64,000 bases of DNA from a virus. This document shows positions 1-64,000 of the stretch, one piece after another. Numbering within the stretch: the first letter of the stretch is position 1; every line of letters begins with the position of its first letter. A program made the position numbers and the translations under genes. Below the pieces are notes generated by a model. It had not been told where the DNA came from and made no database searches. It saw only the letters and a list, made by a program, of their open reading frames with translations. The DNA is taken from the IMG/VR virus record IMGVR_UViG_3300038620_000086, positions 1 through 64,000 of that record; one strand, 5' to 3'.

Positions 1-290
1 TCGATCACTATCATAATGAAGCTCTACATATTCTGCTCCTGAAGATTCGACGGTTCCAGCCGCTGTATAAGTATAGCCAGGTCTACTTTGAAGGGGACGG
101 CTGGATTTACCAACATCTACTTTCCCTCCAGAGACAACTGCAATTTGATCTTCAATGCCATATTCTTTGGCAAGCTTTCTTAGTTGTACACCGACACTTT
201 TTAGAGCTTGTTCTTCCGGAATACCCCCAGGAGTCGTTGCGCCACTTTCTCCTTTTGACCCACTATGTCCAATACCTATAACTAACTTAC
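1..290 (-). other. N-acetylmuramoyl-L-alanine amidase (Amidase_3) domain within the giant ORF, truncated by the window edge
   Basis: KLVIGIGHSGSKGESGATTPGGIPEEQALKSVGVQLRKLAKEYG...YVELHYDSDR matches the Amidase_3 pattern IxIDxGHGG...GA...E...L...ISIHAD, with the Zn ligands H, E, H. Confidence 0.8.
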
Positions 291-3200
291 CTCCCTTGCT
301 CTCAGGTCTAGGAACTGCCTCCGACATTGTTTGTGTTTCCAGGTCAGATTTAGATAAGAATTGATCCAAAGCTCTAACAGTATCTTTCCTAGATTTATCC
401 AAACGAGCAAGATCAATATTTTGCTGGGCATATTCAGGGTTAGCCTCTGCTGCATCATGGAGGAGAACAATCTCTCCCTCAGCGTTACTAAGTCTGTCAA
501 GAATCTCTTTTGTACTAGTTGCTTTAAGGTAGTCCCTTGTGTCTACTGTCCAAAGGGCGGTGCTAAGTCCTTGCTCATTAGCAGCCTTTAGGGTTTCTTG
601 ATTCTGTCTACCATAGGGCGCCCTAAACCAGTTAATATCAACATCCTCGCCAACAATTCCTCTAATAACCTTCCTAGTTCTACGGATCTCTTTGATCTGC
701 TCTTCTTTACTCAGCTTCGACATGGGGCGGTGAGAATAGGAGTGAATTCCTATTTCATGTCCCTCCTCAACGATCTGTTTAACAAGTTCGGGATGTTTCT
801 TGGCTCTCTTACCAACAATGAAGAAGGTTGCCGTAGCATCATGCTTCTCTAAGACATCCAGAACTTTCTCAGTATATTGGGGACTAGGCCCATCGTCAAA
901 CGTTAGCGCGATCGTGCCGTCCTCCATTTTCTCTTCGGCACGTCGGTCAATGTTTTCTCGGGTTAGGTTTACAGGTTTCTCTCTCTTTCTGGTTGCCTGG
1001 TATTGTCTCTGTCTTTCACCTTTATAGAACCTTTCCCGCTCTCTAGCAAACCGTACCAACTCCTCTCTGGTATAGGCTTCCCCCTGTCCGTAAGGATCAC
1101 CAGGAAGCCCAGCCCAAATACCAGCTATTTTACGTCCTGACCTACCAGTAAGAAGTTCTCTATAATTTCCTTGCTTAGCTAATTCGTAAAGTCCCTCCTC
1201 TTTTAAATATTGAACGAATGCTCTATCTTGAGCTTTAGGGCTAATATTCTCATCCAAGCCGAATCGTTGGGCTGTTTCCCACATCCATTGATACTTACCA
1301 AAGGCTTCACTATTAAATCCTGCTGCTCGAATCTTTACATTCGGGTGACCTTCACTTAGATCTCCTTGGTAAGTTCTACCACCAAACATAGTACGATATC
1401 CACTTTCGTTCCAAGTCCCTTCGGCTAAACTGACCATGTCGGCAACGGCTCTAACATTGGGATGGATTCCCTTAGTCTTAACTATAGGCTTATCTCCTCC
1501 TCCAGAAGGAACCCACTCCGATAGCCAATCTTTAGCTGTTTGGTAAGCTTTGCTAGTAGCGCGACCTACCACTCGACCTACCGTTTTCGCAGCGTTAGTT
1601 AACCCCTCAACTACATTACTAGCGAACTCTTTAATGCGACCCAGTACCCCTAGATTTTCAGAAGGTTTTCTTTCTCTACCTGTCTCTCCTACGCTAAACA
1701 GATCAGAAACAGTAGAAGATAGACTTTCTGCAAACTTTTGTAGACTCTGTCTAGCCTGGCGGGTCTTTTCTTCATAGTTCTCAAGCTGCCTAACTTGACC
1801 GCGAGAGGACATGGATTTAACCTCGTAGTCCTCTATTCCTTCGCCTGACCAAGAGAATGATTGGAAATAACGAGTTAAAAAGTTTGGTTTGTTTCTATTT
1901 CTGTAGGAAACTTTAGCTGCACTTTCACCTATCTTTGCTCCGATATAAGAACCAGCAGATCCAATGGCTACACCAGCAGCTATTCCTAATCCTATAGCTG
2001 CCGCCGCTGGAAGAGCTAGAGCGCCAACTGCTGCGACTGCTAAAGTTCCAGCTATCCCACCGCCGATAGCAGTTCCTGTTAGTCTGCCGCCCTTAATAGC
2101 TCGTTTACGGTTATCACTTTTCATTCCTTGGTGGTATTCATAAAGTCCATAGACTCCCAGACTTGCTTCGATAAAATCTCCCACAAACCCTGCTGATCTA
2201 GCTATTTTTGCGACTTTTCCTATCCTACCTGGTCTTCTAAGTCCTATATTCTCCGTGTCATCTATATTCTCTGGTAGATGTTCAGGTATGTCAGGGATGT
2301 TCGATGTTCTAGATCTATTAGTGTTACTTACTACCCTTCGACTACCCTCATCAAACTCTGGATCTGTTGCCGTACTAGAGCTTCCTATCCTAGATTCTTT
2401 TGATGCGGGGTTTCCATAGTCTCCTCCGGACTGCCGTCTCCGTCGGCGAAGTTCAATAAGAGTTGCACCGAATCCCATCCCTAAACTTCCTAGAGCACTA
2501 CCCCACCCCGCTATACCATCAGACAATCTATCTGTATCGGCTCCGCGATCATATATTTGACTCCCTCGTTGTTCACCATATTGTCTTCCAAAGTGCCCAC
2601 CTATAAAACCACCAGCAATACCGGCTGCTAGTGGAGCTAAAAGTCCTCCTGAGAGAGCTGTTACTGCTAAAACAGAAGCACCTGCAAGTAGAGCAGCTCC
2701 AATGTTTCCATATAAATCCCCATAAGCTTTTCTGTAATGAGCTTCTCTAGAAGCGCGATCATCTAATTGTTTAACTCTTCGACGAGCACGATTGATAAAG
2801 TAAAGATCTATACCGAAAGAGGCGACGTCAGGGGCAACTTTAGAGAAACCCTTAGCCGTCCATCTTGCCGCTTTTCCTAAACCTTGTAGAATCCTATCTG
2901 GAAGTCCAACATCAGATAGCTTTCTTAAACCTCTATTTACTGAGGAAAGAGCCCTAGTAATAGACGATGGTCTTGCATCAGAAATAGATGTAGGTCTTCC
3001 TATCTCTTGAGTTATCTGAACTATTGTAGGAAGGCTTTTTGATCTACTGCTAGGTCTAAGAATCGGTTCTTCAAGAGGTTTGACTTGGAGGTCAGATGTA
3101 TTTACTTGATTTAACGGTATCCTTGAAGGATGATAGGAGTAGAAAGGGTGGAGTTGGTCAAATTTTGAGACAAAGGGCTTTCTAGCTCTAATCTCGTCAA

Positions 3201-6200
3201 AGCTTGCTCCTTCATCTAGCAGCATTTGAACTTTTCCTTTTCTCCGCTTTTGCCAGAATTTAGCCCTAAGGAATTTAGGAGAAAGAAGGTTTCCGAGACT
3301 CTTGTAACTTTCTCCCATATTCTTTGCAAAAGCTGTCCCCATAATGCCAGCATAACCAGCTCCTAAGATAGCAGGAAGAGAAAACCCAGAAGTGGCAATA
3401 GATAGTCCGGACAAAAGACCGGCTATAAGACTTCCAGATAAGGGGTTTACAAGACTTCCTATTCCAATCTTTAGAGACTGCAACGATACTCCAGCAGCTA
3501 TCCGACCAGAACGGTGTAGAATCCCTCTTGCACCAGACCCGAGAGTATTAGACAAGGATTCTAATAGGAGTCGGCTTCCAAAAAGTGCCCTTCCAAGATG
3601 TTTTCTTGCCCCAGTACCATAAAGTTCTCTTGATAGATCTTCTCCATAAAGTCTTGCTCCCAGATCACCTGGCAGGTCTTTTATATATCCAAGAAGGTCT
3701 TGTTTATCTAAACCCCCTAAAAGTAATTCTTTCCCACCATATCTTGTTACGCGGAAGAGACGGTTAAGCTTACGAAGTTGATATAGGTTTGGCTCTTCAG
3801 CCAAGGGAGCCGGATCTCCGAACCCACCTCTTCCAATCCCAGTAAAGAATTTACCAATAGCTCCTTTAATCGAATTACCTAGGTTTCTTATTGGTGTAGT
3901 CTTATCTCCTATAAATCTATCAATTCTTTCTTTTAGCCTAGCTAAGTCACCTCCTACCTTATTACCATATTTATCCCAAAGGGGTTTAACCGTTCTGTTC
4001 AAAAGAGGTCTAGTTATCTTGTTCCAAGCCAGATCCTTAACCTCAGAATAAAGTTGACCGATAAATCCACCCCGACCTCTCTGCAACTCTAGAGCTTGAA
4101 CATCGCTTAGGGCAATGCTAAAGATTTCATTTAGTCCTTTATCATCATCAACATTGTTGAGGCGATAGACATAACCGTGGGCATAAAGGTCACTCATTCT
4201 CTGCCTAACTTCTAGGGCATTCCTTAGAGTCTGAGATATTGGGTAGTTTCTTCGATAAGAGAAGTTATCTGCAACGCGATCGCCGCGGAAGTATTTCTCT
4301 TTAACAGCTCTACCCCGAACAGTTGTCGGAAATCCATAGAGTCCAGAATGGATTATATCCAAAGACCTTCCATACTGAGCAGTTTTCCTACGCCGTCTTT
4401 GCTGTTGCTGTTTCCAGTATTGAGAGGTATCCCCGTAGAAGTGGCGTTGATATCCCCAGGCTGTCTTCTTAGCCGAGGATCTCATTCTATTGTAAAGAGA
4501 GCTAGAAGCAGGCAAGAATATTTGGCTGAAGAACTGTAGAATGTCATTCTCGCTTTCTCTAGCTTTTCTGTATTGCTCGGCTATCCAGGGTCCAGTCACA
4601 TCCTCGAATAGGTTGAAATCGTCATCAACAAAAGGTAGGTAACTGGGTGACTCTGCTACCGTGTTAACAACAGACCCAATCGCTCTGGGAAGGAATCCAA
4701 AGTTAGAGGAGACCCAGTTGTAGATGTCAGACTCTTTATTCTTAAACCATTGGTTATTCTTTCTAATTTGGTTATAACCAAGATAGCTTGCAATTGTGAG
4801 CAAGCCAGCCCCACTATATCCTAGACCCATACCTCTTTTGAAGGCTTGGACTAGTAGAAATTCAGAGGCTAAGAATCCTGTCTCTTTCCAAAATAGCTTT
4901 TGACTCGCTTGCTTTTGGACAAAGTTGTCGTCTCTAAAAGAGTGAGCATAAAGAGATGCGCCTTCCAGCAATCCATAGCCTTGTTGTACATAGAAGGCAC
5001 GGTTCATGAAGTTAACGCCTTCTGAAAGAACTTTGGGAAGATCTTGTGGACGAACTTCTGTTTTAGGTTCTCCCTGCGGGGGTCTAGAACCTGCTCTTCG
5101 ACGAGCCCATTTCCGTTGTTCTTCTATAGACCGTTCGACTGCGAAACGTTCGGTGAACTCCTCGTCCATCGCTTGGGAAGGAATTAACTGAGACGTTTCT
5201 TCCAAGCGTGTAGCGATCTCATATCTAGCCGATTCAACGGCAATGTCTGGAGAAACATTTTGCCTCAACGATTGTTCTAAAGATTGTATAATCTGGTCAA
5301 TTAGAGTCTGTCTATTCCTACCTTCAATGATGTCATCAATGAATCGTTCTGCTCTTTGATCGGTTGTTAGAGCTTGGTATAAGGTTATAGTTTGTTTATC
5401 CCCTACAGGGATTTCTTTGTTTAGGGTTTCTAATAGATTACCTTTTAACGACTTTTTGTAGCGACCAAGGTGGTCTCTGACTTTGTCATAAAACTCTTCT
5501 TCGTCAATTGTTCCAGATCTAACCTGTTTGTAGAGTTCTCTAAACCGAACCGATAAAGATGTTCCGTGCATTCCCTCTAATCGGCGGTTATCAAAGCTAG
5601 AAGCAAAGATCTCATTGGTAGAACGACTCAAGAATTCCTCATATGCCTGGAAAAACTGTTCTTTGGCTTCCATACCGTAGCCAAGTCCCACTTTGTCAAA
5701 CTGACCTGGTTCGTTTGTCAATCCAGGAATCTTGACCATGTAGCGATCGCGAGAGAGTAATGCAATCCGCGGCGTTCCTCTTCCGCCAGACTGATCCCAC
5801 GATATACTGGGTTGATGTTTGACAAGGAATTTCTCTACATGACTAGCAATCCCTTCTATTTGACGTTGAATGTCTTTTCCCCTTCGATTCTCCCAAGCAG
5901 TGATACCGGAAGCCGTAAGTCGACCCGCCGACATAACTAAAGAGAAAGCTAGACTAGCGGCTGTGATCGTTCCAATAGCTGACCTCGTAAACATTAAGAG
6001 AGGGGCAGCAGGAGCCGATCCAACCCCAGTTAAGCCTTCAAACTTACCTCTGCGTATTCCAGCTCTTGGAGCACCAGAGGAACCGGTCGCTGCTACGAAC
6101 TGGTTGGTCAACTCTTGAAGACCTTCAATTTTGGTATAATAGGCAGTTCCCCGATTTCCTATATATTTCTCATAAGCTTTTTCTATTGTCTGTCCAAGAC

Positions 6201-9200
6201 CATAGAATCGATTGCCAATAGAGATATTAATTGGTACAAAGTTACCAGGAGAGATACCAAGCTCTTTCATTTTGTTTTCCTGTAGATACCTTTCTACAGC
6301 AATGGTAGTAGGACGCTTATTACTGAGATGCTCGGCATAAAAGCTACGAATAGCAAGGGCTCTAGACAAACTACTACTTGTAGCCTGAGCCGCCTCACTA
6401 CCACGGGTTTGAGTATAGTCAATCGAAGAGCCTCTAGGGGATAGAGTTCTTACTCGACTGACAACCTCTGATGGAGATAATTCCTTGTCCCCTTTAAGAA
6501 GTTGCTTGATGATCTCCTTATCTGTTTGTTTCAATCCTGAGAAACTAAGGGAGCGGATAGTGTACGAGAGATCTGCCGAAGATCCTTGAAACTGTGTATA
6601 ACCGGTAGAGGTTATGTCTCCAGAGGTATTTCTCAAGGTTTGACCATAAGAGAAAAAGTTAAGAAAGATGTTTGGATCATCCGCATATGCCCCAGAGTCG
6701 CTCAGGATATTAAATATGTCTAACTGCCCTATGAATTTATCAGTAAATTGTAGTAAGCGGTCACCAATTCCTCCTCGGTAGCCCCTACTTAGAATAGACT
6801 TAACTTTTTCTCTATCTTGAAGTTCCCCTACTGTATCTGGTCTTTCATATCCACCCATCCAAATTTGAAAGCCAGCAGATAAACCTGTTTCGTCACCAGC
6901 AAATAGTTCCTCTGCATCAAAGATTGCCCCGAGAAGCTGTCCAGTCCAGTATGTAGCTGCTATCCTGGAAGCGGCTACACCATGCCGACCAACAAACCTA
7001 GCATTATAGGTTGCCCCAGTTGGGGCTTTGCTAAAGCTAGTTCTAGTTCCTTCATATCTCGAAGTAACTCCTTTCTGTATCCGGTGGTAGAAACGGTTTG
7101 ATTCAGGAACTTTGATGCCTTTCCTAAAGAAAGCATCATCAATAATTTCAGGTCGGCTAAAGACGTTATAGCCACCAAACACTCCAGATAGAGCTGAACC
7201 GTAGATAGCTGTAAGAGTAGCTGTAGCTGAAACCCGAGCTGTTTTGTTTTCCTCTTCTAATCCCTCTCCAGTAAACCTAGAGGTTGTTATTCCCGCTTTA
7301 CGGTCTAAGAAGGCAGAAGAAGCTATCCAAGACAGTAAGAAGGGAGCGGCTCCTCTTATCGAAGGTCCTCGTCTAGTGAAAAACCTACCAACGCTCCTCC
7401 ACCCTGAACTATCAGGAGTTACACCAGCTACTGCTTTTTTGGTAGTATCTAGCATCAAGGCTGGTGCAGAAAGAACAGAAGCTCCAAAATCGGACACCAG
7501 TCGGTTAGCACTCCGAACACCACGACCCACAAGACTCTCTTTAGCTGCGGAAGGAATTATTTGATTAGCTATTCCTCCTAAAGCAGTGTAAGTTCCAACC
7601 TGCATTAGCAGGTTTTCGTAATCTGAATCCCTTACACCGGCAAATACTTCAGAGGGAAGTGTTCCTGCACGGTAACCTACACTGCCTAGCCACTCAGAAA
7701 AGGAGTCAATATCTCTTTCAGCCTCTGGTCGAACCGTTAACCTTTGAGCCACCGGAAACGTTGGCATAATCCCGCCGCCTAACAGAGGGAATAGCTGGAA
7801 GCCAAAGGTAAAGGTTTTTAGTTCCTCCTCTGGAATAGAGCGATTAGTCCACCCAATTTGAAAGACTGGGGTTGTAAACTGAGGCGTAATAGAGAAAGAC
7901 GTTTTGTATTGGGATTCAGTCGTCTTGAGTAATTTTTCTTTATATTTTCTAGCAAAGTCGTTAGCTGCCTTTTCCTCAAGGGTTTCCGGTAAAGGTGATA
8001 TATTAATCCGTTGTGCTGCTAAGTAAGAAAGCTCGTTAGACTCAAACCCAGAATCTTTAGACCAGTTCCAGATCGCAGCGATAGTAGAAGAAGCTAGTCT
8101 GGTTGCTGTCGTAGAAACAGCAAACCCAATCGAAGCCGCTAAAATGTTAAATCTGGCTCTACCAGCACTTTTAACGTTAGAACGAACTAAGCTTAGATCT
8201 GAATAGTAGTTTCTCGCCCATTGATTACTGCTAAGCTCTCCGGCTGACTTGTATCTAGGCGTTCCAGGTCTACCACCTCTTTGTATTTCCGATAAAGCCT
8301 CACCTATGGATATGTCTTGTTCCTGGGCGACTCGCCAAGCTTCTTCATAAACATCAAGTTTTTGCTTCTCGGCTCTACCTAAAGAATAATCGAAAGGATT
8401 TGTTTCAGCGGTGCTAAACTCTGGAAATAACCAACCCGCACTAAGTCCGCCTGTCAAACCTAGAAAACTTGTTATCAAAGGATGTAAGTCCCCTTCAATC
8501 TTCCTTATATGACTAGTGTCTCTAACCGGAGATTGAAAGGTGCCTTCTTCGAAATCCCACGGGGACTGAAAGTAACTTAACAAAGAAAGACCCCCATCTC
8601 CCAGAATTCCGTAAGAAAACAGGTAGTCCGCCCCGAAGATAGCTCCTACGCCTAGCATTGTTCTCCTGGCTTGGCGAATAGGGACACCGAGTAACTTTTT
8701 CTGGGGGTCAGTTTTTACATCAACACCGCCTGATGCGGGTGACTCAGACTTAGCTCGGAAGTAATTACTACGGAAGGAGAATTCTTTCTTAAGACCGGAG
8801 TACCGAGCAACCGGCGATATATCGTATTGGTACAGCTTTTTAAGGTCAGTAACTGGTCTTCCCTGGTTTACTGATTCTTCTATGCTTAACTGAGTTATTT
8901 CTCTGTCCAGTTCACTAACTTCCTTGGAGGTTCGGTAAAGTTTTTCTAGCTGTTTAATCTCCTGATCAGGGTCACTTATAAACCGACCGATTTGCATATA
9001 GATTTGTTCATAAGTCATTAGGAGGTCTTCTAGACCCCGACCAATTAGATCAGCTAGAGAAGCCTCTCTACTCATATCAACATTTGCGGCTTCTCGAACC
9101 GCTGGGATCCAATAAAGTAGGTTGGCAGGTACGTTTTGAGATACATCTTCCCAACGCTTAGCCATCTCTTGAATCCGGCGGCTGCCAACGCCAGAAACCC

Positions 9201-11568
9201 TGATCGTTCCATCTTGAGTAATAGCAACGTGAGGTTCTCTACCAACTTCACGTTGAAGAGTTGCTAGGGCACTTTCGACCTTATCTTTGTTTCCGGCGGA
9301 TACAGTTGTTATAACCCCTCCCAGTACATTTTCTATAACGTGCGACTGGAACCGACGAGCAATTCCTTGGAGTTTAACTAAGCTGAGGGAACTAGATTCG
9401 CTAGCAGTTCCTCCCTTAACGTCAAGACCAACATAGAGATTCTGAATTATCCCCATCAAGGGGTTTTTGCTTTCTCGGACGATTTGCCGGTTAAGTTCGT
9501 CCTCCATATGAGCTGAGGCTAGAGACAAACCTCTGAACAAACCGTAGCTTAAGAAAGAGGCAGATATAGCAGACACCGTCTCGGCTATTCCACCAAGACC
9601 TTTTTCAAATGGACCTGCGGGAAGCTCTTCAGGGTCATAATATTGACGGTCAGCAAATCCAGGAGAAGACTCGTAAAAACCCTCCCTCCTTCGCTGTTGT
9701 TCTTGGTAGTAGTAGTGAGCTGTGGCACGATCAAGTAGGTGTCCTAACGTTGCCACTCCTCCTTCTAAAAAAGTTTCATCTTTCTCGAAGGCGGGGGAAC
9801 GAAGTACATTAGGAAAAGATTGGTGAAGAAAACGATTCAATCTTTCTTTAAATGGAACTCGGTTAAGATCCTCATTTAATTGCTCATCTTCAAAAGGAGT
9901 GACCTTAGGTAGCGTTGGTGCCCCTCGAAACTGACTATAAAATGACGCTGGTAGCTCAGAAGGAATTTTTACTTCTTCTTTCAGATAGTGCCTAGAACCT
10001 TCAACCGGTTTAGGAAGAGCGCGGATCGTTTTAACGCTGTAGACTGAAGGGTGATCATACTCCCCGCTTCCATAGTCAACCGAATCAACATCACCAATTT
10101 CGTTGGATCCTGACTTAATAGTGGTTGGTACAGACCTATCTAATCTTTCTACTGAAACGTTATCTAAAGAGTCTAGCTTTCCTATTAAGTTCTGATGCTC
10201 CCCGTAAGTTTGCTGTACAATGGACATTAGTTTCCGAATGCTCTTAGGATCCATCTCTGTGGTAATCCTCAATGCCATTTCTTCGTGAGATTCTCCAACA
10301 AACCGACGGGTTGTTAGATAAGCAACATCAGTTCCTTTCTCGTTAATGTCTTCAACGAAATAAAGGTTGTAGTGAGGTGTATCAGTCTTGGTACGATCTG
10401 GTTTTAGGAATTCTGCTCCGGCTCTTTCTAGGCGACTAACGATCCTTTGTGTAGCCTCTTCGGGATCAACGTCTTTAGTTGCAATAGTAACGTCAGAACC
10501 AGTTCTTTCCTTAGCCTCTAGTAGCCCGACTATTTCCCGAAAATGCTCTTTTGCTTGTAGGTCTTTCTTAGATGGATCTTTACGATCCTCCATCTCATTA
10601 TACTGGAAGGACGCAGTCGCAATTGTTACGTCTCCACTGGAACGCCTAATGTCCTCTTTTAGAGACTCAAATATGACGTTTCCGCCGCCTTTTACAATAT
10701 CACCTTCATAAGACCTGTCCCTTTTCCCTTCAGCTTCCCTTTCGATCTGATTGTAATATTCTTCTACTTCTTTATGAACCTTAGGATGGGTTGTGTGGTA
10801 ATATATATCAGTTGTTTGCTTCGCCATCGACTCACCTTTTTGGTTAGTTCCAAATGGTTGAGTTACAAAGAAGGTATGTTCTTCTCCTCCTTTTTCACCG
10901 ATGATAAACTTGGAGTGAAGCAAACGAGGCTGAGATCCCCCTCCTTCGGTCAGTTCTCTCCCTTCGTAAGGTTTAAAGTTGCCGCCTTTACTATTCTGAA
11001 ACTCTATGGCATTGCGTTTAACATTAACCTCAGTTGGTTCAAAGTTAGTAACGTCAACAATGACCTCGGCGTCGGATGACCGTAGAAAGTCCGCCTCTGT
11101 TTGTGTTCCAAAGATCGACGTCGTCCACCAATTTCTAATAGAACCAAATGGTCCAATTTTCTGCTCCTTCTTACTTTGAGATTCAAAACTATATTCCACC
11201 TTTGTTTTAGCTCTAGGATCAGCAATAAACTGAACAGCTTTTATATTCTCAAGATCACCTGTTAACTCTTTTACCTTCTCCGGAGTAGTGATCCCAGCTT
11301 CGACATGAGAGGCACTTCCCTCAAACTTTAGATTAGACCTCCATTGTTGGTCTTCAACATGGGAAAACCTCTTTCCCAATGCAACCCGAATTTCTTGATC
11401 CGAGTTCCGAGCTTGACTTGCCACTCTAGAGATTAATTTTTCTGTGTAGTGGCTTTCCTTAGAAAGAGATATATTAACTGTCTCGCCAGAAGACAAGATG
11501 TCATCCTCTTGTTCTGTATACTGGCGATACCATTGTGGAGCCTTAGTTTCAAATCCAACGGGAGCCAT
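1..11568 (-). CDS. Giant tape-measure-like protein (>3856 aa, 3' end outside window) with N-terminal PLD-like region and C-proximal lambda lysozyme, polysaccharide deacetylase and Amidase_3 domains
   Basis: Hand translation from ATG at 11568 (MAPVGFETKAPQWYRQY...), overlapping the end of the upstream gene. The same frame is open wherever spot-checked down to base 1, and the ORF track lists no terminated ORF in this frame. Gly/Ala-rich hydrophobic segments typical of tape measures: IGAALLAGASVLAVTALSGGLLAPLAAGIAGGFIGGHFG at ~2590-2705 and GTAIGGGIAGTLAVAAVGALALPAAAAIGLGIAAGVAIGS at ~1960-2080. Confidence 0.8.
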   Translation of the reverse strand, partial: MAPVGFETKAPQWYRQYTEQEDDILSSGETVNISLSKESHYTEKLISRVASQARNSDQEIRVALGKRFSHVEDQQWRSNLKFEGSASHVEAGITTPEKVKELTGDLENIKAVQFIADPRAKTKVEYSFESQSKKEQKIGPFGSIRNWWTTSIFGTQTEADFLRSSDAEVIVDVTNFEPTEVNVKRNAIEFQNSKGGNFKPYEGRELTEGGGSQPRLLHSKFIIGEKGGEEHTFFVTQPFGTNQKGESMAKQTTDIYYHTTHPKVHKEVEEYYNQIEREAEGKRDRSYEGDIVKGGGNVIFESLKEDIRRSSGDVTIATASFQYNEMEDRKDPSKKDLQAKEHFREIVGLLEAKERTGSDVTIATKDVDPEEATQRIVSRLERAGAEFLKPDRTKTDTPHYNLYFVEDINEKGTDVAYLTTRRFVGESHEEMALRITTEMDPKSIRKLMSIVQQTYGEHQNLIGKLDSLDNVSVERLDRSVPTTIKSGSNEIGDVDSVDYGSGEYDHPSVYSVKTIRALPKPVEGSRHYLKEEVKIPSELPASFYSQFRGAPTLPKVTPFEDEQLNEDLNRVPFKERLNRFLHQSFPNVLRSPAFEKDETFLEGGVATLGHLLDRATAHYYYQEQQRRREGFYESSPGFADRQYYDPEELPAGPFEKGLGGIAETVSAISASFLSYGLFRGLSLASAHMEDELNRQIVRESKNPLMGIIQNLYVGLDVKGGTASESSSLSLVKLQGIARRFQSHVIENVLGGVITTVSAGNKDKVESALATLQREVGREPHVAITQDGTIRVSGVGSRRIQEMAKRWEDVSQNVPANLLYWIPAVREAANVDMSREASLADLIGRGLEDLLMTYEQIYMQIGRFISDPDQEIKQLEKLYRTSKEVSELDREITQLSIEESVNQGRPVTDLKKLYQYDISPVARYSGLKKEFSFRSNYFRAKSESPASGGVDVKTDPQKKLLGVPIRQARRTMLGVGAIFGADYLFSYGILGDGGLSLLSYFQSPWDFEEGTFQSPVRDTSHIRKIEGDLHPLITSFLGLTGGLSAGWLFPEFSTAETNPFDYSLGRAEKQKLDVYEEAWRVAQEQDISIGEALSEIQRGGRPGTPRYKSAGELSSNQWARNYYSDLSLVRSNVKSAGRARFNILAASIGFAVSTTATRLASSTIAAIWNWSKDSGFESNELSYLAAQRINISPLPETLEEKAANDFARKYKEKLLKTTESQYKTSFSITPQFTTPVFQIGWTNRSIPEEELKTFTFGFQLFPLLGGGIMPTFPVAQRLTVRPEAERDIDSFSEWLGSVGYRAGTLPSEVFAGVRDSDYENLLMQVGTYTALGGIANQIIPSAAKESLVGRGVRSANRLVSDFGASVLSAPALMLDTTKKAVAGVTPDSSGWRSVGRFFTRRGPSIRGAAPFLLSWIASSAFLDRKAGITTSRFTGEGLEEENKTARVSATATLTAIYGSALSGVFGGYNVFSRPEIIDDAFFRKGIKVPESNRFYHRIQKGVTSRYEGTRTSFSKAPTGATYNARFVGRHGVAASRIAATYWTGQLLGAIFDAEELFAGDETGLSAGFQIWMGGYERPDTVGELQDREKVKSILSRGYRGGIGDRLLQFTDKFIGQLDIFNILSDSGAYADDPNIFLNFFSYGQTLRNTSGDITSTGYTQFQGSSADLSYTIRSLSFSGLKQTDKEIIKQLLKGDKELSPSEVVSRVRTLSPRGSSIDYTQTRGSEAAQATSSSLSRALAIRSFYAEHLSNKRPTTIAVERYLQENKMKELGISPGNFVPINISIGNRFYGLGQTIEKAYEKYIGNRGTAYYTKIEGLQELTNQFVAATGSSGAPRAGIRRGKFEGLTGVGSAPAAPLLMFTRSAIGTITAASLAFSLVMSAGRLTASGITAWENRRGKDIQRQIEGIASHVEKFLVKHQPSISWDQSGGRGTPRIALLSRDRYMVKIPGLTNEPGQFDKVGLGYGMEAKEQFFQAYEEFLSRSTNEIFASSFDNRRLEGMHGTSLSVRFRELYKQVRSGTIDEEEFYDKVRDHLGRYKKSLKGNLLETLNKEIPVGDKQTITLYQALTTDQRAERFIDDIIEGRNRQTLIDQIIQSLEQSLRQNVSPDIAVESARYEIATRLEETSQLIPSQAMDEEFTERFAVERSIEEQRKWARRRAGSRPPQGEPKTEVRPQDLPKVLSEGVNFMNRAFYVQQGYGLLEGASLYAHSFRDDNFVQKQASQKLFWKETGFLASEFLLVQAFKRGMGLGYSGAGLLTIASYLGYNQIRKNNQWFKNKESDIYNWVSSNFGFLPRAIGSVVNTVAESPSYLPFVDDDFNLFEDVTGPWIAEQYRKARESENDILQFFSQIFLPASSSLYNRMRSSAKKTAWGYQRHFYGDTSQYWKQQQQRRRRKTAQYGRSLDIIHSGLYGFPTTVRGRAVKEKYFRGDRVADNFSYRRNYPISQTLRNALEVRQRMSDLYAHGYVYRLNNVDDDKGLNEIFSIALSDVQALELQRGRGGFIGQLYSEVKDLAWNKITRPLLNRTVKPLWDKYGNKVGGDLARLKERIDRFIGDKTTPIRNLGNSIKGAIGKFFTGIGRGGFGDPAPLAEEPNLYQLRKLNRLFRVTRYGGKELLLGGLDKQDLLGYIKDLPGDLGARLYGEDLSRELYGTGARKHLGRALFGSRLLLESLSNTLGSGARGILHRSGRIAAGVSLQSLKIGIGSLVNPLSGSLIAGLLSGLSIATSGFSLPAILGAGYAGIMGTAFAKNMGESYKSLGNLLSPKFLRAKFWQKRRKGKVQMLLDEGASFDEIRARKPFVSKFDQLHPFYSYHPSRIPLNQVNTSDLQVKPLEEPILRPSSRSKSLPTIVQITQEIGRPTSISDARPSSITRALSSVNRGLRKLSDVGLPDRILQGLGKAARWTAKGFSKVAPDVASFGIDLYFINRARRRVKQLDDRASREAHYRKAYGDLYGNIGAALLAGASVLAVTALSGGLLAPLAAGIAGGFIGGHFGRQYGEQRGSQIYDRGADTDRLSDGIAGWGSALGSLGMGFGATLIELRRRRRQSGGDYGNPASKESRIGSSSTATDPEFDEGSRRVVSNTNRSRTSNIPDIPEHLPENIDDTENIGLRRPGRIGKVAKIARSAGFVGDFIEASLGVYGLYEYHQGMKSDNRKRAIKGGRLTGTAIGGGIAGTLAVAAVGALALPAAAAIGLGIAAGVAIGSAGSYIGAKIGESAAKVSYRNRNKPNFLTRYFQSFSWSGEGIEDYEVKSMSSRGQVRQLENYEEKTRQARQSLQKFAESLSSTVSDLFSVGETGRERKPSENLGVLGRIKEFASNVVEGLTNAAKTVGRVVGRATSKAYQTAKDWLSEWVPSGGGDKPIVKTKGIHPNVRAVADMVSLAEGTWNESGYRTMFGGRTYQGDLSEGHPNVKIRAAGFNSEAFGKYQWMWETAQRFGLDENISPKAQDRAFVQYLKEEGLYELAKQGNYRELLTGRSGRKIAGIWAGLPGDPYGQGEAYTREELVRFARERERFYKGERQRQYQATRKREKPVNLTRENIDRRAEEKMEDGTIALTFDDGPSPQYTEKVLDVLEKHDATATFFIVGKRAKKHPELVKQIVEEGHEIGIHSYSHRPMSKLSKEEQIKEIRRTRKVIRGIVGEDVDINWFRAPYGRQNQETLKAANEQGLSTALWTVDTRDYLKATSTKEILDRLSNAEGEIVLLHDAAEANPEYAQQNIDLARLDKSRKDTVRALDQFLSKSDLETQTMSEAVPRPESKGGKLVIGIGHSGSKGESGATTPGGIPEEQALKSVGVQLRKLAKEYGIEDQIAVVSGGKVDVGKSSRPLQSRPGYTYTAAGTVESSGAEYVELHYDSDR
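330..915 (-). other. CE4/NodB polysaccharide (peptidoglycan GlcNAc) deacetylase domain within the giant ORF
   Basis: All five CE4 motifs are present: IALTFDDGP, GHEIGIHSYSH, FRAPYG, WTVDTRDY and IVLLHD, plus ATFFIVG. Confidence 0.92.
1040..1465 (-). other. Lambda R-type lysozyme / lytic transglycosylase domain within the giant ORF
   Basis: NVRAVADMVSLAEGT...GYRTMFGG...HP...SEAFGKYQW...ISPKAQDRA...IWAGLPGDPYGQ parallels lambda R (AFLDMLAWSEGT...AGRYQ...FSPKSQD...IWASLPGAGYGQ); the catalytic Glu is retained. Confidence 0.88.
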
Positions 11569-12367
11569 ATAGACTATCGGTTTGGTCGCAAAGCAAAAGC
11601 TGGTCTAAAGAAACGGCTGGTTGATATTCTAAGTCAAAAGGATAGTCCGGCGGCGGAGACCAATCGGGCAAAAAGTTGAAGTAGTTCCAGCCTACTGACC
11701 ATCGTAACGTATTTAGGGGGTAGCTTCTTGCCGCGATCGATGCTAACCCGTAGAAGTCTCCAGGGAGGGGGATGGGAGCATAGGGCGGGTAGGGAACTAA
11801 AAGCCTGGTGATTCGGTGAATAGGAGTTTCTGGAACGACCCAATACTGAGTATCAATTGGCTCTCTTGGGTTGTCTTTGTGATAATATTCAACTTTATAG
11901 CGGTCAATCGGACTTGGGTGAGTCAGTACGCTTGGTGCTAGCTCCAACTTAAGATCACCATCTGCTGGAATAACTATGTTTCTCTTTTCTGGCAGGGGTT
12001 GTTCATAACCAAAGTAAGTGCTGTTTGGAGAGTAAATAGTGAGAAAATAGTCTGAGTGGTTAAACTTAGAGTCGGCTTCAGAGTTCTCAACTTTTATTGT
12101 CACCTCTTCGTAGCCTTCATCTAATAAGATGCTAGGAAGAGCAAATGTAATAGGGTCTAATCTTTTATACTCGAAAAGAGATCCAGAGAAGTCTTCAACG
12201 CCCTTCAAAACCTCGTTTTGTTCTTTCCATACTAAAGTAAACTCATCCTCATTTTCTAACTGTGGGATGCGAAAAATTAGACTTACATCTGGTTCTACTG
12301 TTAGTTCTATGGGAGATTCAACCTCAATAGAAGACTGGAACTTGATCCTAATAGGGGTCTTGTCCAA
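11549..12367 (-). CDS. Hypothetical protein (272 aa) between terminase and tape-measure-like gene
   Basis: ORF overlaps both neighbours; no motif recognised; TTG start is uncertain. Confidence 0.6.
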   Translation of the reverse strand: MDKTPIRIKFQSSIEVESPIELTVEPDVSLIFRIPQLENEDEFTLVWKEQNEVLKGVEDFSGSLFEYKRLDPITFALPSILLDEGYEEVTIKVENSEADSKFNHSDYFLTIYSPNSTYFGYEQPLPEKRNIVIPADGDLKLELAPSVLTHPSPIDRYKVEYYHKDNPREPIDTQYWVVPETPIHRITRLLVPYPPYAPIPLPGDFYGLASIAARSYPLNTLRWSVGWNYFNFLPDWSPPPDYPFDLEYQPAVSLDQLLLCDQTDSLYGSRWI

Positions 12368-14135
12368 AATATCCTCCTTTTCTTCGTCTTTGTAAGTAGT
12401 CTAATCGGGACTTTCCTCTTTCTAAGAAAGAGGGATCAGATCCTAAGAGTGAGGGGTCAAAGTTTTTATTGTCGGGCTGGTCTTCAGATTTCACCGACGA
12501 TGCAGATACAACCCTTGGAATGTCATCTGAGTTCTCATCTCCAGTTAAATGCCAGACCACTGAAGCGATCCCATCTGCTAAGTCTTTACTCCCATTCTTC
12601 GGGTGGTCGATTCGTGTATTGTTAATCAACTCTAGCTGGTTAAGCTCATCTTTAGCCAGTTCTTTAACCGGCGAATCCTTAGGTAAAATGACCCTACCCT
12701 CATTCAGCATCGTTTGAAGCTGTTCGTAGATCATTAGCTGAAACTTGCCGCCGAAAAACTTTGCCTCAGCGTTAATGCCCCACTGTCTAATGCGTTGGAT
12801 AGTCTCGGCATTCTGGTGATGGTCAGACGTCACCTTAAAGATTGGTCGATGTTGGTGAATGTCAAATAAACATTCCTGAACGTTACTAATAGATACTTGA
12901 TAGCCTGGGTCGGGTTGCCATGCCATAAGGACATCAATGGTAACGACTCTCAAGCCCTCTTCATTTCTCTCGGCATGACCAACTACTAAAGAGTAGGCAT
13001 CTCGAACAACAGCAGGGTCAATATGGGCAATAGAAGGGGTATCAGATTCAGTAACCTGTTTAATCCTTTTCTTAATTAGACCGCCCTTAGGCTCTTCGTC
13101 AGAATAGGTTACTTTAGAACGACCCCGGAAGCTCAACCTAATGCTGTCAGGGTTTAAAAAGCGGGTTTGTGGGGTAATCCGCTTTCCTTCAAACTCCAGA
13201 GCTGCTTTTAAAGGGTTCAGAGAATACTCACTTCGAACAACCGGGTTATCTCTAGCAGCGTGTTTAGGGTTGATATCCCAACTTTTTAGGCGAAAGCCAA
13301 TAAAAGAGCTTTCATCTTCGGCAACCTTTTCATAAAGTTGTTCGATAGCATCTCCTGGTTCCCAAGCCGAACTTATAGCAACCCTCTTCGCTTCTGACCC
13401 AAACGTCATACCACTCAAACCTACGTTGCTCCAAAGGTTCTGAGCGTTGCTATTCCCCTCAGAGTCAACGGCGAACCTAGCCACCTCGTCCATCACCATG
13501 CAGATAACGTTCTGTCCGACTTGGCTAGAGCTTTCGCTGTTTCCAGGATAAATATGGACATTTTTCTCTTCATGGTCAATTGACTCTTTTCTTACAAAAA
13601 CTTCACCTCTATCTATCATCCGTCTTAGTGGGCGGACTAGAGGGATCAAACCTCTAACATAAGAAAAGATCGTTTGCTTCGTCTGAGTAGCTGTCGTCGC
13701 GATCGCTAACAGTGAAATAGGAGAGTTCCCAGCTATACCATAGTGCCCCTGTGGGTTATCCATCATAACTAGCTTTAGGAATTCATAAGCCAATATAATG
13801 GAAGCAAGATTACTTTTACCTCCACGCCTCCCTGCTTCTAAAATGAGTCCCTGATATTCTTTGTCAGGATCCATTGGATCCCAAGTCGTTTTCTGATCGT
13901 AGCGCCACCTCTCAAGTATTTCTCTATCACCTTTATCTAGCTTGGCTCCATAAAGCACTTTTAGAACTAACAACTGTTCCTTACAAAGCTCAATCCCCCA
14001 TTTCTCCTGATCAATCTCATTTTCGACGAAATTAACAATATCGGTATTTAAACCCCAAGAAGAGGATGACTTGATACTAAAGGCTAAATCTTGGAAGAAG
14101 TTCGACTCGTCTATTGATTCCTGCTGTTTTGCCAT
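12348..14135 (-). CDS. terL: Terminase large subunit
   Basis: Walker A LEAGRRGGKS, Walker B MVMDEVARF, motif III AISSAW, RNase H-like nuclease AHIDPA...DAY and C-terminal DHPKNGSKDLADG. Confidence 0.92.
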   Translation of the reverse strand: MAKQQESIDESNFFQDLAFSIKSSSSWGLNTDIVNFVENEIDQEKWGIELCKEQLLVLKVLYGAKLDKGDREILERWRYDQKTTWDPMDPDKEYQGLILEAGRRGGKSNLASIILAYEFLKLVMMDNPQGHYGIAGNSPISLLAIATTATQTKQTIFSYVRGLIPLVRPLRRMIDRGEVFVRKESIDHEEKNVHIYPGNSESSSQVGQNVICMVMDEVARFAVDSEGNSNAQNLWSNVGLSGMTFGSEAKRVAISSAWEPGDAIEQLYEKVAEDESSFIGFRLKSWDINPKHAARDNPVVRSEYSLNPLKAALEFEGKRITPQTRFLNPDSIRLSFRGRSKVTYSDEEPKGGLIKKRIKQVTESDTPSIAHIDPAVVRDAYSLVVGHAERNEEGLRVVTIDVLMAWQPDPGYQVSISNVQECLFDIHQHRPIFKVTSDHHQNAETIQRIRQWGINAEAKFFGGKFQLMIYEQLQTMLNEGRVILPKDSPVKELAKDELNQLELINNTRIDHPKNGSKDLADGIASVVWHLTGDENSDDIPRVVSASSVKSEDQPDNKNFDPSLLGSDPSFLERGKSRLDYLQRRRKGGYFGQDPY

Positions 14136-15035
14136 TTATGCCTGTCCAATTAACTTCACAGCTTCCAGCCAATAGTTCAATTCAACCGAACGGTCTAAAG
14201 ATTCCACGACCAACTCTGCAAGGGAGTTAAAGTTATCTAGATCCAGCCGGTTGGAAGGAGTGCTAGATAAAGTAAAGTCTGAGATAGACATCCTTAGCCC
14301 CTCGTTAGGGAGTAGGGTATCCCCAACGACTGTGCTGTCAGTGTTCCTAACAAAATAGTTGTTTCCAGAATCTAATGTGATCGGGAAGGATTCTGTCCAA
14401 AATGGTTGAGTCGTTCCTACTAAGTTTTCCTTAAGAAGATCCACTTCAAGTTGGTTCGGCAATGACCGGTTATTTCCAGTAACCACTTCAATTTGGTAGC
14501 TAATAATCCGAGCATTTCCCAAAAATCCTGGAGGATAGACTGAAAAGGAATCACCGTTAAACAGCTTTCGATAGCCAGAGATGACATACCGACTAAGATT
14601 GTCTAAGAGGTCACCAGAGATACTCCCCCTACGGGAGTCAGCGATTTGTATCTGTGCCGAACCCTGGATGGTATTTACATTACTAATTCTCCGAGCGTCA
14701 TCAAGAACTGAAGGATCATTATCTGGATCCTCTCCGGATAATAAGAAGTAAAGAAGCTCATTTTCTACAGATTTAACTGCTGGTTGACTCGCTTGAAACG
14801 CACTAGCGGTTATCTGAGAAAGAGTTGTTCCTTCAGGGAATACCCTTTCGAGGTTGTTATCTACAATATATAAGACATCCCCAGGTCTAGCATCAATTAG
14901 CCTTGGGTCATCGGGGCTCACCGGTTGATGAGAATGACTGTTGTACTTAATAAAAGCGTCTTCTACATCATCTACGGAGTCATCCCCAAATAGCGAACTT
15001 GAAAAAGTAACTTGATGACTTGACTGGACACTCAA
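14136..15035 (-). CDS. Hypothetical protein (299 aa), probably structural
   Basis: ORF abuts the terL start; TTG start preceded by GGGAG; no motif recognised. Confidence 0.6.
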   Translation of the reverse strand: MSVQSSHQVTFSSSLFGDDSVDDVEDAFIKYNSHSHQPVSPDDPRLIDARPGDVLYIVDNNLERVFPEGTTLSQITASAFQASQPAVKSVENELLYFLLSGEDPDNDPSVLDDARRISNVNTIQGSAQIQIADSRRGSISGDLLDNLSRYVISGYRKLFNGDSFSVYPPGFLGNARIISYQIEVVTGNNRSLPNQLEVDLLKENLVGTTQPFWTESFPITLDSGNNYFVRNTDSTVVGDTLLPNEGLRMSISDFTLSSTPSNRLDLDNFNSLAELVVESLDRSVELNYWLEAVKLIGQA

Positions 15036-15038
15036 AAT

Positions 15039-15090
15039 GCAATCTCCCAGCTCTACTAGTTCAATTCTCTCTTGAGAGCTGGAAGATTAC
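15039..15090 (-). promoter_or_regulatory. RNA stem-loop (16-bp stem with 2 G-U pairs) in an intergenic gap; terminator/attenuator or RBS-sequestering hairpin
   Basis: The minus-strand RNA reads GUAAUCUUCCAGCUCU-(20 nt)-AGAGCUGGGAGAUUGC-AUUUUG; both DNA mismatches become G-U wobbles only on the coding strand. Confidence 0.6.
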
Positions 15091-15107
15091 GTTTCAATCT
15101 TTTTTCT

Positions 15108-15998
15108 TCAATCGCTTATCGAGTATCCAAACAGCATAATATCTCCGACAACGCTGCTACCACCACTAGAAGGTTGTAGGACTTCTATGTAAAGGTGATT
15201 GTTATTAGTTTCAAAGGCAGAACCCGCAAAGAAATAATGAGAGAGAACAGAATTAGACGTATAAGTTCCTGGGACTAAAGTAAAGTCTTCAGTCCTATTG
15301 TAGGTTGATCCATCATACCAACCAAACCGATAAACTGTATCTGTTGGCTGGTTTCCATCAGCTTCGTCTCTAACGAAGAAATCTAGATGATGTGGAACAA
15401 ACCAATCTAAAATAGTCGGACGGAATAAAACTAGTGGTCCTTCTGAAACAGTAGAGATATCGACAGATCGGATTCGAGCCTTCAGACTGATCTGAGAAGG
15501 ACCACCCGCTGTCGGTATGTATTTCCAATGACCATTGTCTGGGTTGTCCTGTATAGGAATCTTATAGTAACTATCATCTGCTAAAGGAATAGTATCTAAG
15601 CGGTCAGCTTGATAAAGACCGCCATATCCATCCCCTACTTCGTTACGACCTAATACTAGGGCATACTGGTCATGTCCCCTATCGGTAGGTGGCAGGTATG
15701 TTCTTAATACTTGGTTAGCGTTTTCGTTACCTTCTTCATCGGTTGACAAAGGGAGAACTAAGGGGTAACGTCCTCTATCGTCTAGTAAAACGCGATCATT
15801 ACGGTCAAGAATACGATGGGATCCATCGCTGTGAGAGAGTCTTACGTCGGTTCTAAGACGCTCGTTAAGAACGGGATTAGCTGATGACCCGTCATGAACG
15901 ACGATTGTATCGAGGCTAGTGCTATATGTAACTTCTCCCTCAAGCCCCGAAAAGTTGTCATAATTAGAGATCCGCCTAAACTGAAACTCTAGTGGCAT
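15108..15998 (-). CDS. Fibre/spike protein with Mtd_N / hyaluronidase-type N-terminal domain
   Basis: N-terminus FQFRRISNYDNFSGLEGEVTYSTSLDTIVVHDG matches the QFRR...GEx.....T...VHDG fibre N-terminal motif. Confidence 0.6.
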   Translation of the reverse strand: MPLEFQFRRISNYDNFSGLEGEVTYSTSLDTIVVHDGSSANPVLNERLRTDVRLSHSDGSHRILDRNDRVLLDDRGRYPLVLPLSTDEEGNENANQVLRTYLPPTDRGHDQYALVLGRNEVGDGYGGLYQADRLDTIPLADDSYYKIPIQDNPDNGHWKYIPTAGGPSQISLKARIRSVDISTVSEGPLVLFRPTILDWFVPHHLDFFVRDEADGNQPTDTVYRFGWYDGSTYNRTEDFTLVPGTYTSNSVLSHYFFAGSAFETNNNHLYIEVLQPSSGGSSVVGDIMLFGYSISD

Positions 15999-16379
15999 TT
16001 ATGTCTCCTTTATTTCCAAGTCATATGCTTTAACAACAAGGGACTTCCCAGGTGATACCCTTTTTCCGGAGTCATTTACCACAGCACCCCAATAGGTAGC
16101 TTTGTCTCCTTTGGGGTCTTGCCACAATACGAAATAACGGACGTTGACGTCTTTGTTGCCATTATTAACTAAGGTTAACTCAGTCTTATTATAGGAAGAT
16201 TCACCATCGGTATCCCAATCTGAGAACTCTATAAAGCTTCCTTTATCCCACTCGACTGGTGTTGGCTGAGTTGACTCTGGGTCAGATCCTGGATCCTTTT
16301 CATAAAAGGCAATGTAAACAGGATTGTCAACGAAAACGTTGGTTTGAAGTCGGTTTTGGAATCCGTCTGTTTTTGGCAT
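15999..16379 (-). CDS. Small virion structural protein (fibre adaptor-like), paralogue of 42614..43015
   Basis: Pattern YIAFYEKDPGSDPE...VRYFVLWQDP..G...V.PG.SL.V....LEIKE is shared with 42614..43015 and is common in phage tail/baseplate regions. Confidence 0.6.
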   Translation of the reverse strand: MPKTDGFQNRLQTNVFVDNPVYIAFYEKDPGSDPESTQPTPVEWDKGSFIEFSDWDTDGESSYNKTELTLVNNGNKDVNVRYFVLWQDPKGDKATYWGAVVNDSGKRVSPGKSLVVKAYDLEIKET

Positions 16380-16385
16380 AGTTAG

Positions 16386-16661
16386 TTATAAAGGCGATAG
16401 GTAGCAATAAATCTGACCAGCATTCATGGAAGATCCATTTAGAATCTTCTTCACTGCGATTGGATAGATACGACCTGTTTCAACAGGAAGAGTACGAGTT
16501 TTACCACTGAAGGTTTCAAATTCGAGGCTTCCTCCAGATGTTACCTCGATGCCCATTACCATCGGCGGGAGGTTTTGGTTGAATCCTACCTCATTCAATG
16601 GGAAAACATCGTAAAAAGGAGAAGTATTTCGAGAGATTTGGGATGAGTAGTTATTTACCAT
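16386..16661 (-). CDS. Head-spike base protein-like (resembles the RcGTA Rcc01079 family)
   Basis: 91 aa; GIEVTSGGSLEFETFSGKTRTLPVETGRIYPIAVKKILNGSS resembles the family pattern LYVGxGGxLxV...G...TF..V..G.ILP..V.RV..TGT. Confidence 0.55.
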   Translation of the reverse strand: MVNNYSSQISRNTSPFYDVFPLNEVGFNQNLPPMVMGIEVTSGGSLEFETFSGKTRTLPVETGRIYPIAVKKILNGSSMNAGQIYCYLSPL

Positions 16662-16668
16662 GCTAAGA

Positions 16669-16685
16669 TGACGAACGGTTCGTCA
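16669..16685. promoter_or_regulatory. 17-bp palindrome TGACGAAC-G-GTTCGTCA, copy 1 (intergenic)
   Basis: Perfect 8-bp inverted repeat filling most of the 30-bp gap between the cpcA-like gene and the spike-base gene; identical copy at 41177. Confidence 0.6.
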
Positions 16686-16691
16686 GAGTAT

Positions 16692-18506
16692 CTACAAACT
16701 AGATCGGATATATTCAATAAATTCAACCGCCTTATCTTTCTGATCGGCTTGTGTAACAGTAAAAGAAACAGAGGTGTCAGAAGGCATTGTCTCCGTCTCA
16801 TCGGGAAGAAAATAATCCTGAGGGTTATTCTCTAACTCCTCACGAAGCCATCTTAAAGCTTCTTTATACCATTTGGGGTCAAGCCCAAACGTTTCATTAA
16901 CCTCCTTTAGCTCATCTAAGAACAGCTTATCAAGAAGACCGGTGTCATTGGCAACAAGTCCATAAGTTAAGTACCGAACATAATATTCGATATCACGGAT
17001 ACATTTACTTATCTGCGTTCCATTGTAGGAAAAAGGTTCTCTTTGGAACGGACTGTCTTCAGGCGGACGGTTGTCAGGAATCATGACAGTCTCATATCCC
17101 TCCGTCTTCTTAACTGCTTGTCCTCCTTTATCTGACTCTAGTATTTGGAGGATCATATCTAAATAGACGTGGACGGCACTAACTACATCCATACAACTAT
17201 CAGCCGCAGGAGTGATGTCATATTTAGACAGGTCGATGGGAGAATTGTCTATTATGGCATCTCCCTGAATAACCTTAACTAAACGACTACGAAAGCCTTC
17301 TTTACCATCTCCTCCGTTAAAGGCTTTTTTATAGTTCTCGACTATCTCCTCGTAACTTGGAGTACCACTCTTATTAGCTTGGTCAAGCAAAGCCTGTCTA
17401 GATTGAACCGCATAGTCATGAACTCTATCATTGCCGGTATGTTTTAGATTGTAGGCGATCGCGTCTAGGAAAAACTTAAGATCCCGCGGGTACCTAGAAG
17501 GGTCATAAGTGGAGGTATCAGAGGTGACGACTGGAGGAGTCGCTATCCAACCTTTTAGCCCTACGTTACCGTTTCCATCATCGTAAGTGTTACTATCACT
17601 TTCGGTTATTAACTTGGCTGCATCAGCTAAACGACCTTCACCAATGCCCTGGTCTCCATAAGGATTAGAACGTCTGGCTAAACTTCCTGCCCCTTTGTCT
17701 ATAACGTCTAATATGAGATCAAGAAAAGTATCAGCAGTAGCTATAACACTTACGAAGCGGTCACCATAGGTTATATCTGGATCCTGCTTAGCCGATCCGT
17801 CTAAGACCATACGAAGGCGGTCACGGACTCCCTCATCTGTATTCGATCCATTGCTCGTTCCGTTAATGGCAAGCTCATAGTTAATAACAATCGTTGAAAA
17901 GCTAGGACCGCTCTCATTACTTTGTTTCTGCAACGCATTTCTAGAGATCATGGCATAGTCATAAACTTGACTATTCCCACCCTCTACGATGTTGTACGCG
18001 ATCGCTTCCAAGAAGAATTCAATGTCGCGGATACACTTCTCTTGGATGCTTGAGAGGTCATCTCTATTAACAACTGAGGGAGCACTGGCAATCCAGTTCT
18101 TATTGGTCAGAATGAGATTCCGAGCATCTTCTTTTCGATTGCGATGCTTATCTCCTACAAGCTCATAGAATCCGACTTTTCTGGGTTCATCAGGACGATC
18201 AAACTGAACACCAAAGATTTCTTGTCCACCGTAGTAAGGGTTTCCAGAAAGGGTTCTTGGAAAAGTAGAGTAAACACTGTTAGTTGCCTGCTCTACTAAA
18301 TGGCTACTATGATTTGATATTGATTCAGCAGCCATAAGAGCAGCTAACCCATCTTTATAAGACCATTGGTCGTTAGCGGTGGGATCACTTGAGGAAGAGG
18401 ACGAGTTGAACCGTTTGTTGGCAGTTATTAGATCATCATCCCTTATCTCTCTTAAATTTTGGCTATCGATTAATAGCGCTACTTCAGTAAGCTTTGATAA
18501 AGTCAT
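16692..18506 (-). CDS. Phycocyanin alpha-like phycobiliprotein (604 aa) with a ~400-aa insertion of two internal helical repeats
   Basis: N-part LTEVALLIDSQ...AAESISNHSSHLVEQATNSVYSTFP and C-part KCIRDIEYYVRYLTYGLVANDTGLLDKLFLDELKEVNETFGLDPKWYKEALRWL...AVEFIEYIRSSL are collinear with CpcA (LTEAVAAADSQ...AANAVYSKFP...[54 protein letters not shown]). The alpha-84 Cys equivalent is Cys502. Confidence 0.85.
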   Translation of the reverse strand: MTLSKLTEVALLIDSQNLREIRDDDLITANKRFNSSSSSSDPTANDQWSYKDGLAALMAAESISNHSSHLVEQATNSVYSTFPRTLSGNPYYGGQEIFGVQFDRPDEPRKVGFYELVGDKHRNRKEDARNLILTNKNWIASAPSVVNRDDLSSIQEKCIRDIEFFLEAIAYNIVEGGNSQVYDYAMISRNALQKQSNESGPSFSTIVINYELAINGTSNGSNTDEGVRDRLRMVLDGSAKQDPDITYGDRFVSVIATADTFLDLILDVIDKGAGSLARRSNPYGDQGIGEGRLADAAKLITESDSNTYDDGNGNVGLKGWIATPPVVTSDTSTYDPSRYPRDLKFFLDAIAYNLKHTGNDRVHDYAVQSRQALLDQANKSGTPSYEEIVENYKKAFNGGDGKEGFRSRLVKVIQGDAIIDNSPIDLSKYDITPAADSCMDVVSAVHVYLDMILQILESDKGGQAVKKTEGYETVMIPDNRPPEDSPFQREPFSYNGTQISKCIRDIEYYVRYLTYGLVANDTGLLDKLFLDELKEVNETFGLDPKWYKEALRWLREELENNPQDYFLPDETETMPSDTSVSFTVTQADQKDKAVEFIEYIRSSL

Positions 18507-19102
18507 ACTCCGTCTCGGGCAATGTCAAAGTAGGTTTTCAACTCTGAATAGAGATCAGAACAGTTGGGAAGAGAGCCACCATATTCACTAGCAGGACTAA
18601 CTGACCATTTATAAGGATCCTCCCAACCGCTAGGATTGTCTCCTTTTTCGTGGTCAAGGTATTTTATTGCTTCCTCCCACATATTCTCTACACTCTCTGC
18701 TACATACTCTCTTGGGGTTCCCAAAGATTTATAGGTTTCTTTTAAGCCGTCAAGACATCTAATGGTCAAGATACTGGGATCTCCGCACAGAAAGCTAAGG
18801 GTAACATACTTCAAGAGAAAGTCCATATCCCGAATACAAGCTTGATTACGCCGGTTCGGGTAGGCATTTCCTCCTGGTAGCACTAAATGAGGACGGTCTC
18901 TAAATAGCTTTCTAGCTGCATTTAAGACAATGTCATCAGTCTTATCCCTTAACCGACGAACAATATCAAATCGGCGGTTTTTCTCCCTCATAATCTCTTT
19001 AAGCTTAGAAAAGACTTCAGGCTTTATGTACTGCCCCCTCTGGTCAGCTTGCATAACAGCCCTCGTATAAGCATCATGAATAAAATCTCTAGGTTCAGAC
19101 AT
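18503..19102 (-). CDS. cpcB: Phycocyanin beta-like phycobiliprotein (199 aa)
   Basis: DAYTRAVMQADQRGQY, NAARKLF, PGGNAYPNRRNQACIRDM, GDPSILTIRCLDGLKETYKSLGTP and CSDLYSELKTYFD align with CpcB. Cys89 (beta82/84), Cys181 (beta153/155) and Asn79 (methylated Asn72) are kept; the phycoerythrin Cys50/61 pair is absent. Confidence 0.92.
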   Translation of the reverse strand: MSEPRDFIHDAYTRAVMQADQRGQYIKPEVFSKLKEIMREKNRRFDIVRRLRDKTDDIVLNAARKLFRDRPHLVLPGGNAYPNRRNQACIRDMDFLLKYVTLSFLCGDPSILTIRCLDGLKETYKSLGTPREYVAESVENMWEEAIKYLDHEKGDNPSGWEDPYKWSVSPASEYGGSLPNCSDLYSELKTYFDIARDGV

Positions 19103-19829
19103 TTATTCTAAAACTCCCTTCCTGTAGCTGTTGTTCAAACATTTTCTTGACTTCCTCAGGTAAGTCACAACGTTGGGAAAGATCATCCAGGCTTTCATAA
19201 TCTCCTTTTTCCCTCTCCTCTATAATTCGGGCAGCCAACGTTGAGTCTACGTTTGGGAAACGATCATAGCTTAGTTGAGCAGAATCCACGAGGTTCAGAG
19301 TCGCAACACTATATTTTCGGTTCCAGAACTCTTCATAGGATATTTCAGGGGCTAACAGTGACATCAACTGCCTAAGAGGAACTTTCCTTGAACTAAGTAT
19401 CAAAGAACTAGCCTTTTCTCTATCAGCGGGGTCAGGAATTATCTCGGTAAATCGCTGCCAATATCCCACAATAGCTTTCAACAGGTCATATGAATTTTTA
19501 TAGGGATATGTTCCATCCCAGCGTTGGTAGTTTTGAAGATTCTTAGAAGAAAACTGACTCTTCACTAAGTTCCTATCGTCAGAATCCAGATTGTATAAAG
19601 CCCCTTTTGCTTTGAAAATGAGCTTAGTTACCCAACAAACTGATCGGTGAGCAGACTCTGGAAAGTAGATGCACCAACCATAAGAAGACTCGTCTAGAAG
19701 GTGGGGAAAATAGCCAAATACCTTTTTAGAACGAACTCCTTGGTCAAAAGGCTCTGGGAAGGTTATTCTAAGGCATTCTTGGTTCAGTAAAGATGCCGTC
19801 TTTCCATCAGGTACAACATAATATAACAT
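19095..19829 (-). CDS. Protein with C-terminal helix-hairpin-helix (ComEA/PsbU-like) domain
   Basis: C-terminus LNLVDSAQLSYDRFPNVDSTLAARIIEEREKGDYESLDDL fits HhH_3; N-terminal 170 aa unrecognised. Confidence 0.6.
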   Translation of the reverse strand: MLYYVVPDGKTASLLNQECLRITFPEPFDQGVRSKKVFGYFPHLLDESSYGWCIYFPESAHRSVCWVTKLIFKAKGALYNLDSDDRNLVKSQFSSKNLQNYQRWDGTYPYKNSYDLLKAIVGYWQRFTEIIPDPADREKASSLILSSRKVPLRQLMSLLAPEISYEEFWNRKYSVATLNLVDSAQLSYDRFPNVDSTLAARIIEEREKGDYESLDDLSQRCDLPEEVKKMFEQQLQEGSFRINV

Positions 19830-19832
19830 AAG

Positions 19833-20045
19833 CTACTGGACTACTTTAACAACGCCGTTGGAGTCCTGATACCAATCACCGGGGACTAATCCACCCGTTT
19901 TAGCCGCAGAGTCATCAGCGTATTGAGGAAGGCTAAGACTAATTGGACTGCCATCCTCAATTTCTTGTAATCCCTCTACACTACCATCATCGCTGAGCTT
20001 TATTGTGATTAGCCGCATTGTACTACTGGGATTGAATGGGTCCAA
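19833..20045 (-). CDS. Small fibre-associated protein (start may be the internal Met at 20018)
   Basis: LPQYADDSAAKTGGLVPGDWYQDSNGVVKVV resembles the LPxYADxxAAxxGGLxxGxxY...V motif common at phage fibre termini. Confidence 0.5.
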   Translation of the reverse strand: MDPFNPSSTMRLITIKLSDDGSVEGLQEIEDGSPISLSLPQYADDSAAKTGGLVPGDWYQDSNGVVKVVQ

Positions 20046-23000
20046 TGTCTATTCTACCGTTTGTAAGTCGGCTGTTACCAATCATATCCTTCTGTAGAAC
20101 TTCAGGATCTATGTCGAACTGGTTAGAATTGGACACTCCACCGTGGATCCCATCGATGTAAGAATATACATCACCTGGTATAAGATTAGGATCACCAGAC
20201 TCGATCAAGGGACTTTCTTCTTTCGGCTTGAGAATATTACCATACTGAGACCCACCGGAAAATAGGTAATAGCTTTTATCTTCTTTCTCTATAGAAATTG
20301 TTTCTTCCTCTAAAAGACTAGAAAGGTTACCGACTTCAATAGGAGAGACTGGAGTTTCAATAGTGGGATCTCCACGTTCGTACACAAACTCTGTAGACAT
20401 ATTATCATCCTCCTCGTAAAAGTTAGGAGCAATTAATCTCACAGTCTCATCCGAACTTAATTGAAGATTCTGGCTAGTTGCTGTATTTCCGATATAGAAA
20501 GTATGTCGGTCGGTTCTAAACGTTCCTTTCATCGACTCCGTACCTGCAAATAAGCAATTGAAGATGAAGTTACTCGAATCACTATCATAATGATGACCTA
20601 AAGATACTTTGTTTGGAAATAAACAGTTATAGAGGAAGAGAGCACAATCGTTAAGTCCCCCGGCAATATCCCCACTCTCAATGTAAGAGTTGATTAGAAT
20701 TAAATAGGATCTAGATCCTACAAAAAACCCTGCATTACGCCTGCCACCAATACTATCAGGTATTCGACAATTTATTAAGACTACAATGCTATCTTCTCCA
20801 AAGTTAGTGATTCCTGTTCCTTTACTATAACTACCATCATTACTTCTACCCTCTTTAAGAGTAAGGTTTTCGAGGAATAGACTAGACTCTCCTGGAGACG
20901 TTCCCCGAAAGATGTGGAAATCTCTAACTTCGGAAGAGCGCTCAATAGTCGCACCAAACTTTTTAGGTGCAACTATCTTAATTCCTTGTTTTACTTCTAT
21001 TTCTCTCTCAACTATTATGTGCTCTGCAACAACCAGAATAGTTGACATATTCTCTGCATTCTCTACAACCTGTTTTAGTTGTCTCCCATTAAAAGCAACG
21101 TGATCAAAGTCAATTCCGAGAGCAGAAGCTAGAAGATCCCTTACTCGAAAATTTCGCCCCATCAACAGAAACTCTGGGACTTGATCAGTAGGAGTTCTAG
21201 TGTTTAATCCGTAAAGTTGAGAGAAGTAATCTTGGAGAAATAGTGGTTGATTAGGAATTCTATAGTCTGTAGAGAGAATTCCATATATACTTCCTCGGAA
21301 GGAAGTACCTACATTAGGGGTAAACTGGTTCTTAACAGATTCAGCCCCTCTAGCATCAATTTCATAGCGATCCTTATTAACTATTAGAGCAGGTCGCCTA
21401 ATATCAGCAGTATCAATGCTAAATAGGTTGTCATTCGGCTTTGGAAATTCTACTGTTCTTCTCCAAACTCGTTCGTCGTTGAGATGGAGTTTTCTAACTT
21501 CACTCGGCCAATAGTCGAATCCAAAACTTGTCGAATCTAGTATATAAAGCTCATTTGATATAGAAGCTAACTTATAATAGTTACTATCTGGTTTCCTACC
21601 ATCTTGTGTGCGGACTTTACGCCGAGAACCAAATAATCCATAGTCCTCCCAATAACCTTCTTTTTGAGGATTGTCTTTATCAGGTTTGTATTTCTGAAGG
21701 ATTCCTAGATCCTCTACCTCCGGCGTTCTGTTCACAGAAAGCCGATAAAGAGATCCGTTATGGAATTCTAAGATCCTACCTCCTAAAGGTTCTTCCCCAA
21801 TATTAGTTTCTACTTCAGTGAATCCAGATGAAGGGTCTGTCGAATAGTATAGAAAAGGACTCTGAGGACCCCATTCGACTCCATATCTACCTCTATCTTC
21901 TCCGCTTGGCTGTATCCAAAGTTGAGGTTCTCCTTTTTCTAGTTCGGGAACATCACCAATAGCAAATGATAGGTATTCTACGCCGGTATCATTATTTCTT
22001 TCTATAGAGAAGACTTCGTTCTTGTTCTCATCATACAACCTGTACATCCTCGTATCTGAGTTGTATTGAAGGAAGTAGATATACCCCTTATAGACAACTG
22101 CACCAATAATGCCTTTATTGAGATTATCTAGGCTATATAACTCCATTAGGTCATGATTGATCCCATTCCACCCTCTTTCATCTCTATCAGCAGTTAGAAG
22201 CGCAAATTCTAAGTCATTAGAACGCTTCCATACATAATATATTCTAGTCCCCTCCGTATTTTTAAAGAAGTGATCTCTTACGAGCCAAAATACAACGGGA
22301 TACTGACCATCTATATCTGGAGTTTGGTCAGCATAATAAAGTTTAGGATTATAGAGATTGAAATAGTTGTCTACAAACTGCCCATAGTGACTATCTTCTT
22401 CTTCCTCATTATCCTCTCCTGGGTAATAGAATATATCAAGCTTTAGAAGATTTCCTCCCTGGAAGAAAAGCAATCCAGCTTTATCTATATCCCAACGGTA
22501 ATATCGAACTGCCGCTCCAAAGCTAAATTTAGGTCCTTCATTCTGAATAATGGCATCTTGTACGCCTTCATCATGGTTGTAATATTTGATTCTACAGTTA
22601 GTTCTATGCTGGTGACTCTCTGTAAAGTACAAGTGACCCTTCCAGGGAATTAAGTTATTATGTTTGACATGACTAAAGCTACCAGCAGCATTGAATGGAA
22701 TTTGGACTAGTTGTTCACTATTGTTTTGGCGACTACTTGAGTTCCATCTCCAAAGCTCTGTATCATAGTTATTATCAACAAGAATATAAATCTCCTCACC
22801 ATTCCCAGAACCATCCTCAAATACAGTAATATAGTGAGGTTCTCTATTTCCAGAAAAACTAGCTCTCTGTTGGAAATTAGTACCAGATGGATCATCCATA
22901 GAGTATAACCTCTGCTCACTTGCAGAAACAGTCCAAATTTCATTATCAGAGGTGCGGACAGAAGAAACAGGTCTATCTATATAAGGATGCTCTGGTTGTT

Positions 23001-26000
23001 CATAATACCAACCTCCAGCATAACCCCCATGCAAAATTCTTAACTTATCTTCACTCTCCCCGTAATAAGCTATATATTCCCACTGATTGTTCCTACCCTC
23101 TGAGTTAAAGTTATTAGGGTTCACTTCACTGAACCGATAGATACCTTTTCCATAGTTTCCGTCACCTTTTTCATCGCTCTTTCCCTGTTCGAGATGTTCA
23201 TTAAAACTGTCTCCTCCATAATACCGCCACATTTTAATATCGGTTTCTTCATCCCAGATGCCTATCCAGCAGTCCTGATTAGCTAAGATGTCAGATATAT
23301 GTCCCATGCCAGCAGGTTTATTTGCTCTTACAAAGAATCCTTGACCAATACCCCACTGAGGTGTCGGCATATGATAAAGCTCCTGGGTTGCCCTATCAAG
23401 AGCGACCAGTCCTATATCAGCGTGTACGATAACAGGGTCAAATAGGTCTGTCCCTCGCTCCAAAGCCCAACTTTCTCCATCAGAAGTCGAGAAGATAAAC
23501 CCATCGTTAGAAGCTGCATAAAGTTTATTGTTAAAACCACTTATCTCAAAAGAAGCTACTCGTCTATAGTTACCTCTTGGTAATTCAGATCCTTCTACGG
23601 GATATCTTTTGGTTGCCAGGTTTAAGGCTATACTCCAGTGAATACCGTCAAAATAGAGAACATAGGAAGCAGATTTTATAAGATTATCTTCTTGGTTAGA
23701 CCCAACAAAAAGAGTGCCCTTAAACTCTTTCAGAGGCTCACCGATTTGGTAGGTAGGAACAAATCTGTCTCCAGCAGGTGTATATCCCCGACCCCACCAA
23801 GCTTCTTCAGACCAAGCAAAGTAAAGGTCTCCATCATGATTATGACATAGTGTATAGAAGATGTAATTGGGGTTTATACCTTTTTCTGTCCTTTCAACGT
23901 CTTCTGGGGGATCGATAACTTGTATACGATAAGGATGATCGACTTCATATCTATCCTTAGTAAACCATTCTGTATCTGTTTTATTATCTATTGCATATAC
24001 ATAGTTACGACCAACAACATATAGTCTTTCATCTTCTTTTTCACCGGCAGTAGCAAAGTTTATCGGGTATTCTCCAGGAAAAGAATCCTCTGAAAAGTTG
24101 TTTTCGTTAAGTTCATAGTCATACCGGAATACCTTGTTGCTCCAACTGCAAGCTATATGAAGAATCTGAGTTAGTGGTGAAAAGTAAAGACCTCTAGGAG
24201 ACGAGTTTTCTCCCAGTTGGCTAGAATCAAACTCTACTCTCCAATCTTCTGGATCCATATCACCGTTACTAGTGATAGCTCCATCATAACGCCATATTTC
24301 GTCGCTACCAGAGCAAGAAACAAGCAAATAAGTATTACCGCCCTCACTTACTTCTACAATTTCAGAGGGCTTATTGCCAACCTGTACAAAACTCCAACCA
24401 TCAGTTGGATTATACCGACCTACTTCATCAGAGCCTTGAAAAGTAACATATAAAGATTCAGCACCATTATCTGTAAAAACTATCATTCTATGAGGATGTA
24501 GATGATCAGTCCACGTAAAGTCCTTATTTGGTCCCTCAATGACAGAAACTTTGTTGCTTCGACTGTAGCAGCAGTAAAGATCCCCATCATACTTCATAAG
24601 GTCTAAAGGTCTGTCACCATTATTCTCAGTATGCACTTTCCATTTCTTTGGAGAGCCTTCATATCGCCAGACCTGACTTTTATCTGCTAAAGTCAGATAG
24701 AGTTGCCCATTGTATTTATAGAGGCAAGTTGGTTTGTCCTTTGTTCCTGTCATAGAGAAGAATCCATTAACTTCTCCTCTCCAAGTAAGCTCTAAAGTTT
24801 CATCTTCGTAGTCTAAAGAGTAGGGCTCAGTATCGATTATTCTTTGAATAGATCGGTCGGAGTTATCAATATCTAATCCTAGTGTCAACAGGTCTGACCG
24901 GAACACACTATTGTCTTGAGCGGGCGGTAAGTTAAATTCCTTAGAGGTTCCTTGCAGAGGGTCTTGAGGTTGAAGGTAGGTAGTTAGGTCACCAGTCTGG
25001 TTTTGTGTAGCGTTGCTCCAACCAGATATACTATCTTCAAAGGTTTCTTTTAAAAGGAGCCTTTGAGCCCCATCACTAATTTCTAAGTTGTCTATCCCAA
25101 ACGTTCTTCCGGGGTCAGACTTAATGCTGACTTGAAAGACCTGCTGATAGGGGAATTCAATAGATATCCGGTAGTAGTCCTCCTCAACTTTTTCTATGAG
25201 CCATTCTTTTTCTCCGAGACTTCCGGAAGATGTAGAAGTGATATTTAATAGTTCAGAGTAAATTATGGGGTCACTTCCATCAAGCTCTAGGACAAATCTT
25301 GTATCAGCCCAATTTCCCAGAAGATAAACATCAAACTTAAGTTCAACTGATAACTGAAGATCTAAGGTTTGGGTTTCCTCAAAGTTGATCCGGTTTGTGT
25401 CTAAATAGCTAGGTTTTATGTCTTGGTCTTTTTGAGTCAGGATCGCCGATGATTTTATGTCCTGCCAGCGTTCGATTCCGGAAGTCGATAGAATTACACT
25501 GCTAGCTGATGTGGCATTAAACCAGTTTTTAAGTGAATCTTCAAGGCTGAATAGGTTCCATGATGTATCTATGAAAGCCGAAGATAGATTATCTACACAT
25601 GACCCGAGGTCTAGTTGGTCAGCACTGGCTGAAAATATAACCCTTACCAGTATCCGCTCCTGGTAACAGAGAACAAAGTTCTCCACCTTGGCTACAACTG
25701 CTGAAAGCTCTGAGGAGTAATATAAATCCTCTGCTATTCCATATTTAGGAGAGATGGTAATGCTGTCGAGTAGCTTTCCATTGTCGAAAATAAGAACCTC
25801 ATTTCTAAGAAGTTGAGAGCTAATAGAGGGTTTGGTTAAACAGTATAAATAGCCGTCCCTCATCGAAACATCTATTCCGATAGGAACACGATCAGCAGCT
25901 TTGTTTGTGCCTCCCAAAGACTCAATTGGATAACGGCTAATAGGAAACTCTCTAACCAGATTGCCTTTCAGGGAAAATTCCGCGATTGTTTGCCTGGTTA

Positions 26001-29000
26001 GGTTGGTAGCAACAACAAGTTCTCTGATACTATCATACGCTAACCGGTCATTCTTTGAAAACTCTCCCTCTAGGTCTTCAATACGACCTAATCGCCTAGT
26101 ACCATCCTGCTTCGTAGATGAGATAATAACAATAGCACCACCAGATTGTTCGCTCCACTCTATGAACCATACCTCGTTATTGGGAGGGACTGTTACTGGA
26201 GAGTAAAAAGGTTGGAAGTTAAACTCAGATTCGTTTAGCGGGTTTAGCTTGGTTGTAAACTCGTAAACTTGCAGTTTCGGCACAAGCTCTTCCTCATCTT
26301 CATCATATTCGCGTCCGAAGACAAATATTTGGTGGTTTTCTAGCTGGTTATCATCGGTAGCTTCGTAGAAATGAGCAACCTCAATTTTGTCAAATTCTAA
26401 GGTCTGTGCCTTACCACTAGGGTTAATTAAATTCCAATCTCTGTCATAGATATAAACTTTAAAACCTTCAAACCGAAAGTGTAGCTCGGCACCAGCAGCA
26501 AATCTGGAGTTAAACTTCCATACCACTCTACGGTCTATCTTAGGATCAGGTCTAGTGATAGTCGCCCCATAGCTTGTTATCGTTTCTAACCCTACGGTTT
26601 CTTTGCCACTAGTAGCAATGCTTCCAAAACTTGGGGTAAATGAATACGATAAGGACTCCCCTAAGAAATAGGTCTCATTAATACTATTTAGGACTACAAA
26701 GTCGTTGTCAATCTCTATGAACTTTATTCCTTCTATCTCTGCCGACTTCAGAATTACCCCATTTGTACCAACAAGGTGGAATTGATTATCTGACAGAATT
26801 ATAAGAAATCCGTGACGATCATCATAATAAGCCTTGTCAACATCTCTAATAGGGGAAGGTAGTATGGATCCTTCATAAGGAGGACCATTGTTGGGGACTT
26901 TAATTATACTATCCTCTGTTTTCTCGAACAAGTAGTAGCTACTGGAAGCAACATGGTGGGAATACAATGCACCATGACTGAGGTTAAGGTCATACTCACT
27001 TCCGTTAGGGATAGAAAGATGAATATCAGCGATATTGCCGAATAAATAGTCATCTTGAATACCAATGCTTCCATCAGAAGAAAAGGTAATGCCAACACCG
27101 ATATAAAGAGGGAAGTCATTAGGCTCGATTTCTTCTGGAGGTCGTTTCTTGGAGGCAAAAAAGTCGTTTGTGTAAAGGTAAGTGTCTTGAGAGAGTTCTA
27201 CAGTGAGAGCTTGATAGTCATTGGAGTTAAGGCTTTCTCCCTCCTTAACTAATCTCTCCGAGAGGGATACACCAGGAGGATAACTTGGGAAGACAAATAT
27301 CTCCCCGTTTCTAGTTGCAGAAAATAGTTTCCTGTTAAATGACTTTAGTACAACAGGATCGGAAGCAGAAGATATTCCAACCTCAGGAACCCATGAAGGA
27401 GATGTCTGATATCTATCGTATGACTGGACAGTCCCATCAATGAGCATTCTGTGAAGTCTATCTTCGTAGACCTCCATTCCTATAATTTCTGAACTTGGTT
27501 CTGATATTGGCTCTGGCGTCTCCTCAGTATAAATATCATACTTATAGACTACATTATTCAGCCGAGAGAGAATATACAAGCTTGGATTGTAATCTGTTCC
27601 ATCGATAGTATTGTCAGAACTTGGATAAGATGCTATATCAGAGAGCTTCGATTGACCTGGCGTAGTTAGCACTTTCCATATTCCGAAAAGGGAGTTATAA
27701 TAGCAAACTCTGTCTACCGTCGTTACGTATAGACTGGGAAGGGTATTAGAGTTGGGGTCACTAGGATTGCTTCTGATAGTAGCGGTCGTCTTGTCTGCTT
27801 CTAATAGATCATCAACAGTCATTCCAATGAGGCTTAGATCCTGCTCATTAGGAATGAAATCTCCTATACTAGTGTCTACTTCAGCAATCACCCAGTTTGA
27901 CCCATCATATTTGTAGATCCCTCTGCCTAAAGGTTGCGGATCTGAGTGATCCAATCCATAGCAAAACACAAATAATTGATTCTCGTAGAAAGCAGCTAAA
28001 TAAGGATGATATCCACATTCATCAAGTCGTGAAACCTCAGACCCGTCCCACATAAGAACATCGTTTGTATTAGAACAGGCAACAACGAGGTTTCCTTCAA
28101 AGGAACTCATAGAAGATGGGTCTATACCAAAGTTGGAAACCCTTTCCCAGTCTTCTATCGAGGTATTATATGCAATTAGTCTTTCATCCTCAGTAGCAGC
28201 GTAAAGGGTTCCATCATTTTCTCCAACAACCTTTATATTTGACCCGACTGATGTACCAACAGGAGTGTATGAGACAGGAGGAGAAGAGGCATCATCCCAA
28301 TCGAGTTTAAATACGTCTTCCCCTTGAGGGAAGTAGAGAGAATCGTTATAGACAACTCCTTTACCGAGGGGACTTTCTAAGAAGGATTCAGTCCAATCTG
28401 TCCAAAAGTCACTGTTTGCATCATAGCTAAAGATTTTGCCGTTGCTGCAAAGAGCGAAAAGCTTCCCACTCTTGGGGTGATCTAGTATCTGAAACGGGTA
28501 ATCGTCTAGCTCTCCCACAATAGACAACCGACCTACTGTTTCCCATAGGTAAATTCGATCTGAGGTGGCAATCCAAATGTTTCCATCCTTTTTAGCAAGG
28601 GAGTGAGCCCCACCTTCTACTGAAGGGCTGTTTTCGCTATTCCCAATTACTTCTACCCATCCAGGAGAGTAAGTTATTAACTTTGTCCATACTTTGTCAT
28701 CCGATGGATAGGTAAATAAAACATAGAGCACATCATTTAGCTCGATGACATCAACGGGATCTCCGCCAAAAACAGAGTCCTCTTCATTCTTGTCAGAAAT
28801 ACTATACCAATCTCCAGTATTACTGTCTTTTAAGAATATATCTTGTGTTGTTAGAGCAACCAGAGACCCCTTATATTGGCTTACTGCTACTACCGTTTTA
28901 TCCTCGGGGAAATCAGTGTCCCTTTGCCAGATCAACCTACCATTACCATCTTTTGACCCATCAGTAAAAAACAGTCCGTCATCGCAAACCAAATAGAGCT

Positions 29001-32000
29001 TTGAATCGAGAACATGAAAGCCACGAGGGTTAGGACCAAAGTCAGCTTCTAATGCTGAACCTTGTTTGTTCCATTGGCTTGACCCTTTTTCTTTGACATA
29101 CACCGAATTATTACCCGCCGCAGCAACGAACAGATCCCCACTATAGTTAATTATGCTTTCTGGCTCAGCAGTGGAAGAAAGGTTGGTATCAAATTTCCAT
29201 TCTCCATTAACTAAATTGTAGACATTTCCATCAGAACGTGAGATTACATGAATATCCCCCGAGTCATCCATTTCCAAATCAAACGGGTCAGATCCAACCT
29301 CTGGATCCTGAGCAAACGTTCCATCCCAAGATGTTCGGCTAACAGTGGCAATAGAAGAAGATGTGCTAAATAATGCGTAAACTGTATCATCCTTCACAGT
29401 TAGGCGGTTCATGCCCTCTCCGGGAACAACTCCTTTCCTTTGCCAGTTAATTCCCTCTAACTTCCAAAGATTTTGCGAGTCACGGCAAACAGTATATAGG
29501 TCGCTATCATGTGACTCCAAAGATATTGGGTATTTGCCGACTTTTCCTTCCCCAGAAGGAAGCCACCCACCGATGCTAGAAACCTTTATCCTGTCTTCTC
29601 CCGAGCAAGCTACATAAAACTTAGAGCCTGTTCCTTTGTCAAACTCAATTATATCAGTTGGATTTTCTCCTACCTCTTCTTCTAAGAGCGGGTTTCTGCT
29701 CCACTTACCTTGAGAGAAGGAATATACACTATTGAAATCAAAACATACTGCATATATCACATCTTGGTCTTGATCATTATTGTAAACTCGAATCGATACC
29801 GGGCTCCGACCAATGAGACCGTTTAGTTTTGACCAGGAGGAGCCTTTATCCTCGCTATAGTAAACACTATGTCCGTCTTTGCAAGCAACAGCAATAACAG
29901 AATCTTCGCCGTTAAAAGATCCGCTATCACCATCGATTGGATAAGATTCTAAAAGGTAACCTTTATCCCAGTTTTGACCCCTATAGCTATAGACCTTGTT
30001 TTCCTCTTTGCTTAAAGCAAACAAGGTACTACCGGATCCTATCAAAGACGTAACCTCTCTCCCCACTCTATCTTGTCTAGAGAAGTCTGTCGCTCTTCCG
30101 GGCTTGACTTCCCAAGTTAATTCGCCTTCAAATTCTCTAAGAGAATAGTTTCCTTTAGTGAGTAAAGTTTGTGAGCCGACTTCCTTCTCACCAATACCAG
30201 CAAAAAGGCTAAGCCGAAGAGTATTATTAAGATTCAACTGCTCGGTACTATCAACTTTTAAGTAACTAGGAGGACTAGTAAACCCAAAAAGCATTGATAA
30301 GTCTCCGAGAGGGGTTGTAATAGCCTGCCCATTAAATACAACCAAAGGCATTCTGTCAGAGTCATTTTGATAGGCAACTAGACCAAGAAACTGACCATAC
30401 AGACGCTTGACGCCAACATTTCCTCCCCCAGCAAAATTCTGCAAACTAGTTATATCAATAAATCCGCTAGAGTCAAAGAAGAAGTCGGTTTCAGTATCGT
30501 CATCAAAACGATAGGCTGTAAAACAAGAATCCTGGTATTCTGGATTCTGCCGATGAAAAGAAAAGGTCTCCTTCACATCGACTTTAGGTGGGAATTGCCT
30601 CATCTTAGGAACGAAGTATCCAGTTCTTACTGTCGGGGAGTTTGCACTCTCTCCTAGGAGGTCTGGAACAAAGTTGACCGACACTACCGAGTCAAAAGAA
30701 GGTGAAAACTCTCCATCTGGACCTAACTCCTCAAAAGGTGCAAACTCAATTGTAGATTGTCCCGGGACAACAGCCTCTTTATTAAGATCTCTGTCCTCTC
30801 CAATCATCAAGTCTTTCCAGGACTGGCTTTGGGAAAAACTAGTATTAGCAGCACTTGGATCGGAGGTTCCCTCTGTGAGAGTTATAGAGTCAGATCCAAC
30901 CACGAAAAAGTAGTCCTTATAATTTTGAACAATTCGAGTCAGACTACTGTGTTTGTCAGAGAAGGAAGAGAGTTCAGCCCCAAAGCTAGAAGAGAAAAGT
31001 CTTATATCACCATTACTATAACCAACAGCGATAGCTGATCCATTAGTAGCGAGCTTTTCTGTTGAACTACCAGGAAGTGTTTTAACCTCTATTTGAGGTC
31101 TCTCCTGATCAGGTAAGAAGCCAATAGATATACTAGGAATCTGACAGCTAGTAATCCCTGAATCTCCTCCAACCAGGATTTCTAGCCCCCTATCATCGAA
31201 AAATCTAATTTCGTTGACCTTTCCAACCCCAGGCGTCATACTTTGAACTATAGAGGAAGAACGATAAACCTCGACCTCGCCGTTTCTATATCCAACTAGA
31301 ATATATCCACGCCGAGGGTCACTTTCTATTGCCGTAGCGTTAGAACCAATAGAAAAGCTGGTTTCTACACTAACTCCATCGATGACATAAACTTCTCCAT
31401 CACATAAACAATAGATCTTACCATCTAGCGAACTGTAGGTAAGCTGGGTTGGGTTAGAACCAACTGCAATGAGAGATAAAGGTCTATAATTATCACCTCG
31501 GTTTAAACAGACCACAGTAGAATTACTGCCTGAGTTAGCAATATATAGATAATTTCGGGCTGTATCAACGGCTAAATCATTCAGATGTCTGAAGAAAGCA
31601 TAGCCAATATTATCTGTTACTTCACCAAACTGGTTATTTTCAGTTGGAAAAGAAGAAAGGATAACACCAGTGTCCTCTTGACTGTTATTAAATGAAGCCA
31701 GTATCTCACCACCGTTAGCAATAACCTCAGAAGAATCAAATGATGAGCCTGCTGGAACAAAGGTGAAAGACGCCAAATTTTCTCTATACTCTAACAACTT
31801 ATTACCGTAAACCAGATAAATCCTACGGCTCCCGGCAACATACAAGAATTCTACCCTTTTGAAAGATTCGCTCAGTCTATCTTCTAACGGCAGCGTTTTG
31901 TCGCCGGTTGCAATATCAATGATCTTCAGCTTGTTAAATTCAATGAACAGAACCTCATCCCCATCTACTGTGAGATCTAGGCAAAAATCACCGGTAATTT

Positions 32001-32412
32001 TCTCAGTAGGAACGTATGGTAATTGATACTCAGTGATCGAGTCCAGGATAGTATTCCCTAAATAAAGTGTTTGGTTAATGTCATTATACTCTAGGTAGTC
32101 TATAGACCCATCAACTTCGATTTCAAGTATCTTAGATCGAAAGAAAACAGAACTAGAATCAACGTTATAGGCTTCTACCTTTCCAGACTGGGAGTTAAAT
32201 AAGAAAACTAAAGAGTAAACGCTGCTATAGGTAATTAAGGAATACTCGCCGGAAGTTAGAACATCGTAGTCGTCATCAACTAAGTTATACTGGGAGCTTA
32301 TAAAGTAGACTTTGTCATCCAGCACAAAGCTATAGTTCCCATCCGGTGGGGTAAAATAGATAGCTTCCGTAGAAAACTCTTTTGTAAAAGGATAAGCATT
32401 AAATAATCTCAT
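20023..32412 (-). CDS. Giant (4129 aa) multi-beta-propeller receptor-binding/adhesin-like virion protein with C-terminal beta-helix
   Basis: Many YVTN/NHL-like blades (VGSNPTQLTY, VGENPTDII..FYVACSGEDRI, VGNKPSEI..LLVSCSGSDEIWRY). A lectin-like segment (FSFHRQNPEY...DDTETDFFFDSSGFID...VKRLYGQ) is present. The C-terminus (LENLTLKEG...SPLIESG...DMIGNSRLTNGRIDIG) is pectin-lyase/choice-of-anchor-Q like. Confidence 0.75.
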   Translation of the reverse strand: MRLFNAYPFTKEFSTEAIYFTPPDGNYSFVLDDKVYFISSQYNLVDDDYDVLTSGEYSLITYSSVYSLVFLFNSQSGKVEAYNVDSSSVFFRSKILEIEVDGSIDYLEYNDINQTLYLGNTILDSITEYQLPYVPTEKITGDFCLDLTVDGDEVLFIEFNKLKIIDIATGDKTLPLEDRLSESFKRVEFLYVAGSRRIYLVYGNKLLEYRENLASFTFVPAGSSFDSSEVIANGGEILASFNNSQEDTGVILSSFPTENNQFGEVTDNIGYAFFRHLNDLAVDTARNYLYIANSGSNSTVVCLNRGDNYRPLSLIAVGSNPTQLTYSSLDGKIYCLCDGEVYVIDGVSVETSFSIGSNATAIESDPRRGYILVGYRNGEVEVYRSSSIVQSMTPGVGKVNEIRFFDDRGLEILVGGDSGITSCQIPSISIGFLPDQERPQIEVKTLPGSSTEKLATNGSAIAVGYSNGDIRLFSSSFGAELSSFSDKHSSLTRIVQNYKDYFFVVGSDSITLTEGTSDPSAANTSFSQSQSWKDLMIGEDRDLNKEAVVPGQSTIEFAPFEELGPDGEFSPSFDSVVSVNFVPDLLGESANSPTVRTGYFVPKMRQFPPKVDVKETFSFHRQNPEYQDSCFTAYRFDDDTETDFFFDSSGFIDITSLQNFAGGGNVGVKRLYGQFLGLVAYQNDSDRMPLVVFNGQAITTPLGDLSMLFGFTSPPSYLKVDSTEQLNLNNTLRLSLFAGIGEKEVGSQTLLTKGNYSLREFEGELTWEVKPGRATDFSRQDRVGREVTSLIGSGSTLFALSKEENKVYSYRGQNWDKGYLLESYPIDGDSGSFNGEDSVIAVACKDGHSVYYSEDKGSSWSKLNGLIGRSPVSIRVYNNDQDQDVIYAVCFDFNSVYSFSQGKWSRNPLLEEEVGENPTDIIEFDKGTGSKFYVACSGEDRIKVSSIGGWLPSGEGKVGKYPISLESHDSDLYTVCRDSQNLWKLEGINWQRKGVVPGEGMNRLTVKDDTVYALFSTSSSIATVSRTSWDGTFAQDPEVGSDPFDLEMDDSGDIHVISRSDGNVYNLVNGEWKFDTNLSSTAEPESIINYSGDLFVAAAGNNSVYVKEKGSSQWNKQGSALEADFGPNPRGFHVLDSKLYLVCDDGLFFTDGSKDGNGRLIWQRDTDFPEDKTVVAVSQYKGSLVALTTQDIFLKDSNTGDWYSISDKNEEDSVFGGDPVDVIELNDVLYVLFTYPSDDKVWTKLITYSPGWVEVIGNSENSPSVEGGAHSLAKKDGNIWIATSDRIYLWETVGRLSIVGELDDYPFQILDHPKSGKLFALCSNGKIFSYDANSDFWTDWTESFLESPLGKGVVYNDSLYFPQGEDVFKLDWDDASSPPVSYTPVGTSVGSNIKVVGENDGTLYAATEDERLIAYNTSIEDWERVSNFGIDPSSMSSFEGNLVVACSNTNDVLMWDGSEVSRLDECGYHPYLAAFYENQLFVFCYGLDHSDPQPLGRGIYKYDGSNWVIAEVDTSIGDFIPNEQDLSLIGMTVDDLLEADKTTATIRSNPSDPNSNTLPSLYVTTVDRVCYYNSLFGIWKVLTTPGQSKLSDIASYPSSDNTIDGTDYNPSLYILSRLNNVVYKYDIYTEETPEPISEPSSEIIGMEVYEDRLHRMLIDGTVQSYDRYQTSPSWVPEVGISSASDPVVLKSFNRKLFSATRNGEIFVFPSYPPGVSLSERLVKEGESLNSNDYQALTVELSQDTYLYTNDFFASKKRPPEEIEPNDFPLYIGVGITFSSDGSIGIQDDYLFGNIADIHLSIPNGSEYDLNLSHGALYSHHVASSSYYLFEKTEDSIIKVPNNGPPYEGSILPSPIRDVDKAYYDDRHGFLIILSDNQFHLVGTNGVILKSAEIEGIKFIEIDNDFVVLNSINETYFLGESLSYSFTPSFGSIATSGKETVGLETITSYGATITRPDPKIDRRVVWKFNSRFAAGAELHFRFEGFKVYIYDRDWNLINPSGKAQTLEFDKIEVAHFYEATDDNQLENHQIFVFGREYDEDEEELVPKLQVYEFTTKLNPLNESEFNFQPFYSPVTVPPNNEVWFIEWSEQSGGAIVIISSTKQDGTRRLGRIEDLEGEFSKNDRLAYDSIRELVVATNLTRQTIAEFSLKGNLVREFPISRYPIESLGGTNKAADRVPIGIDVSMRDGYLYCLTKPSISSQLLRNEVLIFDNGKLLDSITISPKYGIAEDLYYSSELSAVVAKVENFVLCYQERILVRVIFSASADQLDLGSCVDNLSSAFIDTSWNLFSLEDSLKNWFNATSASSVILSTSGIERWQDIKSSAILTQKDQDIKPSYLDTNRINFEETQTLDLQLSVELKFDVYLLGNWADTRFVLELDGSDPIIYSELLNITSTSSGSLGEKEWLIEKVEEDYYRISIEFPYQQVFQVSIKSDPGRTFGIDNLEISDGAQRLLLKETFEDSISGWSNATQNQTGDLTTYLQPQDPLQGTSKEFNLPPAQDNSVFRSDLLTLGLDIDNSDRSIQRIIDTEPYSLDYEDETLELTWRGEVNGFFSMTGTKDKPTCLYKYNGQLYLTLADKSQVWRYEGSPKKWKVHTENNGDRPLDLMKYDGDLYCCYSRSNKVSVIEGPNKDFTWTDHLHPHRMIVFTDNGAESLYVTFQGSDEVGRYNPTDGWSFVQVGNKPSEIVEVSEGGNTYLLVSCSGSDEIWRYDGAITSNGDMDPEDWRVEFDSSQLGENSSPRGLYFSPLTQILHIACSWSNKVFRYDYELNENNFSEDSFPGEYPINFATAGEKEDERLYVVGRNYVYAIDNKTDTEWFTKDRYEVDHPYRIQVIDPPEDVERTEKGINPNYIFYTLCHNHDGDLYFAWSEEAWWGRGYTPAGDRFVPTYQIGEPLKEFKGTLFVGSNQEDNLIKSASYVLYFDGIHWSIALNLATKRYPVEGSELPRGNYRRVASFEISGFNNKLYAASNDGFIFSTSDGESWALERGTDLFDPVIVHADIGLVALDRATQELYHMPTPQWGIGQGFFVRANKPAGMGHISDILANQDCWIGIWDEETDIKMWRYYGGDSFNEHLEQGKSDEKGDGNYGKGIYRFSEVNPNNFNSEGRNNQWEYIAYYGESEDKLRILHGGYAGGWYYEQPEHPYIDRPVSSVRTSDNEIWTVSASEQRLYSMDDPSGTNFQQRASFSGNREPHYITVFEDGSGNGEEIYILVDNNYDTELWRWNSSSRQNNSEQLVQIPFNAAGSFSHVKHNNLIPWKGHLYFTESHQHRTNCRIKYYNHDEGVQDAIIQNEGPKFSFGAAVRYYRWDIDKAGLLFFQGGNLLKLDIFYYPGEDNEEEEDSHYGQFVDNYFNLYNPKLYYADQTPDIDGQYPVVFWLVRDHFFKNTEGTRIYYVWKRSNDLEFALLTADRDERGWNGINHDLMELYSLDNLNKGIIGAVVYKGYIYFLQYNSDTRMYRLYDENKNEVFSIERNNDTGVEYLSFAIGDVPELEKGEPQLWIQPSGEDRGRYGVEWGPQSPFLYYSTDPSSGFTEVETNIGEEPLGGRILEFHNGSLYRLSVNRTPEVEDLGILQKYKPDKDNPQKEGYWEDYGLFGSRRKVRTQDGRKPDSNYYKLASISNELYILDSTSFGFDYWPSEVRKLHLNDERVWRRTVEFPKPNDNLFSIDTADIRRPALIVNKDRYEIDARGAESVKNQFTPNVGTSFRGSIYGILSTDYRIPNQPLFLQDYFSQLYGLNTRTPTDQVPEFLLMGRNFRVRDLLASALGIDFDHVAFNGRQLKQVVENAENMSTILVVAEHIIVEREIEVKQGIKIVAPKKFGATIERSSEVRDFHIFRGTSPGESSLFLENLTLKEGRSNDGSYSKGTGITNFGEDSIVVLINCRIPDSIGGRRNAGFFVGSRSYLILINSYIESGDIAGGLNDCALFLYNCLFPNKVSLGHHYDSDSSNFIFNCLFAGTESMKGTFRTDRHTFYIGNTATSQNLQLSSDETVRLIAPNFYEEDDNMSTEFVYERGDPTIETPVSPIEVGNLSSLLEEETISIEKEDKSYYLFSGGSQYGNILKPKEESPLIESGDPNLIPGDVYSYIDGIHGGVSNSNQFDIDPEVLQKDMIGNSRLTNGRIDIGPIQSQ

Positions 32413-32418
32413 TGTTAG

Positions 32419-35364
32419 TTAAGGTAGAACTCTTGTAATTGAACCGTCAGTAAAATAGACTCTGATCAACCCCTCAGTTTGGGAGTAAACCATATACTCC
32501 ATTGAATCTCCCACTTCTAGGGTCTCATCGAGGATGTAGACAAGCTGATCTTCTCTTGCCAGTCGGTCAAACTGGTAAGAGTAAATGTTGGGATCGAGAA
32601 CGAATATTACATATATCCTTTCCTCTAATTCCAAAATATCTCTGATAGGAGAAGAGGCTAGATCAGGACCGTCGTTAAGCTCAATTAGCTGAACCCAACG
32701 ATTCTCTATGTTCGCTCGGTAAAACTGGTTATTCTGATCGAAGAAGTAAAGATAACCGTCCTTGTAGAAATATGGACTATCCACCTCCTTAGATATTTTA
32801 TCGCCCAGAAGCGGAAAGCCGCTATCAACTGTCTGAAATCCCGGAGTATTCTTCACATTAACTAGTAAATAGGGATCGTGATCAAGTGAGTAGAAGGTAT
32901 CTCCAGGTTTACCTAACGTCAACTCTCGACTAGGATCAGATATGCTGATATCAGTCTTTGGCGGGATGGGCTCCTGATTTAACCTGATAATACCCTCTCC
33001 AAAAAGGCTGATGATCGTATTTGTATCTGCTGTCAGATCGTCACCTGCTGTAAAGGTTTCAGTGAAAATTTCTTTGCTAGTAGGTGACGACTCCGAAAGG
33101 GAAACAACATAAAGAGTCGAGCTTTGGGAATCAATCTTTATAACATCCCCAACAGAAACCTTCACTCCTATTTGTTGCCCAAAAGTTAAAACGTTGGCAC
33201 TTTCACCCTTGCCGATTGATTCCGACAATGACGGAAGGATGTCATTGTCCCGCTTGTAAACAATATAGAGGTAGTTGTTGAAGTAAGATAGTGCTAAAGG
33301 CTTTCCCGGCAGATAAGTTCTAGAATACAACTCAAAAGCCCCATTTAGTGTGTAAACACTATTTTCCTGTTCATCTAAGATATGAAGCAATTGATGATCC
33401 GGGTTGGAGTGAAGGTCACTCAAAGACCCTTTAACGTCGATTGTATTAAGTGTGGAGGTCAGAGATGACCCAATGTATCGAACAAGATTCTGACCACGAT
33501 CAACAAAAAAGGTGTTTCCGTTAAACAATTCTAAAGAACTTGTTTCCCCACTTGTATCCTGAAAGGGATTAGAGACCTCAGGCGATAGAGTTATTCCTTC
33601 TGGATTTAAGTTGTAGCCTCTAAGAATTATATTCCCAGAATTTGACTTTCCTGTTACAAGAAGGTTGTTTATAGCATTGTAGATAGAGATTGAGATTAAG
33701 CTTTGGAATGTGTTATCCGGTACGCCTATATAAGCAATAGGAGACATACCACTTATACCACTACCTCTATCATAGCCATAAACAACGACCGTTCCGGAAG
33801 TGGACTCTGTAATACCATCAGTTAGGTTTTCAACAATACCATCGGGAAAACAAACATACAGATAACCGAAACTACTATTGAATCTCACGTCAGACGGAAC
33901 ATAAGGACCATTAGAATCAGGGTTAATTAGCTTTCTTTTTGCATTTGCTCCTGACTCTTCCAAAATTATTTCAGATGTTTGAATAGTGGTAATAACAGTG
34001 AAGTTATCATTGACTAGTAGGAATGTCCCGTTGTCAAATGCCATAGCAAAGAAGGAATCTCCCTGACCCTCATACCATTTCCCTAAGACACAACTAGTAT
34101 CAGATGAAAGACTCCCATAGCCAGCCTGACCTTCTAGATCATAAGCAACGGTTTGAGACTGAAACCTACTGTCATACGTCGTTATTCTCAACCCAGATAT
34201 TCCTCGCAACCGGTCGTTGGATCTATCGCCAAAATAAGTTGGGCTAAGAACGTTAATGCCATCGAGTCCAAGGGTACGATCCTCTTGAAGAAGATTAATT
34301 GCTTTATACTCTCGGATAGTATTTCCGAGAGTGACATACATGGAAGAGCGGGAAGGAGAGTGGACGTGGTCTGTACTACTCCCGTAAGGAACGAACAGAT
34401 CATAATAACGCTTGATCTCGCCACTATCAAACGTAAAATAAACAGCAGCGTCCAAGGAACTACTCGTCACACTGTCAAAGTAGAAAGAAAGAACTTTTGC
34501 ATAGGTTCTTTCGATGATCGGATCGTACTCTAAAGATTGAATCTGCCCGCTAAAACCATACTTGGCTTCGTCTAGTCTCGTTAGTTCCTGTAGGTCTCCA
34601 CCGCTCCACTGGTAAACTCTGAGAAGACTAGACTCTGACCCACTAACGTAGAGGAGGTTTTCTTTAGGAGACCAAGAAACTGCTACCGGTTCAAAGTCTA
34701 ACTCTACGTATCCTGAACTTGGATTCTCCGGATTAACTACCCATTGAATTCGTCCTTCATTTGACCCACCACGATCAACCAAATAAATCGTATTTGTTGA
34801 CTCATCAATAGTTGCCTGTAGAACCGCGTCAGCAGGTTCAAACGAGAACAAATTTCTGTTAACAAAGAAGTTAGTATCGAGTTTATGGACGGAAAAAATG
34901 TCCTCGTCGATTATGTATATGGCGCTTTGCAATGGACTATAGAGAAGGGAAGCTATTTCTCCTACAGCGTCCTCTCCAGTTTCTCCCCTGTCTATAATAG
35001 TAGATATGTTGTTGCTCTTGGTAAATACAAAAAGACCATTATTTTTACCAAGTTCTGCTCTTCCACGATAAACAATACCGTCTACATTTGGGAAATATCT
35101 GGCAGGTGCGGTCGGATTATTTGCCGGGCTAATCCTAGATACAACCTTAACTTGATCGGGGCTAACCTCAATAACCTCGTTGGCAGGATCAGAGAACACA
35201 ACGACACTGCCATCAAACTCTCTATAACTTACAGCGCTGAGTCCAATAGCAATTTCAGGGTATGGAATATAGCCAAACCCAACATCTCCTTCTCCAGAAC
35301 GAGCTATATAAGATAGTCTTAAAATATGGGAGGCTTTCTGCGATCGCAGTAAAGATAAGGACAT
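32419..35364 (-). CDS. Beta-propeller (YVTN/NHL-like) structural protein, 981 aa
   Basis: Blades such as EPVAVSWSPKENLLYVSG, PSDVRFNSSFGYLYVC and GKPLALSYFNNYLYIV. Confidence 0.65.
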   Translation of the reverse strand: MSLSLLRSQKASHILRLSYIARSGEGDVGFGYIPYPEIAIGLSAVSYREFDGSVVVFSDPANEVIEVSPDQVKVVSRISPANNPTAPARYFPNVDGIVYRGRAELGKNNGLFVFTKSNNISTIIDRGETGEDAVGEIASLLYSPLQSAIYIIDEDIFSVHKLDTNFFVNRNLFSFEPADAVLQATIDESTNTIYLVDRGGSNEGRIQWVVNPENPSSGYVELDFEPVAVSWSPKENLLYVSGSESSLLRVYQWSGGDLQELTRLDEAKYGFSGQIQSLEYDPIIERTYAKVLSFYFDSVTSSSLDAAVYFTFDSGEIKRYYDLFVPYGSSTDHVHSPSRSSMYVTLGNTIREYKAINLLQEDRTLGLDGINVLSPTYFGDRSNDRLRGISGLRITTYDSRFQSQTVAYDLEGQAGYGSLSSDTSCVLGKWYEGQGDSFFAMAFDNGTFLLVNDNFTVITTIQTSEIILEESGANAKRKLINPDSNGPYVPSDVRFNSSFGYLYVCFPDGIVENLTDGITESTSGTVVVYGYDRGSGISGMSPIAYIGVPDNTFQSLISISIYNAINNLLVTGKSNSGNIILRGYNLNPEGITLSPEVSNPFQDTSGETSSLELFNGNTFFVDRGQNLVRYIGSSLTSTLNTIDVKGSLSDLHSNPDHQLLHILDEQENSVYTLNGAFELYSRTYLPGKPLALSYFNNYLYIVYKRDNDILPSLSESIGKGESANVLTFGQQIGVKVSVGDVIKIDSQSSTLYVVSLSESSPTSKEIFTETFTAGDDLTADTNTIISLFGEGIIRLNQEPIPPKTDISISDPSRELTLGKPGDTFYSLDHDPYLLVNVKNTPGFQTVDSGFPLLGDKISKEVDSPYFYKDGYLYFFDQNNQFYRANIENRWVQLIELNDGPDLASSPIRDILELEERIYVIFVLDPNIYSYQFDRLAREDQLVYILDETLEVGDSMEYMVYSQTEGLIRVYFTDGSITRVLP

Positions 35365-35368
35365 AAAC

Positions 35369-35911
35369 TTATCCTTCGTAAAAGGCGATAAATGTTACAA
35401 CATTGTTTGCTTGAGGGGAGACGACAGAAATCTTGCTTAAGTCATCGATGGTGACAACTGTGGGTTCTTTTGGATCCAGTTCTCTTCCGTTATCACGGGT
35501 TACAGCATTGGCTCCCTCTGATGCACCAATGTAGACTGGTCCTTCATTGCTGGAGCTGGCTTTTACTTCACAATGAGACAAAGATCCAGAAGAAGGGATC
35601 TGTTGAGTTACTAGAGCTTTGCGTTCATCAGCCCTTTCCAAAGTAACCTGACCTGTAAAAACATTGTTAGGTGGATAAACTCGATCAACTGTTGAGTGTA
35701 AAGAGTCGCTTCCATCGATCTCCTCAATTAACCCTTTTACTGAGTCTAAAGCTTCCTCAACATTTTTAGGAAGTGCATAAATCTCGGTGAGTGTTGCCGC
35801 CCCTTGTTGCCACTTTCCTTGAAGGGTTTCGTCTGACCGAGAGTCAGGAATTTGCGTTCTCAGTGATAAGGTCTCTGTGTTTCCCTCTGACCCTTTTACT
35901 TTTATAGCCAT
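35369..35911 (-). CDS. Putative structural protein with small C-terminal beta-sandwich
   Basis: VKASSSNEGPVYIG...VTRDNGRELDPKE...IDDLSKISV resembles a common small phage virion domain. Confidence 0.5.
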   Translation of the reverse strand: MAIKVKGSEGNTETLSLRTQIPDSRSDETLQGKWQQGAATLTEIYALPKNVEEALDSVKGLIEEIDGSDSLHSTVDRVYPPNNVFTGQVTLERADERKALVTQQIPSSGSLSHCEVKASSSNEGPVYIGASEGANAVTRDNGRELDPKEPTVVTIDDLSKISVVSPQANNVVTFIAFYEG

Positions 35912-38900
35912 CTAAATCATTCCTATTAAGTAGCTAGCTTCTTTAAATGTAAAATCTAATAACCCCCATTCGTAGTCCCCTTCTGGAGTTCCTTCTTTAT
36001 ACGTATAGTTCACTGGTATTAATTTTAACGGATCGTTAGGATTCGTTGCAAAAAGATAAGCCTTAATACTTGCCCTAGCTCTCCTCCATTCAGCTTCTTC
36101 GTCTTCTGAACCAGGAAAATAAGATAGTATATCCCCTCCTTCTAAAGGAGTGATACCAAGGTCAACATTCTCTAGATCATTAAGCCCAGCTTCAAGCGGA
36201 ACATTTCTTAGAAAACTTCCATCGCCAAAAAACGATCCCTGGAAAATTCCGTTGAGAGTGTTGCCAAAGACGTATATATTGCTGTTCCCGGCAAACACTG
36301 GTTTTCCTGCTTCGTTTAAGTCGAAATATTGAACCGCTCCGATATTGTCCTCTGGATCTTCCCTGTTACCTTGAGGAAATCGGATGTCGGGATTTCTGAC
36401 GTACAAAGTAGATTTACCTTCATCAGGATCCTTAATCGACGATGCACCAATACGATAAAACAACTTAGGAGGAGCATTAAACGGGACAGTAAACAGTACA
36501 GACTTTCCCGACACAGATGTAAGTTCGGCTAACCCGTTGTTAAATACACCATCTTCTTCTCCAAGATCATCACCATTCTCGTCAACTATCCGAAAACTGG
36601 CAATATCAACTCCTGCATTAGCCGACAGATTAAACCGATAGGTCATCCCCCTAAGAACTTGGATAGACCCAAAGCTTCTCCCATTAAGAGTAACTAGACT
36701 AGAAGCGCTATAATTAATGTCAACTTGAATGATTGGTCCAGCCCTTCGATCCACATACCGCTTCACTGCTGTCTGCGTCGGAACTGTATTAGGACCGGGT
36801 TCCCCCTCCTGGACATCGGGTCGATCAGAAGATAGATCTGTATTGTCCGATACCTCATTAACCTTAACGCCAACAGAACCAAGCGGCGTTGTAAACGGTC
36901 CTAACTCTTCAACGTTTGTTAAGCTAAAACGTTCGGTTGAGAAACTTACTGCCCCGGTTGCTTGGTCAACTGAGAAAAAAGGACCAACCAAAAAGTTACC
37001 TTTCTCATCACTAGCCGAATAGAAGACCTGACCAAAGTCAACACGCTTAGCAACATTCTCGGGAACTAAGGTTCCAGACCCACCAACATTTCTTGGTAGC
37101 CTAGTACCAGTTCCAATATAACCAAAATCGTGTGACGTCATACGGACTACAGACCGAAATTCATAGACCCCAGAAGTATCACTTTCATCCTCTAGGTTTC
37201 CAAAGGGAGAGATGACATTTGGGGATGATACCTGGATACTTTCCCAACTAGGATTAACTAGTACCTTTATATAAACCGTCCCATCATTGGTTACAAACCT
37301 TGAAACTGTAAGAATCTCTACCGGCTTAGACCCATCGTCGATCCGAATTAAAGCACCAACCTTAGGATCAGCTCTTACAACCTCGTTAGTAGGATTGTAG
37401 ACTGGATCTTCTATAACGGCATAGTTGTTAATAATCCTATCATCGCTAATGGACTCGCCAGCTTCCTCATAACCACTTCCTCCGGGTTCTTTTGGTAATT
37501 TTCCTTGACCTTCTAAGGTCTTTGTATAGGTGTGCCCAATCCAAATACGTTTAGCAGTGATCTCTGGCGTATTGTCAGGAGTACGGAATTTATCCTGCCC
37601 AAGATATCCTTCTGCTTTAACACCATACACCCCGAACCCGTTTGAACAGTTTAGAGCCCGTATTTCTCCGCCATTCCTGGAGTATAGCCCGTTGTTGGTG
37701 AAATACGTAAAAACCGATACACATTCAGCGTTAGCGATACCCTCGCACAATATGCCGTAGCCGTTCAGATTGACTTGAGTATAGTCATTAAACTGCATGA
37801 GCCTTGACTTGGGCGGATCAAAGCTCAGGCGAGTTCTAGGATCCAGCCTAAATCCATCAACGTGAGCACCCCCTCCTCCATTTCGACGTTGCCAAGGATC
37901 TTTCCTAACACTGGCCCAAGGACGAATATAGGATTGGCATTCGTGGCGATCCTCCTCATTATGATCCTCACCCGGCAAAGGTCTTAATGTCTTGACATGG
38001 AGAAGGTCATTAATCTGACTTTTCTTACAGTAGGCATTAGTAACCTTCATTGTAGTATCTCCAGGTTCAACATTCCTCTTAAGTCGAACCATGAACTGGT
38101 TGTCCGTGGGACGATCATTTCTAATCTCCTCGAACCAGAGTTCTTCGCCCTCTTCCTCGCTTCCTTCTTCGCGCCCAACGTAAGTGCGGTCAATATCCTC
38201 GGGATTTAATAGCTCGATTACATCATTATCTGGGTCTTTTGTTCGTTCTTCTAACTGGTATGCAACATAGTTGCTCTCTGCTATCTTATGGAATTTGCCG
38301 ACTTTTAGCTTTGTTGACCCCTTGGAAGCATTCTCGGTGAGAACAAATAACTCTGTAAACAAAGGATGCTGGTAATGGATAGTTGACCCTTGGGTAAAGG
38401 AATAAGATACAAATAGCGGGTCTCCCTGGACTCTTGGGTTTTCAACATCAATGCTTGTATCTCCAACTTTGACCTCAGAAGAAACCACCATTTCTACTAC
38501 CCTCTTTTCCTGGTTAGAGATATATAAACGGCTACCGGAGGGAATGTTTTCCTTAGAAGGCTCGATGTTTATACTTGATACCTTAGTTTTCTTTTCTAAG
38601 GACTGGCGAAGTAAACTGAATGGTACTGCTCTTGGGTCTCCCAAATAGATTTGGTCACCTCGTTCCAAATTCAAGGGGATAGGATCAACATCTATTTCCT
38701 CAATCTTGTCTCCTGGGCGGAATAGATAGTTGTCGTAGACTGTGTTGGGGTTATATAACTTTACCTCTCCATCAACAAAGTTATTGTTTTCAATCTGGTA
38801 GTAGAGGTTTAGATCATTAGGATTGACTCCTCGAAGGTCAAGTTCTGTATAGCTTGGGCTCCTACTAGTCACCAGGTCACTCTCTTCAAAGTTAGATAAA

Positions 38901-40120
38901 TCTGAGGTGAATCTTATTGTCTTTCCTTGAGTATTCGGATCAATGGAGAAACGATAGCGACGCCCTACAGCTAGTCTCATTTGATGGTTGACTCGTCCAT
39001 CAACCTCTAGCATTAACGGTTGGTTAGTCTCGTTAGGATCGTAAGTAGGATGCCTGTCATCTTTAGGGATAGCCTTTATTACATTGTTCGACTCTACGAG
39101 GTCACTACTTTCTCTTGGAATTAGCTTACCCTTAGCCTTAGTAAGTTCTAATTTGAATAGCTGATGGACATCCCTACCGTCGTTGTAACTCGTTACGTTC
39201 TGAATGTAAGGACTTATCGTCTTTAAGTCGGCGTTCTTTCTAAACCCTAAAGTAAATCCAGGTTCAACGACCCCGCGAACTGTCATGTTTCTGATAATGC
39301 AGTCGTGAGTTACTTCGAAAAGGTTTGTACCACCGCCATTCCTATCATGAGTTGCCCCGCAAGTATCTGTTGTCGGGTAAACTCGCACCCTCCTTAATTC
39401 CTCGCCAATTAAAGAAGTTCTTGGTGGCAGCTCTAGAGGAGCCTCTTCGATGTATAGTCCGGAGTAGACGAATACTGTACAGTCTCCGCGTTGAACCTGC
39501 TCAGATTCTAGAGCCTCTTTAATCGTTAGATAAGGGCGGTCAAATGACCCGTCTCTTACAGAGGCATAGGGTTCACCAGTAGAGTTAACATAGACTGTAT
39601 TGGCTCTATGTCTTTCTGTAGACTGAATGTACTCTCGATATTTAAGGTTATTTAGGATCTGCCTAGATTCGTCATCTAAGGAGACTTCTAAAGATTCGGA
39701 ATCACCGACTCCTTTAGCTTTCTGACGATACTTAACTAGACCCTCGCCGATCCTCAGCTTTTCGTCTAAAGTATCAAGCTCGTCATCTCCCTCTGTTACT
39801 TTTAGCTTACCTTCCGAGCTGATCTGAAGCTTCTCCCCTTCAGAACCTTTTGAGGGATAAATCCTTATACCCGATCCTTCCAGGAAATTATCGCTCGTTA
39901 TCCCACTTTCAGATCCAGACCCAACTTCTTCCCAGTTTCCCTCGGGACTGGTGTTAAGATAGAATTTCCCATCGGAGGTATCAAATAAAAGTGCAGGAAC
40001 AATGCCAAAGTCAGATACACCAGAGTCCTCGCTATTAGGGTCTCCTTGGTAATCACCAGATCGAACCTCGATCTTGCGTCCCCAGTTTTGTCTTACCCAT
40101 TCAGCAAATGTTAGTGCCAT
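35912..40120 (-). CDS. Cyanomyovirus-type large fibre/virion structural protein with pectin-lyase-like beta-helix (1402 aa)
   Basis: Motif series YVN...DG...RPYLTIKEAL, VFVYSGLYIE, SLIGEELRR, SPYIQNVTS, GGGAHVDG, FNDYTQVN, ECVSVFT, SHDFGYIGTG, GQVFYSASDEKGNFLVG...VDQATG and VPTQTAVKRYVD is typical of large structural proteins of T4-like cyanophages/pelagiphages. Confidence 0.7.
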   Translation of the reverse strand: MALTFAEWVRQNWGRKIEVRSGDYQGDPNSEDSGVSDFGIVPALLFDTSDGKFYLNTSPEGNWEEVGSGSESGITSDNFLEGSGIRIYPSKGSEGEKLQISSEGKLKVTEGDDELDTLDEKLRIGEGLVKYRQKAKGVGDSESLEVSLDDESRQILNNLKYREYIQSTERHRANTVYVNSTGEPYASVRDGSFDRPYLTIKEALESEQVQRGDCTVFVYSGLYIEEAPLELPPRTSLIGEELRRVRVYPTTDTCGATHDRNGGGTNLFEVTHDCIIRNMTVRGVVEPGFTLGFRKNADLKTISPYIQNVTSYNDGRDVHQLFKLELTKAKGKLIPRESSDLVESNNVIKAIPKDDRHPTYDPNETNQPLMLEVDGRVNHQMRLAVGRRYRFSIDPNTQGKTIRFTSDLSNFEESDLVTSRSPSYTELDLRGVNPNDLNLYYQIENNNFVDGEVKLYNPNTVYDNYLFRPGDKIEEIDVDPIPLNLERGDQIYLGDPRAVPFSLLRQSLEKKTKVSSINIEPSKENIPSGSRLYISNQEKRVVEMVVSSEVKVGDTSIDVENPRVQGDPLFVSYSFTQGSTIHYQHPLFTELFVLTENASKGSTKLKVGKFHKIAESNYVAYQLEERTKDPDNDVIELLNPEDIDRTYVGREEGSEEEGEELWFEEIRNDRPTDNQFMVRLKRNVEPGDTTMKVTNAYCKKSQINDLLHVKTLRPLPGEDHNEEDRHECQSYIRPWASVRKDPWQRRNGGGGAHVDGFRLDPRTRLSFDPPKSRLMQFNDYTQVNLNGYGILCEGIANAECVSVFTYFTNNGLYSRNGGEIRALNCSNGFGVYGVKAEGYLGQDKFRTPDNTPEITAKRIWIGHTYTKTLEGQGKLPKEPGGSGYEEAGESISDDRIINNYAVIEDPVYNPTNEVVRADPKVGALIRIDDGSKPVEILTVSRFVTNDGTVYIKVLVNPSWESIQVSSPNVISPFGNLEDESDTSGVYEFRSVVRMTSHDFGYIGTGTRLPRNVGGSGTLVPENVAKRVDFGQVFYSASDEKGNFLVGPFFSVDQATGAVSFSTERFSLTNVEELGPFTTPLGSVGVKVNEVSDNTDLSSDRPDVQEGEPGPNTVPTQTAVKRYVDRRAGPIIQVDINYSASSLVTLNGRSFGSIQVLRGMTYRFNLSANAGVDIASFRIVDENGDDLGEEDGVFNNGLAELTSVSGKSVLFTVPFNAPPKLFYRIGASSIKDPDEGKSTLYVRNPDIRFPQGNREDPEDNIGAVQYFDLNEAGKPVFAGNSNIYVFGNTLNGIFQGSFFGDGSFLRNVPLEAGLNDLENVDLGITPLEGGDILSYFPGSEDEEAEWRRARASIKAYLFATNPNDPLKLIPVNYTYKEGTPEGDYEWGLLDFTFKEASYLIGMI

Positions 40121-40121
40121 A

Positions 40122-42614
40122 TTAGATTCTTTCTTCTACATCTACAGTTATCTCCCCAGAAGCTAAATTCTTTAGCTCTGGGTTATTGAATTGAATTGTG
40201 CTTGGTGCATTAAACTTGATCTGAGCTGGATCTCCCCCAAACTCTGATACCAAGAAAAAGTCAAGTGGCGGGTTAGAAGATTCGACGACAAGGTTGTCGG
40301 GATTAACAACAGTTATGCCGACGTCGAGAGTAGAAGTGCTAAAGGTGTCGAAGGTGTAACTTTGAGGTCTAAATCCTCGAATCTGATATTGCCCCGTTCG
40401 GGTTACTGTTCTGTTGGCAAGGTTAGTAATTTCTACTTGAAAGCTATACGAAGCACTTTGATGGACGTCTTGGTTGTTAACCCGAATAATTAACTCCCAG
40501 TTGGATCGACTAGCTTTCTCGTTAATCTGTTGGAAAGTACCTTGATCATCACCAATTGATCCACTAACGTAAGAGACATTGAGTAATTGCTGGTCAAAAG
40601 AAAGCGCGATCGCGTGGTCAATGCCGCCCTCATCAGAACGGAGTGGAGGATTGGGCTGACCTGATTTCCAGTCGGGTTCGTTGTGAGCGATCTGAACTAG
40701 GGTACTTGCCTGATTCTGAGAGCCATTTGCGTTCCGAGTCACCTGAAAAGTAAGGTTATTCCCACTAACTCGATATCCTTGTGATCTGCCATTACTATTG
40801 AGGGAGGCTAGAATTGTCAAATTAGAGTCATCATCAGTCGTTGACAGCTCGGATGATGTAATCTGCTGGGTATCAGCATTATTTACAAAATATTCGATAC
40901 TTGCCTCCTCAGAGTCTTTTAGGGCTTCCTGACCGTCGGGATAAACCGGAGAGTTAAGGTTAACTGTTGGTTTAAGGTTATTAAGAGTTACAGTGTTATC
41001 TGTTTCCACTTTGGGAGAAAGGGCGCCGTTACTAGCCGTTTCTACTCTCAGTTTTCCTTTTAGATCTTGAGGAGTCGTCCCTCGGTTAGCAACTACAACT
41101 TCCCTTGTCACCTGGCTTGTAGCTCCAAAGGTGAAGGTCTGAGATTTAAGAGCCCCAAAGTCAAAGATGATCAATTTGACGAACGGTTCGTCAGCCTCAA
41201 CGGTTAACTCAATCTTGTCATTCTCTTTTAACTCCGACTGAATTCCCCCATTAGGTCCGCGAGGATAAATGCCAGAAAACTCTGCTAAGGTTATATTAGC
41301 GGGTTGAGTTCCACTAAATGGAAGGACAGTTTTCCCTCCGTTTCCCTCAATTTGGATTTCTTTTGGGTCAGAGAAATCTAAATCGAGATCAACCGTTGCT
41401 GTAAACCTACGGTCACCTTCTATCTGCTGGTAGTTAGAGAAAGGAACACCATTAGCAGTATAGTTACCACGATATTTTTTCCCTCCGTCAAACTCAATCT
41501 TAACTGTTACTTTACTAGTCGTCGTTGAGAACGATTCTACAACCCGACTGACTGTTTCACTACGACTAAGATTTACTGTTTCCTCAGAATCTTGAGGGAA
41601 AACATCAACGACAAAAACACTAGAGGAACCAATATTTTCAAAGTCAGGTTTATTCGTTAGATCTTGGTAATCCCCCGATGTCGCTACTGGTTCTAGATCA
41701 GGCTTGTCGGACAGATCCGAATAAGAACCGGACGTAGCAACTGGTTTCAGATCCGGCTTGTCACTAAGATTCTCATAGGAGATATCAGGTTTATCGGTAA
41801 GATCAGAATAGGATCCACTAAAGGCAATGGGATGGAAGGTCGGAGTTCCTGAAAGGTCATTATAGTTTCCAGTGAAAGCGACCTGAGAGAAGTCCGGGGT
41901 TCCAACTAAGCTTTGATAAGATCCAGTAAAAGCAACAGGTTGTAGGTTTGGACGATTGATTAGATCCTGATAGTTGCCGGTACGAGCGACCCTCTCTAGG
42001 CTTGGCTTGTCAATGAGATCCTCGTAGGAACCTGTTTTGGCAACTTGTTTGAAGTCTGGTTTATCGCTAAGGCTTTCAAAAGACCCAGTGAAAGCAACCT
42101 CACTAAGGGAATCCTGGTCAACATCAATCTGAATCGTGTTACTAGAGGGATCGGTAGTGATATCGACACCAGTTCCAGGAACTAGGTTAAGTAGATCCTC
42201 ACCGCTAGCGACAATATTGCTTTGTCTGGGAACAGCTATTGTCTTAAAGTGTGACCCCAGGGAGACTTCTACTTCACCATCGTCTGTTTCTTCAACCAAT
42301 AAACCAGAATCCGAGTCGAAACGAAGTGTACTAGTTGCAAACCGAGTTGGTGTCTCGCCTGGAGTTTGCGAACCAACAACGTCTATCCCTGCTTCAATAT
42401 TAACCCCGTCAAGATCTCCTGAAGTTAGAATTCTCCTCCAACTTCCATTGACCTTTTTATAGAGGTTTCCGGTATCACGATCAAATAGAAGGTCATAGGG
42501 AGCCCCAAAAGCTTCTACTGAGTCAGGATTTCCGTTGTAATTACCTGATCGCAGTGTCTGTTTGCTTGGCCAGTTCTCTATTATGAATTTTTCTAAAGAC
42601 TGGATATCAACCAT
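40122..42614 (-). CDS. Tail fibre protein (830 aa) with 18-aa VAxSGSYxDLxDKP repeats and C-terminal Ig-like modules
   Basis: Eight full and one partial tandem fibre repeat; N-terminus shared with 35912..40120; C-terminus shared with 50036..53806. Confidence 0.75.
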   Translation of the reverse strand: MVDIQSLEKFIIENWPSKQTLRSGNYNGNPDSVEAFGAPYDLLFDRDTGNLYKKVNGSWRRILTSGDLDGVNIEAGIDVVGSQTPGETPTRFATSTLRFDSDSGLLVEETDDGEVEVSLGSHFKTIAVPRQSNIVASGEDLLNLVPGTGVDITTDPSSNTIQIDVDQDSLSEVAFTGSFESLSDKPDFKQVAKTGSYEDLIDKPSLERVARTGNYQDLINRPNLQPVAFTGSYQSLVGTPDFSQVAFTGNYNDLSGTPTFHPIAFSGSYSDLTDKPDISYENLSDKPDLKPVATSGSYSDLSDKPDLEPVATSGDYQDLTNKPDFENIGSSSVFVVDVFPQDSEETVNLSRSETVSRVVESFSTTTSKVTVKIEFDGGKKYRGNYTANGVPFSNYQQIEGDRRFTATVDLDLDFSDPKEIQIEGNGGKTVLPFSGTQPANITLAEFSGIYPRGPNGGIQSELKENDKIELTVEADEPFVKLIIFDFGALKSQTFTFGATSQVTREVVVANRGTTPQDLKGKLRVETASNGALSPKVETDNTVTLNNLKPTVNLNSPVYPDGQEALKDSEEASIEYFVNNADTQQITSSELSTTDDDSNLTILASLNSNGRSQGYRVSGNNLTFQVTRNANGSQNQASTLVQIAHNEPDWKSGQPNPPLRSDEGGIDHAIALSFDQQLLNVSYVSGSIGDDQGTFQQINEKASRSNWELIIRVNNQDVHQSASYSFQVEITNLANRTVTRTGQYQIRGFRPQSYTFDTFSTSTLDVGITVVNPDNLVVESSNPPLDFFLVSEFGGDPAQIKFNAPSTIQFNNPELKNLASGEITVDVEERI
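41177..41193. repeat. 17-bp palindrome TGACGAAC-G-GTTCGTCA, copy 2 (inside the fibre CDS)
   Basis: Identical to 16669..16685 (18 nt identical including the following G). Confidence 0.6.
41643..42107 (-). repeat. Degenerate 54-bp tandem coding repeats (fibre repeat)
   Basis: LSEVAFTGSFESLSDKPD / FKQVAKTGSYEDLIDKPS / LERVARTGNYQDLINRPN / ... / LEPVATSGDYQDLTNKPD. Confidence 0.85.
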
Positions 42615-43015
42615 TAATACTCTTCTATTGAAAGATCTCCGCTATTAATCGTAAAAACCTCACCATCTTCGATCTCTACCTCTGTATCTAATTGGTCAAC
42701 AAAATAGGAGTTTCCAGATGATGGGCTATCCCAGAGAACGAGGTAACGAACGGTAACGGTTGCTCCACTGCTGTTCGTCAAACTATAGCTAGACAGATTG
42801 TCAACTTTACCCCCTCCCTGATCAGACCAGTTATTAACCTCCAATCTTTGACCTTCCTGCCAAGTAATTGGGAATAAAGTGTTTTTTTCGGGATCATTCC
42901 CAGGGTTACTAGAATAAAATTCCACCCAGAATCCCCCATTAGGTGTTAAGGGCTGAGATCCACTAAAAAATATGTACTCCTGAAGTTGCTGCTTATAGCG
43001 ATTTGTTTTAGGCAT
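42614..43015 (-). CDS. Small virion structural protein (fibre adaptor-like), paralogue of 15999..16379
   Basis: WVEFYSSNPGNDPE...VRYLVLWDSPSSGN...IEDGEVFTINSGDLSIEE. Confidence 0.6.
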   Translation of the reverse strand: MPKTNRYKQQLQEYIFFSGSQPLTPNGGFWVEFYSSNPGNDPEKNTLFPITWQEGQRLEVNNWSDQGGGKVDNLSSYSLTNSSGATVTVRYLVLWDSPSSGNSYFVDQLDTEVEIEDGEVFTINSGDLSIEEY

Positions 43016-45440
43016 TATTCAAATTTAATCTCGATCCAGATTTAATCCTTATAGGAGATTCAGAGATACCAGGATTAGTTAAAGTTATCCCAGTATTTGT
43101 ATCACGATTCCTATCGTTGTCCCTATAAAGAGAGGTCTTCGCTATTCGGTAATATAACTCGGCTGGCTTTATATCCTGAATCAAACTTGCTGCTTGTGGA
43201 TCTTCTCCCTCAGTTTCTATATACCCAAGCAATTGGTTACTATCGACTTTGGTGGTTGGACTATCAAGCGAACCTGGGTTAGCTGTAACTGTTTCATTGA
43301 GATGCTGTGATATTAAATCATTGGAGCTTCCCAATAGTTCAGATGAATCGCCTACATAATAGTTACTCTGAAGGTCAATTACCTCTGACAAATGGGAAGT
43401 CTTGCTTATAGAAAACAGATCTTCCCAAGAATTAGGATCAAACCAACGGGTTGTGATAGACCACCCTGTACTTGATTCGTTCACTTGGTATGGGTAAGGT
43501 TCTGGTGTTTTTACCTCAACTGAACCTCCAAGCAGACTACTTATTGTCTCTGATATCTCTTCGATGGTCTTGTTTTCTGGGCGAAGATATTGGCTAAGCA
43601 TCTGATTCCAAAAAGTATCAGAGGTTAATTTGGGTTTAGGAAGGTAGACTGAGGCATATTTAGCTAGAACAAACCCTACTGCTGATGAAATGTCTTGTCC
43701 TATCTCGACTAAAAGATATCGAAGAATAGAGGATAGAGTGCTGCTAACATTCGATAGCAATAAGTTAACTAAAGTGCTATCAGATCGCCTTAACACCTCG
43801 GGCTGGAACCAATAGCGCCCTACAGGAAGCATTCTAGTTGCTTCTTCATACAGTTGCCAGACAGCTAGTATAGCTTCCTCTGCTAGCAAAGGAAAAGGAG
43901 GTATATTATTGAAAACTTGCTGAGTCGTGTCCCGAAGGGATATAGCACTTTGGGTTACTAAATTAGGGATCTCATCAGGATAGTGATAAAGACCGTCTGT
44001 CTGATTGGTTGGGAGGTCATAAATAGGGCTTTCTTCCAGAGTGTTGCCAGACGAATCTTGGAAGTCTGGATAGATATTCTGTAGAAACCCTTGTCCAAAG
44101 ATGATCATTCGATATTCTGAGTCATCTTTTTCGTCCTCTCTTTTCTCTTGTAACCGGGAGATAAAGCCCCTGATGATCTCTACTGTGTCTGAGTTAGATA
44201 ACGAAAAATAAATCTGCCATATAGCTCTAGCTACTGGAACCCTTAAACTATCAGTATCTGACGCATCAACCATCTGTAACTGTTCAGCGGGTTGAGCCGG
44301 GAGTTCTGCTAACTTTAAATAAAGTCTAGCAGCAGTAGCATGATTTTCGACAGAGTAATCTAACTGAAGGGCTTTAGTTAGGTAGATAGAAGAGAGGAAG
44401 CTTGCTTCTAAACTTTCACTCGAAAGAAAGAAGCCTTCGGCTGATAAAACCTCCGAGCTAAACTGGTTCCCACCGTCGGTTGCCGCCGAAAGTAGTAAAT
44501 TTAGCTGCTCAACAACGAACTTTAACTTCTTATCGAGTTTTATACCTCCGTCTAGGGTTTTTATCTCTGAAAGCGGTTTATCATAGAAATAGCTTAATCC
44601 GTCCAGAATAGCCAATCCTAAAAAAGCGTTTTGAGCAGTCCACACTTCTTCGGAAACAGCCCGGTCTAAACGAGGCAATCGATAAGGAAATCCTGGAATA
44701 GCTTCATCTCCTGGTTCATAGCCAACATCAGACTCGATGGCGCCAACCTTCTCAATGTAATAATCGCTGATAGTGTTAAGTAGTCCGACTAAACTCTCTT
44801 CGTCATTCCCCGCGATCGCGAGATAGATTCCATGAGCTACAGTCTCTGGATCGGAGAAACGAAATGATCCATAAAGATGAGGAGTAGGCAATGCCGTGTA
44901 GTACAAACCCCTTATCTCTTTCTCTGTAACCTTGGAATTAGAGCCTTGAACTCTAATCGTGCTATGAGCCGCTCGAACTGTCCTAATCTCCTGAACCGTT
45001 GGAGAGGTAGATGAATAATATTGATATTTATAAAGACCAGGAATCAGCCCTGAGGTTGGTTGACTTGTTTTCTGATGAATCGTGACTCGGGAAAGAACCC
45101 CATCACTCAAGAATACGTAGGGATTATCTAGCGTCACTAAAGAGGGATCTGAAACAGGATAACGGTTAAGTAAAAAGGAACGGTTGTCGTCCGAGTGAAA
45201 GTAAACCTCGTCTATTTCTATCCGGTCACTGATCTTAGGATTCTCTGAAATAAGAATCGGGTCACTAACCTTAATTGGTCTCTTTAGACTATTAGCTTCG
45301 CCAGAAATAGACTTTTGATGGAAAGTGTCAAGGTATAAGTCATACCCCGAACTACTAACTCTGTATTCAGGCTCGGGTCGTCGAGCGGGGCTAAAATCAA
45401 ATCGGTTAAAGAAGTTTTTCTGGCTAGAGTTGAGTGACAT
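43008..45440 (-). CDS. Probable baseplate wedge subunit (P2 gpI / Mu gp48-like region) with large extensions, 810 aa
   Basis: Directly follows the J-like gene; DISSAVGFVLAKYA...SDTFWNQML...KTIEEISETISSLLG resembles the IxTAxGxxLDxxG...DxxYR...T...I wedge motif. Confidence 0.55.
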   Translation of the reverse strand: MSLNSSQKNFFNRFDFSPARRPEPEYRVSSSGYDLYLDTFHQKSISGEANSLKRPIKVSDPILISENPKISDRIEIDEVYFHSDDNRSFLLNRYPVSDPSLVTLDNPYVFLSDGVLSRVTIHQKTSQPTSGLIPGLYKYQYYSSTSPTVQEIRTVRAAHSTIRVQGSNSKVTEKEIRGLYYTALPTPHLYGSFRFSDPETVAHGIYLAIAGNDEESLVGLLNTISDYYIEKVGAIESDVGYEPGDEAIPGFPYRLPRLDRAVSEEVWTAQNAFLGLAILDGLSYFYDKPLSEIKTLDGGIKLDKKLKFVVEQLNLLLSAATDGGNQFSSEVLSAEGFFLSSESLEASFLSSIYLTKALQLDYSVENHATAARLYLKLAELPAQPAEQLQMVDASDTDSLRVPVARAIWQIYFSLSNSDTVEIIRGFISRLQEKREDEKDDSEYRMIIFGQGFLQNIYPDFQDSSGNTLEESPIYDLPTNQTDGLYHYPDEIPNLVTQSAISLRDTTQQVFNNIPPFPLLAEEAILAVWQLYEEATRMLPVGRYWFQPEVLRRSDSTLVNLLLSNVSSTLSSILRYLLVEIGQDISSAVGFVLAKYASVYLPKPKLTSDTFWNQMLSQYLRPENKTIEEISETISSLLGGSVEVKTPEPYPYQVNESSTGWSITTRWFDPNSWEDLFSISKTSHLSEVIDLQSNYYVGDSSELLGSSNDLISQHLNETVTANPGSLDSPTTKVDSNQLLGYIETEGEDPQAASLIQDIKPAELYYRIAKTSLYRDNDRNRDTNTGITLTNPGISESPIRIKSGSRLNLNNA

Positions 45441-46500
45441 AAGTTATATTAACTCGGCTGGGATAAATAAGGTCAGAAGAGGCTATTTCAATAGAGGTTT
45501 TAGGGATAGATACCCTAAGGTCTTCATAGATAGATTTCAGCGATTCTTCTAAGTCACTAGGGTTAAATATATTATTTGGTTCTAGATTCCGGGAGTAATC
45601 GAATACTAAGGCTCTAATGTAGTCACTTAACTGGGACTGATCGATCTCTGGAGTTGCTGAAACAATAATCTCGACATCAATGCTAACTCTTCTAGCTTGT
45701 TTAACGGTAACTGTAACACCGGGGCTCACCCAGGATCGAATCTCGTTAGCAATAGCCTCTTGGTCTGCTTCTGTAAACGAAGAAAATGGATCAACAAGAA
45801 CAACTAAGACTCCACCGCCAGAAGGTTCAACTCTTACATTGGCGATGGATTCTCGACTTAGCAGCTTTTGTTCAATCTCTTTTGATGTAGTTCTTTCTCG
45901 GTTTTGGGCAGATCGAATCAACCGAAGCCGAAAGGATTCATCCGTCTCTGGTTCTTTACCCCCTTGTATAGAACCACAAACTTTTCCATCAATTGTTTCC
46001 CCGGATCCTACTCTAATCTCTAACTCTGGAAACTGGGTAGCAACGAGTCTAGTACCGCTTCCGAGATTATACTCTCTCCCCGGCTGATCAGCCTCAATAG
46101 GAACGGCTGTTTTGACTTTTGGGGCTAATGATTTAGAAGAATTAGAGGGAAGGTTAGTTCGGTAAAGAAGGTTTGTCTCTGGATCAGCAATTACCGAATT
46201 GTTTGGCAGATTTACTATCTGGTTGGAAGTGTTTTCTACCACAACGTGACCTTTAGCTCTAGTTGCCTTACGGCGGTCTAGCCAGTATCCCTTACGGTCT
46301 AGACTCTCACCTGTAGCAGATATTAGAAAACTGTCTTTCTCAACCTGATCAACTTTTTGTTCAAGACTTAATTGAGAAGCAGCGAAAGAGCGGACTAGCG
46401 CTCGAACAACTGACCCCTCAGAGAGGTCAATTTCCAAATTTGACCCAGACTGCATTGCTGCTGCTATTTCCTCTTCGATTTCATTGATTGGTCTACTCAA
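45424..46500 (-). CDS. Baseplate J-like (P2 gpJ / Mu gp47) protein
   Basis: DLSEGSVVRALV, SATGESLDRKG..LDRRKATRAKG, VPIEADQPGREYNL, GGKEPETDESFRLR. Confidence 0.9.
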   Translation of the reverse strand: MSRPINEIEEEIAAAMQSGSNLEIDLSEGSVVRALVRSFAASQLSLEQKVDQVEKDSFLISATGESLDRKGYWLDRRKATRAKGHVVVENTSNQIVNLPNNSVIADPETNLLYRTNLPSNSSKSLAPKVKTAVPIEADQPGREYNLGSGTRLVATQFPELEIRVGSGETIDGKVCGSIQGGKEPETDESFRLRLIRSAQNRERTTSKEIEQKLLSRESIANVRVEPSGGGVLVVLVDPFSSFTEADQEAIANEIRSWVSPGVTVTVKQARRVSIDVEIIVSATPEIDQSQLSDYIRALVFDYSRNLEPNNIFNPSDLEESLKSIYEDLRVSIPKTSIEIASSDLIYPSRVNITYVTQL

Positions 46501-46948
46501 GGGTTAAACTCTCCTGTCTTACTGTTGCTTCACCTTTAATTTGATACTGTAATGTCACCTCAACTGTATCGGGTTGAGTGGAATAAGCGCTGACTTCTAT
46601 AATGTCTACACGTCCGTCTTTTTCCAAAGCAGAACGGATAGAGTCTTCTAAACTAGAGAGATTTGGATCTGATTGGGAAACAAAGAAAGCGCTGTTGTTT
46701 CCAAAACCTACCCCTACAGCTTTCCAGCCGCTAGGGTTTAAAACCCAACGAGCGTAGCCCCCAGTCGGTGTTAAAGCTCTACGAATTAAAGAGGTAACGA
46801 TAGAATGTGTCCCCTCTACCGTGTTTATATCCCCAGAAGGATTAATCTGAATGTCATAGTTGTTTGAGGGGTCGAGTGCTAGATCTTTTCCCGTGTCCTT
46901 GTAATCAAGTGTCGGCTCGGACTCTCGGTTAAATCGTCTTTCGATCAT
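46493..46948 (-). CDS. gp25/GpW-like baseplate (sheath initiator) protein
   Basis: GDINTVEG..SI..SLIRRALTP.G...GFG...IRSALEKDGRVDII; located just upstream of J. Confidence 0.8.
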   Translation of the reverse strand: MIERRFNRESEPTLDYKDTGKDLALDPSNNYDIQINPSGDINTVEGTHSIVTSLIRRALTPTGGYARWVLNPSGWKAVGVGFGNNSAFFVSQSDPNLSSLEDSIRSALEKDGRVDIIEVSAYSTQPDTVEVTLQYQIKGEATVRQESLTLE

Positions 46949-47559
46949 AGAAAACTAATGGTTGGCTGCTGACATCCTTCCCCACATCCTAGTATTTTTT
47001 GTGGGGAGTTAAGAGACCAATCTCTCGACTTCAGCTTAACTGGTATCATACTATCAAGGTCATAAAAGCTGACATATATAGTATATATCCCCTCCTTCCA
47101 TTCCGCAGATCCGTTATATTGGCAAATACCTCTTGAAGAGGCATCATTTCCCTGAAGGATAGGAGACTCATCCTCTTCATCTTCATCAAACGACTGATAA
47201 GTGAGAGTCCACCCTAACGAACCGGCTGGGACGTCATTAAAGAGGGCGCATTCGGCATAAAGTTCCCCTAAATTCTTAGCCGACCAAGCCGATAGAGGTC
47301 GAGGAACATTGCTATAAGGAGTGACATTCTGCCGATAAACAGACTGGAGAGTTTGGTCAACCGAACTCTTTAACCTAACAGGAACTCTTTTCCCATCGTC
47401 TAAAGCAACGCCAATCCCTTGCGGCAAAAACCTGAAGATCTGACCTTTAATGATGGTATCGTTTGTCTCAATTGTCACCAACCTACCATCCTGTTCAACT
47501 ATTTCTAACTTCTCTGGGTCTGGAGAGTAAGCATTAGGGTCGAATGCTGGTTTAAACAT
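46945..47559 (-). CDS. Hypothetical baseplate-region protein (204 aa)
   Basis: ORF overlaps both neighbours; no motif recognised. Confidence 0.55.
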   Translation of the reverse strand: MFKPAFDPNAYSPDPEKLEIVEQDGRLVTIETNDTIIKGQIFRFLPQGIGVALDDGKRVPVRLKSSVDQTLQSVYRQNVTPYSNVPRPLSAWSAKNLGELYAECALFNDVPAGSLGWTLTYQSFDEDEEDESPILQGNDASSRGICQYNGSAEWKEGIYTIYVSFYDLDSMIPVKLKSRDWSLNSPQKILGCGEGCQQPTISFL

Positions 47560-48601
47560 AGCTTTGCCTCCGTTGATAGTTCACAGAACCAGCTTTTTGG
47601 ACTGAAGGTTGCTGTAGGGTAGGATTTCCATTAGCATCTGTATAAGTAGGCTGCCCTACTTTCTTGGCAGTTGGTTTGTGCTTGTAAGTGGGTAAGTCTT
47701 GAAAAGATTCATAACTTGACGAATAGGTCTGAGGGCTACTAGGAGCACCTTGAGTTGACGTGTTGATATAGACTATAGAACCATTAACGAATGTATTACC
47801 ACTGGCTTCTGCTGTCAATGTTGCATTAGAGTAGTAGGTAGAGTCGCTCTTAGACTGAATTCCTACTTTTCCTTGTTTGGTTTGGACAAGCAGATCTCCT
47901 TTAGAACTAGCCAGGTTGAAAGACTGCTCCGTCAAAATAGAGGCAGCTCCGTATTGACCGTCTAGAGAAGTTTTGTCTGAGTGAAGTTTTTCTTTTCCCT
48001 GACCTACTTGAACTGAGAGGTAGTCTGAGTAAAGTCTTCGATTTCCGACAGCACTTCGTTGGTTGGAGGCAGAATGGACGTCCCAGTCAGTGATATAAGT
48101 ATTCTTGCGGTCTGATAGAAAGGTTAATGTTTTAGATGAATTGATCCAAAGGTGGTTGTGTAAGACATGACCAACATCGGTCATCCGGTGATAGTAAGAA
48201 CCGTAATCAATAATCTGAGAAGCCATCGACAGTCTAAGGGGCGTCTTAATTACCATCTCTTGATAGCTTTCTAGTCGGACTCGGTTTCCCCCTATCTGGT
48301 TGGTTCCAGAAACCGTATTATTGGAGTTTCCACCCGCAGGATCGTTTTCATCAAGCTTGGACTGCTGAGATAGGTGGTCACCACTAGCACTTAGGAAAGG
48401 TTTGACATAAGATTCAATCCCTTCTACAGCTTCTTTAATGTCACTATGAATCTCCTTCAGGAGTTTTGTTTCAGATCGATGGGTTGTTAGCTGCTCAGAG
48501 ATCCCTCTCTTAGCCTGAGATACGGCTACCCGAGAGGCATTGAAAGCTTTCTGCGATTTCTCTTGTAGATCATAGGCGGTAGGGCGGTTCTGAATCGACA
48601 T
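47552..48601 (-). CDS. Putative central spike beta-helix (gp5/GpV C-terminal-like) protein
   Basis: Periodic short beta strands SFNLASSKGDLLVQTKQGKVGIQSKSDSTYYSNATLTAEASGNTFVNGSIVYIN, ending in the GxxVxIN motif typical of spikes. Confidence 0.5.
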   Translation of the reverse strand: MSIQNRPTAYDLQEKSQKAFNASRVAVSQAKRGISEQLTTHRSETKLLKEIHSDIKEAVEGIESYVKPFLSASGDHLSQQSKLDENDPAGGNSNNTVSGTNQIGGNRVRLESYQEMVIKTPLRLSMASQIIDYGSYYHRMTDVGHVLHNHLWINSSKTLTFLSDRKNTYITDWDVHSASNQRSAVGNRRLYSDYLSVQVGQGKEKLHSDKTSLDGQYGAASILTEQSFNLASSKGDLLVQTKQGKVGIQSKSDSTYYSNATLTAEASGNTFVNGSIVYINTSTQGAPSSPQTYSSSYESFQDLPTYKHKPTAKKVGQPTYTDANGNPTLQQPSVQKAGSVNYQRRQSYV

Positions 48602-50039
48602 TTTGAGCCTCCATAATAGCAGAGTGGAACGATAAATCTTTTAAATCTTCAAGTGATCTAATTGGATCAGGTGTAACAACAAACGTATAACTGCTATCTA
48701 CTTCCAGCGCAACCGATAAAATCTCATTTTTATCAGTAATAGAGATAGGAATAGGATCTATCTTCCGAGATCCTTCACATAGATATCCTTCCACCGAGTC
48801 ACCAATAGATCGAAATTCAATCTTAGCCTTATCTCTTACAACACTAGGAACAGAAAGGATAACTAAAGGCTTTCCTTTTGGGGGACGAAGTGTTTTCCCA
48901 AATTTGGGAAGTTTGAGTTCTCTATCAGTTAGCCTTAACCAGCTTTCTTTATTTGGGTCTTTCCGGTAAGCTTTGTAATAAGATACAAGCCTATCAACAT
49001 ATTGACGGCTCGGATCTAACGTTAAAATGGAAGAACTGTTATAAAGGGCGTCATGAATGAATGTTAGGTAGCCATAAAGCAGCTCTACATCCTTGTCACT
49101 CAAGTTGTCTTCCCACTCAGATAACGGTTGATACTTGTTTGAAGAAGAATCAACAAAAGTGGCAAGAAGAATGTAAGCATCAACAATTAGAGCTTGAAGT
49201 ACAGTATCTATTCCAGCAGGAGGAGATAGTCTGAGAAACTTGGTTAGCTGTTTAACTATCCATTCTGCGTCCACTGATAAGAGTCCTCTACCAGCAGCAG
49301 TTTTGAAAACCGATATTAGCGGTGATCTGACCTGAATCCTAGGAATTCTCCACGCCAAGTTTGTCACTTCTCCTCGGAGAATCCCCGAACTAAGTAAGCG
49401 TTGTTTGAGGTCAAAGTTAGGGTCACCAACATCAAGGTCATACAGTGCTGCTAACTCCCCTTGTACCTTTTCGGCAATATCTAAAGAATATCCCATCCTC
49501 CTCAAAAGAGTATCATACTTCCTTTCTAATGGTGTTTTGTGTAAGTCCAGTGATCGCCAAAATGTCTCTTGTTGACGTTTTATAATTGATATGACATCAG
49601 TGTCGGAGGGGATAGGATCTCGATTCAATAGAGAAAAGGCAACAGATCCTAGAAACCCGGCGTAGTAATAGTCCCGATAATCCTTATTTTCGTGCCAGAA
49701 GGCGGAGAAGTCATGACCTTTCCAGTAGGTTAGGGCTGCTGGTGTTAGCTCTTGGGCTTTTCCCCTACGATATTGGCAGTTAACTAGCGAATGAACTACT
49801 GCTTGGTTTATTGCCAAATCACGAAGGTTAACTGCTAGCTTCTCTTTAGATTCCCAGTAGGAGTTAAAGAATGCTTCCCCTAGCTTCCTATAATGCCGTT
49901 CAGCACGTTGCAAGTTATTACTTTGCCTCTTCCAGAAACGAGTTTTCTCTTCATCCCAGCTACCTGAGGCATGAAGTTCAGGAGGGATAGGAAGATGCGC
50001 TTTGTACTCACCCTTAATCTGGTCTGGTAGTCGTTTCAT
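48570..50039 (-). CDS. Hypothetical protein (489 aa, largely helical)
   Basis: Long ORF overlapping both neighbours; no motif recognised. Confidence 0.55.
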   Translation of the reverse strand: MKRLPDQIKGEYKAHLPIPPELHASGSWDEEKTRFWKRQSNNLQRAERHYRKLGEAFFNSYWESKEKLAVNLRDLAINQAVVHSLVNCQYRRGKAQELTPAALTYWKGHDFSAFWHENKDYRDYYYAGFLGSVAFSLLNRDPIPSDTDVISIIKRQQETFWRSLDLHKTPLERKYDTLLRRMGYSLDIAEKVQGELAALYDLDVGDPNFDLKQRLLSSGILRGEVTNLAWRIPRIQVRSPLISVFKTAAGRGLLSVDAEWIVKQLTKFLRLSPPAGIDTVLQALIVDAYILLATFVDSSSNKYQPLSEWEDNLSDKDVELLYGYLTFIHDALYNSSSILTLDPSRQYVDRLVSYYKAYRKDPNKESWLRLTDRELKLPKFGKTLRPPKGKPLVILSVPSVVRDKAKIEFRSIGDSVEGYLCEGSRKIDPIPISITDKNEILSVALEVDSSYTFVVTPDPIRSLEDLKDLSFHSAIMEAQNVDSEPPYRL

Positions 50040-53000
50040 TGGCTAGTCTCCACTAAAAATGTAGTTTCACCGTAGACATATTGATATTGGAAATCAGGGG
50101 ATAGTTCAAATGTTTCATTATCTATCCGTCGGTATTGGAAAGCCCCTGAGAACTCACTGACCTCTGAGAGTGGCTTTTTATTATAGATCCAAAACAGTTG
50201 AAAGCCGCCAAAAGCTGTTTGGATTGGTTCTGGAACAGTAAACTCTAGAGTCTGTCTTGTGTCAATAGTTACAGAATAGGGAAGATAATCCGTTATCTTG
50301 AAGTTGACCGTGTGGGTACTTACCTCATTTGCCATGTTAGTTGCTTTGACCTGATAAGTTCTTTCTTCATCGCTCGGCGGGTCATCGATGTCAAACTCTA
50401 TAGTGTGTCTCCAATTACGATCTTCCCCTTCTATAGAAATAGATTCCCCAACAGGAAGTGAGCTGTCTAACTCAAGGTTACTAATAGGCTCACTAAATTT
50501 AATATTAATTGGTTGCCTAACCCCCTCTGGGTCAGACTTAAACTCATTGTTCGTGATAGCTTCTATCTCAAGCGTCTCCTGATCAACCGAAACCTCGATC
50601 AACTTTTCGCTTTGGCTATCGTTTGCAGCTCTACGTAGCTTAACAGATACATTGAAATCGCCTTTAGAGAGGTTTGAACAGTTACTCTTCGGTGATAAGT
50701 CGAAAGAAAGGTTATTGTTTCTATCGATGGTTAACCCATTGGAGGAGACTTCAATGTCTGAATAGTCTCTTGCCTGAAGCTCTAAACCAGCAGTTTGGTC
50801 ACATTTAATTGCCTCCTGGTTGTTGGGATAGGTAACATTAACAGAGGAGAATGTCGGTGTTAGGTCATTAAGCCTTAACCTGTCAATTCCGAAGTCTTCT
50901 AAAGTGAAAGTCTGTGACCGATTGGCTGAATAGAATCTAAACCTGGCTGACTTGTATGTAAGCGACTGAGTTCCCTCAGCGTTAACTCTTGAGGTAAAGA
51001 AAAAGCTCGTTCCGTTTACAGATTTCTCTTCTGCAAAGAGGGCACCGGAATCCTGAATTTCAACCGTTTGAATTGGTTCATTAGCCAGCACTCGGAAGGT
51101 GACCTCATCCCCAGTCTTTAGCTCGGTTTGCTCTCCTGGATAGGGATCTATTATCTGGAGATTCTTGACAAGTGGTTCAGCTTTTTCCTCGGTTGGCTGC
51201 TGCGGTTGACTGCTTCTCTTAGCCATCTCTTTTTGAGGAAGGTCATCGATTGAGATCATCTCTTGTAAATCATGACCTCTCGGAGAGGCAAATGTTGCCC
51301 TAGCAACAGCAGATCGCAGCCTTTCATACTCAGTTCCTAAGGCATCTATGTTGCGACCTGTATTTTGGTAGATTAACTCCGTCATAGCGTCAGTGACAGC
51401 ACCTTGTTTGAGAGATTGGTAAATTCCCCTGTTCTCTGGGTCTACCTCAGTTGCCCAATCTAACAAAGAGAAAGGATAGTCGAGAACTTCTTCAGAAGAA
51501 GGAGGAGAAGAGTTGGTACTGCTTTGGTTGAGAGGACTAGAAACCCCCTCTTCGGGAGGAGTAACTAAATCTAGCCATTCTTGAAGACCTTCGCAACAAA
51601 TTCTTGTATTTACTATCTCTGCCGGTTCAAACCCACTGATATCGGCTTTTATATTGTAAGAAACAGTCTCTACAGTTCCACTACCAACCGCAGCTAAAAA
51701 GTCCATTAGGGCAAGAATGCTATCATGGCGGATTAGATCATGTAGAGCCTGAGAGAGTTGACCAGCATAAAATATGCCGTAGCTGGCTAGTAAAGCGGCT
51801 AAATCTGAAGGAGGGAGGTCTTCTAATGCGGAGGAAGGAATGTCTACAGTAGGATAACTTGTGACTTCATAACCTGGTGGTAGATCCCTTGCAACTTGAG
51901 ATAGGTAATCTGTCTCTCCATCTGTTATGATACCTGCCTCCAATCCGACATTAGGACTCCCGTATTGTTTATACCCGTTGTTTTGGGCAAAAAGATTATC
52001 TAGAAAACTCTCCAAAAACGTATCGAACCGAAAAGCATCTCGATCGCGCCTTCCTATGTCAGGGTCAAACAAGTTCTCTAGTATTTCCTGACCATTGCAG
52101 GATTGAGAGGCGCCGCGACCTTCTCCAGACCCCGGTCGTGAGCGAGGGAACTTTGATAGCCTTGGTCGGCTAGGGAGACTAGACTTAGCAGCGTCGTTGG
52201 CTTTCTTGTTCTCTTGGGGAGATTCTGTAAGGGCAGGTTGGCTTTGAGCCTTGTCTTTTTTGCACTTTCCCTCCTGAATAAATATGGTTTCTCCTAAGAC
52301 TGAGATCGATTTATCTTCACTGTTGTAGGTCACCGGTCCCAGAGAAACAGATTCAAAGTCAGAGGATACTCTCAGATTAAGAGGTGATGGGAAAAACCGC
52401 TTGCTGTTTTGGTTGACAACGGATGCTAACTTTCCCTTGTTGAGATTAACATTGCCACTTCCTAGATCCACATTAACCGGACCAACTGACAGCTTGTTTT
52501 TCTCATTGTTAAATCCAACATGGAGCGGTTCTGGTAATCCTTGGTTAAGTTCGTCAAGTGCATTGTTGGCGAGACTGGCTACCGATCCGTTTATAGAGAC
52601 TGTTGAAGAACAAACTTCTTCGGAAGCACCAGGTCCGGCAGGACGAAGTTGGCAGTTTTTCTCCATGGAAAAGGGACCTATATCAAACTTTGGCTCACCT
52701 TCTAGAATAGAGTCAATATCAAACCGACCATAGTCTCCTACTTCCAACACGCCTGTCTTAGTCAGACATAGCTGGAGATAAGGTGGAAGGGACTGGTTTA
52801 AAAGAGATAAACCCGCATTAGCAGCAACATATCCTAGGTTATCTTCGCCAGCAACTGTTACTTTGCCAGTATTAGGGTTATACTTGAAAGGTCCAACACT
52901 AATACCGCCATTTTTCCCCGCTGATATTTGCATAAATCCGGGGAGAAACTCGTTTAAAGCTTCTAAAGCAGCTTGTTCTATTTTTTCCTGTAATTGTTCA

Positions 53001-53806
53001 AGACCTTCCTCTATTTCCTTGTTTCTTTTCTCTAGACACCGGTTCATCTCCTCTTGACGGCGGCGATCCTCTTCAGCCTCTTCTAGTTCTAGCTCTGCCT
53101 TACGCAAAGTCTGTTTTGCCGCCATCTCGTCCAGAGTATTGTGGGTGATTAGTCGAGTTCTCTTATCCAAGAACTTCCCACTTCTGGGATCAAATAAGGA
53201 GTTAGTCCTAGCAACCTGTTCCTTACTCTCTTCAACAAAAGACTCCGCTTCCTCTTTTATTGCCGTTTCTTTTTGCTTTGGAGAGTCAGATACACCGCTA
53301 TCAGAGTTGGAATTGTCAACAACCTTAGGAAGGTCGGTTAAGTCCTTATAGATCTCTTTACCCACCAAAACCAGAGCATCTTCGGCTAAATTGAGCATAT
53401 TAGCACTGGGGTTGGCTGCAAAGTCTGGATGCTGGGTAAGAGCATTCTCCCCTTCAATTGCCTCTGCAACTTCTGGTAGCCTGGCTCCAATGATCTCGTG
53501 AACCGGACCATTGATCAGCACCTGGTTTGTTGCACCAGTGTTCGGAAACTGAAGAGCAACGCGATCGCCGGGCTGGTATCGGGGGACTACCCCTGATCCC
53601 TCTACCCCCATAGATTTAGCAATTTGAAGCGTTGTAGAACCATTAATATTTACTCTTGCGATATAGGTTCTTGTTCGGTCAGAGTAGGGTCCTTCCGAAA
53701 CAATAATACCGACTGCCTGACCGTCTTTTCTAACTCGGTTTATTAATTTATTTTCTCTGCCAGGGAATCCACCCTGCCCTTTATGGATATTGAACGGATC
53801 AGCCAT
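50036..53806 (-). CDS. Baseplate protein with N-terminal gp5/GpV-like OB fold, coiled coil, internal repeats and C-terminal Ig-like modules (1256 aa)
   Basis: GSGVVPRYQPGDRVALQFPNTGATNQVLING fits the OB-fold motif P..GDxVxVxF..G....P.I.G; directly follows the hub gene. Confidence 0.6.
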   Translation of the reverse strand: MADPFNIHKGQGGFPGRENKLINRVRKDGQAVGIIVSEGPYSDRTRTYIARVNINGSTTLQIAKSMGVEGSGVVPRYQPGDRVALQFPNTGATNQVLINGPVHEIIGARLPEVAEAIEGENALTQHPDFAANPSANMLNLAEDALVLVGKEIYKDLTDLPKVVDNSNSDSGVSDSPKQKETAIKEEAESFVEESKEQVARTNSLFDPRSGKFLDKRTRLITHNTLDEMAAKQTLRKAELELEEAEEDRRRQEEMNRCLEKRNKEIEEGLEQLQEKIEQAALEALNEFLPGFMQISAGKNGGISVGPFKYNPNTGKVTVAGEDNLGYVAANAGLSLLNQSLPPYLQLCLTKTGVLEVGDYGRFDIDSILEGEPKFDIGPFSMEKNCQLRPAGPGASEEVCSSTVSINGSVASLANNALDELNQGLPEPLHVGFNNEKNKLSVGPVNVDLGSGNVNLNKGKLASVVNQNSKRFFPSPLNLRVSSDFESVSLGPVTYNSEDKSISVLGETIFIQEGKCKKDKAQSQPALTESPQENKKANDAAKSSLPSRPRLSKFPRSRPGSGEGRGASQSCNGQEILENLFDPDIGRRDRDAFRFDTFLESFLDNLFAQNNGYKQYGSPNVGLEAGIITDGETDYLSQVARDLPPGYEVTSYPTVDIPSSALEDLPPSDLAALLASYGIFYAGQLSQALHDLIRHDSILALMDFLAAVGSGTVETVSYNIKADISGFEPAEIVNTRICCEGLQEWLDLVTPPEEGVSSPLNQSSTNSSPPSSEEVLDYPFSLLDWATEVDPENRGIYQSLKQGAVTDAMTELIYQNTGRNIDALGTEYERLRSAVARATFASPRGHDLQEMISIDDLPQKEMAKRSSQPQQPTEEKAEPLVKNLQIIDPYPGEQTELKTGDEVTFRVLANEPIQTVEIQDSGALFAEEKSVNGTSFFFTSRVNAEGTQSLTYKSARFRFYSANRSQTFTLEDFGIDRLRLNDLTPTFSSVNVTYPNNQEAIKCDQTAGLELQARDYSDIEVSSNGLTIDRNNNLSFDLSPKSNCSNLSKGDFNVSVKLRRAANDSQSEKLIEVSVDQETLEIEAITNNEFKSDPEGVRQPINIKFSEPISNLELDSSLPVGESISIEGEDRNWRHTIEFDIDDPPSDEERTYQVKATNMANEVSTHTVNFKITDYLPYSVTIDTRQTLEFTVPEPIQTAFGGFQLFWIYNKKPLSEVSEFSGAFQYRRIDNETFELSPDFQYQYVYGETTFLVETSQ

Positions 53807-53809
53807 GAT

Positions 53810-55732
53810 TTAAAACGGGGAGACTAATTGAATTTCTGTATAGTAACCTTCTCTACCATCATTCAGCTTATGAACAATCGCTTCCGCGCGATAGATGCTC
53901 TCTGGATCAGCTTTGGTAAGGAAGTCAGAGTCACTATCTCCAGATCTCTCTCCTGTTATTATATCGTTGTTACTATCTGCCTCAGCCAGGTTATTTGCCT
54001 GCTGAGTTCCCTTTTCAAGAAGGTCTGGTATATCTCCGTCTCCACTCGATTGCCCTTGATTCCCCCTTGGAGTTTCCTGCTTTACTTCTTGCTGATCTGA
54101 CATTCTATTCTCTTCGCGCTGGTCATAAAGCTCATTTTGCAGCTTTTTAATGTTTTTGTTGAGGATCTTTTGAGTTTCTAGAAAGCCCTTAATATCGTCC
54201 TCATAGTCTTTCCCACTTTTATCTTGGGTAATGGGAGATCCTCTAATCTGAAGGCATTCTCCTGGACTCCAAGTTGGATCCCCTTGTACAACCATCATAC
54301 CGGAACGGGTGTCCCTAGAGAAGATCTGGGCAAAAGATGCTGCGATCGCAGCAGCCTCCTCTGGCGTGTCGATTAACTCGTCGTCTATTTGCTTATAGTA
54401 TCGAGGGAGATGTCTGCCCTCGTAATAGCTAGGCAAAGCCTCAAAGTTAATTACGACAGAGTTCTTCGGATCCCCTGCTGAAGCGTTAGAAACAATATAG
54501 TTAGTCCGCACTGATAGGGAACTTCGCTCTTCTTTTAAGGTGATAATCTCCTGGCGAAGATCCATCTTTTCATCGCCCTTATCTGTGGCAATGCAATATT
54601 CTGGTCGGTAAAAATAGGTTCGATATAACCGTTCTTTGGCTTCCTCAGCATTTCCATTTACTAAGCCTTCTATTCCTGTTGTATCATTAAGCCGTGGCGT
54701 ATAGTAAAAGCATCCGTTGAAGTGATCCTGAAATAGCTCAGTTGGGTAAACTTCATGCTGAGCCATGTATTTGATGTAGTCGATAGGTGTCTGGTTGGCT
54801 ACGTTGATCCCCACTCCACCAATTGATTCATTAGCCATACTAAATCCAGGACGGGTGACATATATGTGAAACTCTGGGTCTAAGGACGTATTTTTTTGGT
54901 TAGATGAAGATTCACTTTTGAGAAGGGGAGGTTGGTTCGCCTTAGAATTAGATCCTCCGTAGAAAAAGCGAGATATATTGGAAAGGTTGACATTATTTGG
55001 AACGCTAGTGGAGTAGTGATAGTTTGGATCCTCCAGCTTTCTGTCTTCACCTTTTGAAATATCGCTTATCACACCCCTGTATATACCACGGTCAACGTTA
55101 TTTTGATCAGGTATATGACCAATGCCCCTTTGAGCGATCTCTAGAATCACTTCTGAACGAGGGATAATATCCTTTTCCTCCCCGGACATCAGTTCACTTA
55201 CCATTAATCTACCAGGGCTAGCATCCTGAATGGCATTATAACTAACCGTCGTATCCATAAGCCATTTCATGCGATCTCTTCCCTGAAGCGTTAAAGTATG
55301 ACCACCTTGAGGCGAACCGACCCACTCTATAACATCTATAGATCCATAAAAGATCGTATTAGCTCCCTTATCTTCAGGATGATAATTAAATTCGTCAGAA
55401 TACCCAGCTTGTATGAGTATGTCTTGATCTTGCTTTATGGGAGTTCCATCGTCAAGTAAGGGCTTTTCTGGAATGGGGCTCGTGATGTCTGGCTGGTGGC
55501 AAGAAAGGACAATATAAAAGGTGCTAGCATCCCAGAATCGGGTTATCATAATCCTGGCTTTTTGTATCTGCCAAGAAAGGTCTTTCCTATTAGAATTAGA
55601 TGCTAATACAGCAAACTCGCCATTAACACTATCTATTCCATAGAGTATAAAGACAGGAGTATCCCCCTGCCTTTGCTTCATGCTACTATGACCTAAGTCT
55701 TCTGAATAAATATCATACTTACCTTGTAACAT
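53810..55732 (-). CDS. Baseplate hub (gp27 / Mu gp44-like)
   Basis: IFYGSIDVIE...LTLQGRDRMKWLMD, MVVQGDPTWSPGECLQI and YRAEAIVHKL...GYYTEIQL; follows the tail tube gene. Confidence 0.7.
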   Translation of the reverse strand: MLQGKYDIYSEDLGHSSMKQRQGDTPVFILYGIDSVNGEFAVLASNSNRKDLSWQIQKARIMITRFWDASTFYIVLSCHQPDITSPIPEKPLLDDGTPIKQDQDILIQAGYSDEFNYHPEDKGANTIFYGSIDVIEWVGSPQGGHTLTLQGRDRMKWLMDTTVSYNAIQDASPGRLMVSELMSGEEKDIIPRSEVILEIAQRGIGHIPDQNNVDRGIYRGVISDISKGEDRKLEDPNYHYSTSVPNNVNLSNISRFFYGGSNSKANQPPLLKSESSSNQKNTSLDPEFHIYVTRPGFSMANESIGGVGINVANQTPIDYIKYMAQHEVYPTELFQDHFNGCFYYTPRLNDTTGIEGLVNGNAEEAKERLYRTYFYRPEYCIATDKGDEKMDLRQEIITLKEERSSLSVRTNYIVSNASAGDPKNSVVINFEALPSYYEGRHLPRYYKQIDDELIDTPEEAAAIAASFAQIFSRDTRSGMMVVQGDPTWSPGECLQIRGSPITQDKSGKDYEDDIKGFLETQKILNKNIKKLQNELYDQREENRMSDQQEVKQETPRGNQGQSSGDGDIPDLLEKGTQQANNLAEADSNNDIITGERSGDSDSDFLTKADPESIYRAEAIVHKLNDGREGYYTEIQLVSPF

Positions 55733-55738
55733 ACCCGA

Positions 55739-56359
55739 TTAACCTAACTCGTCTGGGATCTGTGCCGAACCTTCTTCGCCGACGACTGCGTTTTCTTGAA
55801 CAGCTTCTCCTCCAGAAGTAGAAGAGCTAAATTCGGAGGTTTTATCTTCAAAGTAGATTCCTTCAGCCATGCCTTCCCATTGCACTGGTACTATTCCGTT
55901 GTTACTGCCATCGGCTCCAAAACTTAGTACCTCAGTCTTGCAATAGGTAAGCATATAACGTCCTTTGGCTAGCCTGCCCTCTAAATCTCCTTCAAGCTCT
56001 TCTGGATTCATTTCGATGACAAGGGAGAAGCGAGGGTGACGAGAAATCCGATCAGATCTTGTCATTCTTGCTCGGCTGCCATCCTCATTGAGTGAGTAGC
56101 CAAATGTTCGCTCGACTACCCTGGTATCAACCATTCCCCTTTGAAGTGTCCACTCAAAGGTAAGGGTTCCATCGAGCAAGCGAGGGATTCGAGAGTTAAG
56201 CGGGTTATAAGGTCTAGTTGCGTTCCTAACCGATGCCATAAAGGAGACAAAGCGACCAATTAAAGCTAACTCGCCAGTTCCTTGGTCAAGGAGGAACGCA
56301 TCAACATCTTGCGACTGTAAAGGGTCGGCAAGAGCGTTGTTAATTGGAACAAAAGCCAT
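55739..56359 (-). CDS. Tail tube protein
   Basis: Immediately after the sheath gene; strong SD (AAGGAGG); beta-rich with FEWTLQRGMVD and WEGMAEG. Confidence 0.7.
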   Translation of the reverse strand: MAFVPINNALADPLQSQDVDAFLLDQGTGELALIGRFVSFMASVRNATRPYNPLNSRIPRLLDGTLTFEWTLQRGMVDTRVVERTFGYSLNEDGSRARMTRSDRISRHPRFSLVIEMNPEELEGDLEGRLAKGRYMLTYCKTEVLSFGADGSNNGIVPVQWEGMAEGIYFEDKTSEFSSSTSGGEAVQENAVVGEEGSAQIPDELG

Positions 56360-56371
56360 ATTGTCCTCCTT

Positions 56372-59300
56372 TTATACTTGGGTTTGCAGGGACAGAGTTC
56401 TTGTCCGTTGTCGTAAGAAGTTAAGGATGATGTGATCTGCCGGAATTGCTGGATCAAGGTCGATTTGTACGTTAAGAATTCCCCGATCAAGGTCTTCTGG
56501 CGGGTTGTTTCTTCGATCAGCAACCGTAGGTCGGAATCCAGTAATCCATCCTTGAGATTTAAGGTATTCCAGCCTAGTATCAACAATTCCCGCTACTCTC
56601 CTCATCAGATCATCTGTTAAAGGCTGTGACCTAACAAAAGCAAGCCTCTGAGAGAGATCCATCATGATCTGGTCGTAGACTCTCACAACGGAGACGTATT
56701 GACCCTCAATGTCAGTTGAAGTAGTCTGACCATTTAGGAATCTAAGGCGCTGCGATGAACGGTCAAAATAGATTCCCTCAATGCCATTGCGAGTTAGAGC
56801 ATCTAGATACTCTTTTTCGGAAGGAATATTAGTTGTTGTTGGACCGTTAATGGCGTCGGATCGACTAAGAGCAGCAGGACTGATATGTGGGGATCTCGAA
56901 TTTACCCATCCTAGGTAAAACCCAATACCTTCTACATTGTTAAACCCGAGCGAAGGGCGACGACCGTATGTAACATAGCCAGCAAGGAGTCGAACCCGCT
57001 CATTATTGAGAGAGCTAGGAACAATTGACTTCACCCTAGAAAGAGGTAACCGTTTGGGAAGCTGAAGAACTGCTTGTCGGTAGCCATTGAAACTATCAGA
57101 ACGATTAGCTTGCTCGATTAACTCTGCAATTACAGGGTTGTCTGTCGTTCCTCGGAATGGATAGTCTGGGGTACTTATAGTAACTAGGTCATAGGACTCT
57201 AGCCTTTTAACCGCTTCGACATAGTCGCTATCGCTGGGTTCGTTACCTTCTGATCCTTCTGATCCACCGGTCAGCTTAACGTCAGTTACAAAGTCAGATC
57301 CGACGGCGAGAGTGCTTACAGAAGGAGTCTCTGATGCCTGGTTGATAGTGTTGACCTGACTTAGAAAGGTTCCTAAGTTAGGACCAGAACGAATTGGGTA
57401 AGAAGACGCCATATCATTCTGTAACTTTTTACCAGCTTGGTAAAACTTAGGAAGATAGTAGGCTCTAACTAGCTTCGAGGGACGAGAACCAGGGTAGATC
57501 CCGTTGCTAGTCGTAAGAGCGTTCTCATTAGAAAGGTTTAGACGCTCAACTAATGGTTCATCTAAATACTCCTCAGCATCACGGTCAACCACGATTAAAT
57601 CGAACAGACCAGCCCGACCATTAATAATGCTAACCTCTATATCAGTCTTTCCAGGGCTAATAGCACGGACTAGAACTAATGGGTCGCCGGACTCTGAATA
57701 AAGAACCGTTTCTGCTCTATCCGGACCTTTTTTAGCCTTATCAAAGGTGAGGTTTTCAGAGTTTACCGTTTGTACTAGAACGTAATCGTTATCTACAGTA
57801 TCCCAATCTTCAGGAATAGTGTCGTCACCAATGTCGGATCCAGGAACAGCATCGTCCGGATAGCCCCAAACTTCATCTCCACTACCATCAGTAGGGGGAT
57901 TTTCTGTATCTTTAGGATTCTCTGATGTGTCAACTAACGACTTGTCACCTGTTAGGGCGACTTTAATAACCATATTGTTAGCGCCGTCTCCAGTAGCCCG
58001 AGTCTCAAACGTAGCGTCTACGAGAGTACGATCTTGGCTAACATCATAGGTTTCCTCTACAGAGAAGTCGGTAAAGATGTCTTGGCTAGACTCTTTAGAG
58101 TTTAGCTGGTCGAACAGTTGATTAATAACCTCTTTATAAGGAGTTCCTGGGGAAAGTGCTTCGACATTGCTGCCCGAGAGGAAAGATTTGCCAACATACA
58201 CCATCGCTTGATCAATCCGAACTGCGAACTTAGAAGGAATATAGGAGTTGCGAATTGACCGATCATAAGTCTCTCCGGACTCGTCCATCATTTTTAACTG
58301 GGCTGGAGTGAATCCGGCATCTCCACCAGAGATCTCACTATCTGGTCTAAACAAAAAGCTAACCAATCTAATTGGCTTTTGTAGACTTAATTGGATTGGT
58401 CTTGACAAGTCATAGTAGATAAAGAAGTTATAGATGTCAACGCCATTCCAAGTATTTGTAGAGGTGTCAAAAATCACAAATCCATCAACTCGGTCAGAGT
58501 TGTAAGAGGGGAACATCCCTGTAATATAAGATCCCTCAGAATCGTCCTTTTTAGGGAAACTAGCTGTTGTCAAATTATCCCAGCTATAAGAGAATACATA
58601 TTTATCTTCTGTGGGGGACTTAATAGATACTTCACTGGAAGCAGCATCAATCCAATCAGCCGATATGTCAATAGTCCCTGTTCCTACAGTAATCTGAATA
58701 GCAAATCGGTATCTTACTTCCTCGATTCCACTAAGCTCGTTAAAGTATTCTTCCGCTGGGGACATAACAGTAGCTTCGCTCTCAAAAGCGCTAGAGCTAC
58801 CGAACTCATCACCATCTAGGGTAAGACTAACCCCAGGATGGATATTCTCAATAGCATCATCATTATTCGTCTCTGCAATCAGAGTAACTCTGTCTCCTTG
58901 TTGAAGATTACCAGCATTGCTAGAACCTAATAGCTTGTTCCCGTTAGGCAATGCAGGGTTATAGATCTGAAGATGGTCTAGAGATCCCACATCAACTGCC
59001 GAACTACTTCCTTGAAGGAACAGTTCAGACCGAAGATTGAGGGTTCCTTGTCCCTCTAAATGAGTCTCAAAATTCTCCGAACCAAACGGTGCAGAACCAC
59101 TACGGTCGCTATTTAAGTCCTCCTTTCTAACGGAGATATTAGAGGTACTCGGAGTAAGTTTAGCAACATTGGAGACATATTCAGTAAGAAGAGTGATACC
59201 TTGAGTAGCTACATCTCCAGTTGCATCAACATACGACTGCTGAGGAGTTCCTGCCGTTACAAGGCGAAATCCAACATTTGCTGGAGTGTCACTAGCAATA

Positions 59301-59548
59301 GCTCTAGAAACTACAAAGTCTCCTAAACCATTGTCTAAAGCAGCTCGAATGGCTACTGCACTAGCTTTGTCGTCATCGCCAAAGAAGTTGGCTAAATCGC
59401 TGGCACTTCTAACCCTGGCAACAGGGGGACCTTTTCTAAATTTTCCAGCTATTCCGGTTCCAGTCCTCCAGGGTTTCTGGGGACGGGTTGCCGTTGTAGT
59501 TGTTTCAGTTGTCGTAACTGATGGAAAGGCGTTGCGTTGTCTTTGCAT
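56372..59548 (-). CDS. Contractile tail sheath protein (1058 aa, large insertion)
   Basis: N-terminal GIAGKFRKGP..RVRS...L...FG; C-terminal YVSVVRVYDQI...NNPPEDLDRGILNVQIDLDPAIPADHIILNF. Confidence 0.9.
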   Translation of the reverse strand: MQRQRNAFPSVTTTETTTTATRPQKPWRTGTGIAGKFRKGPPVARVRSASDLANFFGDDDKASAVAIRAALDNGLGDFVVSRAIASDTPANVGFRLVTAGTPQQSYVDATGDVATQGITLLTEYVSNVAKLTPSTSNISVRKEDLNSDRSGSAPFGSENFETHLEGQGTLNLRSELFLQGSSSAVDVGSLDHLQIYNPALPNGNKLLGSSNAGNLQQGDRVTLIAETNNDDAIENIHPGVSLTLDGDEFGSSSAFESEATVMSPAEEYFNELSGIEEVRYRFAIQITVGTGTIDISADWIDAASSEVSIKSPTEDKYVFSYSWDNLTTASFPKKDDSEGSYITGMFPSYNSDRVDGFVIFDTSTNTWNGVDIYNFFIYYDLSRPIQLSLQKPIRLVSFLFRPDSEISGGDAGFTPAQLKMMDESGETYDRSIRNSYIPSKFAVRIDQAMVYVGKSFLSGSNVEALSPGTPYKEVINQLFDQLNSKESSQDIFTDFSVEETYDVSQDRTLVDATFETRATGDGANNMVIKVALTGDKSLVDTSENPKDTENPPTDGSGDEVWGYPDDAVPGSDIGDDTIPEDWDTVDNDYVLVQTVNSENLTFDKAKKGPDRAETVLYSESGDPLVLVRAISPGKTDIEVSIINGRAGLFDLIVVDRDAEEYLDEPLVERLNLSNENALTTSNGIYPGSRPSKLVRAYYLPKFYQAGKKLQNDMASSYPIRSGPNLGTFLSQVNTINQASETPSVSTLAVGSDFVTDVKLTGGSEGSEGNEPSDSDYVEAVKRLESYDLVTISTPDYPFRGTTDNPVIAELIEQANRSDSFNGYRQAVLQLPKRLPLSRVKSIVPSSLNNERVRLLAGYVTYGRRPSLGFNNVEGIGFYLGWVNSRSPHISPAALSRSDAINGPTTTNIPSEKEYLDALTRNGIEGIYFDRSSQRLRFLNGQTTSTDIEGQYVSVVRVYDQIMMDLSQRLAFVRSQPLTDDLMRRVAGIVDTRLEYLKSQGWITGFRPTVADRRNNPPEDLDRGILNVQIDLDPAIPADHIILNFLRQRTRTLSLQTQV

Positions 59549-59582
59549 AAAGCTTATTCCCTCTCTCCTTTTTCTTTTTTAT

Positions 59583-60779
59583 CTATTTGTCGTTGTTGTC
59601 GTGAGTCAAATTTAATTCCGCAATAGACTTTCCCTTAACAACAATGGGATCGACTATCCGTTCTTGGTTAGGAAAGTAGTCAATGTTATAAGGTGAGTAA
59701 TGAGTGTTATCTACTCTTATGTTGGTTATCCCCGAAACTTTTGAAGTAGATGGTGAGTATGGGGTTGTTGGATCCTCATCTAGGGTTGGTTCTGGTTTAG
59801 ATTGTGGTTCCGACCCTAAATAAAGGTTAGGGTCAAATGAAGGAAGTGGATAAGATTTGTCGAACGGTTCGTCAAATCGATTAGGATTAGAAACATCTGA
59901 CCAGTTACCCGGTAGCATGGAGAGAGAATTAAGATGATCCTTAAACTCAGTTGCTACGGTAGAAATCTTGTAGGGATTTGTCTCTTGAGACTGGTTAACC
60001 TCTTCTGCCCAACCTGGAGCGAGATAATTTGGATCCTTAGCATGGACTGTCTCGTAGACACTTATAGAAAGGGTTATATAACTCGTATGGAAGACAATGT
60101 TCTGAGAGTTTTTAAGCCAACTTGAGGAAGGGTAGTCTACTGCTTCTACATTGATTTGCTTAATTCCGAAAGGCTTTAAGGTTCCAATTTCTCTTAGAAC
60201 TGATCGAACTAGATAAGTATAATCTCGAATAACTTCCTCTCCAGGAGAAATTGTTAGATCTAGAGTTTCTGTTCCAAATTCCCATTTATCTGATACTTTG
60301 TCCTTGCCATCGATTGGCGTTGAAAAACTCTCGCCGTAGGTGTTAAACAGGTCTGAAAGGCTGTCAATGTCTTTTTTCCCATAGGTAACAGACTGAGAGA
60401 CGTTGAAGTTAGGATCTCGGTAATAGATTTGAACAACGAACCGGAGTTCTCCTCGATCAAAGTAAGAAAAATTATCAGGTCTTCCTAGCGTGTGTTGTTG
60501 GTACCCAGCGAACTGAGATCCACTGCTACTAGAAGGATTGTCGCCGCTAGAATCGTAGCTACTGAACATTGGGTAAACAGCGATCGTTAAACCAGGATCA
60601 ATAAGTTCTAACCCGCCAAATGTCCGAAGCTTGGATACAAATACCTGTTGGGGAGACTGACCTTCTCGTAGAACTGGATAGAAAACGGGCGGGTTTTTTA
60701 TTGCCGGGTGGAGACCAATAGCACCAACTAGCCCGAGGATAATTTGTCTATCTGTTGCGCCTCTTACTGTTTTCGCCAT
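59583..60779 (-). CDS. Putative neck / tail-completion protein (398 aa)
   Basis: Position immediately upstream of the sheath gene; no strong motif. Confidence 0.45.
   Translation of the reverse strand: MAKTVRGATDRQIILGLVGAIGLHPAIKNPPVFYPVLREGQSPQQVFVSKLRTFGGLELIDPGLTIAVYPMFSSYDSSGDNPSSSSGSQFAGYQQHTLGRPDNFSYFDRGELRFVVQIYYRDPNFNVSQSVTYGKKDIDSLSDLFNTYGESFSTPIDGKDKVSDKWEFGTETLDLTISPGEEVIRDYTYLVRSVLREIGTLKPFGIKQINVEAVDYPSSSWLKNSQNIVFHTSYITLSISVYETVHAKDPNYLAPGWAEEVNQSQETNPYKISTVATEFKDHLNSLSMLPGNWSDVSNPNRFDEPFDKSYPLPSFDPNLYLGSEPQSKPEPTLDEDPTTPYSPSTSKVSGITNIRVDNTHYSPYNIDYFPNQERIVDPIVVKGKSIAELNLTHDNNDK
59854..59878. repeat. Palindrome copy 3 (GATTTGTCGAAC-G-GTTCGTCAAATC; 1 mismatch to the 17-bp core)
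   Basis: Core 59858..59874 TGTCGAACGGTTCGTCA; the dyad extends to 25 bp with one mismatch. Confidence 0.5.
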
Positions 60780-60781
60780 AG

Positions 60782-62338
60782 CTACTTGAAATCGAATGGA
60801 TGAACTGGTTGTTCCATCAATCTAGTTTCATCTTTAATGTCGTCCAAAACTTTAGACCTAGGAAATTTAACAACCCCTACCGACCGATTGGCAGATTTAA
60901 GCTCCTCCGAATTTAGAGGGAAGTTATTGTCATACGTTGTTTTTATCCTCAAAGACTTCGGCTTAGAAGAGAAGCGAGTTAAAGGTCTTTTTGTATCACC
61001 TAATGCAACTTCTAAATCCTCTGGAACTGATAAAATATCTAGGACAATATACTGCTCTGGGTTGGTTGTGCTAAAGGCTATTAATTTGAAGGCTGCAACT
61101 GGATTATCAAGATCAGACCCGTCATTTCTAATAATCGCTCCGAGGGAACGAGTCTCCCCCTGAATGGAGCTTAATTCATTGATCATTGCTAAAGCAGCGG
61201 CACCAGGTCTGTCTTCTGGATCTAGATCATCGGGGATATAAACAGTTCTAACCTGTTCATCTGTAGGATTGATTCGGAACTTGATCTTATTACTGGAGCA
61301 GACAACGTCCTTACTCCGGAAATAAATAGAGTTCTGAGCTGAATCCTCTTGGGAATCTAACTGGGAAACCTTTGAGCCAGTTGTATCGCCGGTGAGGATT
61401 ATAACAGTGCTATTTAAGTAATAGTAGGTTAACTGGCTCGACTTAATTCCCCAACGGAAAGGAACCTGCTCAATAGTCCTCCCCTCAAACTCGTCAAAGA
61501 AATCAAACCGAATAGATATAACCTCCGACTGAATGCCTTGGAAGTTATACCGAACATAAAAGTCAATGGTATGAGTTCCTGCCGGTCCTGATAAAACAGG
61601 AGAAGCAACTAGATTTGCAGTGTTGTCCTCTAAAGTAAGCTCGTTAATTGTATCTGCGATATCGGATACGATCGCTGCCGTCGATACTGATTCCTCATAG
61701 GTAGCTACGGTTTGCCAACCAAGCCCACTATTGGTCAGAGAAGGGATATAAATAGAGCAAGTTAGCTGATCACCTTCTCTAATATCTACCTCTTGTCTAG
61801 AAAAGAAGAAGGTAGAGTTAAATTCCTGTGAAGGCTCTTCTACCTCTTTTTTCTTGACAGACTCTGGAATTGATATAATCCTTTCTAAATCCTCCAGAGC
61901 CTGCTTTTTAATAGAGTTAGAATGTTGAAACTGTTCAGGAATTTGAGAAAGTTGACCGGTTAGTATAGAGGCAGTTAGAGCGATTGAAACTCGCCTAACA
62001 CCATCACTGAGGAAATCCTCGTTCTCTGACCCCTCTACCGAGTCCAAGCCATACAGAATGTTTTTAATTGCCTCTTCGGAAGGAAACATGGGGTTTCCTT
62101 CCTCATCATCAGCAGCCGCTAGAACAAGAGCAATGTGTGGATCGGAGTGGATCGTAGCAGTTTGATAAATCTCCCACGTCGATTTCTGCTCTAGTAGAGC
62201 AGAATAGCGCCTCACTTCCCTAGCATAGGTAGCAAGGCGATTGCTGAGATTTTCGAGTTCAGAGTCAACAGGGTTGGGTGTGTTATCAATGTAATCAGCT
62301 AGTTCCTGATTGTCAAAGATAAACCGATCATTAAACAT
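60782..62338 (-). CDS. Putative head-tail adaptor with C-terminal extension (518 aa)
   Basis: Helical N-terminus (DGVRRVSIALTASIL...QALEDLERI) is reminiscent of Mu gp36-type adaptors; lies between capsid and sheath genes. Confidence 0.4.
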   Translation of the reverse strand: MFNDRFIFDNQELADYIDNTPNPVDSELENLSNRLATYAREVRRYSALLEQKSTWEIYQTATIHSDPHIALVLAAADDEEGNPMFPSEEAIKNILYGLDSVEGSENEDFLSDGVRRVSIALTASILTGQLSQIPEQFQHSNSIKKQALEDLERIISIPESVKKKEVEEPSQEFNSTFFFSRQEVDIREGDQLTCSIYIPSLTNSGLGWQTVATYEESVSTAAIVSDIADTINELTLEDNTANLVASPVLSGPAGTHTIDFYVRYNFQGIQSEVISIRFDFFDEFEGRTIEQVPFRWGIKSSQLTYYYLNSTVIILTGDTTGSKVSQLDSQEDSAQNSIYFRSKDVVCSSNKIKFRINPTDEQVRTVYIPDDLDPEDRPGAAALAMINELSSIQGETRSLGAIIRNDGSDLDNPVAAFKLIAFSTTNPEQYIVLDILSVPEDLEVALGDTKRPLTRFSSKPKSLRIKTTYDNNFPLNSEELKSANRSVGVVKFPRSKVLDDIKDETRLMEQPVHPFDFK

Positions 62339-62903
62339 CGTGTTCGCTTAAAATACGGTCACATTCTTCTACAACTGCCTTATAGTTATAGAACTTAAGT
62401 TTGGTGGCTTTAATCAACTCTTTAGGAATAGGGACTTGGTTCTCAAGGTCTAAAACATAGCTTTTTACTGTTGCCCAATGGGTACCTTCTGAGTAGGGAA
62501 CGTTTGGTAGAGATAGTTTTCCTAGTTTCTCTTCTAAAGAGAGTTGGTCGTCCTGAGCAACCTCATCCACAGATACTTGAGGTTGATCTTCAGATTCCTC
62601 ACTCGCGGTCTGATCTTCTTCAAGATGAGCGCTAAAAGAAGGTTGGTCTCCTTCTTCCTCAGAGCTGGAGACCTCTTTTTCTCCCTCTTCCTCAGAGCTG
62701 GAGACCTCTTTTTCTTTTTCTTTTTTAGAAGGTTGGCTTTCTTCAACGTAGCCAATAACCTTAAACTTATCTTGATAAATCCCTCTGGTTAAGCGTCTTC
62801 TCTCTCCATCGCCAACGACAATCTGATCATTGGGGCGAAGACGCCTAACTTGACCATTGTAAGAAACACGGCAGGGCTTTCTAACTTTCAACCGATATGG
62901 CAT
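62331..62903 (-). CDS. Hypothetical capsid-adjacent protein (190 aa) with acidic low-complexity linker
   Basis: Strong SD (TAGGAGG); basic N-terminus; duplicated EKEVSSSEEEG. Confidence 0.65.
   Translation of the reverse strand: MPYRLKVRKPCRVSYNGQVRRLRPNDQIVVGDGERRRLTRGIYQDKFKVIGYVEESQPSKKEKEKEVSSSEEEGEKEVSSSEEEGDQPSFSAHLEEDQTASEESEDQPQVSVDEVAQDDQLSLEEKLGKLSLPNVPYSEGTHWATVKSYVLDLENQVPIPKELIKATKLKFYNYKAVVEECDRILSEHDV
62653..62715. repeat. Tandem duplication, 33-bp period (30 bp identical)
   Basis: tcttcctcagagctggagacctctttttct at 62653 and 62686. Confidence 0.9.
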
Positions 62904-62911
62904 ATTACCTC

Positions 62912-63820
62912 CTAAATGGATAGTCGAGTTCGGCTATAGCGCTGATCGACTTTTACAGCTTCGGTACTACTACTATCAAAGCTTCCTCCGGTTATTGCAA
63001 CGTCGAAGTGGATCTCAGCTAGGAACAAAGTAGCACTTTCTCGGAGGTAAGCTTGAGATTTTCCAGAGACGTATGGAGGGCTAACGGACTTATGGAAGAC
63101 CTTTTTCTCTGGAACCCGACCAATGACCATATCTTCAGGGTTAACATTAGATAGAGAATTACTGTCACTGGTCGTCAAAGTATCGGAGTCTCCACTCCTA
63201 ATATCTGACTCTTTGACAGCATTGAACGGAAGGTTATTGTGACCCCAATCTTTTCCTTCTACTGGAGACTCAAATACAATGTCATTGCTGAACTTAACCC
63301 AGTCGCCGTTCCTCTTCTTATAGAAATCCCGGACAACAAGATATTCATCAAATTGGCTGTGAGGCATAACACGCACTACCTTGTCTCCCTCACTATAACC
63401 ACTTGCTGAAGGCAGCTCTTGAACGACAGGAACTTCTCGGCGGGGGTTAATGAAGACAGGAACAATTAGCCGGTAGTTATCATCCCCGCTTTCTCCAAGA
63501 GATAAGTCGTTGAACTCACTAGGAAGAGGGATTAGTACCTTATTGTCTGCTCCACTAAATTCAAAGACGTGGTTGATCCAACCATCTAACTTGATATCCC
63601 CTTCACTAAGTTCAAAGGCTACATAGGAATAGGCAGGATTACCGGAGCTGACGGAATCCTTCTCTACAAGTTCGGGGTTAGAGATACGGCAGCCGTTAAC
63701 AACGCCGCTAACCGGATAGAAAGATAGACCCCCTCTTTGAGCTGTTGGAAAGAGATGGTAAGAGAGGCGAAGCCCCTCAGCGGGTTTAGTTTGAAAGTGT
63801 ACTCGTTGATCTTCTGGCAT
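62912..63820 (-). CDS. Hypothetical, probably abundant virion protein (302 aa; possible capsid decoration)
   Basis: Perfect SD TAAGGAGG 4 nt upstream of the ATG; directly follows the putative capsid gene. Confidence 0.6.
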   Translation of the reverse strand: MPEDQRVHFQTKPAEGLRLSYHLFPTAQRGGLSFYPVSGVVNGCRISNPELVEKDSVSSGNPAYSYVAFELSEGDIKLDGWINHVFEFSGADNKVLIPLPSEFNDLSLGESGDDNYRLIVPVFINPRREVPVVQELPSASGYSEGDKVVRVMPHSQFDEYLVVRDFYKKRNGDWVKFSNDIVFESPVEGKDWGHNNLPFNAVKESDIRSGDSDTLTTSDSNSLSNVNPEDMVIGRVPEKKVFHKSVSPPYVSGKSQAYLRESATLFLAEIHFDVAITGGSFDSSSTEAVKVDQRYSRTRLSI

Positions 63821-63845
63821 GAAACCTCCTTAGTATTTACCAGTT

Positions 63846-64000
63846 TTAGAATGTACCGTAGCTTAGGTCTTGGGATAGGATTAAGTTATTATCGATCTCG
63901 CCTTCATAAGCAACATCAATGAGAGAAATCCAGTGCGGATACTTAGCAAAAGGTAAGAAAGCATCACCCATTTGAATAGTCCTTCCCGGAGGGCTTGGAG
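63846..64000 (-). CDS. C-terminal 50 aa of a probable major capsid protein (lambda E / HK97-fold type); 5' part outside window
   Basis: Hand translation PSPPGRTIQMGDAFLPFAKYPHWISLIDV...TF* resembles the capsid C-terminal pattern P.GR......(S/A).LP....P..I....V; the position ahead of head/neck genes fits. Confidence 0.5.
   Translation of the reverse strand, partial: PSPPGRTIQMGDAFLPFAKYPHWISLIDVAYEGEIDNNLILSQDLSYGTF

Follow-up and report, generated by a model that had tools for sequence, protein, structure and literature searches.

Cyanomyoviruses carry host-derived genes of the phycobiliprotein pathway, of which the parts of the literature available to us describe ho1, pcyA, pebS, cpeT and nblA. 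To our knowledge, cyanophages encode enzymes that make, attach or assist in removing the pigment and not the apoproteins that bind it. Insertions into the phycobiliprotein fold exist in the host: ApcE, the core-membrane linker, contains an alpha-type phycobiliprotein domain with a PB-loop insertion between helices B and E. Phycobiliprotein (PBP) paralogues outside the phycobilisome, the bilin biosynthesis-associated globins (BBAGs), some of which have a CXRD motif and attach bilins without a lyase, are described in the available text of Rockwell et al. (2023, PMC10151467), which also names CXRD as the bilin-binding motif of PBPs and reports that related globins attach bilins by themselves.

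Here we analyzed a 64,000-nucleotide stretch of viral DNA (the window), in which a diverged CpcB-like gene is followed by a diverged CpcA-like gene. The two are arranged in the host order, cpcBA, and the stop codon of the first overlaps the start codon of the second in an ATGA (18503-18506). This arrangement had been predicted from the letters of the DNA, and both the coordinates and the PF00502 matches bear it out (Table 1). The record to which the window belongs (72,840 bp, or 72.8 kb) is one metagenomic contig with an estimated completeness of 38% and represents a structural-gene fragment of a cyanomyovirus distant from Ma-LMM01. The gene content of the contig is all structural (sheath, baseplate wedge, tail fibre, major capsid), in agreement with the structural-operon setting of the original prediction. 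Among the flanking genes that it had named, the terminase large subunit (terL) is solid, and its nearest phages are those of the Ma-LMM01 group (31.6% identity), whereas the fibre and head-spike labels of small ORFs stayed below threshold (Gp80, 19 bits versus 27; Mtd_N, 19 versus 26.3).

The pair lies within a tight, co-oriented array of overlapping genes, and the first 8 nt of the CpcB-like gene are shared with the ORF upstream of it. A homologue search with the upstream 244-aa ORF returned only the ORF itself, and for the giant 4129-aa protein Pfam gave weak matches only, to WD40/beta-propeller models. Between 14000 and 20500, scans for promoters (14 sites versus 12.1 expected) and terminators (4 versus 5.6 expected) found no excess, and no RNA sequencing runs are listed that contain the stretch. 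The absence of linker, lyase and bilin-synthesis genes from the vicinity, as originally noted, holds for the full 72.8-kb record, 38% complete as it is: no lyase, bilin reductase or linker (PF00427) was found, nor were ho1, pcyA, pebS, cpeT or nblA within this fragment.

Table 1. Positions of the phycocyanin-like pair, its domains and candidate sites, and of two neighbouring genes (window coordinates).
Feature	Position	Strand	Basis
Terminase large subunit (terL)	12348..14135	-	phrog_17415, E 3.2e-20
CpcA-like gene, 604 aa	16692..18506	-	PF00502, E 5.4e-27
Outer CpcA fold, N-terminal part, residues 1-110, helices X, Y, A, B	18177..18506	-	
R1, first nested beta-phycobiliprotein-fold domain, residues ~111-290	17637..18176	-	fold comparison; phrog_4527, E 3.3e-11
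R1 C158-x-R160-D161	18024-18035	-	
R2, second nested domain, residues ~291-472	17091..17636	-	40% identity to R1
R2 Y339-x-R341-D342	17481-17492	-	
R2 Cys438	17193-17195	-	
Outer CpcA fold, C-terminal part, residues 473-604, helices E to H	16692..17090	-	
Alpha K501-C502-x-R504-D505, K-C-x-R-D motif of CpcA (conventionally Cys84)	16992-17003	-	PDB alignment
CpcB-like gene, 199 aa	18503..19102	-	PF00502, E 4.5e-41
Beta Asn79 in PGGNAY, equivalent of CpcB Asn72	18866..18868	-	PDB alignment
Beta C89-I-R91-D92, equivalent of CpcB Cys82-x-Arg84-Asp85	18827..18838	-	aligned to MAACLRD of CpcB
Beta Cys181, equivalent of CpcB Cys153	18560..18562	-	second phmmer stretch, query LPNCSDLYSE on chain GDCS..SE
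4129-aa giant protein, upstream of the pair in the same gene array	20023..32412	-	

The beta-like protein is a member of the phycobiliprotein family (PF00502, 140.8 bits versus a gathering cut-off of 22.2) and is about 50% identical to CpcB. In the PDB, it is matched best by C-phycocyanin beta (E 9.8e-43; residues 10-151 aligned to 4-145). The model of the C-phycocyanin beta equivalog, TIGR01339, scored highest among six PBP models (160.2 bits; CpeB 123.4, ApcB 109.4), at a value below its cut-off of 279.3. About 27 extra residues are found between helix G and Cys181. The bilin-attachment residues and the asparagine of PGGN, which had been predicted to be retained, fall on the CpcB and CpcA sites in PDB alignments. 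They are also invariant in the respective families: N79, C89/R91/D92 and C181 in 9/9 rows of the beta family (the window protein and 8 metagenomic homologues), and C502/R504/D505 in 12/12 rows of the alpha family (the window protein and 11 metagenomic homologues). We take CpcB Asn72, to which Asn79 corresponds, to be a methylation site. Both proteins of the pair hold the cysteine and the Arg-Asp pair of phycobiliproteins at the attachment positions.

The alpha-like protein belongs to the same family (95.1 bits over three stretches, cut-off 22.2), and TIGR01338, the C-phycocyanin alpha equivalog, was the top of six models (97.1 bits in two stretches, below the cut-off of 269.45). Its derivation from CpcA thus stands as predicted. 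What does not stand is its description as simply a long, diverged CpcA. According to the structural models, its CpcA fold is interrupted at the B-E loop by about 380 residues, which form two tandem phycobiliprotein-fold domains, R1 and R2. Residues 31-67 and 72-138 of CpcA align to residues 50-86 and 490-556 of the alpha-like protein, and the model (range 26..604) superimposes on alpha chains at Z 14.5-15.8, with 144-147 residues aligned. The C-terminal part has an extra beta-hairpin (residues 570-584). Foldseek with the entire 604-aa model retrieved nothing from the PDB at E <= 0.001, whereas VIA-align gave clear matches to the same PDB candidates domain by domain; in the ESM Atlas search, in which the Atlas model had a pLDDT of 0.42, every TM-score was below 0.32. 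A six-frame PF00502 search of the full 72,840-bp record matched four places, all within the two ORFs of the pair.

The first nested domain (model range 111/115..270) matches beta chains with Z ~14 and an rmsd of 2.6-3.1 over 137-142 residues, and its C158 maps to PF00502 position 76, as does C502 of the outer fold. This fold, the C158-x-R-D motif, the phrog_4527 match and phmmer matches place it in the R-domain family described below. R2 resembles R1 across 154 residues (E 1e-28). In the window copy each R domain is one cysteine short: the second R1 site is F, and R2 has Y339; alignment position 339 is Cys in 11/12 family rows.

The suggested HMM search and phylogeny place the pair in the phycocyanin lineage. 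In a quick ML tree with long stems, SH-aLRT values as its only support and references from 5 genomes chosen from 80 loci, the phage beta family grouped with CpcB (95) and the C-terminal part of the phage alpha family with CpcA (99), rather than with Cpe or Apc proteins. Each phage family is monophyletic (100), with stems of 1.36 (beta) and 1.88 (alpha). In a second sample, X2, the alpha-like gene shows ten differences, of which nine are synonymous; the remaining one, Y339C (codon TGC), restores the C-x-R-D cysteine of R2. Because the bilin-site residues are invariant and nine of these ten differences are synonymous, the sequence comparisons indicate that the pair is under purifying selection.

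As the record is a single, 38% complete metagenomic contig, host DNA might have been misjoined into a viral contig, or the assembly might be chimeric, an outcome that the original prediction had named as its refuter. We consider this very improbable. A 14,196-base Logan contig from run X1 covers 14859-23000 with zero differences, and X2 contigs, from a separate study, include segments of the two genes and run across the junction between them (18426-18803), so that a chimera is contradicted by contigs obtained independently from two samples. In addition, the GC content of the pair (0.42) is that of its flanks, the genes overlap their neighbours, and homologous pairs occur together on five other contigs (193,383, 26,500, 8,264, 4,551 and 3,669 bases).

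No phage with phycobiliprotein subunits had been known to the original prediction; we found none when the beta-like protein was compared by tblastn with 50,697 phage records, nor was one described in the literature searched. Neither did blastn of the locus match any of these records. IMG/VR, a search of which had been proposed, yielded no confirmed relative in two scans, one using just one protein and the other alignment A1. In a scan of genome contigs with alignment A2, which confirmed no relative, two family-specific patterns did not find the family in 185,579 species genomes, an outcome that also argues against misjoined host DNA. The A2 scan of metagenome contigs yielded 16 loci, of which three (L006, L009, L020) were rejected as ordinary cyanobacterial cpcBA operons; in the other 13, the matches were confined to the CpcA-like ends.

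The nested domains have many relatives in cyanophages. A phmmer search with residues 108-472 found 133 other cluster representatives (E <= 1e-3), nearly all of them giant, with lengths of 445 to 6382 aa and up to 20 matched stretches each. All four R-domain proteins that were scanned match tail-fibre or virion-structural PHROGs. By tblastn, the R domain is present in 327 phage records, each of which bears the name Synechococcus, Cyanophage, Prochlorococcus or Marine, and the top BFVD folds for the domain are tail or structural proteins of Synechococcus phages. A modelled fibre-type member superimposes on PBP beta chains with Z 15-17 and an rmsd of 2.0-2.3. PF00502 matched four of seven R-domain proteins above its whole-protein cut-off and two slightly below it, one being without a match; Pfam found nothing in a segment of S-RSM4 with a weak R copy. 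In an hhalign comparison of the R profile with the beta-like family, the C-x-R-D columns were aligned, at E 6e-4 and a probability of 29%. Because this alignment is weak, the homology between R domains and phycobiliproteins rests mainly on the fold and the PF00502 matches.

Within the R family, conservation is confined to some 60 core residues and the remainder diverges freely, with 41/921 matches spanning at least 120 of the 177 profile positions. Of the three C-x-R-D residues, the cysteine is kept in 96% of 1267 copies, and the other two in 94% and 99% of a similar number (about 1265). A second cysteine, resembling beta153, is retained in just 114/313 copies, and the idea that both cysteine sites are conserved across the family was dropped. 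The divergence, the infrequent second cysteine and the loss of two of the four R-domain cysteines from the window copy would all suit a bilin-free structural or spacer module, in which the fold serves as a helical building block and C-x-R-D is needed for folding or for a ligand other than a bilin. In line with this, coloured cyanophage particles are not known to us from any report. We regard such a module as improbable. We know of no structural role for the C-x-R-D triad in apo-phycobiliproteins. In the pair, none of the canonical sites (beta82, beta153 and alpha84) varies, and the sole non-synonymous difference between the two sampled populations hits a C-x-R-D cysteine. Moreover, the three residues retained in 94-99% of the copies coincide exactly with the triad by which phycobiliproteins contact bilins, as given in the available text of PMC10151467.

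The suggested modelling of a heterodimer supported pairing. The predicted alpha-beta complex reached an ipSAE of 0.70 versus 0.00 for the best control (the mark applied is attained by 58/80 solved complexes and 2/110 mismatched pairs), with at least 65% of contacts in common between runs and a partner pLDDT of at least 71. The interface is predicted on the X-Y/globin surfaces, with residues 1-67 on the alpha-like side, and alpha residues 572-577 would contact residues 166-175 of the beta insertion, both being lineage-specific insertions. The two proteins are thus predicted to pair via the canonical phycocyanin interface, a result that may reflect memory of solved phycocyanins.

From the demonstrated homology, fold, architecture, conservation and genomic context, and from the predicted heterodimer, we tentatively infer that the pair may be a bilin-binding, phycocyanin-derived heterodimer of the virion fibre apparatus. 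The pigmented virion component of the original prediction gains indirect support from the two nested R domains, whose family is otherwise that of giant cyanophage tail-fibre or virion proteins and keeps C-x-R-D almost throughout; both this nested architecture and the link to cyanomyovirus fibres had escaped the original prediction. A distant cyanomyovirus relative of the Ma-LMM01 group would have captured and remodelled a host cpcBA operon, its alpha subunit acquiring at the B-E loop two tandem beta-type domains from the family of which marine T4-like cyanophages build their giant tail-fibre and virion proteins. The C-x-R-D motifs and beta-153-type cysteines would provide up to 5 candidate bilin sites here and 7 in relatives, which may carry covalent bilins attached by host lyases or autocatalytically. 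The complex would be produced late, together with the structural genes, and may enter or decorate the fibre/baseplate apparatus.

Alternatively, and along the lines of the phycobilisome decoy in the original prediction, the pair may be a late auxiliary product that stays unpackaged in the cell and acts on the host phycobilisome. A phycocyanin-like unit might join or cap the host rods, its bulky R1-R2 insert blocking rod growth or uncoupling energy transfer, or the pair might soak up host bilins or lyases. Such a role would fit the resemblance to CpcB, the host gene order and the preserved alpha-beta interface, Asn72 and attachment residues. The lack of a lyase, reductase or linker in the record would imply dependence on intracellular host machinery, and Ma-LMM01, a relative of this phage lineage, interferes with phycobilisomes through NblA according to the partly available literature. 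We nevertheless consider this role rather unlikely, as both partners are phage-encoded, have long stems and bring co-varying insertions into contact, which fits a self-contained pair better than one assembled with subunits of the host. The scores far under the equivalog cut-offs, the otherwise fibre- and virion-associated family of the inserted domains, and the position within a translationally coupled structural array point in the same direction.

Several observations count against a role in the virion fibre apparatus, among them the loss of one cysteine from each R domain of the window copy. Cyanophage auxiliary genes of host origin are sometimes located among structural genes, and position by itself is therefore weak evidence for a virion role. 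A domain in common with virion proteins is no proof of the same location, and neither protein has a recognisable fibre-anchoring domain. No fibre partner was identified, because the R domain is absent from the phage's own giant proteins: its HMM matched nothing in the record outside the 604-aa ORF, the 4129-aa protein included.

On a wider reading, which we regard as doubtful, many cyanomyovirus tail fibres would be biliproteins with bilins on tandem C-x-R-D domains, and the pair in the window would be their least-derived form, still recognisable as cpcBA. Such fibres might act as light sensors for adsorption and be clients of CpeT, a lyase that phages encode, perhaps also of bilin-synthesis genes. 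Among five related genomes, an anecdotal number, S-PM2 and P-HM2 have both the R domain and CpeT, whereas P-SSM2, P-SSP7 and Ma-LMM01 have neither, and the R-bearing fibre gene of S-PM2 has cpeT 1.45 kb upstream of it. According to the available text of PMC6628666, light is required for adsorption by S-PM2 and P-HM2 but not by P-SSM2 and P-SSP7, which adsorb in darkness. The four phages with described adsorption thus fit a light sensor, as an anecdote. The wider reading is weakened by the bilin reductase, whose distribution differs from that of the R domain: P-SSM2 has this enzyme and S-PM2 lacks it.

If the C-x-R-D sites bind bilins, virus particles would bear chromophores, and a testable explanation would be at hand for the light-only adsorption of some cyanophages and for the purpose of phage CpeT and bilin-synthesis genes. 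If the sites bind nothing, a light-harvesting fold would have been re-used as a building block of the virion.

Compared to C-phycocyanin, the phage pair shares the fold, the beta-then-alpha order, the predicted interface, the equivalents of Cys82, Cys153 and Asn72, the alpha K-C-x-R-D motif and the placement in the tree. It differs in its scores (160 and 97 bits versus equivalog cut-offs of 279 and 269), in the 27-residue insertion of beta, in the approximately 380 nested residues and C-terminal hairpin of alpha, and in having no linker genes nearby. The PB-loop of ApcE is short and non-globular, whereas the phage insertion consists of two whole phycobiliprotein-fold domains. BBAGs are cellular, single-domain proteins of a deeper, separate lineage, while the phage pair lies inside the phycocyanin clade.

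The giant fibre, tail and virion genes of T4-like cyanophages (PHROGs 4527, 5342, 701 and 18802), such as those for the 3779-aa short tail fiber protein of S-PM2 and SRSM4_151 of S-RSM4, have in common with the pair the R domain, with C-x-R-D followed by a GGN loop. In these proteins of 1,000 to 6,400 aa, the domain occurs up to about 20 times between fibre-type N- and C-terminal domains. In contrast, the pair has two copies inside a true CpcA fold, a CpcB-like partner, and belongs to another phage lineage. The nested domains tie host phycocyanin to a large repeat family of giant fibres in marine cyanomyoviruses, a link that we did not find described in the literature searched, and this suggests that viruses turned a host light-harvesting protein into a particle component. 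Finally, the products of ho1, pcyA, pebS, cpeT and nblA are enzymes or a degradation adaptor, whereas the pair described here is the apoprotein itself and shows that phage capture extends to the apoprotein genes of the phycobilisome.

The linear source record (72,840 bp, 38% complete according to CheckV; the window covers positions 1-64000) carries all its large ORFs on the minus strand. The original prediction that it encodes a phycocyanin-type pair, a CpcB-like protein (beta-like) and a CpcA-like protein (alpha-like), was confirmed by our analysis. Both proteins scored far above the PF00502 cut-off of 22.2 bits in the Pfam search, beta-like with 140.8 bits (E 4.5e-41) and alpha-like with 95.1 bits over three stretches; a six-frame search of the whole record with this profile revealed four places, none of them outside the two ORFs. 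The beta-like stop overlaps the alpha-like start in an ATGA motif, and the beta-like gene overlaps its upstream ORF by 8 nt. In the Protein Data Bank, beta-like matches the beta chain of C-phycocyanin best (E 9.8e-43, its residues 10-151 on 4-145), ahead of phycoerythrin beta (~1e-28) and allophycocyanin beta (~1e-27). The alignment of alpha-like to the alpha chain of C-phycocyanin is split, with residues 50-86 on CpcA 31-67 and residues 490-556 on CpcA 72-138. The proposed bilin-attachment residues and the Asn72 equivalent were recovered in these alignments: N79 of beta-like corresponds to Asn72 of CpcB, C89-x-R91-D92 to Cys82-x-Arg84-Asp85 and C181, preceded by ~27 additional residues, to Cys153; K501-C502-x-R504-D505 of alpha-like aligns with the K-C-x-R-D motif of CpcA (conventionally Cys84). 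The attachment-site residues are invariant in 9/9 beta-like and 12/12 alpha-like rows, which comprise the window proteins and their metagenomic homologues. The phycocyanin-derived alpha/beta pair is selectively maintained.

Features of the window and the matches that characterize them
Feature	Position	Strand	Details
Giant ORF, extending past window start	1-11568	minus	>3856 aa; polysaccharide deacetylase PF01522, E 1.7e-40, residues 3547-3669
Alpha-like (CpcA-like) gene	16692-18506	minus	604 aa
Beta-like (CpcB-like) gene	18503-19102	minus	199 aa
ORF translationally coupled to beta-like gene	19095-19829	minus	244 aa; sub-threshold hits
Giant protein directly upstream of the pair	20023-32412	minus	4129 aa; weak WD40/beta-propeller hits; without R domain
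Tail-sheath PHROG match	40122-42614	minus	830 aa; E 1.1e-47
Tail-sheath PHROG match	50036-53806	minus	1256 aa; E 1.3e-15
Tail-sheath PHROG match	56372-59548	minus	1058 aa; E 1.5e-20

The stretch was found in three tidal-flat metagenome runs. One run (X1), possibly the source of the record itself, yielded a separately built 14,196-base contig identical to positions 14859-23000 with zero differences, and in another run from a different sample and study (X2) each gene is partly covered by contigs, which also span the gene junction at 18426-18803. These contigs contradict an assembly chimera, to which we assign a negligible probability. The GC content of the pair (0.42) equals that of its flanks. 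A large protein collection contained eight beta-like homologues (59-70% identity, 199-202 aa) and eleven alpha-like homologues (46-55% identity, 594-616 aa), both sets lying on contigs of matching sizes (193,383, 26,500, 8,264, 4,551 and 3,669 bases), the largest of which is consistent with the full size that CheckV implies for the genome of this phage. Nine of the ten differences between the window and X2 in the alpha-like gene are synonymous; the tenth, its sole non-synonymous one, is located in codon 339 (window position 17491, TAC to TGC, Y339C).

With regard to descent, phycocyanin models of NCBIfam rank first for both proteins, with scores far below the equivalog cut-offs (160.2 versus 279.3 for beta-like, 97.1 versus 269.45 for alpha-like). 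We calculated a maximum-likelihood tree of 62 rows by a "quick" method with SH-aLRT support only, including the nine phage beta rows, the C-terminal parts of the twelve phage alpha rows, and CpcB/A, CpeB/A and ApcA/B/F references from five named cyanobacterial genomes, chosen from 80 loci. Both phage families were monophyletic (support 100 each), and beta-like grouped with CpcB (95) and alpha-like with CpcA (99), on long stems of 1.36 and 1.88 changes per column, respectively. Because of these long branches, finer placement, such as the 92%-supported position next to Okeania CpcB, is unsafe. The simplest reading of the sequences is that a host cpcBA operon would have been captured and then strongly diverged.

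The alpha-like protein was modelled with AlphaFold from the 12-row alignment (mean pLDDT 67). Model range 26..604 aligned to alpha subunits (Z 14.5-15.8, 144-147 residues, ~29% identity), and therefore the N- and C-terminal parts of alpha-like together restore the CpcA fold in the model. Range 111/115..270 aligned to beta subunits (Z ~14, rmsd 2.6-3.1, 137-142 residues); the first nested domain, R1, is therefore predicted to be a complete phycobiliprotein globin fold. A second domain, R2, shares 40% identity with R1 across 154 residues (E 1e-28). According to the model, alpha-like is thus a CpcA fold enclosing R1 and R2 in tandem. The insert is located between helices B and E, the loop in which ApcE has its PB-loop. 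In the PF00502 profile, C158 of R1 and C502 of the outer fold share position 76, and thus both R domains possess a C-x-R-D motif of their own where phycocyanin subunits have Cys82/84; a second cysteine precedes the last helix of each, at the place of CpcB Cys153. All four of these cysteines are present in 11/12 family rows. The window's copy has F at the second site of R1 and Y339 at the first site of R2, where the X2 variant gives back the cysteine of the C-x-R-D motif.

The nested beta-type domains belong to a family of fibre repeats. The insert matches phrog_4527 ("short tail fiber protein", E 3.3e-11) as well as phrog_5342. When residues 108-472 were compared with 1.84 billion representatives by phmmer, 134 proteins passed E ≤ 1e-3, namely alpha-like itself and 133 others. 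The latter range from 445 to 6382 aa, are longer than 1,200 aa in 114 cases and are matched in as many as 20 stretches. All four R-domain proteins scanned against PHROGs match tail-fibre or virion-structural entries (E 1e-50 to 1e-199); among seven scanned against Pfam, four lie above the PF00502 whole-protein cut-off, two just below, and one gave no match. A profile made from the hits detected 1331 domain copies across 133 proteins, and in the ~1265 covered copies the C-x-R-D motif is largely retained (Cys 96%, Arg 94%, Asp 99%), as is a downstream Asp (98%); the second cysteine is retained in 114/313 copies. Only 41 of 921 first-pass hits spanned at least 120 of the 177 profile positions, and conservation is therefore concentrated in a core of ~60 residues around helix E. 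One family member with four repeats (P0134, 790 aa; modelled with 11 relatives, pLDDT 64) aligned over residues 266-415 with beta-phycobiliproteins (Z 15-17, rmsd 2.0-2.3, 125-137 residues), and each of the 50 structural matches listed was either a phycobiliprotein or an entry named "bacterial fluorescent protein". A tblastn search with another, P0073, matched 327 phage records, named Synechococcus (253), Cyanophage (59), Prochlorococcus (14) and Marine (1) by first word; the genes under these matches are annotated as short tail fibre, tail protein, virion structural protein or baseplate wedge. The best BFVD folds for the alpha-like model were likewise Synechococcus-phage tail/structural proteins (nine at E ≤ 1e-3). 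Among this phage's own giant proteins none contains an R domain, alpha-like being the sole carrier. Short fibre-type R-domain proteins (P0134, P0076, P0147 and others) have in common a conserved C-terminal domain of ~110 residues. This domain (query residues 679-789) also occurs in three frames of P-SSM2, which is devoid of R domains, and therefore the end module of the fibre is separable from the R repeats.

Phage-encoded phycobiliprotein subunits and phycobiliprotein-fold repeats in phage fibres are both undescribed in the open papers (roughly 8.1 million, full text) and preprints (0.36 million) that were searched, and neither appears in the available parts of PMC10151467, PMC11480375 and PMC12481020. 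The homologues in the protein collection already bear automatic PF00502 labels; databases have thus picked them up but made no remark on them.

The pair sits in a tight structural gene array, in a record that encodes terL, a major capsid protein, baseplate wedge proteins and a fibre protein. The closest matches to TerL and the capsid protein (28-32% identity) come from Ma-LMM01-group Microcystis phages and a Microcoleus phage, and all ten capsid matches are cyanophages, which therefore places the phage as a distant relative of the Ma-LMM01-like cyanomyoviruses rather than among the T4-like ones. Three sheath-like ORFs are an unusually high number within a single tail module. The deacetylase-bearing giant protein might modify a surface glycan as an enzyme carried on a fibre. 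The 244-aa ORF had no homologue except itself in the large protein collection; its C-terminus shows sub-threshold helix-hairpin-helix hits, including PsbU (E 0.007). Promoter- and terminator-like sites are not enriched in the region 14000-20500. As originally noted for the window, no linker, lyase or bilin-synthesis gene accompanies the pair: CpeT, CpeS, bilin reductase and phycobilisome linker are all absent from the 72.8-kb record, 38% complete.

We tentatively favour a reading in which the conserved C-x-R-D sites of the pair would be loaded with bilins and the beta-like/alpha-like complex would be built into the virion fibre apparatus. Bilin loading is suggested because phycobiliproteins bind bilins through a CXRD motif and lyase-free bilin attachment occurs in related globins, as stated in the available text of PMC10151467. 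The complex prediction scored 0.70 versus 0.00 for the best control, passing a mark reached by 58/80 solved complexes and 2/110 mismatched pairs; the runs agreed on at least 65% of contacts, with a partner pLDDT of at least 71. The predicted interface is like that of phycocyanin, each chain packing its N-terminal helices against its partner's globin body. The two lineage-specific insertions are also in contact (beta 166-175 with alpha 572-577). Since phycocyanin complexes have already been solved, this pass may reflect likeness to them and not independent evidence. The main rival, which we regard as less likely, is that the pair acts inside the cell, where it would join or cap host rods or divert bilins; the retained phycocyanin features would suit such a role, but the pair is self-contained and co-evolved, and its insert is of fibre type. 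A bilin-free scaffold is less probable still, as selective retention of precisely the bilin-contacting triad fits it poorly.

Bilin loading of fibres would touch on cyanophage genes whose roles, in the available part of PMC3037559, "remain a mystery" (pcyA and pebS) or are "unresolved" (cpeT). According to the available part of PMC10452541, HO, PcyA and CpeT are confined among cyanophages to myoviruses, and PebS to myoviruses plus one podovirus. S-PM2 and P-HM1/2 show light-dependent adsorption independent of host photosynthesis (PMC6628666, available part). A comparison of five genomes covered the R domain, CpeT and bilin reductase.

R domain, CpeT and bilin reductase in five phage genomes, with adsorption behaviour as given in the available part of PMC6628666
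Phage	Accession	R domain	CpeT (PF06206)	Bilin reductase (PF05996)	Adsorption
S-PM2	NC_006820	+ (frames 3792, 3340 aa)	+	-	light needed
P-HM2	NC_015284	+ (frames 4458, 3682 aa)	+	+	light needed
P-SSM2	NC_006883	-	-	+	dark adsorption
P-SSP7	NC_006882	-	-	-	dark adsorption
Ma-LMM01	NC_008562	-	-	-	

CpeT and the R domain have an identical presence/absence pattern in the five genomes, which is not that of bilin reductase. The absence of the R domain from P-SSM2 also held in a whole-genome six-frame profile search with positive controls. In the four genomes with adsorption data, both light-needing phages carry R domain and CpeT, and both dark-adsorbing phages carry neither. This agreement over five related genomes is anecdotal. 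In P-HM2, cpeT follows gp5 amid tail-fibre genes. In S-PM2, cpeT (163952-164479) lies 1.45 kb upstream of the gene for a 3779-aa "short tail fiber protein" (165928-177267), the two genes sharing a strand and being bordered by gp5 and gp12; 16 tRNA features are annotated within this fibre CDS under a single locus tag, apparently by mistake. One idea is that bilin-loaded fibres might sense light and be clients of CpeT as their lyase, a directly testable proposal. Like alpha-like, the 3779-aa fibre protein of S-PM2 bears R domains.
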